This document shows positions 1-32,000 of a DNA stretch of 32,000 bases, in pieces (within the stretch, counting starts at the first letter, position 1; the number at the start of each line of letters is the position of its first letter). The DNA is from Geotalea daltonii FRC-32. Its GTDB lineage: Bacteria; Desulfobacterota; Desulfuromonadia; Geobacterales; Geobacteraceae. Location of the stretch: the NCBI RefSeq assembly GCF_000022265.1, contig NC_011979.1, positions 2,790,001-2,822,000 of the forward strand. Direction: 5' to 3'. The translations under genes were made by a program, and so were the position numbers. The notes beneath the pieces were generated by a model. It was not told where the DNA came from. It searched no databases and was given only the letters and a program-made list of their open reading frames with translations.

Positions 1-2
1 CC

Positions 3-1532
3 ATGAGTTACTTCGACAACAAGGTCCCTCCCAAGCGTGAGGATCGACTGAAAGCAGTCATTGCCCATGAGGACACCATCTGCAACATGGCCAGAAAGGC
101 TGGCGGCAAGAGCTGCCTGATCGACGACGGGGAGCGGGGCTTCACCCAGGGATCAATCTGCCTGCTGCTGCCGGCGTTGGCCATGCTCAATACTCTGCCG
201 GACAACGTGGTGCTTCTGCACAGCGCCCTGGGATGCGGTTCCTGTACCCACTCCCAGAACGCCAATGTGCGGGTGGGGAGCAATATTCGCCAGGGTAAGG
301 CGAAAGACGGCATCTGGCTTTCCACGGCACTGGATGAGACCGACGTCATCAGCGGCGGCGAGCCGAAGCTGGAACAGGCCATCATCGAGGCCGACCGGCG
401 TTATCGTCCGTCGACTATTGCCATTGTGGCGGGCTGCGTGCCCGGCATCATCGGTGATGATATCGATGGCGTGGCGCTGAAGATCCAGCCCCAGGTTAAC
501 GCCAGACTGCTGCCGGTTCACTGCGAAGGCTTCAAGACCAAGATCTGGGCCACCGCCTATGACGCGGTTTACCATACCATCGGCCGCAATCTGCTGGAGG
601 AGCGGGGAATACATGATCCTGCACCGGAAGACGAACTTGCCGTGTTCCTGGAGCAGCAGCGCCTTGCCCGAACCGTCAACCTGATGAATGTCTCTTCCAT
701 GGGACGGGTCGACGAACAGGAACTGGAGCGGCTTCTCAATTCCATCGGCCTGGAAACCAATGTTTTTCCCGTTTTCTCCCATCCGGATTCCTTCATCAAG
801 GCCACACGGGCGGCCCTGTCCATCAGCACCTGCCCGACCCACGACGATTACTTCCTCGGCTATCTGCAGGAGCGCTTCAAGGTGCCGTCCATCATCAGGC
901 ATATGCCCATCGGCATTGATAACACAAGCCTCTGGCTGCGGGACGTTGCAGCTGTTTTCGGCGCTGAAGAGCAGGCGGAGCGGCTCATTGCCGCCGAAGT
1001 TGCGGAACTGAAAGAAGCATTGGGGGAATTCCGCCCCCTGTTCGAAGGGAAGAAGGTTTTTGTAAGTGCCGGTGAGTTCCGTGCCCTGGCCACTTCCCGG
1101 CTATTACAGGAAATAGGGCTGGAAGTGGTGGGAATCCGCTCCTTCCACCATGATGACTTCGCCAATGTGGAATATGAGAAATTGGCCGGTGAGGCCAAAA
1201 GCGACTATGTGGTGGACATTGCCAATGTCCAGCCCTTCGAGGAGGCAAACCTGCTCAAGCGGCTGAAACCGGACCTGTTCCTGGGACATGCAAACGGCAA
1301 CATGACCGCTGCCAAGCTGGGCATCCCCACCCATGTCATCTACAATACCGGTCTTTCTTACATCGGTTACCGGGGTGTTTACGAGGTCGCCCGCAGGCTG
1401 CATCGCCAGCTGAAGAATCCGTCTTACAACCGGAACCTGTCCCAAAACACCAGGCTCCCCTATACGGAGAACTGGTATGGGGCCGAGCCGTTTTCCTATC
1501 TGAATACCAGCGGGAGGGCTGTCAATGAGTGA
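3..1532 (+). CDS. Nitrogenase component-1-type oxidoreductase, NifD/NifE-like subunit
   Basis: 509-aa ORF. Three Cys sit in NifD/E-like cluster-ligand contexts (GFTQGSIC, HSALGCGSC, IVAGCVPGIIGDD), plus a PVHCEGFK motif resembling NifD VRCEGFRG. The stop overlaps the next start by 8 nt (ATGAGTGA). Confidence 0.8.
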   Translation: MSYFDNKVPPKREDRLKAVIAHEDTICNMARKAGGKSCLIDDGERGFTQGSICLLLPALAMLNTLPDNVVLLHSALGCGSCTHSQNANVRVGSNIRQGKAKDGIWLSTALDETDVISGGEPKLEQAIIEADRRYRPSTIAIVAGCVPGIIGDDIDGVALKIQPQVNARLLPVHCEGFKTKIWATAYDAVYHTIGRNLLEERGIHDPAPEDELAVFLEQQRLARTVNLMNVSSMGRVDEQELERLLNSIGLETNVFPVFSHPDSFIKATRAALSISTCPTHDDYFLGYLQERFKVPSIIRHMPIGIDNTSLWLRDVAAVFGAEEQAERLIAAEVAELKEALGEFRPLFEGKKVFVSAGEFRALATSRLLQEIGLEVVGIRSFHHDDFANVEYEKLAGEAKSDYVVDIANVQPFEEANLLKRLKPDLFLGHANGNMTAAKLGIPTHVIYNTGLSYIGYRGVYEVARRLHRQLKNPSYNRNLSQNTRLPYTENWYGAEPFSYLNTSGRAVNE

Positions 1533-2868
1533 GCATTTCGTCGAACGGGCACGTTACATGTGTTCTTTGGGGGGGGCGACCGGCACCGTAACCGCCCTGC
1601 CTGGTGCTATCCCGATTCTCCATTCCGCATCGGGCTGCGCCGGCAATTTCGCCTGGACCCAGAACGGCGGCAGCGGCCTTCAAGTGGGGGGATACTGCGG
1701 CTCTCTGACTGTTCCCAGTTCCAATATGCAGGAGAATGAAGTCGTCTTCGGCGGCGAGGATCGCCTGCGGGAACAGATTGCCAGCACCCTGAAAGTCATG
1801 GATGGCGGCCTGTACGTGGTCCTGACCGGCTGTGTGCCCGAGATGATCGGTGATGACATCTTTGCCGTCGTTAATGATTTCCGTGAAGAGGGTGCCCCGA
1901 TTATCGGCGCCATCACCGGCGGTTTCCGCGGCAACTCCTATTGGGGATACGACCTGGTGCTGCAGGCTTTGGTGAAGGATTTCCTTACTAGAGGCTTGTC
2001 CAAGGTGAAGGGGAAGGTCAACCTGTGGGGGATCGTTCCCTACATGGACCCCTTCTGGCGCGGCAACCTGGAAGGAGCCCGCCGGTTGCTGGAACTTTTG
2101 GGGCTTCAGGTCAATACCTTTTTCACCCCTGCCGATACCCTGGACAACATCCGCAGGGCCGGCGAAGCGGAACTCAATGTCATTGTCTCCGATATATACG
2201 GCCATGAAGCTGCCCGGCACTTTCAGGAGCGGCACGGCACTCCTTACCTGACTTTGCCGCTGCCCATCGGGCCATCGGCATCGGAGGAGTTTCTCCGGGT
2301 GGTGGGCGATGAACTGGGGCTTGCGGCAGATCAGGTGGATGGTGTCATTGCCGGGGAGAAGAAGCATTATTACCAGATCCTGGAGCCGCTCACCGATTGC
2401 TATAACGATCTGGACCTGCAGCGCTATGCGGTAGTGGTGGGTGACGGCAACTATGCCGTGGCCTTGAGCCGTTTCCTTGCCGATGACCTGGGCTGGCTGC
2501 CCGAACTTACCGTCTGTACCGACCAGGTGAAAGATGATGAGAGGGAAGCTATTTCAGCCCGGATAGATGGTTTTACCTCCGGCTACCGGACGAATCTAGT
2601 TTTCGAGACCGATGCCAGTGAGGTGCTGGGGCACTTTAATCGCCACTGGCCGCGTTCCAAGGGCGAGAAATATTACAACGCCTTCAGTCCGGCATTCGTC
2701 GTGGGAAGTTCTCTGGAGCGTGAGCTGGCGCTGCAGTTGGGAGCACCGCACCTTTCGGTATCGTTCCCGGTGGCAAACCGGGCGGTGCTTGATCGTGGAT
2801 ATACCGGCTTTCGCGGGGGCTTGCGGCTGGCTGAGGACTTGTTTTCTGCTGTGGTTGCCAACAGGTGA
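1525..2868 (+). CDS. Nitrogenase component-1-type oxidoreductase, NifK/NifN-like subunit
   Basis: 447-aa ORF with a GGGAGG RBS. Cys contexts are YMCSLGG, HSASGCAGN and LTGCVPEMIGDDI, as in the beta-type partner of D/K-like heterotetramers. Translationally coupled to the upstream ORF. Confidence 0.75.
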   Translation: MSEHFVERARYMCSLGGATGTVTALPGAIPILHSASGCAGNFAWTQNGGSGLQVGGYCGSLTVPSSNMQENEVVFGGEDRLREQIASTLKVMDGGLYVVLTGCVPEMIGDDIFAVVNDFREEGAPIIGAITGGFRGNSYWGYDLVLQALVKDFLTRGLSKVKGKVNLWGIVPYMDPFWRGNLEGARRLLELLGLQVNTFFTPADTLDNIRRAGEAELNVIVSDIYGHEAARHFQERHGTPYLTLPLPIGPSASEEFLRVVGDELGLAADQVDGVIAGEKKHYYQILEPLTDCYNDLDLQRYAVVVGDGNYAVALSRFLADDLGWLPELTVCTDQVKDDEREAISARIDGFTSGYRTNLVFETDASEVLGHFNRHWPRSKGEKYYNAFSPAFVVGSSLERELALQLGAPHLSVSFPVANRAVLDRGYTGFRGGLRLAEDLFSAVVANR

Positions 2869-2891
2869 AAATGATAAGAGGAGAAAATTAT

Positions 2892-3557
2892 ATGTCAGCT
2901 GATAAAGAAACCTTATTCAAGCAGTTGGCCGATGCGGTCGTGGATATGGACGAGGATCAGGCCGTAACCACAGCCGATGCGGTGGTTGCGGCAGGGCTTG
3001 ATGCCTACGAAGCCATCGAAAAGGGGCTCTCTGCCGGTATGGAGCGAGCCGGACAGCTCTTCGACGAAGAGGAATACTTCATTCCGGAACTGCTCATGTG
3101 TTCAGATGCCATGTATGCGGGCATGGATGTGCTCAAGCCCCATATCAGGCAGGATGCAGTGGCGGAAAAGCGGCGGGTAGTTATCGGCGTCATTCAGGGA
3201 GATACCCACGACATCGGCAAGAACCTGGTAAAGATCATGCTGGAGACATCCGGCTTCGAGGTGACCGACTTAGGAAGGGATATCCCGCCGGCACGTTTTG
3301 TCGATGCCGCCAAAGAGATCAAAGCGGACATCATTGCCCTTTCCACCCTGATGACCACCACCATGGACGGGATGGGGGAGGTTGTACGGCAGCTGAACGA
3401 CCAGGGGCTGCGGGACAAATTCAAGGTGATCGTCGGCGGCGGCCCAATCTCCCAAGGATTCGCCGACCGGATCGGCGCCGACGGTTATGCAATTAATGCT
3501 GCCGATGCCGTCCGTCTGGCCAGAAGGCTGACCTCTCCTGATGTGGCGGCAGCCTGA
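2892..3557 (+). CDS. Cobalamin-binding corrinoid protein (MtaC/MtbC/MtsB-like)
   Basis: B12-binding signature DxHxxG (DTHDIGKNLV), then SxL (ALSTLMTTT) and a GG (VIVGGGPIS). There is an N-terminal helical cap region. Start chosen at ATG 2892, behind AAGAGGAG, rather than the GTG at 2865. Confidence 0.85.
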   Translation: MSADKETLFKQLADAVVDMDEDQAVTTADAVVAAGLDAYEAIEKGLSAGMERAGQLFDEEEYFIPELLMCSDAMYAGMDVLKPHIRQDAVAEKRRVVIGVIQGDTHDIGKNLVKIMLETSGFEVTDLGRDIPPARFVDAAKEIKADIIALSTLMTTTMDGMGEVVRQLNDQGLRDKFKVIVGGGPISQGFADRIGADGYAINAADAVRLARRLTSPDVAAA

Positions 3558-4603
3558 TGGGCGAGGATAAAATGAAACCACTGGAGCGTCTTTCTGCTTA
3601 CGGCAAGGGGGAAACCATCGACCGGTTGCCATGTGTTCCCATTGTGGGAAATACGGCTGCCAGGGTGATCGGGGTAAAGGTTGGCCAATTCCGCGGCAAT
3701 GGGCCGCTGATCGCCCAGGCGCAGATTGCCGCTTACCAGCTGTTCGGCTACGACATCATTCGCATCTTCACCGATCTTTACACCCAGGCAGAAGCCATGG
3801 GGGCGAAGGTGCATTATCCTGAGGACGAAACTGCCTATCTTGAAGCTCCCGCCATCAATGACCTTGCTCATTTGGACCGTCTGCAGCCGGCGGACCCTTA
3901 TCGGGACGGAAATCTCCCGCACCACCTGGAGGCGATCGGAATTGCCGTGGACCGGCTAGGGACAGAAGTGGCGGTAACCGGGGCGATTACCTGCCCATTC
4001 ACCAATGCCTCGTTCCTGGTGGGGGCTGAGACCCTGGCGAGGCTGATGCTCAAGGAACCGGATAAGGTACACCGGCTTTGCGAGGTATCCCTTGAAACCT
4101 GTCTGCGCTATGCCGCCGCCATTATCGACGCAGGCGCTACGCCAAGTCTGACCGATGCCATGTCATCGTCAACGGTCATCAGTCCACGTCAGTTCAGGGA
4201 ATTTTCACTGCCGTATCTGAAACGGCTTATGGACTTCATCCACGGCAAAGGAAAGGGCGCCACCCTCCATATCTGCGGTAAAACGGCGAAGATCTGGGAA
4301 TCCATGGTGGAGGCAGGCGCTGACTGCCTCAGCATCGACAACGATGCCAGCCTTACCGAGGCAAAGCTGGCGGTGGGAGAGCGGGTGCGGCTGATGGGCA
4401 ATATCCATCCTTCTGCGGTGATGCTGCAGGGGACACCGGCAGATGTGCGCCGGGCTACCCTTTCATGTATCCGCGAAGCCCACGATAATCCTAAAGGCCT
4501 CATTGTTGCCTCGGGCTGCAGCCTCCCTACCGAGACACCTTTCCAGAACATTGCGGCCATGATGGAGACGGTGCGGGCCGTGGGATGGCCGGTGCGGTTT
4601 TAA
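3557..4603 (+). CDS. Uroporphyrinogen-decarboxylase-family (MtaA/CmuA/MtsA-like) corrinoid methyltransferase
   Basis: 348-aa ORF with URO-D-like length and layout. Zinc triad context H-x-C...C (ATLHICGK ... IVASGCSLP). The start overlaps the previous stop (TGATG); an alternative ATG lies at 3572 behind GAGGAT. Confidence 0.75.
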   Translation: MGEDKMKPLERLSAYGKGETIDRLPCVPIVGNTAARVIGVKVGQFRGNGPLIAQAQIAAYQLFGYDIIRIFTDLYTQAEAMGAKVHYPEDETAYLEAPAINDLAHLDRLQPADPYRDGNLPHHLEAIGIAVDRLGTEVAVTGAITCPFTNASFLVGAETLARLMLKEPDKVHRLCEVSLETCLRYAAAIIDAGATPSLTDAMSSSTVISPRQFREFSLPYLKRLMDFIHGKGKGATLHICGKTAKIWESMVEAGADCLSIDNDASLTEAKLAVGERVRLMGNIHPSAVMLQGTPADVRRATLSCIREAHDNPKGLIVASGCSLPTETPFQNIAAMMETVRAVGWPVRF

Positions 4604-4605
4604 TT

Positions 4606-4700
4606 CCCCCGCCCTTTATGGGAGGGGGTTAGGGGGAGGGCTCACATGCTACAATGCCATCCCCCTCTCCCTAACCCTCTCCCACCAGGGAAGAGGGGAC
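4606..4700. repeat. REP-like G/C-rich palindromic element between the two methyltransferase genes
   Basis: CCCCCGCCC-tttatg-GGGAGGGGG hairpin. Next comes GGTTAGGGGGAGGG (4628-4641) pairing with CCCTCTCCCTAACC (4663-4676), with one G.T position. It translates into the PLPNPLPPGKRG-type peptide typical of REP-derived false ORF extensions. Confidence 0.7.
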
Positions 4701-4720
4701 TTCTTGTAAGAGGTCTTTTT

Positions 4721-5743
4721 ATGAGTCTAAGTCCCAAGCAGCGCCTGCTGGATACAGTAAAGAAAAAGAAGGTCGACCGGCCGCCGGTAATCTGCACCGG
4801 CGGCATGATGAACGCTGCCATTGTCGATGTCATGGACAGAAGCGGGCATACTCTGCCCGAGGGGCACTTCAACAGCGATTTGATGGCCGCCATCGCCACC
4901 GATGTCCACAAGGATACCGGTTTCGAAAACCTGGGCATCCCTTTTTGCATGACCGTGGAGGCGGAGGTGCTCGGCAGCGACATCGACTTCGGCACCCTTG
5001 CCTGTGAACCGAAGATCGCTCGGGAACCATTCCCGTCGGTCAGGGATGTGGTATACCGGGATATTGACCGCATGCTCGGCAGCGGACGGATCCTAACGCT
5101 GGCCGGGGCAGCGGAGCGGCTGGCGAAGGCCCATCCCGACGTGCCGGTCATCGGCAGCGTCACCGGCCCCATCAGTACTGCGGCGTCCATTGTGGATCCC
5201 ATGCAGTTTCTCAAGGAACTTCGCAAGGAGCGCGAGGGGGCCAACAGGGTGCTGGATTATGTGAGTGACTTTCTTGTCGCTTTTGCCAGGATTTTGGTGG
5301 AGAGCGGCGCCACTGCCATCTGCATCGGCGACCCGACAGCCACCGGTGAGATTCTGGGACCGAAGATGTTTTCCGACTACGCCGTGACCTATCTCAACAA
5401 GGTGATTGACGGTATCCATGCCACTGGTGTGCCGGTCCTGGTGCATATCTGCGGCGAGATGAAGGCGGTCAAGCCCTCCATTCCACTCCTCCGTGCCGAT
5501 GCCATCAGTACCGACGCTTTCGTCAACCTGCGCCTTCTGAAAGAAGAATATCCGCAGCTGACTACCATGGGCAATGTCAGCACTTTTCTTCTGGAACTGG
5601 GAGACCCGGACAAGGTGGCTCGCCATACGGAAGGGCTGGTGCGCGAAGGCATCGATATCATTTCACCCGCCTGCGGTCTGAGCACCGCGTCACCGATTTC
5701 CAATATCCGGGCCATGACCTCGGTTGTGAAGGAGCCCGCCTAA
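4721..5743 (+). CDS. Uroporphyrinogen-decarboxylase-family (MtaA-like) corrinoid methyltransferase, second paralogue
   Basis: Start moved to ATG 4721 (MSLSPKQ, RBS AAGAGG) because 4646-4720 is REP sequence. Zinc triad context VLVHICGE ... IISPACGLS. Confidence 0.75.
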   Translation: MSLSPKQRLLDTVKKKKVDRPPVICTGGMMNAAIVDVMDRSGHTLPEGHFNSDLMAAIATDVHKDTGFENLGIPFCMTVEAEVLGSDIDFGTLACEPKIAREPFPSVRDVVYRDIDRMLGSGRILTLAGAAERLAKAHPDVPVIGSVTGPISTAASIVDPMQFLKELRKEREGANRVLDYVSDFLVAFARILVESGATAICIGDPTATGEILGPKMFSDYAVTYLNKVIDGIHATGVPVLVHICGEMKAVKPSIPLLRADAISTDAFVNLRLLKEEYPQLTTMGNVSTFLLELGDPDKVARHTEGLVREGIDIISPACGLSTASPISNIRAMTSVVKEPA

Positions 5744-5744
5744 G

Positions 5745-7415
5745 ATGGTAAATGTTCGTTTTCTTCCAGCCGATCGCTCCATCACCGTTGAAAAAGGGAC
5801 CACCATCCTGGAAGCGGCGCGGCTGGCCGGTGTCCTTATCGAATCCCCATGTAACGGAGCCGTGGTCTGCGGCAAATGTACAGTTTATCTGGACCCGGAC
5901 TCGTTGCCGCACATCGTCCGGCGCGGAGGCCATCACCTTTCCCAGCGACAGGAGCGGGCCGGGCAGGTTCTCTCCTGCGAGGCGGAGGTGATCGGGGATA
6001 TTGCTGTGGTCCTTCCAGAACTGGCGGAGCAGGATCTGAAAATAACCAGCCATGGCCGTGCCGTGGCCGTAGCCCTGGCGCCGTATGTCATCAAGGAATA
6101 CGTGGCGGAAAGGGATGTAACGCTGGTTTATCATGGAGCGGAAGTTGCCTTGGAGGAAGAAGGGGATACTGCAGGAGACGCATATGGTGTGGTGGTCGAT
6201 ATCGGTACGACTACCTTGGTCGTTTCCATCGTCGATCTGAATAATGGTGTGGAACTGGCCCATTCTTCGGCCCTCAATCCCCAGAGCCGCCATGCCCAGG
6301 ATGTCCTTTCCAGGATCAGGATCGCCTGTGACCAGAAGGGGCTCTCGGAGATGCGGTCCGGTGTGATCGGGGAGATCAACCGGTTGATCGATGAGATCGC
6401 AGGCAAGGCCGGGGTGCGACATGAGCGCATCTATGAGGTAATCTTCAGTGGTAATACCTGCATGCTCCACCTTGCTGCCGGCATTAATCCCCGTTCCCTT
6501 GGCCAGTATCCCTATAAGCCCGAACTGAACGGTGGCAATTGGCTCTCAGGGACAGAGGTGGGGCTTGCCATAGCAAAAAACGGTATCGTTTACCTGCCCC
6601 CCATCATTTCTGCCTACGTGGGGGCCGACATCACTGCCGGATTGCAGGCAGTACGGCTCCACGAGGAGCAGGGGACGGTTCTATTTGTCGACATCGGTAC
6701 CAACGGCGAGATGGCCATTGTCCATAACGGTAAGCTTTGGGCCACTTCCACCGCCGCGGGGCCAGCCTTTGAGGGAATGAACATCACCTTCGGCATGAGG
6801 GCGGGTGAGGGAGCCATCGAACGCTTTGTCATCCTCAAAGACGGCAATATCAGACTCAAGACCATCGGCAATGCTCCGGCTGTGGGCATCTGCGGCAGCG
6901 GTCTCATGGATATCGTCGCCGATCTGGTGGCCCACGGCATCATAACCAAAAATGGCAAGTTTGTTTCGCCTGATGAGCCCAATCTTTTTTCCCCACTTGC
7001 AGCGCGACTTATGAAAGTCGATGGCAAGCCGGTCTTCAGCCTGACCGATAAGGTTTACCTGTCCCAGAAGGACATTCGCCAGGTGCAGCTGGCCAAAGGA
7101 GCGATCCGGGCGGGGGTGGAGTTCCTGCTGCGCCATACGGGGGTAACGGCTGCTGTTCTGGACAAGGTGCTCATTGCAGGTTCCTTCGGTTTCCATCTTA
7201 CCGCCGAAAGCCTTGTCACCATTGGGCTTCTACCTCCCGAAACAGCAGGTTGCATCGAATTTGTCGGCAACACCGCCAAAAGCGGCGGCGAAGCTTTTCT
7301 CCTCAATCGTGACAGTCGCATGGAGATGCAGCAACTGGTAGCAGCGGTTCATGTGGTGGAACTTGTCAACTGTCCCGATTTCGATCGCATTTTCATAGAT
7401 TGCCTTTCCTTTTGA
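5745..7415 (+). CDS. Reductive activase of corrinoid enzymes (RACE/RamA-like; [2Fe-2S] ferredoxin + ASKHA ATPase domain)
   Basis: N-terminal plant-type ferredoxin Cys pattern (SPCNGAVVCGKCTV ... VLSCEA). ASKHA phosphate motifs VVVDIGTTTLVVS and LFVDIGTNGEMAIV. 556 aa, AAGGAG RBS. Confidence 0.8.
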   Translation: MVNVRFLPADRSITVEKGTTILEAARLAGVLIESPCNGAVVCGKCTVYLDPDSLPHIVRRGGHHLSQRQERAGQVLSCEAEVIGDIAVVLPELAEQDLKITSHGRAVAVALAPYVIKEYVAERDVTLVYHGAEVALEEEGDTAGDAYGVVVDIGTTTLVVSIVDLNNGVELAHSSALNPQSRHAQDVLSRIRIACDQKGLSEMRSGVIGEINRLIDEIAGKAGVRHERIYEVIFSGNTCMLHLAAGINPRSLGQYPYKPELNGGNWLSGTEVGLAIAKNGIVYLPPIISAYVGADITAGLQAVRLHEEQGTVLFVDIGTNGEMAIVHNGKLWATSTAAGPAFEGMNITFGMRAGEGAIERFVILKDGNIRLKTIGNAPAVGICGSGLMDIVADLVAHGIITKNGKFVSPDEPNLFSPLAARLMKVDGKPVFSLTDKVYLSQKDIRQVQLAKGAIRAGVEFLLRHTGVTAAVLDKVLIAGSFGFHLTAESLVTIGLLPPETAGCIEFVGNTAKSGGEAFLLNRDSRMEMQQLVAAVHVVELVNCPDFDRIFIDCLSF

Positions 7416-7708
7416 ACAGAGAAGGGGGGGCCTGATTCTGAGCCCTCACTACTGCAGTAAAAAACCAGATCCAGGTTGCCAGATATGTATCCAAAAGTAT
7501 TGCAACCATGGGAAACATGGTGTATATAGGAACAACTTGGATGACGTCTAACATGTTGGATTAACAGCATGTTATTTGGTTTTGTTAAGGTGGGTTGAGG
7601 ACGAGAGATTAGGTTCGTTACCCGGGAGTCGGACGTGCAAATCCTTCTCCCCGCAACCTGAAATTCAAGGGCTTGGACTTATGTCCGAGTCCTTTTTTGT
7701 CGTCTATC

Positions 7709-7866
7709 AGGCTGTTGAAAAACTATTGCGGACCCGCGGGGCCTGAAGGGCCGGTCTGCTGTGTTGCCGCTCACTCGGAAACTCAACGTACATCACGGTA
7801 CGTTTCGCTTCCTCCTTCACTTGAGCCTTGCATCCCGACCTCCTCATCACGTTTTTCAACAACCTG
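7709..7866. repeat. Hairpin-centred intergenic element with terminal inverted repeats GTTGAAAAAC/GTTTTTCAAC
   Basis: TIRs lie at 7714-7723 and 7851-7860. The central hairpin is ACGTAC-atcacg-GTACGT. The layout matches the elements at 9317, 15267 and 26621. Confidence 0.55.
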
Positions 7867-7924
7867 CTATACCCATAAATTAAGATTTTTTTTGCTGGTG
7901 TAGGGCAGGAAAAGGGGTTGGCAC

Positions 7925-8512
7925 GTGTCGGAGGGTAGTACATTCTGGCTGGAAAACAAGCAAGCAGTGGGCACAGTAGCGGCCCTGGTCGGTGACCAGA
8001 AGCTGGTGATTTATCGTGACCGGTATTATATCGTTATTAACGGTGCTGCCGTTGTAAAAGGGGGCAAGCCGCTCCGCTATTCACGGTCGTCCCTGCCGTC
8101 GTTATGGAAGAAGGCGCTGCGCGGCGATATCCCCGCAGTTCAAGTGCCGCCTGTCCCTGAATCGGATATACCTGCAAGGACAGCCGTTTTCAGGAAAGCC
8201 CTGGTCAGGAAAGAAAAGGAGCTATCCATCATGCCTGAATCAAAACCGTCGGCTTCAGCCCCGGAGCTATCACCGGTACACCCGAAGCAGCGCCCATTAA
8301 AGAAATCCACCAGACAGCCCGGCGTCAAGGCAGCAATACAATCGGTAGTCGCCGCCGAGTGTCCCTACTGCAGCCAGAAGCATGAAATCCCGGTGGAGAA
8401 GGGGCGTAGCGGTAAACCTTTTTTCCAGTCCTGCACCAAATGCGCCAGCGACTTCGCGGTCAGATTCGTTCAGGTTACCCTGTTCCAGGCCCAGGTGGCG
8501 GGTTTCAAGTGA
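7925..8512 (+). CDS. Hypothetical protein with C-terminal zinc-ribbon (CPYC...CTKC)
   Basis: 195-aa ORF with a GTG start. It has a Pro/Ser-rich linker and a C-terminal CxxC-N23-CxxC motif (CPYCSQKHEIPVEKGRSGKPFFQSCTKC). Confidence 0.5.
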   Translation: MSEGSTFWLENKQAVGTVAALVGDQKLVIYRDRYYIVINGAAVVKGGKPLRYSRSSLPSLWKKALRGDIPAVQVPPVPESDIPARTAVFRKALVRKEKELSIMPESKPSASAPELSPVHPKQRPLKKSTRQPGVKAAIQSVVAAECPYCSQKHEIPVEKGRSGKPFFQSCTKCASDFAVRFVQVTLFQAQVAGFK

Positions 8513-8525
8513 GAGTGGTAGAGGA

Positions 8526-9005
8526 ATGAACAAAGCAGACCTGCTCCAGTGCATTGTCGCCCAGCTCAGCCACGATCTTGAGGTGCTCTTCAATGCTGCC
8601 AAGACCGCCCATGAAGCTGCCACCCACAGCGAAAACCTGCCGGACAACAAATATGACACTCTCGCTCTTGAAGCATCATATGTGGCACAGGGACAGGCAA
8701 ACCGGGCCAGTGAAATCCGGCAGGCAATGGAAGTTTACAAGCAGCTGAAGCTCCTTTCCATGGATGGTGGTGAAATCCGGCTCACTGCACTGGTCAGGCT
8801 CGAAGCAGAGGACGGTGCATCAAAGACCATCTTTATCGGACCCCTTGAAGGGGGTCTGAAGATTGCATTCGGCCGCGCCGAGGTGGTGGTTATTACTCCA
8901 GGTTCTCCACTGGGAAGTGAGCTTATGGGTAAAACAATCGGTGACGCCGTTCAGGTGGGCATCGGCCCAAACCGGATCGAATACGAAATCGCCGAGGTTT
9001 GCTGA
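8526..9005 (+). CDS. GreA/GreB-family (Rnk-like) transcription factor homologue
   Basis: Start at ATG 8526 behind GGTAGAGGA. The N-terminus is a predicted coiled coil. The C-terminal part (ITPGSPLGSELMGKTIGDAVQV) resembles the GreA C-terminal domain motif SPIGxALxGKxxGD. Confidence 0.65.
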   Translation: MNKADLLQCIVAQLSHDLEVLFNAAKTAHEAATHSENLPDNKYDTLALEASYVAQGQANRASEIRQAMEVYKQLKLLSMDGGEIRLTALVRLEAEDGASKTIFIGPLEGGLKIAFGRAEVVVITPGSPLGSELMGKTIGDAVQVGIGPNRIEYEIAEVC

Positions 9006-9008
9006 GAT

Positions 9009-9287
9009 ATGGAAGAACATGAAGTTGTGATTGAGTATGACGTGCCGAACAACCGGCAGAACGATCAGCAGGAAGAAGGGGTGGAGATTCCCATGGATCG
9101 CATCGATCCGGAGACCCTGCGCAATCTGGTCGGCGAATTTGTCACCCGGGAATGGACTGATCCGGGGGATGCCCGCTTTACCCTCGACGATAAGATCAGG
9201 CAGGTTTTAAAGCAGCTGCAAGATAAGAAAGCAAAAGTGGTTTTCGACCTGAAGTCCAACTCCGCAAATATCGTAGTCAGTCGGTAA
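9009..9287 (+). CDS. YheU-family (UPF0270) small protein
   Basis: 92 aa. IPMDRIDPETLRNLVGEFVTREWTD ... KIRQVLKQLQDKKAKVVFD parallels my recollection of E. coli YheU ([27 protein letters not shown]...). It starts 4 nt after the previous stop. Confidence 0.65.
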   Translation: MEEHEVVIEYDVPNNRQNDQQEEGVEIPMDRIDPETLRNLVGEFVTREWTDPGDARFTLDDKIRQVLKQLQDKKAKVVFDLKSNSANIVVSR

Positions 9288-9316
9288 TCAAAGCCCACCA
9301 TCGGTTTCCACTCTTC

Positions 9317-9504
9317 TACGTAGTTTCCATCCGGAAAGGGTGCTTTTCTGCCCTAGCTGCGTCAATCTGCGGGCTTACTTGTGCGACGTACCGATGTACG
9401 TCTCCGCGCAAGCCCTTGATTTCCTTGCCAGGACAAAAAATCCCCTATTTCCGAATCGGAAACCACTAGTTTCTCATCCGGAGTTTCCGGATGGAAACTA
9501 CGTA
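9317..9504. mobile_element. MITE copy A (about 185 bp, perfect 21-nt terminal inverted repeats)
   Basis: TACGTAGTTTCCATCCGGAAA (9317-9337) is the exact reverse complement of 9484-9504. There are internal hairpins GACGTAC-cgat-GTACGTC and TTTCCGAaTCGGAAA. It is near-identical to 26621-26804, has no coding capacity, and its GTTTCC...GGAAAC core is flanked by TA on both sides. Confidence 0.8.
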
Positions 9505-9533
9505 AACCAATCCAGAATTATTCTACCTATGCA

Positions 9534-10772
9534 CTACTTGATATGGGCCGAAGAAGACCGGATAAAACCGGTGACTGCAATCGAGCCTGCCACACCGCAG
9601 GCGGCTACGGTGGCAGTCATGGGCAAGGAAGTCCCATTGTTCAGCAGCGCCACCAATGCCCCGGCGCTTGCACCGATGGTGTACTGTATTGTTCCCAGGA
9701 GTGCCGATGCACTGCCTGCAGCCCTGTCGAATGGGGCCATTGCCAGGGCGGTTATGTTCGGATAAAGCAGGCCGGTCATGCACAGGGAGGTGAACAGAAG
9801 TATGACATGGAGGACGAAACCGCCGGTTCCGGTAAGGACTGTGGCAGTGAGAAGAAGTGCAGCAGCTGCGTTGATGATGAATGCAGTTTTGGTGATGCGC
9901 TGGGGGCTGAAGTGACGCAGGAGCCTGCGGTTGACCTGCGAGGCGCCGATCAGTCCAAAGGCGTTGACGCCGAAAAAAAGGCTGAAATGCTGGGGTGAGA
10001 GCCCATGCTGCTCCATGAAGAAAAAGGGAGCGCCGGAAATATAGGAAAAGTTGGCGCCGGCGACACACCCGAGGGCAATGGCGTAACGGAGGTAACTGCG
10101 GTTGTGGAGGAGATGGCCGTATATTGAAACCATCTGGGTAAAGTTGCGTTTGATGCGGCGCTCGGGCGGAAGGGAGTCAGGGAGGAACAGTGCCGCAGCG
10201 AAGAAAGACGCCAGCCCGAAGAGCCCAAGAAACATGAAGATGCCTCTCCAGCCGGTGATAAGCAGGAGCTGTCCTCCCAGCATGGGCGCAAGGATCGGCG
10301 CCGCTCCCATGACAAGCATGAGAAGGGAAAACATTCTGGCCGCCTCGGCGGTATCGTAAAGATCGCGCACCACGGCACGGGAGATTACCATGCCGGCCCC
10401 ACCTCCGATTGCCATAATCACCCGCCACACTAACAGTGCTTCAGCAGAATGGACGCTGGCGCATCCCACTGCTGAAGCAACGTACAGAGCCAGTCCTATG
10501 AGGAGTGGCTTGCGCCTTCCCAATCGATCCGCCAGTGGCCCATAGAACAGCTGGCCGACAGCGGAACCGAAGAGAAACGCGGAAATGGTCAACTGAATGG
10601 TACCGAGGGGTACGTGCAAATCATGTGCGATGCTGGGAAAGGCGGGGAGATACATGTCGATGGACATGGCACCGAAGGCGGTCATTGCCCCAAGAACCAG
10701 CACCAGGCGTACCAACTGGGGGCGGGGCATTTCGGCCGGCTGGATGGCTTCGGCCGTTGTACTTACTTCCAT
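9534..10772 (-). CDS. MFS transporter, Bcr/CflA drug-efflux subfamily
   Basis: 412 aa, about 12 hydrophobic segments. The N-terminal region GAMSIDMYLPAFPSIAHDL ... GPLADRLGRRKPLL is typical of Bcr/CflA exporters. Confidence 0.8.
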   Translation of the reverse strand: MEVSTTAEAIQPAEMPRPQLVRLVLVLGAMTAFGAMSIDMYLPAFPSIAHDLHVPLGTIQLTISAFLFGSAVGQLFYGPLADRLGRRKPLLIGLALYVASAVGCASVHSAEALLVWRVIMAIGGGAGMVISRAVVRDLYDTAEAARMFSLLMLVMGAAPILAPMLGGQLLLITGWRGIFMFLGLFGLASFFAAALFLPDSLPPERRIKRNFTQMVSIYGHLLHNRSYLRYAIALGCVAGANFSYISGAPFFFMEQHGLSPQHFSLFFGVNAFGLIGASQVNRRLLRHFSPQRITKTAFIINAAAALLLTATVLTGTGGFVLHVILLFTSLCMTGLLYPNITALAMAPFDRAAGSASALLGTIQYTIGASAGALVALLNNGTSLPMTATVAACGVAGSIAVTGFIRSSSAHIK

Positions 10773-11033
10773 GAAAAGGACATCCTTTAGCCTTTATGGC
10801 TAAGACTGCTGTGGGCTGTGGGAAAATTGCAGCCCACCTTACCATGCTGCAAAATGTTTGACAATGGCTGTTCCGGGTAAAACATTGGGGGATGGTCTGC
10901 TGCCCGAAGTAATACCCTTGACCTGCAGAATAAATAAACATTTTTACGAAAAGTTGTTTGACTCCGATATTTTAACTCCATAAGAGTCTAGTATAATTGT
11001 GCTGGACAATAATTTATGCAAAAGGAGGAAGCA

Positions 11034-11477
11034 ATGAAAAGAACCCGGTTTGTGGGAATTATCACTGGAATAATCATGATAACTACTTCACTGGCGGTCG
11101 CTGCGGGAATGGGGGGTGGAGGATGGGGTATTGGGGGCGCTTATCAACGCATATATAATCCTTCAACAGTGGAAACCGTATCAGGGACCATTGAAAGGGT
11201 TGACAGAATGAAGCCAATGCGGGGGATGGGTGCCGGAATCCATCTTCTACTCAAGACGGACAAGGAGACGATTCCCGTTCATCTTGGCCCGGACTGGTAC
11301 ATTAATAAACTTGATGCAAAGCTTGAGAAAGGTGAGAAGCTTGATGTGACAGGTTCAAAGGTAACCATAAGTGGAAAACCGGTTATCATTGCCTCTGAGT
11401 TGAAAAAAGGGGATGAAGTTCTCGTTCTCCGAGATGCGGCAGGCGTTCCTGCGTGGTCAGGATGGAGACGGAAGTAA
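11034..11477 (+). CDS. Secreted hypothetical protein with Gly/Met-rich N-region
   Basis: Start at ATG 11034, 5 nt after AAAGGAGGA. It has a signal-like segment (FVGIITGIIMITTSLAVAAG), then MGGGGWGIGG and MKPMRGMGAG, then a beta-rich C-terminal part. Function unknown; the metal-island context is the only clue. Confidence 0.55.
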   Translation: MKRTRFVGIITGIIMITTSLAVAAGMGGGGWGIGGAYQRIYNPSTVETVSGTIERVDRMKPMRGMGAGIHLLLKTDKETIPVHLGPDWYINKLDAKLEKGEKLDVTGSKVTISGKPVIIASELKKGDEVLVLRDAAGVPAWSGWRRK

Positions 11478-11514
11478 ATGTTTTGGCCACTGTTTCCCGT
11501 GATCACATGTTGAA

Positions 11515-11544
11515 AAAGGGCGACCTTTCGAGCGGTCGCCCTTT
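11515..11544. terminator. Bidirectional intrinsic terminator between convergent genes
   Basis: Perfect 11-bp stem AAAGGGCGACC / GGTCGCCCTTT with an 8-nt loop. A-run on the left and T-run on the right. Confidence 0.75.
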
Positions 11545-11594
11545 GCAGAAATGTTCGATGGAGGCATATACGACATGGTCAGTCTAATGGGTGA

Positions 11595-12113
11595 TTATAG
11601 AGCTATAATCATCATGGGAACCATCATGAGGAGCATCATGCCTCCTCCCCACCAGCGCCATTTCCCGCTGCCAAAATGATGTGAAAAAAAACCATGCTCC
11701 TCATGTTCGGAACTCTTTGCTTCTCCGACCATGGCATTTATTTCATAACTGAGTACTTCTGCAGATTTTCCAACGTCAGCGATTGTAACCGCTATCTTAT
11801 ATTCCCCAGGTGTATCGAAGGACCAGGAATCCAAATACTCGTCCTCCAGAACATCAACTTCTCGGCTCAGCACCTGCCTGTTAGTACCTTTTTCATAAAC
11901 CTGAAGGGCCACCTTTCTGTCAGTGACTACTTGTCCATCTTTCTCAAGCTTCAATGCAAAAGTAACTTTACTACCTGCCGATGGCGAGTCAGGGGCAAGC
12001 CTGATAGCCGCTTTCATGTTGTTTTGCGCAAAGCTCTGTTCCATTGCCAGAGCGGTCACTGGTGTAACTGAAAGGAATACTGCCAACATCAGGTAATGAT
12101 AAAAAAGAGCCAC
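11595..12113 (-). CDS. Exported FixH/YtkA-like beta-sandwich protein with His-rich linker and Met-rich C-terminal helix (putative metal-binding)
   Basis: Start re-assigned to GTG at 12113, with GGAGG 8 nt upstream. The ORF-track TTG start at 12164 lies inside a -24/-12 element. Signal-like ALFYHYLMLAVFLSVTPVTALA, then SSEHEEHGFFSHHFG, then WWGGGMMLLMMVPMMIIAL. Confidence 0.6.
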   Translation of the reverse strand: MALFYHYLMLAVFLSVTPVTALAMEQSFAQNNMKAAIRLAPDSPSAGSKVTFALKLEKDGQVVTDRKVALQVYEKGTNRQVLSREVDVLEDEYLDSWSFDTPGEYKIAVTIADVGKSAEVLSYEINAMVGEAKSSEHEEHGFFSHHFGSGKWRWWGGGMMLLMMVPMMIIAL

Positions 12114-12147
12114 TGCGAACACCTCCGATTTTTTTGTACATGGATGC

Positions 12148-12163
12148 AGCAAAGGGCATACCA
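12148..12163 (-). promoter_or_regulatory. Candidate sigma-54 promoter (minus strand) TGGTAT-N5-TTGCT
   Basis: The reverse complement of 12148-12163 is TGGTATGCCCTTTGCT. GG and GC are separated by exactly 10 nt. It lies about 24 nt upstream of the RBS of the 11595-12113 gene. Confidence 0.55.
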
Positions 12164-12220
12164 ATATAAGATCACTTTAATTTCAAATACCTATGCAATA
12201 GTGAGGTTTTATTTGATGCA

Positions 12221-12248
12221 GAAAAATCTACATCCCTGCAGGATATTC
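12221..12248. promoter_or_regulatory. Putative enhancer (UAS): two GAATATTC-like boxes 20 bp apart
   Basis: GAAAAATC (12221-12228, 6/8 match) and GGATATTC (12241-12248, 7/8 match). They lie 57 nt from the minus-strand -24 element. Confidence 0.4.
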
Positions 12249-12322
12249 CACGATGTCAGATTGATCAGTGTTTTTTGCATCGCTCGGCTCTTGTCACCGA
12301 ATCGTGTGCTAGGATCTTCAGG

Positions 12323-12541
12323 GTGACTGATGCCTTCGACGCCCACAGTTGAGCCGGATTTTACCTGTATGGGCATGAACTGTATGGGCATGAAGAATGC
12401 GGATGAATGATCTAGGCAGAGAGGGGGAAGTATTTTGACCCAAAAGTAGTAGATGCATTTCTGCAAATAGGGCGTAAGCAAATAGAGGCAATCCAAATAA
12501 GATTTTGCACTGAGTGGAGAATATTCAACATACATGGGTGA
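12323..12541 (+). pseudogene. Decayed 3' remnant of an HD-GYP/HD-domain gene
   Basis: One frame reads VTDAFDAHS*AGFYLYGHELYGHEECG*MI*AERGKYFDPKVVDAFLQIGRK...*. This matches the xDxFDAxTSxRPY ... G.xFDPxVVxAF end of HD-GYP domains but carries three in-frame stops. The upstream part is in another frame. Confidence 0.6.
12365..12394. repeat. Perfect 15-bp tandem duplication (CTGTATGGGCATGAA x2)
   Basis: 12365-12379 is identical to 12380-12394. It lies inside the HD-GYP remnant and encodes LYGHE twice. Confidence 0.9.
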
Positions 12542-12565
12542 TATTCTTTATCCTGAGGAATATTT
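12519..12565. promoter_or_regulatory. Putative enhancer (UAS): three GAATATTC-like boxes at 20/19-bp phasing
   Basis: GAATATTC (12519-12526, exact), TGATATTC (12539-12546, 6/8) and GAATATTT (12558-12565, 7/8). The last box is 60 nt upstream of the TGGCAG at 12626. Confidence 0.55.
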
Positions 12566-12625
12566 TTCAGGACTGCTTTTAAAAAAATTCATATAATTCC
12601 AATAAGTTACAACAATTAATCAAGC

Positions 12626-12641
12626 TGGCAGATTTTTTGCT
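12626..12641 (+). promoter_or_regulatory. Candidate sigma-54 promoter TGGCAG-N5-TTGCT
   Basis: TGGCAGATTTTTTGCT has one mismatch to TGGCAC-N5-TTGCW with correct GG-N10-GC spacing. It sits upstream of the HMA/ABC operon. The ORF-track TTG start at 12637 is the -12 element itself. Confidence 0.7.
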
Positions 12642-12699
12642 TTTACTTTCCATGAACACCAACAGGGAATCCACAGAAGTTATGTCAGGTGAAGCCAAG

Positions 12700-13113
12700 A
12701 TGAGAAAACGGATTATAAATATAGCTTTGGTACTTGCCGTGGTTGCGCTGATGGTATTTCTCGCTTTTCACGTCAAGATCAAACGGCCTGTACAGGAAGT
12801 TGCCGTGTTAAAGACCATCGGCATGACCTGTGGGAGTTGTGCAGGGAAAATTGAGAAAGCCTTGATGCGTTTGCCCGGAACGGCTGGAGTGGAGGTGGAT
12901 GTGGAAGGGGGATGGGTGCTGGTCGGCTATCAATCAACATCTGCAAAGCCTGATACATTTGCTGCAGCAGTTAACAATGAAGGGTTCAGGAGCTGGCTGA
13001 TGGAAAAAATGCCCATTGCCGAGTTCAAAAAGGTTGCAGGGCGGGATTTCGGGTCTAAGGCGGTAAAGTCTTCATACTGCGGCAATGGTGGATGCGGCAG
13101 CAATCGAAACTAA
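12700..13113 (+). CDS. Membrane-anchored heavy-metal-associated (HMA) domain protein with Cys-rich C-terminal tail
   Basis: Start at ATG 12700, with AGGTGA 8 nt upstream; alternatives are 12652 and 12682. MRKR plus a TM helix, then an HMA fold with GMTCGSCAGKIEKAL. The tail is YCGNGGCGSNRN. Confidence 0.75.
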   Translation: MRKRIINIALVLAVVALMVFLAFHVKIKRPVQEVAVLKTIGMTCGSCAGKIEKALMRLPGTAGVEVDVEGGWVLVGYQSTSAKPDTFAAAVNNEGFRSWLMEKMPIAEFKKVAGRDFGSKAVKSSYCGNGGCGSNRN

Positions 13114-13126
13114 ACGGAGGAACTAA

Positions 13127-13543
13127 ATGTACGCAAGGATAAACATCACCCCCCATCATCTGGTAGTCACATTGATGACGCTGTTGGTTCTGTTGGCAAC
13201 CATATCCTGGGGGGCGACGCAGGGGGCCGATACGGTAACCGTGCTGAATGCGGAGAAGCTGTCGTGTGGCAGTTGTGCTGCGAAGATCACCAACGCACTT
13301 GAACAAAAAGAAGGAGTCGTTTCGGTTGAAGTAGACATCGCTGCAGCAAAAGTGACCGTGTGGCATGATTTGAAAAAAATTGCCCCTGGTCAACTCGCTT
13401 CAGTGGTTACTGATACTGGATATCCAAGTAATGTAGTGCGTACTGTCGCAAAGGATGTGTTTGACAGGGAAACGGGCAAGACGCCCCAGGCACAGAAAAA
13501 TGCAGGCGGTGGTTGTGCCTGTTGCAATAAGAACAGAAAGTAA
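13127..13543 (+). CDS. Exported HMA-domain protein with Cys-rich C-terminal tail (paralogue of previous)
   Basis: Signal-like LVVTLMTLLVLLATISWGATQGA, an HMA motif LSCGSCAAKITNAL and a GGGCACCNKNRK tail. RBS is ACGGAGGA. Confidence 0.75.
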   Translation: MYARINITPHHLVVTLMTLLVLLATISWGATQGADTVTVLNAEKLSCGSCAAKITNALEQKEGVVSVEVDIAAAKVTVWHDLKKIAPGQLASVVTDTGYPSNVVRTVAKDVFDRETGKTPQAQKNAGGGCACCNKNRK

Positions 13544-13561
13544 AACAAAGGGAGTATAGCC

Positions 13562-14092
13562 ATGGGAAAAGCCGCACGAAAACAAAACAGGGTTAAGGAG
13601 GATGTACAGGTGATCGGTATGAAAAACATTCGAAGCAAAGGTTTACATCTGGGTATTGTTGCCGGGATATTGGTTGTTCTGGGAGTAGCGACGGTATTTG
13701 CTCTGAACATACCTGGTTTCTCAAGTGTCCAGAAGGTAAAGCCGGTAAATGGAGTGGTAAGCATCCCGGTGGCAAAGGTTTCAGACGGCAAGGCACATTT
13801 TTACCAGTTCAAAGATAGCGGCAAAGATATAAGCTTCTTTGTGGTCAAAGACTCTGATGGCGCCATCCATACCGCCTTTGATACCTGTGATGTCTGTTAC
13901 AAGGCAAAAAAGGGATATGAGCAGAAAGACGACTTTATGGTGTGCAAAAACTGTAATCAACGCTTTGCCATAGCGAAAATAGGTCCGCACGCTATTGGCG
14001 GCTGCAATCCCACCTACCTCCCCAGCGCTTTTGTCGGAGCAAACGTCATTGTCAAGGCAACCGATCTTCAGTCCGGTGCCAAATACTTCTAA
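13562..14092 (+). CDS. DUF2318/FtrD-like membrane-anchored Cys-cluster protein
   Basis: One TM helix, then CDVCYKAKKGYEQKDDFMVCKNCNQRF ... GGCNPTYLP. This is the CxxC...CxxC...GGCNP pattern I associate with DUF2318 proteins, which accompany FtsX-type ABC genes (for example in the Campylobacter P19/Ftr1 locus). The family call is from memory. Confidence 0.6.
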   Translation: MGKAARKQNRVKEDVQVIGMKNIRSKGLHLGIVAGILVVLGVATVFALNIPGFSSVQKVKPVNGVVSIPVAKVSDGKAHFYQFKDSGKDISFFVVKDSDGAIHTAFDTCDVCYKAKKGYEQKDDFMVCKNCNQRFAIAKIGPHAIGGCNPTYLPSAFVGANVIVKATDLQSGAKYF

Positions 14093-14104
14093 GCGGGATA
14101 GAAA

Positions 14105-15265
14105 ATGAAACTGCATACCATATCCATCAACAACCTTAAACGCCGGAAAACTAAAATGGCTTTTCTCACCATCGGGCTGATGGTGGGAATCGCCACAATT
14201 GTCACGCTCGTGACACTTACCCGGTCCATGTCCAGCGACATTGAACGGAAGATGGATGAATTTGGAGCCAACATCCTCATTACTCCCCAGAGTAACGGCC
14301 TCTCCATGAATTACGGGGGCATAAGCCTTGGGGGCGTCACCTTCGACCAGCGTGAGATAGGCGAAGAGGATCTGGCCAGGATCAAAACCATCAAGAACAG
14401 CAAGAATATCTCTGCCGTTGCGCCAAAGGTACTGGGGGGAATCAAGGTAGGTTCTCACGATGTGCTGCTGGTCGGAGTGGACTTTGACAGTGAATTGAAA
14501 ATGAAACAGTGGTGGCAGATCTTTGGCGATGCCCCGAAGGCCGACAATGAAGTGTTACTGGGAAGCGATGCCTCAAAGATCCTCGATGCTAGCTCCGGTG
14601 ATACCATCCGGATCAAGGAGGAAACCTTCAAGGTTGCCGGAGTGCTTGACCAGACCGGCTCACAGGATGACTCTCTCGTCTTCGCCTCTCTTGGCAAAGC
14701 ACAGAAAATTCTCGGCAAAGAAGGAAAGATCACCTTGGCGGAGGTGGCGGCTCTTTGTTCCGGGTGTCCCATTGGCGACATGGTAACCCAGATTGCCGAA
14801 AAGCTCCCCGATGCCAAGGTCTCGGCAATCCAGCAGGTGGTGGAAGGGCGCCTCAAGGCACTGGACCAGTTCAAACGGTTTTCCTATGCCATGGCAGGGG
14901 TAGTTGTTTTTATCGGTTCCCTGATTGTCTTTGTGACCATGATGGGAAGCGTCAATGAGCGCACGACCGAGATCGGTGTTTTCAGGGCGATAGGCTTTCG
15001 CAAGAGCCACATCATGCGGATCATTCTACTGGAAGCAGTACTTGTCAGCCTGCTGGCAGGAATCCTGGGCTATGCTGCCGGCATGGGGGGGGCCAAACTG
15101 GCTCTGCCTTTCATGGCTGAAAGCAAGAATGCACACCTCATCTGGGACAGTACTGTAGCTGCCGGTTCAATCGGATTAGCCGTAATGCTGGGCCTGCTGG
15201 CCAGTCTCTATCCAGCGCTGCATGCCAGCAAGATGGACCCGACGGAAGCCCTGCGGGCGCTTTGA
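14105..15265 (+). CDS. ABC transporter permease, FtsX/MacB type with periplasmic domain
   Basis: 386 aa. An N-terminal TM is followed by a roughly 230-aa extracytoplasmic domain and three C-terminal TMs, with RAIGFRKSHIMRIILLEAVLVSLLAG (FtsX core) and a C-terminal DPTEALRAL. Confidence 0.85.
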   Translation: MKLHTISINNLKRRKTKMAFLTIGLMVGIATIVTLVTLTRSMSSDIERKMDEFGANILITPQSNGLSMNYGGISLGGVTFDQREIGEEDLARIKTIKNSKNISAVAPKVLGGIKVGSHDVLLVGVDFDSELKMKQWWQIFGDAPKADNEVLLGSDASKILDASSGDTIRIKEETFKVAGVLDQTGSQDDSLVFASLGKAQKILGKEGKITLAEVAALCSGCPIGDMVTQIAEKLPDAKVSAIQQVVEGRLKALDQFKRFSYAMAGVVVFIGSLIVFVTMMGSVNERTTEIGVFRAIGFRKSHIMRIILLEAVLVSLLAGILGYAAGMGGAKLALPFMAESKNAHLIWDSTVAAGSIGLAVMLGLLASLYPALHASKMDPTEALRAL

Positions 15266-15266
15266 T

Positions 15267-15385
15267 GGGACGCGGCTTTTGCGCAATAGCTGCGTAAGTC
15301 TTCGGAACTGCTTGTGCGACGTAGCTGGGCTACGTCTCCGCACATTTCCTTGACAGCCTTGCTCTTGCATCAAAATCCACGTCCC
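15267..15385. repeat. Hairpin-centred intergenic element inserted between permease and ATPase genes
   Basis: TIR-like GGGACGCGG (15267-15275) and CCACGTCCC (15377-15385). The core CTTGTGCGACGTAGctgggCTACGTCTCCGC is shared with the MITE core CTTGTGCGACGTACcgatGTACGTCTCCGC. Confidence 0.6.
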
Positions 15386-15416
15386 TGGAGAGATCAGTTA
15401 GTTAAAAGGAAAATAA

Positions 15417-16091
15417 ATGAAACTCATCGAAATACAAAACGTAAAGAAACACTACACTAGCGGAGAAGACGTTGTCGAAGCCTTGCGCGGTGTTGATATC
15501 AGCATAGAAGCCGGTGAATTTATCACCATAATGGGGCAGTCAGGCTCCGGTAAGAGCACCTTGCTCTCAGTTCTGGGAGGAATGAACCATCCGACTTCCG
15601 GAGATGTCGAGATGGCCGGCGTACGTCTTTATGACCTGCCAGGGGAAAAGCTGGCCGACTTCCGGGCACAAAACCTTGGGTTTGTTTTCCAATCATTTCA
15701 CCTGATCCCGTACCTGACCGCTGCAGAGAATGTCATGCTGCCGTTAGCAATTGTCAAAATGGCTACCAGTGCAAAGAGGGCCGCGGCCCGCCAAGCCCTT
15801 GAAAGAGTCGGTCTGGGGAACAAGCTTGGCCGGCTCCCCAACCAATTATCTGGGGGTGAGCAGGAACGTGTTGCCATTGCCAGGGCTATTGTCAACAACC
15901 CGCATATACTTTTGGCTGATGAGCCGACCGGCAACCTGGATTCCAAGACCAGCGAAGAGGTCATGGCATTATTCAGGGAGTTGAATAATGCCGGACAGAC
16001 AGTCGTGATGGTAACGCATAATGCTGAAAACGGGGCATACTCTGACAGAACCATAAGCTTAAGGGACGGCATGGTTGTTGGTTCTGTTTGA
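15417..16091 (+). CDS. ABC transporter ATP-binding protein (MacB/LolD-like)
   Basis: Walker A GQSGSGKST, signature LSGGEQERV, Walker B LLADEPTGNLD and an H-loop VTHN. Confidence 0.9.
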   Translation: MKLIEIQNVKKHYTSGEDVVEALRGVDISIEAGEFITIMGQSGSGKSTLLSVLGGMNHPTSGDVEMAGVRLYDLPGEKLADFRAQNLGFVFQSFHLIPYLTAAENVMLPLAIVKMATSAKRAAARQALERVGLGNKLGRLPNQLSGGEQERVAIARAIVNNPHILLADEPTGNLDSKTSEEVMALFRELNNAGQTVVMVTHNAENGAYSDRTISLRDGMVVGSV

Positions 16092-16100
16092 GGTGGTCTA

Positions 16101-16523
16101 GTGAATCTGTTCCCTGTCAGAGACCTTGTCATTTTGGTGGTCTGTAGCAACCGGGATGTTCTAGAGGTTATAGAAAGGCTTTTGGGCCATTTGGAGATCA
16201 ATGTCACATGCGTCATGAGCACGGATGCAGCGCTTGTCATGCTGCAGACTGAAACCTACAGCGCCATGATCAGCGATCACAAAATGAAAGACTTTAACGG
16301 GCGGGAATTCAGCCGGACGGTGCGGCAACTATTTCCTGCTCTCAACGTTGTGTTGTTTGAAGGTAACACCAGCTCACAGGTCATGGATCTGTTTTTGGGC
16401 CCGGAAGTGTCGGAAATTTCGGAAGTACAAAACCAAGCTTGCAGTCTTGGGGACATGTTGATGAGCATTCTGAGGGGCGAAAGGGGAAAAACCTTTCTTC
16501 TGAGGCAGACATCAACGAGATGA
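16101..16523 (+). CDS. Receiver-like (possibly pseudo-receiver) single-domain protein
   Basis: 140 aa, GTG start behind GAGGTGG. The layout is REC-like (VILVVCSNRD ... YSAMISDHKMKDFNGREF ... NVVLFEG). The usual acidic DD pair after beta-1 is replaced by CS. Weak call. Confidence 0.4.
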   Translation: MNLFPVRDLVILVVCSNRDVLEVIERLLGHLEINVTCVMSTDAALVMLQTETYSAMISDHKMKDFNGREFSRTVRQLFPALNVVLFEGNTSSQVMDLFLGPEVSEISEVQNQACSLGDMLMSILRGERGKTFLLRQTSTR

Positions 16524-16539
16524 TATGGAGGGAAAACCA

Positions 16540-16959
16540 ATGGATGCCATGGAAATTAGTGCCTCTGCCTTGACCGCCGAAAGAACCCGGATGAACCTGA
16601 TTTCATCTAACCTTGCCAACGCCAATTCCACCAGGACAGATGAAGGTGGCCAATACCGACGCAAAGATGCGGTATTTGCCACTGTTCTTGATGGTGCAAG
16701 CGCCAATATGGAGGGAGGGACAGAGGTTATTGGAGTCGAGGTTGTCAATATTATCGAGGACCAGTCTCCCCCTAGGCTTCAATACGACCCTGGACACCCA
16801 GACGCAAGAGAGGATGGTTATGTTGCATATCCGAATGTCAATATTGTTGAGGAAATGGCCGACATGGTGACTGCGACGAGAGCATATGAAGCGAATACCA
16901 CTGCTATGAAAGCTGGCATGGATATGCAGATGAAAGCCCTTGAGATCGGCTCAAAATGA
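16540..16959 (+). CDS. flgC: Flagellar basal-body rod protein FlgC homologue (orphan copy)
   Basis: Start at ATG 16540, 8 nt after GGAGGG. The N-terminus ISASALTAERTRMNLISSNLANANSTRT..GGQYRRKD matches the rod-protein signature. The C-terminus DPGHPDA..DGYVAYPNVNIVEEMADMVTATRAYEAN is typical of FlgC. Confidence 0.8.
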   Translation: MDAMEISASALTAERTRMNLISSNLANANSTRTDEGGQYRRKDAVFATVLDGASANMEGGTEVIGVEVVNIIEDQSPPRLQYDPGHPDAREDGYVAYPNVNIVEEMADMVTATRAYEANTTAMKAGMDMQMKALEIGSK

Positions 16960-16999
16960 TCATGACTGACTGGGCTAAGAGTATGAATTTGCGGAACAC

Positions 17000-17572
17000 A
17001 TGAAAGTAATATTCGTTACAATGATCATGCTGTTATTTCTTCCGATTGTAGCACTGGCAGATACGCAGCTGCCGGTCCAGAACGGCGTCATAACTTCTGG
17101 TGTTGGCTGGCGACTCGATCCATTCGGTAGCGGAAGGGCCATTTTGCACCATGGGATCGATATAGCCGTACCGGTCGGAACCCCTGTTCGTGCCACCCGC
17201 AAGGGTCAGGTTGTCTTTTCGGGCATACGTGGCGGATATGGATCGACCGTTATAGTAGAACATGCCAATGGCGACCGTACCCTCTATGGTCACAACTCTT
17301 TGTTGCGTGTGAAGGCTGGCGACATGGTCGAATCAGGTACAGTCGTGGCTTTTTCAGGCAACACGGGTAGATCCACAGGACCCCATGTGCACTTCGAACA
17401 GTTGCCAAGCGGCCGCGCCCTAACAGAACAGGCTGAAACAGAAAATATTGAGATGCCCCAAATTGCTACCAGTACTGATCAGCGATACAGGCTGGAACAA
17501 CAGATGGATGAATCGGTGAGTTCCATCCTCAGGACCATCAACAGGAACGGAACAGCAGGACAAGGCGGTTGA
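17000..17572 (+). CDS. Secreted M23-family metallopeptidase
   Basis: Signal peptide MKVIFVTMIMLLFLPIVALA. HxxxD (HHGIDIAV) and HxH (GPHVHFE) zinc motifs, plus GNTGRSTGPH. Confidence 0.85.
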   Translation: MKVIFVTMIMLLFLPIVALADTQLPVQNGVITSGVGWRLDPFGSGRAILHHGIDIAVPVGTPVRATRKGQVVFSGIRGGYGSTVIVEHANGDRTLYGHNSLLRVKAGDMVESGTVVAFSGNTGRSTGPHVHFEQLPSGRALTEQAETENIEMPQIATSTDQRYRLEQQMDESVSSILRTINRNGTAGQGG

Positions 17573-17683
17573 GGCTTAGAACATCTAAGCAATGTAGCTA
17601 CCAATCCACGAACAGAAGGAAGGCTGCAATGAGACCGACTCAAAGTTGACGGATTAACCGGAAAGGCTCAGGATCACAGATAA

Positions 17684-18814
17684 ATGCAAATTCAGAAGTT
17701 ATCAATAACCGCATTTCGCCCAATCATCCTGGCTTGCTTTCTTGTTTGCATAAGCCTTCTCCACTATCTGACACCGCTTCATCTCCCTTATCTTCACGAT
17801 ATTTTCCAGCGTCTCTACTATCTGCCGATAATTCTCGCTGCCCTATGGTTTGGGTTGCGTGGTGGGTTAATCTGCTCAATCCTTGTCAGCATTGCTTATG
17901 CACCGCATCTTCTTTTCCAGTGGGGCGGCCACCTGACCCTGGAAATGGAGAAATATCTTGAAATTATGCTGTATAACATTGTAGGGGGTGTGACTGGCCT
18001 GCTGTCCCAGCGGGAGCGGGAGCGCACAGTGGAGCTCCAGAAAACTGCCCGTGGGCTGGAGGAGTCATACCAGAAGCTGCAAAACCAATCTGAGCGTATC
18101 ATTATCATCGAGGAACAGTTGCGACGGGCTGAGAAGCTGTCTACCTTGGGAGAAATGGCCGCGGTACTGGCCCACGAGATCCGAAATCCACTCGGTTCAA
18201 TTCGTGGAACAGCCGAGATATTGAAGGACGACTACAAGCCCGGTGACCCGAAACAGGAATTCATCGACATACAGATCAAGGAGACCGAGCGTCTGAACCG
18301 GGTGGTGGAGGATTTTCTCCATATGGCACGACCACAGCCAGCTGACATGCAGCTCTGTCCGATTCAGGAAGAATTGGAAACAATAGTGGCTCTGCTTTCC
18401 AATGACGCCAGGGGACGACAAATTTCACTTGTGCTGAAACCGGCATCCGCCCCTGTAATAATCAGTGCCGACGGTGAAAAGCTCCGACAGGCTTTTCTGA
18501 ACATTATCATCAACTCCTTGCAGGCAACACCGCCGGGGGGCAGCGTAACCATAACGACAACCCCCTATGAGGCAGGCTCATGTGAAATCTGCTTCCGTGA
18601 TAGTGGCCCAGGAATAGATGCAGAGACGATGGACCGCATTTTCGAGCCTTTTTTTACTACCAAACCGGATGGTACCGGTTTGGGCCTGGCTATTACCAAG
18701 AAGATCATTGAAAGTCATGGCGGAACAATGCAGGTGGAAAGTGAAGTTGGTCACGGAACTATAGTCAACGTCATCTTGCCGATGCAAAATGCTTCTGACG
18801 GAGGATTGCGGTGA
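17684..18814 (+). CDS. Sensor histidine kinase with 4-TM membrane-embedded input domain (no obvious periplasmic domain)
   Basis: About 110 N-terminal residues form closely spaced hydrophobic helices. These are followed by a coiled coil, an H-box LAHEIRNPLGSI, an N-box INSLQA, and G-boxes DSGPGI and GTGLGLA. Confidence 0.85.
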   Translation: MQIQKLSITAFRPIILACFLVCISLLHYLTPLHLPYLHDIFQRLYYLPIILAALWFGLRGGLICSILVSIAYAPHLLFQWGGHLTLEMEKYLEIMLYNIVGGVTGLLSQRERERTVELQKTARGLEESYQKLQNQSERIIIIEEQLRRAEKLSTLGEMAAVLAHEIRNPLGSIRGTAEILKDDYKPGDPKQEFIDIQIKETERLNRVVEDFLHMARPQPADMQLCPIQEELETIVALLSNDARGRQISLVLKPASAPVIISADGEKLRQAFLNIIINSLQATPPGGSVTITTTPYEAGSCEICFRDSGPGIDAETMDRIFEPFFTTKPDGTGLGLAITKKIIESHGGTMQVESEVGHGTIVNVILPMQNASDGGLR

Positions 18815-20169
18815 AAGGAAAGATTCTTGTAATTGACGACGACAATTCGCTACGGCGGGTGCTGGAATACAACCTCAAAGAGGAGGGTTATGAAGTCCAG
18901 GCTGCCTCATCGGGTGAGGAAGGCTTGTTTTTATTCGGACAATCTCAGCCTGACCTGGTTATTACCGATATGAAAATGTCGGGTATGGATGGACTGATGG
19001 TGCTCAAGTCAATCAAAGAGCGTTCACCGGAGACTTTGGTGATAATCATAACCGCATTCGGAACGGTGAACATAGCAGTGGAGGCCATGAAAGCGGGGGC
19101 TTACGACTATATCACCAAACCCTTCAACAGGGATGAACTCAAACTGATTGTCCTGAAAGCGCTTCAGTTCAATGGGCTGGCTGAGGAGAACAAGCGGCTG
19201 AAGAGCCAGTTGTCGGATAAAACTGATTTTCGCACTATTATCGGCACTTCAAAAGAAATGGAGAAGGTTTTCGATGTGATTCGCAAGGTAGCCGACACTG
19301 AGGCTGCCATTTTGATTACAGGCGAATCCGGTACGGGAAAGGAGCTGGTCGCCCGCTCCATCCATGCTAACAGTTCAAGGAGAGAAGCTCCATTTATAGC
19401 CATCAACTGTGCCGCCATTCCCCGTGACTTGTTGGAGAGTGAACTTTTTGGCCACGTAAAAGGAGCATTTACCGGAGCACTGAGAGACAAAACCGGCAAA
19501 TTTCAATTGGCGGATGGCGGAACACTTTTCCTTGATGAAGTCGGCGAACTTCCGCTGGAATTACAGCCAAAGTTGCTCAGGGCTCTACAGGAGAAGGAGG
19601 TTGAACCTGTGGGAGGCACTAAGGTTCAGAAAATAGATGTCAGAGTGGTTTCAGCTACTAACGTCAATATAGACAAGGCTATAGCTAACGGTTCATTCCG
19701 TGAAGACCTTTATTACCGCTTGGCAGTCATACCGGTACACCTCCCCTCCCTACGCGAACGACGCAAAGACATCCCATTACTGATCAAATACTTTTGTGGC
19801 AAGCATGGCAGCGAGAATGTCACCCTCGAAAATAGCGCCCTTGAGACTTTGGTGATGCATTCCTGGCCGGGAAACGTACGGGAGCTGGAAAATACCATCG
19901 AACGTCTGCTCATTATGCGAAACGGTGATATGATTTCTGTTGATGACCTGCCGGATAAACTTCGCGAGAAACGTGCTCAGGGGACAGCAGTAATAAAACT
20001 GCCCGATGAAGGGTATCCTCTTGAGCAATTGGAGAGGGAAGTGGTCGTTGCCGCCCTGGAACGCAGCTCATGGAATCAGACAGCGGCTGCCCGCTTCCTG
20101 AGAATTCCCCGACATACGCTTATCTACCGAATGGAGAAATATGGCATTACTCCGCCGGGTCAGAAATAG
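18811..20169 (+). CDS. Sigma-54-dependent response regulator (NtrC/ZraR family enhancer-binding protein)
   Basis: The GTG start overlaps the kinase stop (GTGA). REC domain (ILVIDDD ... LVITDMKMSGMDG), AAA+ domain with GESGTGKE and the GAFTGA loop, and a C-terminal Fis-type HTH (AAARFLRIPRHTLIYRMEKYGI). Confidence 0.9.
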   Translation: MKGKILVIDDDNSLRRVLEYNLKEEGYEVQAASSGEEGLFLFGQSQPDLVITDMKMSGMDGLMVLKSIKERSPETLVIIITAFGTVNIAVEAMKAGAYDYITKPFNRDELKLIVLKALQFNGLAEENKRLKSQLSDKTDFRTIIGTSKEMEKVFDVIRKVADTEAAILITGESGTGKELVARSIHANSSRREAPFIAINCAAIPRDLLESELFGHVKGAFTGALRDKTGKFQLADGGTLFLDEVGELPLELQPKLLRALQEKEVEPVGGTKVQKIDVRVVSATNVNIDKAIANGSFREDLYYRLAVIPVHLPSLRERRKDIPLLIKYFCGKHGSENVTLENSALETLVMHSWPGNVRELENTIERLLIMRNGDMISVDDLPDKLREKRAQGTAVIKLPDEGYPLEQLEREVVVAALERSSWNQTAAARFLRIPRHTLIYRMEKYGITPPGQK

Positions 20170-20247
20170 GCATATTCCAAAATTTTTTAAAAGCCTTAAT
20201 CTTTGTGAATAAGAGCCGAAAGGTATCTATGGATGGGCTGCAGTGAC

Positions 20248-20275
20248 GAATATTCCTACCTTGTGGGGAATATTC
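20248..20275. promoter_or_regulatory. Putative enhancer (UAS): two exact GAATATTC palindromes 20 bp apart
   Basis: GAATATTC at 20248-20255 and 20268-20275, in the contexts cGAATATTCC and GGAATATTCt. They lie 58 nt upstream of the TGGCAC at 20334. Confidence 0.6.
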
Positions 20276-20333
20276 TCCACGCCTTGACATTCCGACCGCA
20301 ATAATAAATCTGCAAAATCAGTAAGATATGAGT

Positions 20334-20349
20334 TGGCACAACCTGTGTA
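20334..20349 (+). promoter_or_regulatory. Candidate sigma-54 promoter TGGCAC-N5-GTGTA (deviant -12)
   Basis: The -24 TGGCAC is perfect. The -12 position reads GT instead of GC. Placement relative to the UAS and to the cusC-like start (20392) mirrors the other three promoters. Confidence 0.45.
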
Positions 20350-20391
20350 ATTGTAACTGTATTGAATTTATGTTCATGTTTGGGAGCTTCC

Positions 20392-21717
20392 ATGAAAACA
20401 CTACACACGTTTGCTTTACTACTTCTATTGGCTGTTTCTCCATCCATGGTGTGGGCGGAAGAGGGTAAGCCGCCTGCCGAGGATCTCTCACGCCTCATCG
20501 CTACCGCGCTTGATAAAAATCCGGAACTCAAATCTTCCCAGGCCCGCTGGCAGATGTTTGCCAACCGGGTCAAACAGGCGTCGGCCCTTGAAGATCCCAT
20601 GTTCATGTTCAAACTGCAGAACCTGATGGCAAAGGAACCTTTTGCCTTCGATAAAGACCCACAGACCTCCAAGGTAATCGGCATATCCCAACAACTTCCC
20701 TTTTGGGGCAAGCGCGCTATCAAACAGGAAGTGGCACAATATGAGGCGGAGTCCTATAAATGGGCCATCGAAGAACGGAAACTTGAACTGGCCCGCATGG
20801 TGAAGGAGACATACTACCAGATCTACGCTGTGGACAAGTTTCTACAGATCATCGACAAGAACCTGCAGATACTGACCGATTTCATCACCATTGCCGAGTC
20901 CAAGTATTCAGTCGGCCAGGGGGTGCAGCAGGATATTTACAAGGCGGGTTTGGAAAAATCCAAAATGCTCGACATGCAGATAACCCTGAAACAGCAACGA
21001 CGGAGCCTGGAGGCGAATCTCAACTATCTGCTCTACCGGCCCGATACGACCCCCATTGGTAGAATCCCCGATTTCGATTTACCGAAACCGTCCCTGACAG
21101 CCGAACGACTGAAAGAAGCTGCTTTCGCCAAAAGGCCCCAGGTAAAAAGCCTGATCAGCCTGGCCAATAAGGGAGATGCCTCCCGCCGCCTGGCGCAAAA
21201 GGAGTACTACCCCGACTTCAATCTCTCCTTCGAATACATGTTCCGTGAGGCGGTAAATACTGAAATGATAAAAGATCCGGGCGACAACATGTTTACCGTC
21301 GGCGTCACGTTCAACCTGCCACTGCAGCGTGAGCGCCGACAGGCCATGGTTGCCGAAGCGACTTCCGAAACGAACATGTCTTTGGAGGAGCTCAACGGCC
21401 TGAAGAACAGCATCACCTATTCCATTCACGATATTCTGGCCCAACTGGAACGCCGGCAGAAACTGGTTGAACTGTACAAGGGGGGAATTATTCCCCAGGC
21501 TGAACAATCACTGGAATCGGCCATCATCAGCTACCGTGTGAACAAGGTGGACTTTCTCACCCTGCTCGACGGGCGGGTCAACCTGTTCAATTACGAGCGG
21601 GAACTGTACGACTCACAGGCTGAATACATGATGAAGCTGGCCCAGTTGGAAGCGCTTGTCGGTGGTGAATTGCCGGGGCCGGCTGGCCAGACTCCAGCTT
21701 TGACTGCGGTCAAGTAG
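20392..21717 (+). CDS. cusC: TolC-family outer-membrane efflux protein (CusC/CzcC-like)
   Basis: Start at ATG 20392 (MKTLHTFALLLLLAVSPSMVWA signal; GGGAG RBS). It has a two-repeat coiled-coil/beta-barrel OMF layout and is first gene of an OMF-MFP-RND triad. Confidence 0.8.
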   Translation: MKTLHTFALLLLLAVSPSMVWAEEGKPPAEDLSRLIATALDKNPELKSSQARWQMFANRVKQASALEDPMFMFKLQNLMAKEPFAFDKDPQTSKVIGISQQLPFWGKRAIKQEVAQYEAESYKWAIEERKLELARMVKETYYQIYAVDKFLQIIDKNLQILTDFITIAESKYSVGQGVQQDIYKAGLEKSKMLDMQITLKQQRRSLEANLNYLLYRPDTTPIGRIPDFDLPKPSLTAERLKEAAFAKRPQVKSLISLANKGDASRRLAQKEYYPDFNLSFEYMFREAVNTEMIKDPGDNMFTVGVTFNLPLQRERRQAMVAEATSETNMSLEELNGLKNSITYSIHDILAQLERRQKLVELYKGGIIPQAEQSLESAIISYRVNKVDFLTLLDGRVNLFNYERELYDSQAEYMMKLAQLEALVGGELPGPAGQTPALTAVK

Positions 21718-21773
21718 CCACCGACTTCATCCGTTCAGAACAGAAACAATTATCCATATATCGAGGTACGACC

Positions 21774-23159
21774 ATGAGTCTGAACAAGAAAATTGCAATT
21801 CCGTTGATATTTTTGCTGATTGCCGCGGCAGCTGGCGGGGGGTGGTACCTGTGGCAGCAGAAGAACGCTAAAACGTCGACTGGAAAGGATGCGAAGGTAG
21901 CTCAGGGCAAACAGCTCTATACGTGCTCCATGCACCCGTTCATCATCAAGGACAAACCGGGCACCTGCCCCATCTGCGGCATGGAACTGATCAAGAAGAT
22001 CGATGGAGCGGCAGGCAGTGGGCCGATGACTGCGGAACAAAAGCAGCAGGCGGAGATGATCGGTCACGTCTCCCTTTCCCCGACCCAGAGGGTCATGGCC
22101 AATGTGGCTACCATAGAGGTCAGGCGGCAGGATTTGAACAAGGAAATAAATGCTGTCGGCATCGTCCAGTTCGATCAGTCTCGCCAGGCCAAGGTCACCG
22201 CCTGGATAGGAGGACGAATAGACAGGCTTTTTGTTGACACGGTCGGCTCTTGGGTAAGTAAGAGCAAGCCTGTTGCTGAAGTCTACTCCCCAGATTTGGT
22301 GGCGACTCAGCAGGAATATTTGCTGGCGGTCAAGAGTCGCGACCAGCTGAAGAATTCCCCCATTGCCTCCATCTCCCAGAATGGTGACGGACTGGTGCAG
22401 TCGGCCAAGCAGCGGCTTCTGCTCTTTGGCGTCAGGGAAAAGCAGATTGCCGAATTGGAGAAGGCAGGTAAGCCCAATATCCGCCTTCCCATCTACACAC
22501 CTCTTTCCGGGATAGTGATCGAAAAGATGGTGCAGCAGGGGCAGTATGTCAATACGGGTGACCAGCTGTTCAATATTGCCGACCTTTCCAATGTTTGGGT
22601 GGAAGTTGAGGTTTACGAGAATGAATTCCCTAATGTCCATATGGGACAGAGGGTGGAAATCCGTTCCCAATCCTTCCCGGGCAAGTCGTTCAGTGGCAAG
22701 GTTTCCTACATCTACCCATTTCTCGATCCGAAAACGAGGACGGTGAAGGCGAGGGTGGAAATGCCCAATCCCGGCATGAAGCTGAAACCTGACATGTTCG
22801 TCAACGCCATCATCAAGGTCCCGCTGGGATCGGCCATTGTAGTCCCAGTCACCGCGGTACTTGATACTGGAACTCGTCAGGTGGTATGGGTGGAAAGTTC
22901 ACCGGGGATGTTCGAACCCCGTGATGTGAAGGTAGGACAGCAGACGGACGATAAAATCCAGATCATATCAGGCATCAATCCGGGTGACAAAGTAGCGGTA
23001 TCCGGCGGCTACCTGATCGATTCCGAGTCGCAACTGAAAGGTGGCGGCGGTCAGGATCACAGCAAGCATACGGGCAAGCCGGCTGCACCGGGACAGGCTC
23101 CGGCTGCTCCTGCTCCGCCTAAACATGATGGAATGAAGATGGATGATATGAAGATGTAA
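21774..23159 (+). CDS. cusB: RND periplasmic adaptor (CusB-like) with N-terminal Cys/His metal-binding module and Met-rich tail
   Basis: YTCSMHPFIIKDKPGTCPICGMELI heavy-metal-binding module. Then a typical MFP body (barrel-sandwich/beta-barrel) and a C-terminal HDGMKMDDMKM. Confidence 0.8.
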   Translation: MSLNKKIAIPLIFLLIAAAAGGGWYLWQQKNAKTSTGKDAKVAQGKQLYTCSMHPFIIKDKPGTCPICGMELIKKIDGAAGSGPMTAEQKQQAEMIGHVSLSPTQRVMANVATIEVRRQDLNKEINAVGIVQFDQSRQAKVTAWIGGRIDRLFVDTVGSWVSKSKPVAEVYSPDLVATQQEYLLAVKSRDQLKNSPIASISQNGDGLVQSAKQRLLLFGVREKQIAELEKAGKPNIRLPIYTPLSGIVIEKMVQQGQYVNTGDQLFNIADLSNVWVEVEVYENEFPNVHMGQRVEIRSQSFPGKSFSGKVSYIYPFLDPKTRTVKARVEMPNPGMKLKPDMFVNAIIKVPLGSAIVVPVTAVLDTGTRQVVWVESSPGMFEPRDVKVGQQTDDKIQIISGINPGDKVAVSGGYLIDSESQLKGGGGQDHSKHTGKPAAPGQAPAAPAPPKHDGMKMDDMKM

Positions 23160-23168
23160 AACATACCG

Positions 23169-23258
23169 ACCACGAAGTCACGAAGGTCACGGAGTAAAAT
23201 CCTCCCATATCTCGACCCATCATGCGCCTGTAATGGTTTTCTTCGTGTTCTTCGTGCC
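23169..23258. repeat. Inverted array of CACGAAG repeats between adaptor and pump genes
   Basis: CACGAAG appears twice (23171-23177, 23179-23185), facing CTTCGTG twice (23241-23247, 23250-23256). This predicts a long stem with a loop of about 55 nt inside the cusB-cusA spacer. Confidence 0.65.
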
Positions 23259-23288
23259 TTAGTGGTGAAAGGGTTATCAGGTTCTCAC

Positions 23289-26200
23289 ATGATCGAAAAA
23301 ATTATCGAATATTCCGCCCGTAACCGGGTCATCATCCTGATGATCTTCGGCCTGATCATTGCCTGGGGTGTCTGGTCGGTCTACAAGACCCCAGTGGATG
23401 CCATCCCGGACTTGTCCGACAACCAGGTGATCGTCTTTACCGAGTATCCCGGCCGGTCACCCCAGGTGGTGGAAGACCAGGTCACCTATCCCTTGGCGGT
23501 AAACCTGCAGGGACTGCCCCAGGTGCGCGCCGTGCGTGCCTCTTCGGCCTTCGGCTTCTCCATGATTTATGTCATCTTCGAGGACAAGGCGGACATCTAT
23601 TGGGCGAGGACTCGCGTTCTCGAACGGCTGAACTATGCCGCATCGCTGCTGCCGCCGGGGGTGGTGCCGACCTTGGGCCCTGACGGCACCGGTGTCGGCC
23701 ATGTCTTCTGGTACACCATCGAGGGGAAAGGCTATGACCTGGCGCAGCTCAGGACCCTGCAGGACTGGTTTGTCCGCTACCAGCTGAACACTGTCCAGGG
23801 GGTGGCCGAGGTTGCTTCCATCGGGGGCCTGGTGCGCGAATACCAGATCGACCTGGACCCCAACAAGCTCTTTGCCTACGGATTGCCGGTGGGCAAGGTC
23901 ATGGAGGCGGTCAAGGCCTCCAATAAGGACGTGGGGGGCAAACTCATCGAGCAGGCCGATGCCGAATATCTCATCCGTGGCCGGGGCTATGTGCAGTCCA
24001 AGGCGGACCTGGAGAACATTGTCGTCGGCGCCGACATGCGCGGAACCCCAATCTATGTGAAAAACCTGGGCACAGTGCAGATGGGGGGCGCCATACGCCG
24101 GGGCATGCTCGATATGAACGGCCAAGGCGAGGCGGTCGGCGGCATCGTCGTCATGCGCTACGGCGAGAATGCCAAGGATGTCATCGACCGGGTCAAGGTC
24201 AAGATCAAGGAGTTGGAGAAGGGGCTACCTCCCGGCGTGAAAATCATGGTCTCCTATGACCGTTCCGACCTGATCGCCCGGGCCATCGACACCCTCAAAC
24301 ACTCATTACTGGAAGAGTCCATCGTCGTTTCCCTGGTCATTCTCATCTTCCTGCTGCACTTCCAGAGCGCCCTGGTCATTGTCCTGACCCTCCCCATCGC
24401 CGTGCTCATCTCCTTCATCACCATGAAACTGATGGGGGTCACCTCCAACATCATGTCCCTTGGGGGTATCGCCATCGCCATCGGGGTCCTGGTGGATGCC
24501 GGGGTCATCATGGTGGAAAACTGCTACCGCCACCTGTCGGAGATGCCGCCGGAAGAGCGGGCGGCAAAGCGGCTCGAAGTGATCATCACCAGTGCCAAAC
24601 AGGTCGGCCGGGCAATTTTCTTTTCCCTTGCCATCATCATCCTTTCCTTTGTGCCGGTCTTCCTCCTGGAAGGGCAGGAAGGAAAGATGTTCCACCCCCT
24701 GGCCTTCACCAAGACCTTCTCCATGATGGGCTCTGCCTTCATCGCCATCACCCTGGTGCCGGTACTGATGTATTTCTTCATGCGGGGCAAGATGCCACCA
24801 GAGAGCAGCAACCCGGTCTCCACTTTCTTTATCAGGCTCTATTCGCCGGTCATTCGCTGGGTTCTGGTGTGGAAAAAGACCACCATTGCCTTGAACGTCG
24901 TGGCCCTGCTGATTGCCATACCCATGTTCATGAATCTCGGCTCCGAATTCATGCCCCCCCTTGATGAGGGATCGCTCCTCTACATGCCGGTCACCCTGCC
25001 CAACGTCTCCATCACCGAGGCGAAGCGCCTGATCCTGGTGCAGGACACCATCATAAAAAGTGTCCCCGAGGTGGAGCATGTGCTTGGCAAGGTAGGGCGT
25101 GCCGAGACCTCCACCGACCCGGCGCCGGTCTCCATGTTCGAGAGCATCATCATTCTCAAGCCCAAGGACCAGTGGCGGCCGGGAATCAAGAAGGCTGATA
25201 TCGTTGCCGAACTGGATGCCAAACTGCAGATTCCCGGCGTGCGCAACGGCTGGACCCAGCCGATCATCAACCGCATCAACATGCTCTCCACCGGGGTGCG
25301 GACCGACCTGGGGGTAAAGATCTTCGGCAATGACCTGAATGTGCTGAAAGATCTGGCGGTACAGGCGGAGGCGATCCTCAAACCCATTCCCGGTGCTGCT
25401 GATGTTGTTGCAGAGCGGGTTACCGGCGGCAATTACATCGACATCGACATCGACCGTGAGGCAGCCGCCCGCTACGGGGTCAAGGTCGGGGATATTCAGG
25501 ATGTCATCGAAACATCCCTTGGTGGCGAGATGCTCTCAACCACCGTAGAAGGGCGCAACCGTTTCCCGATCCGCATCCGCTACCTGCGCGACTACCGGGA
25601 CAGCATCCCCGCCATCCGCCGTATCCTGGTTTCAGGTATGGAAGGCGCCCAGGTGCCGCTGTCCCTGGTTACGAAGCTCAAGATCTCCACCGGAGCCCCC
25701 GAGATCAACAGCGAAGGAGGGCTATTACGTTCGCTGGTCTTTCTTAACGTCCGCGGCCGGGACATGGGGGGCTTCGTCACCGAGGCCAAGGAAGTGCTGG
25801 AAAAGCAGCTGAAGCTGCCTCCCGGATACTACGTGGCCTGGTCCGGCCAGTGGGAAAACCAGATTCGAGCCAAGGCCCGCCTGCAGATGCTGGTGCCGGC
25901 CGGAATCCTGATCATCTTCATCCTCCTCTACTTCACCTTCCATTCGGCACTGGAGGCGAGCATGGTCATGCTTTCGGTTCCTTTCGCCCTGATAGGGGGA
26001 GTCTATCTGGTATCGGCGTTAGGATATAACATGTCGGTGGCGGTCTGGGTCGGCTTCATCGCCCTCTACGGCATTGCCGTGGAGACCGGGGTGGTGATGG
26101 TCATTTACCTCCATGAGGCCTTGGACAAGAAGCTGATCAATGGCCCCTGCACCGAGCAGGATATCTATGATGCAACCTTCGAGGGGGCGGTTCTGCGACT

Positions 26201-26426
26201 GCGGCCGAAGCTGATGACCGTTGCCGTCGCCCTCCTGGGTTTGGTGCCGATCATGTGGTCATCGGGCACCGGCGCCGACGTGATGAAACCGATTGCAGCA
26301 CCGATGATCGGCGGGATGATTTCTTCGGCGATTCATGTGTTGATTATGACGCCGGTTATCTTTGTCCTGATGAAGAAGCATGACCTGAAAAAAGGGAAAC
26401 TCAAATACTCCGGCATGAAGCACTAA
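23289..26426 (+). CDS. cusA: Heavy-metal efflux RND pump, CusA type (monovalent Cu/Ag signature)
   Basis: Start at ATG 23289 (MIEKIIEYSARNR). TM4 reads GGIAIAIGVLVDAGVIMVEN, the A...D...E type of CusA rather than the D...D...E type of CzcA. Met residues sit in contexts matching my recollection of the CusA Met triad (LLYMPVTLP, APVSMFES, INRINMLSTG). Confidence 0.85.
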   Translation: MIEKIIEYSARNRVIILMIFGLIIAWGVWSVYKTPVDAIPDLSDNQVIVFTEYPGRSPQVVEDQVTYPLAVNLQGLPQVRAVRASSAFGFSMIYVIFEDKADIYWARTRVLERLNYAASLLPPGVVPTLGPDGTGVGHVFWYTIEGKGYDLAQLRTLQDWFVRYQLNTVQGVAEVASIGGLVREYQIDLDPNKLFAYGLPVGKVMEAVKASNKDVGGKLIEQADAEYLIRGRGYVQSKADLENIVVGADMRGTPIYVKNLGTVQMGGAIRRGMLDMNGQGEAVGGIVVMRYGENAKDVIDRVKVKIKELEKGLPPGVKIMVSYDRSDLIARAIDTLKHSLLEESIVVSLVILIFLLHFQSALVIVLTLPIAVLISFITMKLMGVTSNIMSLGGIAIAIGVLVDAGVIMVENCYRHLSEMPPEERAAKRLEVIITSAKQVGRAIFFSLAIIILSFVPVFLLEGQEGKMFHPLAFTKTFSMMGSAFIAITLVPVLMYFFMRGKMPPESSNPVSTFFIRLYSPVIRWVLVWKKTTIALNVVALLIAIPMFMNLGSEFMPPLDEGSLLYMPVTLPNVSITEAKRLILVQDTIIKSVPEVEHVLGKVGRAETSTDPAPVSMFESIIILKPKDQWRPGIKKADIVAELDAKLQIPGVRNGWTQPIINRINMLSTGVRTDLGVKIFGNDLNVLKDLAVQAEAILKPIPGAADVVAERVTGGNYIDIDIDREAAARYGVKVGDIQDVIETSLGGEMLSTTVEGRNRFPIRIRYLRDYRDSIPAIRRILVSGMEGAQVPLSLVTKLKISTGAPEINSEGGLLRSLVFLNVRGRDMGGFVTEAKEVLEKQLKLPPGYYVAWSGQWENQIRAKARLQMLVPAGILIIFILLYFTFHSALEASMVMLSVPFALIGGVYLVSALGYNMSVAVWVGFIALYGIAVETGVVMVIYLHEALDKKLINGPCTEQDIYDATFEGAVLRLRPKLMTVAVALLGLVPIMWSSGTGADVMKPIAAPMIGGMISSAIHVLIMTPVIFVLMKKHDLKKGKLKYSGMKH

Positions 26427-26445
26427 TAAGGGGAGGGAATTCCGG

Positions 26446-26607
26446 ATGAAGAAGAAATTATCGTTTGTTTTGTTATTAGCGGGCCTATGGATGCTGCAAG
26501 CCTGCGCTGTATTTGATGGTACTACCGGCAGCTCTGATCGGAGTTATTACGGCAATGGAAATTACGGCAATGGGAGTTATGGTAGAGGTGGTCATTCTGG
26601 CCATTGA
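26446..26607 (+). CDS. Small lipoprotein, Gly/Tyr/Asn-rich with His-containing C-terminus (below the ORF-track size cut-off)
   Basis: MKKKLSFVLLLAGLWMLQAC|AVFDGTTGSSDRSYYGNGNYGNGSYGRGGHSGH*. Strong RBS AAGGGGAGGG, lipobox LQAC, 19 nt after the cusA stop. Confidence 0.6.
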   Translation: MKKKLSFVLLLAGLWMLQACAVFDGTTGSSDRSYYGNGNYGNGSYGRGGHSGH

Positions 26608-26620
26608 AACTCAATGATTA

Positions 26621-26804
26621 TATAGTTTCCATCCGGAAAGGGTGCTTTTCTGCCCTGGCGGCGTCAATCTGCGGGCTTACTTGTGCGACGTACCGATGTA
26701 CGTCTCCGCGCAAGCCCTTGATTTCCTTGCCAGAACAAAAAATCCCCTCTTTCCGAATCGGAAACCACTAGTTTCTCATCCGGAGTTTCCGGATGGAAAC
26801 TATA
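26621..26804. mobile_element. MITE copy B
   Basis: TATAGTTTCCATCCGGAAA (26621-26639) is the reverse complement of 26786-26804. The interior differs from copy A (9317-9504) at only about four positions. TA flanks the GTTTCC...GGAAAC core. Confidence 0.8.
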
Positions 26805-26809
26805 TAGTA

Positions 26810-26837
26810 GAATATCCTTCGCAAGTGTTGAATATTC
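26810..26837. promoter_or_regulatory. Putative enhancer (UAS): GAATATCC and GAATATTC 20 bp apart
   Basis: Boxes at 26810-26817 (7/8) and 26830-26837 (exact). They lie 57 nt upstream of the TGGCAT at 26895. The site begins 5 nt after the MITE end. Confidence 0.55.
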
Positions 26838-26894
26838 TCTATGACTATCTGCTTGTTCAAGTCTTAAACGGTTAAATACCGGGAACTTATCTGC

Positions 26895-26910
26895 TGGCAT
26901 GACAAATGCT
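26895..26910 (+). promoter_or_regulatory. Candidate sigma-54 promoter TGGCAT-N5-ATGCT
   Basis: TGGCATGACAAATGCT keeps GG-N10-GC, with two mismatches to consensus. It is about 50 nt upstream of the ATG at 26962. Confidence 0.6.
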
Positions 26911-26961
26911 CTACATGGAACATCTTTACAAAATACTCTCAGTTAAAGGAGAAACCGTAAC

Positions 26962-27432
26962 ATGAAGAAAATGACGGTACTGATCGCAGCGCTTTTTGCT
27001 TTAACAGCTCCCATTGCATCCTTTGCTGCCATGAATCATGGAGGTGGTCATGATATGGGTCATGGTGGACGTCAGGGCGATGTTGCCCATGAAGAGGTAG
27101 TAGATGGTGTCAAGGCGACCTTTAAGGTCATGAGCATGAAAGAGCACATGAAAGCCATGAAGATGGAAATGCCTAAAGAGATGAAAGAGACTCATCATAT
27201 TGCTGTCGAGTTCAAAGACGCCAAAACCGGCAAAGCCTTGACTGAGGGTGATGTTAAGGTCAAGGTTCAGGGCCCCGATAAAGCAGAGCAGACAAAGGAT
27301 TTAATGGGAATGCAAGGACACTTTGGCGCCGACTTCGAATTAGCCAAAAAAGGGAAGTACGGTATAATGTCCAAATTCAAGTTGAAGGACGGAAAGGTTC
27401 GCAGCTCCAAGTTTTGGTACACCGTGAAGTAG
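26962..27432 (+). CDS. Secreted His/Met-rich protein (putative periplasmic Cu/Ag-binding, beta-sandwich-like)
   Basis: Signal MKKMTVLIAALFALTAPIASFA. Then MNHGGGHDMGHGG and MSMKEHMKAMKMEMPKEMKETHH, and a beta-rich C-terminal half. Confidence 0.6.
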   Translation: MKKMTVLIAALFALTAPIASFAAMNHGGGHDMGHGGRQGDVAHEEVVDGVKATFKVMSMKEHMKAMKMEMPKEMKETHHIAVEFKDAKTGKALTEGDVKVKVQGPDKAEQTKDLMGMQGHFGADFELAKKGKYGIMSKFKLKDGKVRSSKFWYTVK

Positions 27433-27453
27433 GGCTTCCAATGTTGTGTTTTA

Positions 27454-27476
27454 CGGAGAGTTGCCTCTCCGATTTT
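27454..27476 (+). terminator. Hairpin plus T-tract (possible partial terminator/attenuator within operon)
   Basis: CGGAGAG-ttgc-CTCTCCG followed by ATTTTCC. It sits between the 26962 gene and the next RBS. Confidence 0.4.
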
Positions 27477-27495
27477 CCTGAAGGAGGACATGTTT

Positions 27496-27765
27496 ATGAA
27501 AAAATGGGCTGTAATCGTGATGGCAGTTGGGCTGTTCGGTGCGATGCCGGTTTTGGCTGCCGAGCATGGCAACATGAAGATGGACACAAAAGAGGGTGTA
27601 AGGCAGTGCGCCCTTCAGGCCGAGTCTATCCAGCAGAAAATTAAACGACTCCAGAGTGAGGTTAAAAAAGGCAACAAGAACTATAGCGCCGAAGAGCTGA
27701 AGAATCTGGAAGACAAGCTGAAAGAGGCGAACAAACTTCTCGAAGACATAACCAAAGGGAATTAA
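27496..27765 (+). CDS. Secreted small coiled-coil protein
   Basis: Start at ATG 27496, 8 nt after AGGAGG. Signal MKKWAVIVMAVGLFGAMPVLA, then HGNMKMD and a heptad-like K/E-rich helix. Confidence 0.55.
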   Translation: MKKWAVIVMAVGLFGAMPVLAAEHGNMKMDTKEGVRQCALQAESIQQKIKRLQSEVKKGNKNYSAEELKNLEDKLKEANKLLEDITKGN

Positions 27766-27812
27766 CAGGTAACAAAAAGTTTACTCCACACAGTAAGAAT
27801 TTGAAAAACGGA

Positions 27813-27847
27813 GGGGGTGGTTTGCTATAAACCACCCCCCATTATTT
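27813..27847 (+). terminator. Intrinsic terminator-like hairpin
   Basis: 11-bp perfect stem GGGGGTGGTTT / AAACCACCCCC with a 5-nt loop, followed by cATTATTT (weak T tract). Confidence 0.55.
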
Positions 27848-27860
27848 CCGGGTTCCATTG

Positions 27861-28685
27861 ATGAAAATCACTCATGCCATAGTTATTCTGATTTTAGCAC
27901 TGTCTGCGAACGCGGGTTGCAAACAGCAAGAAAATTCATCCGAGCCAGGAAAAGTCACTACCACATCTGCCTACGAAAAAGCTTTCGGCCCTGCTCCCCC
28001 AGTGGACAAAGGAACTGCGTTCGCGTTTGTCATCTATTTCCCCTTGGCCAAAGAACCATCAAAGGTCGTACCGTTTCCTTTCTTCACCTTCGATGAAGCA
28101 AGCATGAAAAAGATTGCCATAGAGCGGCTCTTGAGCGGCATGGATACAGGCAGCTACCAGGGCGAGTTTATGACCTCGCCACCGGGAACCCGAATCGTTT
28201 CCATAACCGATGATAAGGGTGCCGTAACGGTAACTCTCAGTAAGGTTCCTGAAAGCCTTCCTCTTGCCATTGCTCTGACTCTTCAGCAATTCAAGGGAGT
28301 TTCCACTGTCCATATTCTGGAAGACGGGAGCCAAAACCCTCTCAAGGTGGTAGCAGACGAAACTGCAATCAGGCCACCGGGGCCTCCCAGACTTCTCAGT
28401 GTGGTGGCCCTCAGGGATAAAGGAGCAAAAGAGATCGAAGAAGTCGATGCCTATTTCGACCGTCCTGTGGAGGTTGAAGAGCTGAAGCTGATGTCCGGGG
28501 ATGGCGAACAACTCCCCGGTGATCTTTACCACTCGGTATTCGACATGGCCGGCGTCCTTAAACCCAAGGATCGGGCGCAGTTGAAGGAGCAGATGCCGGT
28601 CCACGTGCGCTGGAAGGTAGTGGACAAGCTGGGCAGGCAGGCGCAAGGGGATAAGGTCTGGCAGCTGGAAGTGAAGGAACATTAA
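27861..28685 (+). CDS. Lipoprotein with GerMN-like domain(s)
   Basis: Lipobox LSANAGC. The segment IERLLSGMDTGSYQGEFMTSPPGTRIVSITDDKGAVTVTLS resembles the GerMN (Germane) pattern. 274 aa. Confidence 0.5.
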   Translation: MKITHAIVILILALSANAGCKQQENSSEPGKVTTTSAYEKAFGPAPPVDKGTAFAFVIYFPLAKEPSKVVPFPFFTFDEASMKKIAIERLLSGMDTGSYQGEFMTSPPGTRIVSITDDKGAVTVTLSKVPESLPLAIALTLQQFKGVSTVHILEDGSQNPLKVVADETAIRPPGPPRLLSVVALRDKGAKEIEEVDAYFDRPVEVEELKLMSGDGEQLPGDLYHSVFDMAGVLKPKDRAQLKEQMPVHVRWKVVDKLGRQAQGDKVWQLEVKEH

Positions 28686-28699
28686 AAAATGGAGGGTAT

Positions 28700-29128
28700 A
28701 TGAGAAGCACCATCAGTCTTATCTGCATTTTTTCTGCGTTAGCAGTTAACGGAGCCACTTTCGCTCATGGTACGGAACAGCATGGCAAGGCGGCGAAGAA
28801 TACCCACCAGATGAAGAAGCTGCATGCAATGATGCCGATGCTTTCCACTGCTTCAGCCAGACTGGAAAAAGCATTGGATGAAGGCGACACAGCTGCCGCT
28901 GAGGCAGCAACACGGCAAATTCTATTAGCGATTCCGGATCTGAAAAAATCCACTCCCCACAGGAATATCAAACAGAAGAAACAGTATGTTGTGCTGGCAG
29001 GAGATCTTGAACAGGCTGTAAGCTCGACGCTTGATCTGGCAAAAAAGAGAGATCAAGCCGGTGCAAAAGCAGCCTTCAGGAAGGCAAAGGAGGCATGTGC
29101 AGCATGCCATGAAAAATTTCGTGATTGA
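28700..29128 (+). CDS. Class II c-type cytochrome (cytochrome c'/c556-like four-helix bundle)
   Basis: Signal peptide. The protein is predominantly helical, with a single CxxCH (CAACHEKFRD) a few residues from the C-terminus. That placement is the hallmark of cytochrome c'-type proteins. Confidence 0.65.
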   Translation: MRSTISLICIFSALAVNGATFAHGTEQHGKAAKNTHQMKKLHAMMPMLSTASARLEKALDEGDTAAAEAATRQILLAIPDLKKSTPHRNIKQKKQYVVLAGDLEQAVSSTLDLAKKRDQAGAKAAFRKAKEACAACHEKFRD

Positions 29129-29159
29129 TAGGCATAATATCGATGAAAGGAGATAGGTC

Positions 29160-29798
29160 ATGGTAAATGAAACCACTTTAGGCGAAAAGATTACGAGCCG
29201 CCTTCAACAGCATAAGCGTGACCTTGCTAAACAACAACAGCAGTTGGACAGCAGAATGAAAGACCTGCTTGAAGAGCGTGAGCAGCTGGCTTCGGTTGGC
29301 AAGGTATGGATTGAAAAGGTAATTCTTCCACGCCTGAAGGAACTGGAAAAATACTTCGACAACGGTAAAGTGGAAATCATGAACCTTGATTCGAATCTGA
29401 GCTGTGCCTGTGAATTTGCCCATACAACGAGATTTCCTGCCACTGTCAGGCTTAATATCTCCTTGTTGCCTGGTAACGGATACCTGACGGCGCGCTATGA
29501 CCTGACTATTCTTCCTGTACTGATGGAGTACACACTCACTGTGGAAGAAAAATTTTCCATTGAAAGCGACGAAGAAGCACTGGCCATCTGGGTAGAAGAC
29601 CGTATAGTAGATTTCATAGATACATATCTGCGCCTGGAAACGCATCCGCTCTACCAGAAAGACAATACGGTGGTCGATATTGTCTGTGGAATGCGCATCC
29701 CTTCAATCTCGGCAACCAGTAAAGTAGAACGTGATGGCAGAATATTTTATTTTTGTTCTGAGCACTGCAGGGAGGCTTTTATCAAGCAGAATAATTAG
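29160..29798 (+). CDS. Cytoplasmic protein with unknown N-terminal domain and C-terminal YHS/TRASH-type metal-binding domain
   Basis: No signal peptide. An N-terminal coiled coil is followed by about 120 aa of unknown sequence. The C-terminus DIVCGMRI ... GRIFYFCSEHCREAF fits the YHS pattern (CGM ... YFCS..C...F). Confidence 0.6.
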   Translation: MVNETTLGEKITSRLQQHKRDLAKQQQQLDSRMKDLLEEREQLASVGKVWIEKVILPRLKELEKYFDNGKVEIMNLDSNLSCACEFAHTTRFPATVRLNISLLPGNGYLTARYDLTILPVLMEYTLTVEEKFSIESDEEALAIWVEDRIVDFIDTYLRLETHPLYQKDNTVVDIVCGMRIPSISATSKVERDGRIFYFCSEHCREAFIKQNN

Positions 29799-30068
29799 CG
29801 ACGGTTTTAAAGATTTATTGTAATTGATTTATGGCATAAATTGTAATACCACACTCTCTGTTTGCTCCAGACAATTATTCAACTCTTTCCTCATTCAGAT
29901 TTTAATTAACCTACCCCCCATTATCGTTCAGTTCATCTGCCCTCAAATAGAGAATATCCTCCAATCGCAGATAATAAATGGAGACTATTCTATAAATTTA
30001 ATCACCATTATCATTTTCTTGTTCTACAATCAAACCTCATTCCAGGTAGTTACGTCCTTTCTGCTCTT

Positions 30069-30084
30069 TGGCACGCATGTTGAT
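30069..30084 (+). promoter_or_regulatory. Candidate sigma-54 promoter TGGCAC-N5-TTGAT
   Basis: TGGCACGCATGTTGAT has a perfect -24; the -12 reads GA instead of GC. It is 64 nt upstream of the first ZraP-like gene, inside a roughly 350-bp AT-rich spacer. Confidence 0.4.
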
Positions 30085-30147
30085 ATTGAATAGTTAACAA
30101 GTACAGGCTTACACCTGACATATTTCGACTCTAAAGGAGAGAGAAAA

Positions 30148-30462
30148 ATGAAAAGGAAAATTATTATAGGAATTGCTTTGGCAATGGGGATGGTGGCGGC
30201 AGCAATGCCGGCTTCGGCTGCAGGTTCATGCCGGGAAGAAGGAAAATGTGCCGATAAGCAGATATTTCAGCAGTTTACTCAGGAAACGTCTGGTTTGGTC
30301 AGTGCTTTAAAAGCGAAGGATCTGGAGCTTAGAGAGCAATATGCTTTCGATCGTATCGATGCAAGTACAGTAGGCGAACTTGAGGCGGAGCTTGATGAGC
30401 TAAAAGGCCAAATCAACACTGTAGGAGAGAAATTTGGAATCCCTCTCTGTTGCCGGAGTTAA
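30148..30462 (+). CDS. ZraP/Spy/CpxP-like periplasmic protein (heavy-metal-stress chaperone family), Cys-containing
   Basis: Signal ...AAMPASAA. FQQFTQETSGLVSALKAKDLELREQ ... VGELEAELDELKGQIN parallels the ZraP-type helical hairpin. There are extra Cys residues (GSCREEGKC, C-terminal PLCCRS). Confidence 0.55.
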   Translation: MKRKIIIGIALAMGMVAAAMPASAAGSCREEGKCADKQIFQQFTQETSGLVSALKAKDLELREQYAFDRIDASTVGELEAELDELKGQINTVGEKFGIPLCCRS

Positions 30463-30513
30463 TGCATTCCCGAACAAGATGCCATCACACAGCTGTACGA
30501 GAGGAGAGCGGCA

Positions 30514-30852
30514 ATGAAAAAGAAAATAGTTCCCATGATGATGTTGGGATTGAGTATGCTCTCAGTCGGAATCGCATCTGCATCAGGGCTCGATGCCGCA
30601 GGTCAGAAAGCTTGCGCCGAGAACCCGGCTTATCGACAATTTATGGAAGAGACTGCCGCCTTGAGAAATGCTTTGAAGGCAAAGGATGCCGAACTGAGGG
30701 AGCAGGAAGGCTATGCAGGCATCGAGCGTGGCTATGAAGGTATGGATTTGGAGAAGGTCGGTAAACTTCAGACAGAACGTAAAGCGCTCGAAGCCAGAAT
30801 AAATCTGGCAGCGCAAAAACATGGGATAAAACCAGCTGGCGGAAAAGAATAA
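30514..30852 (+). CDS. ZraP/Spy/CpxP-like periplasmic protein, second paralogue
   Basis: Signal ...VGIASASG. YRQFMEETAALRNALKAKDAELREQ ... VGKLQTERKALEARIN is clearly paralogous to the preceding ORF. Confidence 0.55.
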   Translation: MKKKIVPMMMLGLSMLSVGIASASGLDAAGQKACAENPAYRQFMEETAALRNALKAKDAELREQEGYAGIERGYEGMDLEKVGKLQTERKALEARINLAAQKHGIKPAGGKE

Positions 30853-30947
30853 ATGGGGGCAGGATAATTCGATACCAGCTGGAGAACCTTTACCAGCGGT
30901 GCCAAGCGGTTAAGGCAGGTTCTATAAGATTCCAAAACGTGTTATTG

Positions 30948-30991
30948 GGCGTACCCTTGAATCCCTCCTTCTTCGGGGTACGCCATTTTTT
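30948..30991. terminator. Intrinsic terminator between convergent genes
   Basis: 9-bp stem GGCGTACCC / GGGTACGCC with a 19-nt loop, followed by ATTTTTTAAAA. Confidence 0.6.
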
Positions 30992-31073
30992 AAAACCATA
31001 GGCTCGTGCCGGTGGCTGTGCCAGCGGTTGCTTTAATGCTTCTTTGCCGTCTGAAATAGAAAGGCTCTTTTAC

Positions 31074-32000
31074 TTAAGGTTGACACAGACCATCAGCGGC
31101 AAGACCTTCATCCGCATCTCCACTGCGCCAGAATTCGTCCACTTCTCCGAGAATACTATCGGAAACAAGTTCCCTTGCCTCCGACCGGAACCAGTCGGCG
31201 GGCATGGAACGGCTGTAACCAGGTTCCGTGAACCTGCTGTCCATGAGGACGATCAAACCGCGATCGGTCTCCGAGCGGATGACTCTGCCGGCTGCCTGGA
31301 CCGCTTTGGCCATGGCGGGAATGATATAGGCATAGTCGAAACCGGCGCCGTATCGCTGCTGATAATAGCGCCTCATCTCCTCCCTTTCCAGATCGAAGCT
31401 CGGCAGGGGCGGTCCGACAATGAAGGCACCTATCAACGTTTCCCCGGCATAGTCCATCCCTTCGGCCAGGGACCCTCCCTGAACGGCAAAAACGATATTT
31501 GCCCCATTGGTCTCCTGGAGCTGCTCCATGATCGTTTTCACTTGACTGGTCTTGATGTTCCGCTCCTGCAGGATGAGGGAGAAACCGGCAGGAAGTTGGA
31601 AAAACGCTGCCAACCGTTCGAGAAAATCAAAGCTGGGAAAGAAGACGATATAATTGCCGCGGCGCAGGGAGGCAATGCGCACCACCGCTTCGGCGATCCT
31701 CGCATAATTCCGCTCCCTTTGGCTGTAGCGGGTTGAAACCTGCGGGATCAGCATCAGCTTTCGCCGATGCGTGGGGAAGGGGGAGGTAAACTCCGCCGTC
31801 AGGGTCTTTTCCAGGTCCAGTCCGGAAAGGGTTTTATAGTAGTCGAATGGTTTGAGCGTGGCGGAAAAGGCCACCACTTGCTGATAATTGTCATAGCAGT
31901 CCCTGATCATGGCTGAGGCGTCGCAGCACGTTATTTTGACCGTGCCGGTTGGATGCCAGGTGGTGAAAAATTCTGCCCGCGCAGGGTCTGCCGCATATTC
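31074..32000 (-). CDS. DinG/XPD (Rad3)-family ATP-dependent DNA helicase, C-terminal part (5' end outside window)
   Basis: The reading frame stays open from 31910 to the window edge. The sequence VVAFSATL ... GNYIVFFPSF ... VFAVQGGSLAEGMDY ... QAAGRVIRSETDRGLIVLMDSRF matches helicase motifs IV-VI of the DinG/XPD C-terminal domain. Confidence 0.8.
   Translation of the reverse strand, partial: EYAADPARAEFFTTWHPTGTVKITCCDASAMIRDCYDNYQQVVAFSATLKPFDYYKTLSGLDLEKTLTAEFTSPFPTHRRKLMLIPQVSTRYSQRERNYARIAEAVVRIASLRRGNYIVFFPSFDFLERLAAFFQLPAGFSLILQERNIKTSQVKTIMEQLQETNGANIVFAVQGGSLAEGMDYAGETLIGAFIVGPPLPSFDLEREEMRRYYQQRYGAGFDYAYIIPAMAKAVQAAGRVIRSETDRGLIVLMDSRFTEPGYSRSMPADWFRSEARELVSDSILGEVDEFWRSGDADEGLAADGLCQP

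Follow-up and report, generated by a model that had tools for sequence, protein, structure and literature searches.

We analyzed a 32,000-nucleotide stretch of the Geotalea daltonii FRC-32 chromosome, which is referred to below as the window. Six plus-strand open reading frames occupy positions 3-7415, all where the original prediction had placed them, and the encoded proteins match Geotalea daltonii FRC-32 proteins exactly. The reading frames and their Pfam domains confirmed the predicted set of a nitrogenase-like D/K pair, a corrinoid protein, two Zn-type MtaA-like methyltransferases (MT1 and MT2) and a RACE activase. The features are as follows:

3..1532, + strand: nitrogenase-like D subunit, 509 aa, identical to ACM20890.1 (Pfam Oxidored_nitro, E 3e-78)
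1525..2868, + strand: nitrogenase-like K subunit, 447 aa, translationally coupled to D (Pfam Oxidored_nitro, E 2e-70)
2892..3557, + strand: corrinoid (B12-binding) methyl-carrier protein, 221 aa, with a DxHxxG motif (Pfam B12-binding_2 and B12-binding)
3557..4603, + strand: MT1, Zn methyltransferase of the MtaA/CmuA family with a URO-D fold (Pfam URO-D, E 2e-94)
4604..4720, no strand assigned: intergenic spacer with a long imperfect inverted repeat and a small second hairpin (inverted-repeat search, RNA fold)
4721..5743, + strand: MT2, methylcobamide:thiol methyltransferase-like, 340 aa (Pfam URO-D, E 2e-78)
5745..7415, + strand: RACE/RamA-type corrinoid reductive activase, [2Fe-2S] and ASKHA ATPase, identical to ACM20895.1
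7667..7694, + strand: terminator-like hairpin, a 12-bp stem followed by a T-run (consensus scan only)

Neighboring genes overlap or lie 1-23 nt apart, and the sole exception is the 117-nt hairpin spacer in front of MT2. The D/K junction, ATGAGTGA, contains the 8-nt overlap noted previously (1525-1532) and carries GGGAGGG ahead of the K start. A 23-nt gap separates the K stop at 2868 from the start of the corrinoid protein at ATG 2892, which lies behind an AGAGGAG Shine-Dalgarno site and is also the start chosen by the Logan gene call; a GTG at 2865 was rejected in its favor. The corrinoid protein and MT1 genes share 1 nt, and a single base lies between MT2 and the activase. For MT2, two starts (4646 and 4721) were available, and the ATG at 4721 gives a protein of 340 residues that is identical to ACM20894.1. 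The terminator-like hairpin, found about 250 nt 3' of the RACE gene, probably marks where the transcription unit ends. The consensus scan showed no terminator-like match between the genes (one 6-pair match falls inside MT2, at 5637-5654) and no plus-strand promoter-like site within 1346-7415. As judged from spacing only, the genes of 3-7415 would be co-transcribed.

The arms of the inverted repeat in the spacer, 4606-4640 and 4663-4697, fold as RNA into a 22-bp hairpin of about -66 kcal/mol (-66.4; z -6.4), and the small second hairpin overlaps the MT2 ribosome-binding site. This spacer had been described as REP-filled. However, no second copy of its 15-mer exists in the window and none in 82 related loci, so the REP label is unproven.

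The D subunit scores below the NCBIfam cut-offs for nifE (167 bits against 505) and nifD (150 against 654), and K does so for nifK (70 against 427) and nifN (45 against 327); the nifE, nifD and vnfD scores fall 3- to 9-fold under their cut-offs. The best PDB match of D was MarD (9fmg_A, 210 bits versus ~100 bits for NifD), and that of K was MarK (9d9u_C, 294 bits versus ~61 bits for NifK). MarDK is the nearest solved relative both by sequence and by fold, with 31% identity between D and RrMarD and 37% between K and RrMarK. In our phylogeny, which is a distance tree only, NifD and NifE were placed outside the window clade in 90 of 100 neighbor-joining bootstraps, RrMarD fell outside the window's superclade in 98 of 100, and the core clade was monophyletic in 99 of 100.

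All six P-cluster cysteines of MarDK are kept. In D they are C53, C78 and C145, the counterparts of MarD 66, 91 and 158, which are invariant in 75 orthologs, and in K they are C13, C38 and C103, the counterparts of MarK Cys32, Cys56 and Cys121. In a MAFFT alignment, C277 and H429 of D fall on the MarD ligands Cys270 and loop-I His429, and with both residues invariant (75/75 orthologs), we predict that they are the cofactor ligands of D. The earlier suggestion of Cys277 and His444 for this role was right for the cysteine, but the aligned histidine is His429, not His444. The latter is conserved in the core clade only and lies three residues before the NifD cofactor-His column; it is Tyr447 that aligns with NifD His442 (loop II).

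The Oxidored_nitro fold and an old GenBank annotation of D as "VnfE-related" could be taken to mean that the pair is a nitrogenase, standard or alternative, or a cofactor scaffold (NifDK, NifEN or Nfa-type) that happens to adjoin an unrelated methyltransferase operon; a role in weak N2 fixation has also been proposed for Group IV-A Nfa systems. NifDK/NifEN identity is ruled out, in line with the original prediction, by the sub-cut-off NCBIfam scores, the tree placement and the missing equivalent of His442, whose column is not conserved. As for Nfa (NfaBHDK, Group IV-A NFL; Endomicrobium proavitum, Heliophilum fasciatum), it is found in the same genomes as the window-type pair and sometimes directly beside it, as in locus L049 (UROD-D-K-rSAM-NifH-d2-d4). 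Its cysteines are at 50/53/60/78/81/146/257 in NfaD and 13/37/97 in NfaK (E. proavitum numbering; PMC13474568). When compared by these published residue positions, the cysteines of the window D (53/78/81/145/277) do not follow the Nfa pattern, which occurs instead, offset by one residue, in the second paralogs d2/d4 (L049, L042 and P0141). Furthermore, the literature links Nfa to nitrogen metabolism and not to sulfur. By its sequence, the D/K pair is a well-supported Group IV NFL lineage of its own, separate from both Mar and the Nfa-type pairs. The IV-A/Nfa-type clade also holds an A. thermocellus protein.

Mar (Group IV-C NFL, R. rubrum, PDB 9FMG/9D9U) is the only biochemically characterized relative; it cleaves thioethers and releases methanethiol (PMC12552129). 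The same paper describes its ligands and proposes an Arg428-His429 hallmark. In addition to the P-cluster cysteines and the two cofactor ligands, D retains Mar Trp195 (W182) and His375 (H382), and the two systems resemble each other in their sulfur-limitation gene context. However, Arg428 is replaced by Gly428 in the window clade (75/75 orthologs), Cys73/Gln74 by Ala60/Met61 and His194 by Ile181, and a C-P-T-H-D-D-Y signature sets the clade apart from Mar. Because active-site residues of Mar are replaced and the clade has this signature, the substrate may not be a methylthio-alkane at all. Some genomes hold both Mar and window-type pairs, and in G. daltonii neither marB nor marH adjoins D/K. 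Mar operons have not been reported with corrinoid methyltransferases, and the word "corrinoid" is absent from the 2026 Chem Rev review.

The remaining four genes resemble the methanogen systems MtsA/MtsB and MtaABC with RamA, which likewise combine URO-D-fold Zn methyltransferases (His-x-Cys...Cys) with a cognate DxHxxG corrinoid protein and an ATP-dependent reductive activase. All the motifs that had been pointed out are present. The DxHxxG motif of the corrinoid protein reads GDTHDIG, and this protein scores 209.6 bits against TIGR02370 (methyltransferase cognate corrinoid protein), which falls slightly short of the cut-off of 215.3. MT1 scores 206 bits against TIGR01463, and MT2 scores 385 bits against NF004889, above its cut-off of 244. 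MtaA (4AY7) was the top PDB match of both (E 3e-45 for MT2), and the segments LHICGK/ASGCS and VHICGE/SPACG align with its LHICGN/APGCG. The triads His238-x-Cys240...Cys321 of MT1 and His242-x-Cys244...Cys318 of MT2 are invariant in their subfamilies (24/24 and 26/26 members, respectively), and the His-Cys-Cys Zn site is invariant in 90/90 URO-D proteins of three subfamilies. Such a site is the signature of S/Se-methyltransferases according to PMC10418091. The activase has the Pfam domains Fer2, Raco_middle and RACo_C_ter and an AcsV-like score of 368 bits; it is of the bacterial [2Fe-2S] RACE type, unlike that of the methanogen systems. Neither window methyltransferase reaches the equivalog cut-offs for MtaA and MtbA, and coenzyme M seems an unlikely methyl acceptor in a Geobacteraceae bacterium, unlike in methanogens. 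The methanogen systems serve energy metabolism, whereas the window context is assimilatory (CysK, importer). No MtrH/MeTr-type gene was found in the window or in locus L001.

The operon lies at the end of a larger sulfur-scavenging locus on the same strand. The 10 kb upstream encode a NifX-like carrier, CysK (479 bits, above cut-off), an SsuABC-like ABC importer with three SsuA-family binding proteins and a QueG/RdhA-like protein. The nifH-like gene expected just upstream of position 1 does not occur in these 10 kb, and neither a nifH-like nor a nifB-like gene was found there, in the window or in 24 kb downstream. A search for the cobalamin riboswitch that had been suggested upstream was also negative.

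Gene order was compared in 40 loci for which 8 kb or more of sequence was available on either side. URO-D genes are present in 35 of them, URO-D genes together with a corrinoid protein or RACE in 27, and the full set in 22, so that the predicted synteny with D/K is indeed found in other genomes and is conserved across phyla. CysK is the commonest biosynthetic neighbor (22/40 loci). A NifH-like gene lies next to the orthologous D/K in 19 of the 40, and a NifB-like gene was found in 18 of 81 clustered loci. The recurrent neighbors are genes for a NifB-core radical SAM protein, a NifH-like protein, MetY, MetQ, Rrf2 and SrpI-type encapsulin; SsuA-type importers and NifX-like genes are also frequent. 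The sulfur-gene neighbors, which are not nif genes, and the corrinoid synteny across phyla add to the evidence against an ordinary nitrogenase beside an unrelated operon, and we regard that reading as highly improbable.

Another explanation is that D/K and the corrinoid system are independent modules that salvage different compounds and share an operon through a common response to sulfur starvation. Corrinoid and RACE genes are missing within 10 kb in 13 of the 40 well-flanked loci, the corrinoid module may be upstream of D/K, downstream of it or interleaved with it, and many other sulfur genes cluster with both, all of which would fit such an arrangement. Yet one subfamily of URO-D methyltransferases directly adjoins D in most non-Geobacteraceae loci, and the interleaved order CoP-UROD-(CysK)-D-K-MT2-RACE, seen in Anaerovoracaceae, Sporobacter, Syntrophomonas and spirochaete loci, is hard to account for if the two have no common function. 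We consider independent modules quite unlikely. Chance adjacency is ruled out because the synteny is conserved and sometimes interleaved. The sequence comparisons support a functional link between D/K and a complete corrinoid methyl-transfer module.

The association itself is already known. The original prediction held that no nitrogenase-like enzyme was known to be wired to corrinoid methyltransferases. This is incorrect: Mar-like genes that lie within or close to "non-selenium type I mlp gene clusters" had already been described by Kountz and Balskus (bioRxiv 2023, PMC10418091). Their table places G. daltonii FRC-32 and at least 11 genomes of our locus set in the "Non-selenium clade", and their tree has a leaf named "Mlp3, Geotalea daltonii". 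The G. daltonii operon is an instance of this cluster type, and nothing essential differs. It has a corrinoid protein, at least two MtaA-like Mlps with the His-Cys-Cys Zn site, a Ram/RACE protein, no H4folate methyltransferase, and sulfur-metabolism neighbors that include Mar-like nitrogenase-superfamily genes. The associated NFL genes are labeled "IV-A" in that work, whereas the partner in the window is placed in a lineage other than that of the IV-A/Nfa-type pair. Like the original prediction, the authors proposed a model in which methanethiol donates its methyl group to the corrinoid, and they also raised independent, co-regulated modules as an alternative.

Taken together, the gene content suggests that the operon probably serves oxygen-independent scavenging of sulfur from methylated sulfur compounds. 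We lean towards a reading in which an mlp cluster and a Group IV NFL D/K pair are combined in one operon, with Mar-like C-S cleavage feeding a corrinoid methyl relay. The domains, conserved ligands, operon layout, clade placement and synteny come directly from the data; the substrate, step order, methyl acceptor, cofactor identity and regulation we infer as follows. Sulfur limitation would trigger the import of a methylated organosulfur compound; judging from the SsuA-type binding proteins, sulfonates are as good candidates as thioethers. At the cost of ATP, a NifH-like iron protein, whose gene presumably lies in another part of the genome, would deliver electrons via the P-cluster to the cofactor in D, presumably an L-cluster-like [Fe8S9C] cofactor held by C277 and H429, which would cut the C-S bond reductively, as in Mar. 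One methyltransferase would then pass the methyl group of the methylthiol to Co(I) of the corrinoid protein, and the sulfide set free would be used by CysK. The second would methylate a thiol, for example homocysteine, at the expense of methyl-Co(III), and RACE would re-reduce oxidized Co(II). The transfer of a released methylthiol's methyl group to the corrinoid, which was part of the original prediction, is plausible and fits the sulfur-assimilation neighbors, CysK and the SsuA-type importer. Methanethiol could take the place of sulfide as the CysK substrate. R. palustris NflDK3, an orphan D/K pair that lacks its own H and B and may or may not belong to the window clade, was inactive on the volatile sulfur compounds tested according to the literature.

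The steps could also run in the opposite order: a methylthio compound (DMS, methylmercaptopropionate, methionine or S-methylcysteine) would be demethylated first, and D/K would then cleave the C-SH bond to supply H2S for CysK. The occurrence of CysK in 22/40 loci implies sulfide as the end product, the substrate-channel residues are unlike those of Mar, and R. palustris Mar2 is required for the use of ethanedithiol, a dithiol, which suggests that NFL enzymes may act on thiols. However, Mar itself cleaves thioethers and releases methanethiol, and the sequence data do not dictate in which order the steps occur. We consider the opposite order unlikely.

Our preferred reading remains Mar-like cleavage that feeds the corrinoid relay. 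That this Group IV NFL lineage carries out a new reductive organosulfur reaction, biochemically coupled to the relay, is a more tentative proposal, which we regard as possible rather than probable. If it is true, both the methyl group and the sulfur would be removed without oxygen, with the sulfide going to CysK and the methyl group entering a reusable corrinoid-bound pool. It would also extend the nitrogenase superfamily to a new catalytic role and be the first bacterial methylthiol:corrinoid pathway that serves assimilation.

All six plus-strand open reading frames of the operon proposed for window positions 3-7415 are present as originally predicted, both in the sequence and by their Pfam domains.

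3-1532, plus strand: D, nitrogenase-like subunit (Oxidored_nitro); product identical to ACM20890.1 of Geotalea daltonii FRC-32, as are those of MT2 and RACE to the proteins named below
1525-2868, plus strand: K, nitrogenase-like subunit (Oxidored_nitro)
Start ATG 2892, plus strand: third gene, corrinoid protein (B12-binding_2 and B12-binding)
Fourth gene, plus strand: MT1, methyltransferase (URO-D)
Start ATG 4721, plus strand: fifth gene, MT2, methyltransferase (URO-D); 340 aa, identical to the deposited ACM20894.1
Sixth gene, plus strand: RACE, corrinoid reductive activase (Fer2, Raco_middle and RACo_C_ter); identical to ACM20895.1

The D and K genes share 8 nt (ATGAGTGA) and the corrinoid protein and MT1 genes 1 nt, and one base separates MT2 from RACE. 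The ATG at 2892 lies 23 nt after the K stop and has an AGAGGAG site in front of it. Given the MT2 start at ATG 4721, the MT1-MT2 spacer is 117 nt long (window 4604-4720), and reading through it gives MT2 a spurious 25-codon N-terminal extension. The spacer contains a 35-nt imperfect inverted repeat with a 22-bp stem (fold -66 kcal/mol, z -6.4); a second, small hairpin covers the Shine-Dalgarno site of MT2 and extends into a T-stretch at the start codon. The large hairpin had been regarded as a REP element, a designation we dropped as its repetitive status is unproven: no further copy was found in the 32-kb window, and a 15-mer of it is absent from all 82 other loci. Hence, the spacer looks like a species-specific insertion, and its hairpin might attenuate or stabilise the transcript.

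Promoter and terminator scans, which return weak consensus matches only, showed no promoter-like or terminator-like sites on the plus strand between the operon genes and a strong terminator-like hairpin after RACE at 7667-7694. On L001, the Logan contig of G. daltonii reaching 10 kb upstream, the candidates for the upstream boundary are a promoter-like site at 229-257 and a weak terminator-like site at 1825-1841. No riboswitch of the cobalamin, SAM or any other class was detected by Rfam in the window, L001 and 13 related loci, and RNA-based regulation is unsupported.

The NCBIfam equivalog scores of D and K fall 3- to 9-fold under the cut-offs for NifDK and NifEN, and these identities were rejected; a role in nitrogen fixation or as a scaffold is essentially excluded. 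D scores 210 bits with MarD versus about 100 bits with NifD, and K 294 bits with MarK versus about 61 bits with NifK. The best solved relatives are MarD and MarK from the methylthio-alkane reductase (Mar) of R. rubrum, with identities of 31% and 37%, respectively. The AlphaFold model of D, of moderate confidence (pLDDT 66.6), has 9fmg_A as its top Foldseek match.

In a neighbour-joining tree (100 bootstraps) of 50%-identity cluster representatives and references, which included Rhizobium NifD, NifE, NifK and NifN and a Chlorohelix BHDK locus, the core clade of the window type is monophyletic in 99/100 bootstraps and the wider superclade around it in 95/100. R. rubrum MarD falls outside this superclade in 98/100, and NifD outside the whole nitrogenase-like (NFL) assembly in 90/100. 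A search of the plasmid collection turned up no window-type locus, its matches being NifD/NifE and one Chlorohelix BHDK locus only, which served as references in the tree.

Several genomes encode, in addition to the window type, another D/K pair with greater similarity to Mar (D identity 38-47%), and the two are thus paralogous lineages. In the following related loci the second pair adjoins the window-type pair.

L049:5853-8662, second D/K pair
L042:12820-15746, second D/K pair
L048:20052-21539, second D/K pair
L037:13467-16288, second D/K pair
L005:17617-20078, second D/K pair

The clade of the second pair includes proteins of Acetivibrio thermocellus and Syntrophobotulus, and in L049 the pair is placed after NifB-like and NifH-like genes. 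The published cysteine pattern of NfaD/NfaK (Nfa, Group IV-A NFL) fits this second pair and not the window pair. As the window pair is also separate in the tree, it is, judged by sequence, an uncharacterised Group IV NFL lineage. There are hints that Nfa-type systems also reside in sulfur loci, and the H and B components may be common to them and the window-type pair. Two Bacillota/Clostridia MAGs have yet a third kind of D/K paralog no more than 10 kb from a window-type pair (L027:16553-19462 and L030:560-2074); it shares 46-54% identity with the window pair and falls inside the superclade.

Ligand residues were mapped using the assignments of PMC12552129 and a MAFFT alignment. The D/K pair keeps all six P-cluster cysteines of Mar, and D keeps the cofactor cysteine C277 and the Mar-type loop-I histidine H429, as well as the equivalents of Mar Trp195 (W182) and His375 (H382). 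No variation was seen among 75 orthologs at C53, C78, C145, C277, H280-D281-D282, H382 and G428-H429, and the window clade carries a C-P-T-H-D-D-Y motif of its own after the cofactor cysteine. His444, put forward earlier as a candidate cofactor ligand, is conserved in the core clade only (70/75) and lies outside the NifD His442 column; the alignment by itself would favour His429. Mar residues Arg428, His194 and Cys73/Gln74 are substituted in D. Given these altered active-site residues and the negative result obtained with NflDK3, an orphan pair of R. palustris, D/K could possibly act on a substrate different from that of Mar.

The corrinoid protein has the DxHxxG motif and scores 209.6 bits with TIGR02370, slightly below the cut-off of 215.3. 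MT2 is above the cut-off of NF004889 (methylcobalamin:CoM methyltransferase) with 385 bits, and MT1 is, by its NCBIfam scores, a more distant member of the MtaA/CmuA family; both align end to end with MtaA (4AY7). Their His-x-Cys...Cys triad is invariant in 90/90 URO-D proteins belonging to three subfamilies from related loci, and this coordination sphere is taken as the signature of S- or Se-methyltransferases in PMC10418091. RACE shows the [2Fe-2S] and ASKHA architecture in Pfam and NCBIfam profiles. In some related loci RACE is followed by a conserved, truncated URO-D-like protein of 268 aa (L062:15606-16412; also in L063-L065, L070 and L073), whose match to the MtaA models is limited to the central third.

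Every gene in the 10 kb upstream is on the strand of the operon, in the order NifX-like cluster carrier, CysK (TIGR01139, 479 bits, above cut-off), ABC ATPase, three SsuA-family binding proteins, two permeases and a QueG/RdhA-like protein. The nifH-like gene expected just upstream was found neither in the window nor in these 10 kb.

L001:8619-9968, operon strand: QueG/RdhA-like protein, 449 aa; ends 32 nt before the D start, just ahead of window position 1

This protein exactly matches one that is annotated in G. daltonii as 'iron-sulfur cluster-binding oxidoreductase'. It has no Pfam match above threshold and weak QueG/RDH matches, and all 34 Foldseek matches of its model (pLDDT 68; E <= 0.001) are epoxyqueuosine reductase or reductive dehalogenases. 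It may be a third cobalamin-type enzyme of the sulfur locus. In Geobacteraceae its gene is always accompanied by an SsuA-like binding protein and a permease, either 5' of D or 3' of RACE. The 24 kb downstream are unrelated and encode an MFS transporter, a MacB-type ABC system, a sigma-54 two-component system and CusCBA. Within them, window 17684-26426 holds a sigma-54 histidine kinase and an NtrC-type regulator, followed by a CusC/CusB/CusA-type heavy-metal efflux operon whose CusB has a heavy-metal-binding domain; this region has no relation to the D/K finding.

When one genome per species was scanned, 116 relatives were found, and the best 80 of them were kept (D identity 55-92%). These 80 belong to Geobacteraceae, Desulfuromonadales, many Bacillota including heliobacteria, Holophagae, spirochaetes, Planctomycetota, Desulfarculales and others. 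Neighbouring genes were identified by tblastn and unsupervised clustering, and counted in those 40 loci that had 8 kb or more of sequence on each side.

Genes within 10 kb of the window-type D/K pair
URO-D methyltransferase: 35/40 loci
Corrinoid protein: 25/40 loci
RACE: 25/40 loci
URO-D with corrinoid protein or RACE: 27/40 loci
Full set: 22/40 loci
NifH-like: 19/40 loci
CysK-like: 22/40 loci

At most loci outside Geobacteraceae, one URO-D subfamily directly adjoins D. In L061-L065 the order is CoP-UROD-(CysK)-D-K-MT2-RACE, with D/K inside the methyltransferase cluster, and a related order, UROD-D-K-CoP-MT2-RACE, occurs in L070 and L073. Such conserved synteny refutes a chance adjacency of D/K and the methyltransferases, and the interleaving in several phyla points, at the level of gene order, to a true pathway coupling. 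Genes for a NifB-core radical SAM protein, NifX-like proteins, MetY, MetQ, Rrf2 regulators and an SrpI-type encapsulin also recur nearby; together with the synteny, they place the system in sulfur assimilation. SrpI is an encapsulin linked to sulfur starvation, and its presence would fit control of the locus by sulfur limitation. The tandem type 2A shell genes (SrpI-like, with a cNMP-binding domain; L022:12193-13650, also in L012, L018 and L023) lie immediately 3' of D/K in L012, L022 and L023 and at the same locus in L018.

The original interpretation holds in part, and fails in its key claim that no such wiring was known. Type I mlp gene clusters consist of a corrinoid protein, Mlp methyltransferases and a Ram/RACE activase, and a 'non-selenium clade' of them has been set apart, in or near which MarHDK-like genes of the nitrogenase superfamily are common (Kountz and Balskus, bioRxiv 2023, PMC10418091). 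The supplementary table of PMC10418091 enters G. daltonii FRC-32 itself as 'Non-selenium clade', along with Geomonas spp., G. hydrogenophilus, Geomesophilobacter, Heliobacterium, Heliophilum, Sporobacter and Syntrophobotulus. The gene association is therefore already published, as a bioinformatic observation. Its authors proposed that a Mar-like enzyme might supply methanethiol as methyl donor, a model with which the earlier hypothesis coincides, or alternatively that the Mar-like and Mlp systems act in parallel (PMC10418091). A literature search found no experimental follow-up to the 2023 preprint and nothing relevant on G. daltonii touching the operon genes. The word 'corrinoid' does not occur in the 2026 Chem Rev review of nitrogenase-like enzymes, and the link is not discussed in the literature on these enzymes.

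The best-supported reading, which we consider somewhat probable, is that one pathway for sulfur scavenging is encoded here. In it, the NFL reductase D/K would cleave a C-S bond, the corrinoid relay would take the methyl group off the resulting methylthiol, and the sulfide left after methyl removal would pass to CysK. The same genes could operate the other way round, so that demethylation precedes a reductive desulfurisation of the thiol, and among the rival readings we give this one the most weight; two parallel co-regulated modules, as in the published alternative, are weighted below it.

What is added here to the known association is the resolution of the D/K partner as a lineage apart, whose active-site signature is distinct, the ligand and signature residues themselves, a quantified synteny and the physical interleaving of D/K with methyltransferase genes in several phyla. 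What the uncharacterised nitrogenase-like clades do is counted among the main open problems in the 2026 Chem Rev review, and little is known of how volatile and methylated sulfur compounds are assimilated anaerobically. The locus offers a concrete and testable hypothesis, in which a C-S reductase and a corrinoid demethylation relay would lead to cysteine synthesis, and its host, G. daltonii FRC-32, is a cultured isolate.

Follow-up and report, generated by a model that had tools for sequence, protein, structure and literature searches.

The 32,000-nt stretch of DNA analyzed here (the window) appears to hold a resistance island of copper/silver type from a member of the Geobacteraceae; we infer the metal, and a copper/silver role agrees with the occurrence of DUF2318 and HMA proteins in the copper (CsoR) meta-regulon of Firmicutes (PMC4938975). 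Unit a (11595-12113), on the minus strand, encodes a YtkA-like secreted protein that is rich in His over one stretch and in Met in its C-terminal tail; in related islands, genes for its homologs directly precede the kinase gene. Four further units lie on the plus strand: operon b (12700-16091) encodes two HMA proteins, an FtrD-like (DUF2318) protein, an FtsX/MacB-type permease, and an ABC ATPase; operon c (20392-26607) contains cusC (start ATG 20392), cusB, cusA, and a gene for a small Gly/Tyr/His-rich lipoprotein (26446-26607); operon d (26962-29798) encodes a His/Met-rich periplasmic protein, a 91-aa secreted coiled-coil protein, a Germane-domain lipoprotein, a cytochrome c'-like protein, and a YHS-domain protein; and operon e (30148-30852), newly recognized here, encodes a pair of small, secreted coiled-coil paralogs (30148-30462 and 30514-30852). 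Paralogy of the His/Met-rich proteins of unit a and operon d (11595 and 26962) is rejected, as BLASTP shows no similarity between them, and a ZraP/Spy-like identity for the small secreted proteins found no support in Pfam. The first-pass annotation was right to read the TTG "starts" listed at 12164 and 12637 as promoter sequence: they overlap the -24 element of one predicted sigma-54 promoter (Pa) and the -12 element of another (Pb). The likely starts are GTG 12113 for unit a, with a ribosome binding site (GGAGG) at 12126-12122, and ATG 12700 for operon b; the listed ORF 29824-30093 is spurious and represents noncoding spacer. The annotation thereby gains two corrected start codons and loses spurious ORFs.

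The island also encodes a two-component system. The gene at 18811-20169 (plus strand) specifies an NtrC-type enhancer-binding response regulator with receiver, AAA+, and HTH_8 domains (Pfam Response_reg 2.2e-32, Sigma54_activat 5.3e-74, HTH_8 5.7e-14), complete with the receiver Asp (DMKMSGMDG), Walker A (GESGTGKE) and Walker B (LFLDEVGEL) motifs, GAFTGA, and a Fis-type HTH whose recognition helix begins IPRH. The protein is 99% identical to its Geotalea toluenoxydans counterpart, its closest solved structures are Aquifex NtrC-family proteins, and it is the only DNA-binding regulator identified among the annotated ORFs of the island. It falls below every named NCBIfam equivalog cut-off (AtoC, NtrC, and ZraR); AtoC is the best-scoring named model, yet we reject orthology with AtoSC (AtoC 485.6 vs a cut-off of 714 bits, AtoS 233.7 vs 646 bits) as well as with ZraSR (ZraR 391.6 vs 760 bits, ZraS 218.5 vs 479 bits). 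The partner sensor histidine kinase (17684-18814, plus strand) has a His-rich membrane N-terminus followed by HisKA and HATPase_c domains; a search of the N-terminus for a periplasmic sensor domain gave no domain match, and the segment is membrane-embedded. Transcription of operon b may continue through 16101-20169, a region encoding a receiver-only protein, a rod-like protein, an M23 peptidase, the kinase, and the regulator. No terminator or sigma-70-like site beyond chance was found at 15200-17750, and with nothing of that kind to divide operon b from the genes for kinase and regulator, read-through from Pb could plausibly bring about positive autoregulation. The sigma-54 gene, rpoN, is absent from the window and is documented in the genomes of G. 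sulfurreducens and G. metallireducens; attempts to obtain an rpoN null mutant of G. sulfurreducens were unsuccessful.

Each of the five units is preceded by palindromic boxes and a -24/-12 element. The first-pass annotation had described nine boxes and four promoters, all of which are present in the sequence at the coordinates assigned to them. The 8-mer by which it defined the box, GAATATTC, is real but proves to be only the inner part of a 16-bp palindrome, TGnAGAATATTCTnCA, that emerges from an alignment of 17 sites drawn from four unrelated loci as well as the window; two of the nine boxes carry 2 mismatches to the 8-mer, and in one of these (at 12539, called b2 below) the mismatches amount to the loss of 1 nt from the core, indicating decay, while the other lies at 12221. 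That the shared layout exceeds chance is borne out by the counts. Exact copies of GAATATTC number five in the window (12519, 20248, 20268, 23307, and 26830) vs 0.44 expected, a figure reached by none of 100 shuffled windows; pairs spaced 19-21 bp apart number three vs 0.015 expected when at most 2 total mismatches are allowed, and eight vs 0.34 expected when at most 3 are allowed; and the good pairs all fall within intergenic regions that had been named earlier. The exact copy at 23307 lies inside the cusA coding sequence, as had also been noted. An independent matrix was built from eight sites only, all outside the window, in four unrelated loci of metagenomes or MAGs. It finds every one of the eight full-core boxes (the sole miss being the decayed b2), gives its three highest ranks in the window to these boxes, and yields 16 window matches scoring at least 8 vs 3.6 expected. 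The same matrix exposes a fifth pair, at 29952 and 29983, so that the four-region regulon of the first-pass annotation holds in all four places but was incomplete: region e, at 29948-30084, had been missed.

The regions are laid out as follows, with offsets counted in promoter orientation from the T of TGG. Enhancer a (12217-12252) comprises TGCAGAAAAATCTACA at 12217-12232 (-65) and TGCAGGATATTCCACG at 12237-12252 (-85), which score 15.5 and 11.6 with the matrix built from other organisms only, and faces the minus-strand promoter Pa, TGGTATGCCCTTTGCT (12148-12163; predicted start near 12137). Enhancer c (20244-20279) comprises TGACGAATATTCCTAC at 20244-20259 (-86) and TGGGGAATATTCTCCA at 20264-20279 (-66), upstream of the variant plus-strand promoter Pc, TGGCACAACCTGTGTA (20334-20349; predicted start near 20360), in which the -12 doublet is GT. 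Enhancer d (26806-26841) comprises AGTAGAATATCCTTCG at 26806-26821 (-85) and TGTTGAATATTCTCTA at 26826-26841 (-65), upstream of Pd, TGGCATGACAAATGCT (26895-26910, plus strand; predicted start near 26921), a promoter kept in 6 species. The new enhancer e (29948-29994) has its two sites 31 bp apart, TAGAGAATATCCTCCA at 29948-29963 (-117) and TGGAGACTATTCTATA at 29979-29994 (-86), with other-organism matrix scores of 16.8 and 17.5 and conservation in 4 genomes; it precedes the variant promoter Pe, TGGCACGCATGTTGAT (30069-30084, plus strand; predicted start near 30095), with GA at -12, of which TGGCAYGCAAGTTGAW is kept in the related contigs L166, L167, and L169.

Enhancer b (12515-12569) departs from this pattern in having three boxes: b1, TGGAGAATATTCAACA, at 12515-12530 (-107); the decayed b2, with the core G-ATATTC, at about 12535-12550 (-87); and b3, TGAGGAATATTTTTCA, at 12554-12569 (-68), embedded in a longer palindrome. 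Promoter Pb, TGGCAGATTTTTTGCT (12626-12641, plus strand; predicted start near 12652), follows, and its GGCA and TTG are unchanged across 8 species. Boxes b1 and b2 have aligned counterparts at -108/-88 in eight relatives, whereas b3 is found in this genome only; with a core base gone from b2 and a genome-specific b3, region b looks like a case of binding-site turnover. Within the five regions the boxes are spaced by 20 or 31 bp and lie 65-120 bp upstream of the promoter. Box-to-promoter distances show a 10.5-11 bp periodicity (R 0.60, reached by 0.1% of random sets), a test that is weak because the distances are not independent. The predicted boxes nonetheless present what is expected of an enhancer: at least two dyad-symmetric sites on the same helix face, conserved together with the regulator.

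Sigma-54 promoters require RpoN and an enhancer-binding protein, and transcription starts about 12 nt downstream of the GC doublet. When both strands of the window were scored with an approximate sigma-54 matrix, made from consensus frequencies, the top three matches were Pd (15.9), Pb (15.7), and Pa (15.1), each about 65 bp downstream of a box pair, and the fourth was Pe. Pa, Pb, and Pd show the exact 10-bp spacing of the GG and GC doublets within the consensus TGGCAC-N5-TTGCW. The bare TGG-N9-TGC core is common, with 39 matches in the window, so that the case depends on the complete element taken with its fixed position relative to the boxes.

Comparison with relatives carries this argument further. 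Eight Geobacteraceae contigs (L163-L170) contain orthologous islands with regulators 83-86% identical to that of the window; synteny, boxes, and promoters are kept at matching offsets, and the surrounding intergenic DNA has diverged. The offsets are class-specific: -85/-65 upstream of cusC and of the units for a 155-aa protein, -108/-88 upstream of the HMA operon, and -120/-89 for e-type units. In footprinting alignments of the upstream regions of cusC, the 155-aa protein, and HMA, from 6-8 Geobacteraceae, the predicted boxes and promoters are 18-33 times enriched in invariant columns (p 5e-10 to 1e-12), a result that lends support to the reading of the island as a putative sigma-54 regulon.

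Which protein binds the boxes is indicated by more distant genomes. Specifically, i) in a deltaproteobacterial MAG (L008) and a metagenome (L085) with regulators about 50% identical, the order is kinase, regulator, two boxes, sigma-54 promoter, and then HMA/FtrD-like/FtsX/ABC; ii) in L004, two exact boxes and a perfect promoter, TGGCACGGACCTTGCT, lie upstream of the regulator's own gene; iii) in L037, boxes lie immediately 3' of the regulator gene; and iv) a nearby box pair accompanies 7 of 9 loci whose regulators have an (I/V)PRH recognition helix, but only 1 of 86 other loci. The (I/V)PRH helix is present in 120 of 120 closest homologs listed. A scan of GTDB species representatives with the regulator gave only homologs of at most 54% identity, mostly Acidobacteria-type paralogs with the helix signature ISRR and other sites (L006, for example, has a different palindrome, GTTGTCCCATATGGGACAAC), and we used these solely as a negative set. 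There are exceptions to the association: the closest JGI metagenome homolog among the matches listed (L083), 69% identical and sharing the HTH, lacks boxes within 6 kb; no boxes were found nearby in L139; and the only box pair of L084 is inside the regulator coding sequence. The targets of these three regulators may lie elsewhere.

It could be argued from L083, where an identical recognition helix goes without nearby boxes, and from the many two-component systems of Geobacter (83 putative sensor kinases in G. metallireducens, for example), that the palindromes bind the product of a gene elsewhere in the genome, be it a different enhancer-binding protein or a metal-responsive repressor, and that the adjacent regulator has other targets. 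We consider this unlikely: the minimal cassettes of distant lineages place the boxes next to nothing but a kinase and a regulator of the 18811 type, the boxes follow the (I/V)PRH signature, their fixed place ahead of sigma-54 promoters is typical of activator sites, not of operators, and the annotated island ORFs include no second identified DNA-binding regulator. The first-pass annotation had put forward the 18811 protein as the candidate activator, and the completeness of its NtrC-type architecture together with the comparative data favors that choice; on these comparisons, the 16-bp palindrome is very probably the binding site of the island-encoded NtrC-type regulator.

Pc requires separate discussion. 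It ranks only 14th in the window with a score of 9.8, background-like on sequence alone, because its -12 doublet is GT; the first-pass annotation had called this -12 element deviant. GT is indeed what the sequence has, but upstream of cusC the element TGGCAY-N5-GTGTA keeps TGGCA and TGTA invariant in seven species whose flanks have diverged. The E. coli pspA upstream region likewise carries TGGCACGCAAATTGTA, in which TGT replaces TGC at -12, and which we take to be the well-characterized PspF/sigma-54 promoter and a precedent for GT at this position. Invariance in seven species and the likeness to pspA thus make the cusC -12 element a conserved variant rather than a deviant one. The low rank of Pc, and the short distance of 78 bp from the end of the regulator gene to box c1, over which no terminator is predicted, would also suit a cusCBA operon independent of sigma-54, in which TGGCAC at 20334 is incidental, transcription comes by read-through or from an unrecognized sigma-70 or ECF promoter, and the c boxes serve some other end such as autoregulation. 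There is little probability in this, given the invariant TGGCA-N7-TGTA, a box-to-promoter offset in region c that matches those of Pa and Pd, and the failure to find a sigma-70-like promoter on the coding strand of region c, or of regions a and b. The HMA-operon promoters of relatives end in TTGTT, TTGAT, or TTGTA, and e-type promoters in TTGAT or TTGAA. Like these, Pc (GT) and Pe (GA) retain T-14 and G-13 without the canonical C-12, and in a form conserved across species. Judging from such alignments, C-12 is apparently dispensable in a class-specific, conserved manner.

That the whole layout is nonfunctional, arising by chance in intergenic spacers of 60-75% A+T (vs 47% for the window) or by copying of a duplicated or mobile promoter segment, can hardly be credited, even with an exact GAATATTC lying within cusA, since shuffle and Markov controls exclude chance, the elements are kept across species and phyla where surrounding DNA is not, and the five regions align with one another at boxes and promoters only, sharing nothing else, so that none is a recent copy of another and a duplication origin is rejected.

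We conclude that units a to e are likely to constitute one NtrC-type sigma-54 regulon, with tandem palindromes upstream of each promoter. In the mechanism we propose, the membrane kinase (17684-18814) would sense metal stress and phosphorylate the 18811-20169 regulator, whose dimers would bind the tandem palindromes through the Fis-type HTH, a step that the comparative data support. By analogy with the NtrC family, the bound dimers would then assemble into an active AAA+ oligomer, the oligomer would contact the promoter-bound closed sigma-54 holoenzyme by looping across the 57-nt AT-rich spacer, and ATP and the GAFTGA loop would open the promoter.

More tentatively, and against the balance of probability as we see it, one regulator might serve three conserved kinds of promoter, distinguished both by the -12 element and by where the enhancer lies: a TGC class whose boxes lie at -65/-85; a class that has TGT and -65/-85 boxes at cusC, or TGT/TGA and -88/-108 boxes at the HMA operon; and a TGA class whose boxes lie at -89/-120. 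If so, the C-less -12 variants would be selected features rather than decayed promoters, and could set thresholds, basal leak, or the order of induction among sequestration, ABC export, and RND efflux.

The proposed regulon is well supported but of an ordinary kind. NtrC (GlnG) at glnAp2 of E. coli and Salmonella activates through oligomerization and DNA looping. The two systems are alike in a receiver-AAA+-Fis-type-HTH regulator and in tandem dyad sites of about 16-17 bp, ending TG...CA, upstream of a -24/-12 promoter. They differ in that the glnAp2 sites are TGCACC-N5-GGTGCA at about -108/-140, whereas those of the window are TGnAGAATATTCTnCA at -65/-85, much nearer the promoter, and in that NtrC responds to nitrogen, rather than to the metal stress proposed here; the NCBIfam NtrC score of our regulator, as noted above, is below the equivalog cut-off. 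ZraSR-zraP (HydHG) of E. coli and Salmonella is similar in being metal-responsive and sigma-54-dependent and in driving a small periplasmic protein and its own operon, but is not orthologous; our kinase shows no detected periplasmic sensor domain, and the regulon predicted here is much larger, with five promoters that include those of an RND pump and a MacB-type ABC system. PspF-pspA shares the TGT at -12 with Pc and several HMA-operon promoters of relatives, but PspF lacks a receiver domain and is regulated through the binding of PspA, and its sites and signal differ from those of the island regulator. In the copper/silver system cusRS-cusCFBA of E. coli (CusS is the subject of PMC10100754), a two-component system adjoins, and presumably controls, a CusCBA-type pump, as in the window; CusR, however, is an OmpR-family sigma-70 activator, where the island has an AAA+ sigma-54 activator and a pump promoter of -24/-12 type. 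Finally, a report on NorR-norVW (PMC2831303) describes three enhancer sites for one sigma-54 promoter, and region b likewise has three boxes, though one is decayed; NorR differs from the island regulator in sensing NO through a GAF domain and in its GT-N7-AC sites.

A literature search, whose scope left most subscription journals and RegPrecise outside, found no description of the motif, of sigma-54-controlled cus or HMA/DUF2318 genes, or of a Geobacter metal regulon, and we accordingly class the system as a previously uncharacterized NtrC-type two-component sigma-54 regulon. Several consequences follow if the reading is correct. The analysis offers a regulatory map of a metal-resistance island widely distributed among the Geobacteraceae, which are put to use in metal bioremediation; it would give a subfamily of NtrC-type regulators that has so far gone unnamed its DNA motif, TGnAGAATATTCTnCA, and its helix signature, (I/V)PRH; and it predicts that the CusCBA pump and the HMA/FtrD-like/MacB-type ABC system are under sigma-54 control, not the usual OmpR- or MerR-type control. 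Conserved sigma-54 promoters without the -12 cytosine would also be missed by tools that demand GG-N10-GC.

The intergenic regions revealed few other signals. Scans of regions d and e for sigma-70-like promoters gave no excess over chance, terminator predictions in the five regions gave nothing above chance, and an Rfam scan of the window gave zero matches. The spacers between enhancer and promoter contain no consistent match to the IHF site (WATCAANNNNTTR): nearly all matches have 2 mismatches, at inconsistent positions, and a single one, in region e, has 1 mismatch. A conserved ATCAG-N4-ATA block is present upstream of Pc only.

The predicted regulon does not have the same membership in every genome. 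The Desulfuromonadaceae MAG L167 has no cusCBA; it carries two box-plus-promoter units in divergent orientation at 16144-16667, 5 kb from the regulator gene. One of these units points toward an epimerase gene and another gene whose function is unknown; predicted membership therefore differs between genomes. The site itself may vary as well: an Acidobacteria MAG locus (L006) encodes a homologous regulator (53% identical) that adjoins a cusCBA-like pump and carries the recognition-helix signature ISRR, and a perfect 20-bp palindrome, GTTGTCCCATATGGGACAAC, lies upstream of the pump at ~8720-8745, together suggesting that this regulator belongs to a sister subfamily recognizing a different site.

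An HD-GYP phosphodiesterase gene adjoins the HMA operon, intact, in the relatives, and has left a pseudogene remnant with three in-frame stops on the forward strand of the window at 12308-12493, which aligns with residues 274-332 of the intact 340-aa HD-GYP protein of the related Geobacteraceae contig L166 (2377-3399; E 6e-7). Relatives also have a transglutaminase-like gene beside this operon; the window lacks it, and unit (a) occupies that site instead. The N-terminus of the same HD-GYP protein is homologous to the N-terminal membrane region of the kinase (17690-18037; 33% identity over 119 aa, E 6e-17), the two having motifs such as LLHYxTP, RLYYLP, and AAxWFGLRG in common, and the region had no Pfam match above cut-off. 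It looks like a His-rich membrane sensor module common to the kinase and the HD-GYP protein, which would feed both the sigma-54 pathway and c-di-GMP turnover.

Three palindromic or repeated stretches stand out besides: i) box b3, the third box of enhancer b, is enclosed by a 22-nt palindrome, TCCTGAGGAATATTTTTCAGGA (12551-12572), that is terminator-like by scan and could be what remains of the decayed HD-GYP gene's terminator, instead of or besides an enhancer site; ii) a perfect 21-nt inverted repeat, TATATAGTTTCCATCCGGAAA / TTTCCGGATGGAAACTATATA (26619-26639 and 26786-26806), with 146 nt between its arms, ends 4 nt ahead of box d1, the upstream box of enhancer d, has no alignment in the d regions of relatives, and could represent a small insertion or a structured stretch; and iii) TGGAGGATTTTCTCCA (18306-18321), which matches the 16-bp palindrome well, falls within the coding sequence of the kinase and there encodes VEDFLH, scores 15.0, near the null maximum, and is present in both L166 and L170, another related contig. 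This last match is probably a coding coincidence, and might conceivably be an internal site within the kinase gene.

Between the ABC transporter and kinase genes (16101-17572) lie a gene for a receiver-only protein, one whose 144-aa product carries the N- and C-terminal motifs of flagellar rod proteins, and one for an M23 peptidase, an odd cargo for a metal operon; their synteny is kept in most related islands, the rod-like gene being missing in some. Upstream of the island, window positions 3-7415 encode a nitrogenase-like oxidoreductase component pair, then a B12-binding protein, two methyltransferases resembling URO-D/MtaA, and a RACo corrinoid activase, a corrinoid methyl-transfer cluster unconnected with the sigma-54 finding. 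The listed ORFs at 29824-30093 and 12209-12535 are both spurious; each falls within AT-rich regulatory DNA and has enhancer boxes inside.

Follow-up and report, generated by a model that had tools for sequence, protein, structure and literature searches.

We conclude that the HMA-DUF2318-FtsX-ABC module of Geotalea daltonii FRC-32, a Geobacter-family bacterium, is a conserved, uncharacterised gene set located beside a copper/silver efflux pump. All positions are those of the window, the 32,000-nt stretch of contig NC_011979.1 that was analysed (Table 1). Profile searches confirmed the coordinates and domains of five genes at 12700-16091: two for HMA proteins, followed by one for a DUF2318/FtrD-like protein, one for an FtsX/MacB_PCD permease, and one for an ABC ATPase. 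They are placed 3' of a sigma-54 -24/-12 element and 5' of the genes for a histidine kinase, a sigma-54 activator, and the CusCBA pump. This is the gene content that an initial annotation had proposed to lie under a sigma-54 promoter, and the Pfam matches and the promoter motif bear it out. It also suggested that the system may be undescribed, and a full-text literature search found no description of the module. Our preferred reading, to which we give a probability of about 0.45, is that the module is an envelope machine for soft, thiophilic metals, likeliest Cu(I)/Ag(I) and possibly Hg(II), and that it is accessory to CusCBA.

Table 1. Features of the module and its surroundings, in window coordinates
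Feature	Position	Strand	Evidence
Candidate enhancer (activator-binding) region, GGAGAATATTC ... TCCTGA-GGAATATTTT-TCAGGA inverted repeat	12517..12572	+	Direct reading
Sigma-54-type -24/-12 promoter TGGCAGATTTTTTGCT	12626..12641	+	TGGCAG-N5-TTGCT
HMA1	12700..13113	+	PF00403, E 1.5e-11; GMTCGSC
HMA2	13127..13543	+	PF00403, E 4.3e-11; LSCGSC
DUF2318/FtrD-like	13562..14092	+	PF10080, 113.5 bits (cutoff 26.3)
FtsX/type VII (MacB-family) permease	14105..15265	+	PF02687, E 1.7e-22; MacB_PCD, E 4.7e-18
ABC ATPase, LolD/MacB/FtsE type	15417..16091	+	PF00005, E 4e-34
Degenerate receiver	16101-16523	+	
FlgC paralog	16525-16959	+	
M23 peptidase, active site intact	17000-17572	+	
Histidine kinase	17684-18814	+	Pfam
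Sigma-54 activator/response regulator	18811-20169	+	Pfam
cusC control region: inverted GGAATATTC pair (20248-20275) and sigma-54-like TGGCACAACCTGTGTA (20334-20349)	20248..20349	+	
CusC (OEP), CusB (HlyD_D23 plus HMBD), CusA (RND)	20362..26426	+	Pfam

The grouping recurs as a unit across Desulfuromonadales, and dozens of genomes keep this gene order, far beyond chance. An HMA gene lies directly 5' of the DUF2318 gene in 69 of 78 loci, FtsX lies directly 3' of it in 62 of 75, and the ABC gene comes next after FtsX in 55 of 68; a second, paralogous HMA gene is present in 17/73. Among the 32 full-flank loci with FtsX, Cus genes occur within 8 kb of the module in 25, and a histidine kinase and/or activator gene is found in the flanks of 15. 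On Pelobacter propionicus plasmid pPRO1, the module sits within a metal island that runs from a metal-sensitive transcriptional regulator, which we take to be CsoR-like, through a heavy-metal P-type ATPase, an HMBD protein, the module, M23, a histidine kinase, and an activator to CusCBA. Genes of a copper flavour (a YtkA-like protein, a Met/His-rich periplasmic protein, and a YHS protein) also occur around the module. The receiver, FlgC paralog, and M23 genes are packed tightly after the ABC gene, and M23 or FlgC genes recur in this position in a minority of loci; their membership in the module is uncertain. The ABC transporter is wholly absent from 12 of 44 full-flank loci, so ATP is not essential to the HMA-DUF2318 pair. 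Desulfovibrionales carry a DUF2318-FtsX-ABC triad with neither HMA nor Cus, and support of efflux is thus not a universal role.

The promoter before HMA1 has one mismatch to TGGCAC-N5-TTGCW and is separated by 59 nt from the ATG at 12700, which has a Shine-Dalgarno sequence (AGGTGA) 8 nt upstream. A TTG at 12637 was rejected as the HMA1 start because it is located inside the promoter element. In many loci a related element, TGGCAC-N5-TTG(T/A)W, occurs 45-90 nt 5' of the first HMA gene, and sigma-54 elements with a score of at least 12 were found in 43% of loci, compared to 5.7% of random 200-nt windows. The motif GGAATATT occurs five times in the window (1.09 expected), with three of the five copies upstream of the two sigma-54 promoters; the sigma-54-like element and GGAATATT motifs before cusC resemble those before HMA1. 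As candidate activator sites, this motif and the repeat at 12517-12572 are suggestive only.

HMA1 consists of MRKR, one TM helix, HVKIKR, the HMA domain, and a Gly/Cys tail (YCGNGGCGSNRN); HMA2 has a signal or anchor, the HMA domain, and the tail GGGCACCNKNRK. That these domains face the periplasm, as was initially proposed, agrees with the net charge of the family (+2.32 in the N-flank and +0.16 in the C-flank across 74 members), the N-flank being the more positive in 66 of the 74. This positive-inside bias supports the predicted periplasmic location of both the HMA and the DUF2318 domains, and the Sec signals of Desulfovibrionales DUF2318 proteins point the same way. The Gly/Cys tail is more conserved across the family than the HMA domain itself. 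It has three Cys in 61/74 proteins, usually with a vicinal CC, it is retained where the HMA CxxC has been lost (loci L019, L022, L033, and L046), and it occurs in anchor-plus-tail mini-proteins that lack any HMA domain (L050, 7801-8037; L062, 7805-8020). The anchor also carries a conserved juxtamembrane motif, (H/Y/R)VR(V/I)GATAD, which suggests a specific membrane partner.

The DUF2318 protein has a basic N terminus, one TM helix, and a predicted periplasmic domain with the motif CxxC-x15-CxxC-x16-C(GGCNP), in which all five Cys (C109, C112, C128, C131, and C148) are invariant in the alignment. Its AF2 model has a mean pLDDT of 78, with most 10-residue blocks of the domain at about 90 (range, 74 to 95). 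Rieske ferredoxins head its Foldseek matches (E 1.7e-4; TMt about 0.6), and the model has a Rieske-like fold in which Cys would serve as the ligands. The Cys4 knuckles could, however, be a purely structural zinc site, which would argue against a metal relay.

FtsX has four TM helices and a Porter/Sabre periplasmic domain, and its model matches MacB in Foldseek (5gko; TMq 0.73), with LolCDE, YbbAP, HrtBA, and BceAB-S among its other structural relatives. A CxxC in the Porter subdomain (C218-S-G-C221) is invariant in 62 loci, and both Cys are also invariant in alignment A2, whose members extend to Desulfovibrionales sequences of ~35% identity. In the AF2 model it occupies the loop that joins strand 211-216 to helix 223-233, a strand-to-helix junction at a helix N terminus, like the sites of HMA domains and thioredoxins. 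Sequence comparison finds no Porter CxxC in E. coli FetB and FetC, and we know of no other type VII permease that has one. The best NCBIfam matches of the ATPase are LolD, the MacB NBD, and FtsE, each under its equivalog cutoff. The initial annotation did not include the FtsX CxxC, the greater conservation of the Cys tail relative to the HMA domain, the Rieske resemblance of DUF2318, or the HK-HMA-DUF2318 variant that lacks an ABC transporter.

The pump that the initial annotation regarded as co-regulated is, judging from its sequence, a true Cus system of the Cu(I)/Ag(I) type. Its CusA matches the E. coli protein at 1066 bits, versus 617 for ZneA, and conserves both the Met triad (LLYMP, SM, and NMLSTG, by what we take to be the residue numbering of CusA) and the TM4 motif AIG..VDA..VEN.

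Based on these features, we envisage the four to five genes as an ATP-powered thiolate relay at the periplasmic side of the inner membrane; we infer which metal is handled, in what order it is handed on, that ATP is used, and that the proteins are in contact. The HMA proteins, tethered by the N-terminal helix, would capture metal through the HMA CxxC and mainly through the flexible C-terminal Gly/Cys arm, with its usual three thiols including a vicinal CC. Metal would be exchanged among this arm, the Cys5 site of the Rieske-like DUF2318 domain, and the CxxC that an FtsX dimer carries in its membrane-proximal Porter subdomain. Hydrolysis of ATP by the cytoplasmic ABC protein would act through the FtsX stalk helices, by MacB-type mechanotransmission, to open or distort the thiolate site, so that CusB and CusA, with their weaker methionine sites, could receive metal that had been very tightly bound. 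Alternatively, metal might be stripped from periplasmic victims, such as the CxxCH thiols of apocytochromes. The adjacent histidine kinase and sigma-54 activator would turn on the operon and cusCBA together. The thiophilic-metal device first proposed for these genes is thus partly supported, by the profiles, the predicted orientation, the conservation, and the linkage to Cus and the pPRO1 metal genes, and its function remains a proposal. MacB-type pumps usually require an adaptor protein, and the lack of one dedicated to the module's FtsX counts against this metal-relay machine.

The HK-HMA-DUF2318 variant without an ABC transporter makes a sensory role a serious rival, if on balance an unlikely one. 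In that case HMA and DUF2318, tethered to the membrane and aided or not by FtsX-ABC, would provide periplasmic metal input to a membrane-embedded kinase that drives the sigma-54 activator and cusCBA, perhaps by analogy with flux sensing by BceAB-BceS in Firmicutes; the FtsX model has BceAB-S among its structural matches. The kinase has an AtoS/ZraS-like core (NCBIfam) and no evident periplasmic domain. By direct reading, its first ~120 residues appear to be membrane helices with short loops, strongly conserved and with a weak, below-cutoff Pfam match to DUF4118. The kinase gene is immediately 5' of HMA in 11 of the 12 FtsX-less loci (Geomonas, Citrifermentans, and Geomesophilobacter), and the juxtamembrane HMA motif hints at a specific membrane partner. 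However, a sigma-54 element separates the kinase gene from HMA in those loci, so that HMA-DUF2318 fit regulated targets rather than sensors, and stand-alone four-gene HMA-DUF2318-FtsX-ABC operons exist with no kinase nearby (L077 and L079), which also count in favour of the module as a unit. Conserved His27, His38, Cys64, His75, and His83 in the membrane domain of the kinase could also sense metal directly. We consider it more doubtful that the DUF2318-FtsX-ABC core delivers copper to periplasmic or membrane cuproproteins (oxidase CuA/CuB or P19), with the Geobacter version recruited to the same chemistry beside Cus. P19/FetP is a copper-binding protein, the module has a YtkA-like neighbour, and YtkA of B. 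subtilis is a copper chaperone for oxidase assembly. In two of the four Desulfovibrionales genomes examined, the triad adjoins an aa3 cytochrome oxidase operon that includes SCO1, and in C. jejuni, FetA (DUF2318 plus YHS) and FetBCD are needed for iron uptake by FetMP (Ftr1-family permease/P19), in a biochemical role that is unknown (PMC10783030). Nevertheless, oxidase adjacency is limited to those two genomes, the Desulfuromonadales module is linked with an efflux pump and with regulation of the stress type, not with cuproenzyme genes, and neither the window nor the other fetched loci contain a homologue of Ftr1, P19, or thioredoxin.

It seems improbable that the CxxC motifs are redox-active disulfides, or that DUF2318 holds an Fe-S cluster, in a machine that repairs oxidised or metal-damaged cysteines and carries no metal. 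Pfam names PF10080 an iron-sulfur protein, and the fold resembles Rieske ferredoxins; the thioredoxins FetE and FetF accompany the Campylobacter system (PMC10783030), a thioredoxin-DUF2318 fusion is known (P0383), and the FtsX CxxC has its thioredoxin-like position. Yet no DUF2318 protein examined has a twin-arginine signal (those of Desulfovibrionales have a classic AHA-F Sec signal), which makes a pre-assembled cluster unlikely. Thioredoxin and Dsb genes are missing from both the window and the loci, a MacB-type transporter has no known route for reducing power across the membrane, and HMA domains and CC tails serve as sites for metal rather than as redox modules. Least probable of all, in our estimation, is a mercury-specific device in which HMA and the vicinal-CC tail capture periplasmic Hg(II). 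In the MerA relay, NmerA and the C-terminal CC pass Hg(II), and Geobacter are mercury-transforming anaerobes. The resemblance of the tail, with its common vicinal CC, and HMA to this relay means that copper is not the sole candidate metal. MerP is the best NCBIfam match of HMA2, but at 46.9 bits it falls far under the cutoff of 92.55; HMA1 matches the TM-plus-HMA part of MerT/CopZ fusion models and scores under the cutoffs of the MerP and CopZ models. As initially stated, a scan of the larger window ORFs turned up no P-type ATPase, MerA, or MerT, nor was MerR found in the window, and the steady partners of the module are Cus genes, joined on pPRO1 by the heavy-metal P-type ATPase and the presumed CsoR-like regulator.

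Among the closest known systems is FetMP-FetABCDEF of C. jejuni and E. coli, in which, as initially noted for the P19/Ftr1 locus of Campylobacter, a periplasmic DUF2318 CxxC...CxxC...C domain is accompanied by FtsX-type permease(s) and an ABC ATPase, whose genes come directly after its own (PMC10783030, PMC6083913). FetA has eight predicted TM domains and a YHS domain (PMC10783030), whereas the module's DUF2318 protein has one TM helix and no YHS. The Fet system (compared here through the E. coli pCE10A copy) has two permeases without the Porter CxxC instead of one with it, adds Ftr1, P19, and two thioredoxins, lacks HMA and Cys-tail proteins, and is Fur/iron-regulated rather than under sigma-54 control and linked to Cus. 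The MacB/type VII superfamily (MacAB-TolC, LolCDE, FtsEX, HrtBA, YbbAP, and BceAB) is also among the closest, and mechanotransmission onto periplasmic or outer-leaflet substrates is established for MacB (Crow et al. 2017, as cited in PMC11481552). The module differs in having no dedicated MacA-type adaptor, in scoring below cutoff with all equivalog models, and in its small, Cys-rich metal protein partners. PA4063-PA4066 of P. aeruginosa and ZrgABCDE of Vibrio likewise combine a split MacB-type ATPase and permease with periplasmic, chaperone-like metal-binding proteins under regulation by metal status (PMC11481552). Those systems are Zur-regulated and concern zinc/cobalt, with pyochelin-cobalt export proposed; PA4063 binds Zn or Co with relatively low affinity and is distinct from the HMA/Cys-tail proteins, and neither a DUF2318 protein nor Cus linkage is reported. 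The Mer relay (MerP, MerT, NmerA, and MerA CC) hands soft metal from thiol to thiol through an exported HMA domain with GMTCxxC and flexible vicinal Cys. The module would share these features, and its HMA proteins have NCBIfam matches to Mer models, but no MerT, MerA, or MerR was found with it, it scores below the cutoffs of the MerP and MerTP models, and it is partnered with a MacB-type ABC transporter and Cus. In NosDFY-NosL, which delivers copper to nitrous oxide reductase, an ABC complex that uses ATP on its cytoplasmic side drives the hand-over of Cu(I) by a chaperone to an acceptor, both of them periplasmic, with no transmembrane substrate transport. The module is likened to it in its proposed ATP-driven periplasmic Cu(I) hand-over; NosFY is non-homologous, being of the ABC-2 type with the NosD beta-helix rather than of the FtsX/MacB fold. 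Finally, the E. coli CusCFBA system pairs its Cus pump with CusF, a small protein that carries metal in the periplasm and is encoded alongside the pump. A general, not CusF-specific, scan of the window ORFs recognised no CusF-like gene, so the HMA proteins could fill this role, replacing a soluble OB-fold with Met/His/Trp ligation by a tethered ferredoxin-fold with thiolate ligation and a putative ATP-driven partner.

The gene cluster of Geotalea daltonii that joins HMA, DUF2318, FtsX, and ABC ATPase genes is real and conserved. We read it as a DUF2318-plus-type VII ABC core that has been refitted with thiolate chaperones and linked to the Cus system, with a function inferred from sequence and context.

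Genes of the HMA-DUF2318-FtsX-ABC region and its neighbors, in window positions
Feature	Position	Strand	Supporting observation
HMA1	12700-13113	+	PF00403, 45 bits (cutoff 24.8), E 1.5e-11; motif GMTCGSC
HMA2	13127-13543	+	PF00403, 43.5 bits (cutoff 24.8), E 4.3e-11; motif LSCGSC
DUF2318/FtrD-like protein (176 aa, single-TM)	13562-14092	+	PF10080, 113.5 bits (cutoff 26.3)
FtsX/MacB_PCD permease	14105-15265	+	Pfam FtsX, E 1.7e-22; MacB_PCD, E 4.7e-18
ABC ATPase	15417-16091	+	Pfam ABC_tran, E 4e-34
Degenerate receiver	16101-16523	+	
FlgC paralog	16525-16959	+	FlgC equivalog TIGR01395, 165 bits (cutoff 102)
M23 peptidase (small, secreted)	17000-17572	+	HxxxD and HxH motifs intact
Histidine kinase	17684-18814	+	ZraS/AtoS-like; weak DUF4118 match
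Sigma-54 activator	18811-20169	+	
CusC, CusB, CusA	20362-26426	+	
YtkA-like protein (copper-flavored neighbor)	11595-12164		
Met/His-rich periplasmic (secreted) protein after cusA	26962-27432		No Pfam or NCBIfam match
YHS protein (copper-flavored neighbor)	29160-29798		

Profile searches and inspection bore out the domain content that the initial annotation had read from the region. Both the DUF2318 protein and the FtsX permease match Geotalea (formerly Geobacter) daltonii FRC-32 proteins at 100% identity. Both HMA proteins exceed the PF00403 gathering score, carry metal-binding CxxC loops, and end in the cysteine tails ascribed to them; the CxxC...CxxC...GGCNP motif of the DUF2318 protein is present; and the FtsX permease with a large extracytoplasmic domain and its ATPase are confirmed by Pfam FtsX, MacB_PCD, and ABC_tran. 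The first four genes are separated by only 12 to 18 nt and thus look like a single operon. No convincing terminator was found anywhere between HMA1 and the activator. Over 11400-20500, scans for terminators and sigma-70 promoters gave nothing above shuffle expectation, and no Rfam family reached its gathering threshold within the window. An AGGTGA Shine-Dalgarno sequence lies 8 nt 5' of the ATG at 12700; the ORF tool gave a TTG start at 12637, which we rejected because it falls within the sigma-54 promoter. Among the larger window ORFs scanned, those upstream encode unrelated nitrogenase-like oxidoreductases and a corrinoid methyltransferase set, and none encodes a P-type ATPase, MerA, or MerT.

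The gap between the FtsX and ABC genes (15262-15416) is unusually long, compared to ~15 nt in other genera, and is occupied by a degenerate relative of a 180-nt direct repeat. Two copies of this repeat (9321-9500 and 26623-26802; 98% identity, 17.3 kb apart) flank the whole MFS-to-CusA region. We considered them as island borders and dropped the idea, as their perfect 18-nt terminal inverted repeats (GTAGTTTCCATCCGGAAA...) and the extra copy in the FtsX-ABC gap indicate MITE-like repeats that are not evidence for an island boundary. The receiver stands alone, does not have the usual N-terminal acidic pair (ILVVCSNRD), and was seen in Geotalea only. It is not obvious why a flagellar rod paralog, FlgC, should be part of the metal island, with the ABC ATPase on one side and the M23 peptidase on the other; further FlgC-like genes occur 3' of the ABC gene in related loci L004, L006, L009, L016, and L046. 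The corresponding locus of Geotalea toluenoxydans JCM 15764 has many apparent frameshifts (in HMA1, FtsX, ABC, M23, kinase, and CusC); these most likely reflect errors of the draft assembly and not pseudogenes.

Conservation of the cluster as a unit had been named as a check, and its gene order recurs across related loci. We surveyed one genome per species, mapped the window proteins to loci by tblastn, and picked locus start codons by a simple rule. Of 275 stretches confirmed by tblastn (from 305 pattern matches), the best 80 underlie the locus counts, and nearly all of these derive from Geobacteraceae or other Desulfuromonadales. In this set, an HMA gene lies directly 5' of DUF2318 at 69 of 78 loci (with a second HMA paralog at 17/73), FtsX lies directly 3' of DUF2318 at 62 of 75, and an ABC gene follows FtsX at 55 of 68. 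Cus genes occur within 8 kb at 25 of the 32 full-flank loci with FtsX. In Pelobacter propionicus, the module is part of an annotated metal island, carried on plasmid pPRO1, that runs from a metal-sensitive (CsoR-like) regulator through a heavy-metal P-type ATPase, an HMBD protein, an HD protein, HMA, DUF2318, FtsX, ABC, M23, kinase, and sigma-54 activator to a TolC-family protein, an adaptor, and CusA. The four module genes stand alone amid housekeeping genes in two Desulfuromonadales metagenome-assembled genomes, which argues that the module is autonomous; these stand-alone operons have no adaptor gene 3' of FtsX-ABC.

Two departures from this arrangement are informative. FtsX-ABC is absent from 12 full-flank loci, and in 11 of these (mostly Geomonas, Citrifermentans, and Geomesophilobacter) a kinase gene is found directly 5' of HMA-DUF2318; Geomesophilobacter sediminis has one locus with and one without FtsX-ABC (L040 and L054). 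Desulfovibrionales instead have a DUF2318-FtsX(CxxC)-ABC triad without HMA and without Cus, which in two of four genomes is a neighbor of an aa3 oxidase operon that includes SCO1 and in others has FmdE/MoCF or DsrMKJOP-like genes beside it. The oxidase neighborhoods are those of Desulfovibrio ferrophilus (L083) and Desulfocurvus vexinensis (L087), where the aa3-type cytochrome c oxidase operon and SCO1 are accompanied by a DUF4079 membrane protein; an FmdE/MoCF_biosynth fusion gene precedes the triad in L083 and L086.

The permease of the module carries a cysteine pair of its own. The FtsX four-helix domain, the Porter/Sabre domain, and the adjoining ATPase gene are those of a type VII ABC (MacB superfamily) system, and an AF2 model of the permease (mean pLDDT, 74.7) matches MacB 5gko in Foldseek (TMq 0.73, E 1e-18). 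Its sole cysteines, C218 and C221 (EVAALCSGCPI), are invariant in 62 permeases of related loci. As the top 120 homologues are all at least 88% identical, divergent sequences were obtained by searching again from a Desulfovibrio homologue, and the pair is likewise invariant in an alignment of 42 sequences, among them a Desulfovibrionales subfamily at ~35% identity. The model places the CxxC in the loop that joins strand 211-216 to helix 223-233, a placement with which the MacB 5LIL alignment agrees. Within the membrane-proximal Porter subdomain, the site is predicted to fall in the second beta-alpha-beta unit, immediately ahead of the stalk helix to TM2, and its modeled strand-loop-helix geometry is the same as that of the HMA metal site and the thioredoxin active site. 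The permease belongs to the MacB/type VII superfamily by fold but is not a MacAB, LolCDE, or FtsEX equivalog. NCBIfam scores fall below cutoff for both the permease (lolCE, 52 versus 362; FtsX_Gneg, 18 versus 255) and the ATPase (LolD, 233 versus 308; FtsE, 220 versus 265). No MacA-type adaptor for FtsX was found in the window, where the sole adaptor is of the CusB type (HlyD_D23 plus HMBD) and lies beside CusA. An FtsEX-EnvC-type reading, prompted by the M23 peptidase, was rejected as the main explanation on the grounds of these FtsX/FtsE scores and the presence of M23 at only 6 of 44 full-flank loci. An M23 gene is found directly 3' of the ABC gene in some loci, among them L081 (12331-12912), L002, and L044.

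The HMA proteins had been predicted to face the periplasm, and the positive-inside rule supports this placement. Across 74 family members, the mean net charge is +2.32 in the 12 residues before the helix and +0.16 in the 12 after it, and the N-terminal flank is the more positive in 66 of 74, as would be expected for N-in proteins whose domain lies outside the cytoplasm. The N-terminal TM helix and this outward-pointing charge bias set them apart from soluble, ~70-aa CopZ, and they score only 41 to 44 against CopZ NCBIfam cutoffs of 85 to 95. GMTCGSC is the commonest HMA motif of the family. The tails carry three cysteines in 61 of 74 members, usually a vicinal CC with the third Cys 2 to 7 residues off, within a Gly-rich stretch that has a basic end, and a juxtamembrane motif, (H/Y/R)VR(V/I)GATAD, is conserved in the anchor. 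At several loci with two HMA genes (L019, L022, L033, and L046), the first copy has the tail without the HMA CxxC; at L050 and L062, the gene 5' of DUF2318 encodes an anchor and tail only, with the HMA domain absent; and at L069, an HMA-type anchor is fused directly to DUF2318. The core of these "HMA" proteins is the tail rather than the HMA domain. A homologue of the Met/His-rich secreted protein lies directly 5' of the anchor-plus-Cys-tail mini-protein in L050 (7388-7864). M23 enzymes usually act as Gly-Gly endopeptidases. The HMA tails are Gly-rich, and we speculate that the co-encoded, Gly-specific peptidase might process them by trimming.

The DUF2318 protein matches its family in both profile and the conserved CxxC...CxxC...C pattern, and its five cysteines are invariant among 25 homologues. 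They are spaced x15/x16 in the window protein and x13/x14-15 in Campylobacter (PMC6083913). The N-terminus is strongly basic in the window protein; Desulfovibrionales members have a textbook Sec signal ending AHA-F. The family is large (1,146 clusters at 50% identity and E <= 1e-10), and its best matches are mostly short single-domain proteins. Ten longer representatives included no HMA-DUF2318 fusion; several are tandem repeats, and one is a thioredoxin fusion (P0383). P0361, P0362, and P0363 are, with P0383, representatives among which some carry three or four tandem DUF2318 domains. In the AF2 model (mean pLDDT, 78; 10-residue blocks of the domain mostly near 90, range 74 to 95), the domain is Rieske-like in fold, with the CxxC motifs on two hairpin knuckles and the GGCNP cysteine on a third loop. 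This resemblance came from Foldseek, in which the best PDB matches are the Rieske ferredoxins 5bok, 2e4q, and 3dqy (E ~1e-4, TMt ~0.6); a PDB sequence search with the DUF2318 profile gave chance-level matches only. The ligand positions, however, are CxxC/CxxC and not the CxH...CxxH of a Rieske [2Fe-2S] site. A twin-arginine motif, such as the Tat export of periplasmic Rieske proteins would call for, is absent from all DUF2318 proteins examined, which makes an Fe-S cluster assembled in the cytoplasm unlikely, and a metal ion acquired in the periplasm, or a structural zinc, appears the more likely occupant.

As the initial annotation had also proposed, a sigma-54 promoter element precedes the module. 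The sequence TGGCAG-N5-TTGCT at 12626-12641 forms a putative GG-N10-GC element at promoter distance, and the predicted activator is encoded downstream. A strict regular expression matched the two closest relatives only; weighted scoring exposed a variant, TGGCAC-N5-TTG(T/A)W, with a degenerate -12 GC, which lies 45 to 90 nt 5' of the first HMA gene at many loci (score of at least 12 at 43% of loci versus 5.7% of random windows). The variant also occurs 5' of cusC (TGGCACAACCTGTGTA, 20334-20349), and GGAATATT-type palindromes, present in five copies in the window versus 1.09 expected, are located 60 to 110 nt 5' of both the HMA and cusC promoters. These elements fit a scheme in which the ZraS/AtoS-like kinase encoded nearby and its neighbor, the sigma-54 activator, would control the module and cusC jointly. 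A third sigma-54-like element (TGGCACGCATGTTGAT, 30069-30084) precedes two small paralogous periplasmic proteins (30148-30852), CpxP/ZraP-like by eye, one of which was tested and gave no Pfam match; this element suggests a regulon that may reach beyond Cus. By its sequence, the neighboring pump is a true Cu(I)/Ag(I) CusCBA: CusA scores 1,066 bits against E. coli CusA and 617 against ZneA, and it keeps the TM4 motif AIG..VDA..VEN and the residues aligned to the E. coli methionine triad.

The several lines of evidence agree in placing multiple thiolate sites on the periplasmic side, near the membrane surface, and in pairing them with a mechanotransmission ABC motor. These sites are usually encoded beside Cu(I)/Ag(I) efflux and probably share its regulation. 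For these reasons we favor an ATP-assisted thiolate relay for soft metals, with a probability of roughly 45%. Cys-bound Cu(I) would be bound much too strongly for the Met sites in CusB and CusA to compete, hence a need for ATP; an ATP-driven conformational push might enable the transfer. We also offer, with considerable doubt, a broader form of this proposal, in which DUF2318-FtsX(CxxC)-ABC would serve generally as an engine for thiolate metallochaperones in the periplasm, powered by ATP. Mechanotransmission would open a Cys site and force hand-over, not expulsion, of Cu(I) or another soft metal, with the tail as a fishing arm. This would account at once for the requirement for FetABCD in P19 iron uptake (the Fet cluster of Campylobacter jejuni and E. 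coli pCE10A), the oxidase-adjacent triad of Desulfovibrionales, and the Cus-linked module.

Other roles can be envisaged for the module. It could be a co-sensor for the kinase, a reading that draws mainly on the ABC-less kinase-HMA-DUF2318 loci. Residues 1 to ~120 of the kinase comprise apparent membrane helices and short loops with conserved His and Cys, and the points of comparison with Bce-type systems are the adjacency of transporter and kinase genes and a kinase without a periplasmic domain. However, the kinase gene and HMA are separated by a sigma-54 element in the ABC-less loci, and we think such a role unlikely. Supply of copper to cuproenzymes, for which the Fet precedent and the oxidase adjacency of the triad speak, seems less likely still. 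We consider a thiol-redox or Fe-S system improbable; tblastn for TlpA and thioredoxin partners was negative in the window and the other fetched loci. The HMA/CC-tail layout recalls the Mer relay, but the two HMA proteins score 33.4 and 46.9 on the MerP model TIGR02052 (cutoff, 92.55), and the scanned window ORFs include no mer operon context (MerT, MerA, or MerR); a mercury-specific relay is very improbable.

If the favored thiolate relay is correct, metal trafficking would be an added job for the MacB/type VII ABC family, and cytoplasmic ATP would drive soft metals, despite their very tight binding, from one periplasmic site to another, beyond the energetics of passive chaperones. Geobacteraceae dominate metal-contaminated subsurface sites, and the module bears on their metal tolerance; they also rely on a periplasm full of c-type cytochromes, whose CxxCH thiols copper could plausibly target. 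Natural experiments are provided by the invariant cysteines, the variants that are mini-proteins, and the ABC-less kinase-HMA-DUF2318 variant.

Literature searches on DUF2318, PF10080, Geobacter copper/HMA/FtsX, and MacB plus copper returned Fet papers, an Avibacterium transcriptome, and a Pseudomonas MacB paper; we found no publication that describes the HMA-DUF2318-FtsX(CxxC)-ABC module. Split MacB-type transporters with periplasmic metal chaperones are known for zinc and cobalt (P. aeruginosa PA4063-PA4066 and Vibrio Zrg; PMC11481552). The closest described system is the Fet cluster, in which FetABCD genes are needed under iron limitation by a biochemistry that is unknown (PMC10783030, PMC6083913). 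Tblastn with E. coli pCE10A FTR1 and P19 gave no match in the window or at the other loci retrieved, and linkage to Ftr1/P19 was thus not detected. Fet differs from the module in its polytopic FetA with DUF2318 plus YHS (versus a single-TM protein without YHS), its heteromeric FetB/FetC permeases (versus one permease gene), which in E. coli pCE10A do not have the CxxC pair, and its FetE/FetF thioredoxins, homologues of which are absent from the window. The Geotalea module is a simpler, anaerobe-borne form of a DUF2318-FtsX-ABC core, and solving either it or the virulence-associated Fet iron system should inform the other.
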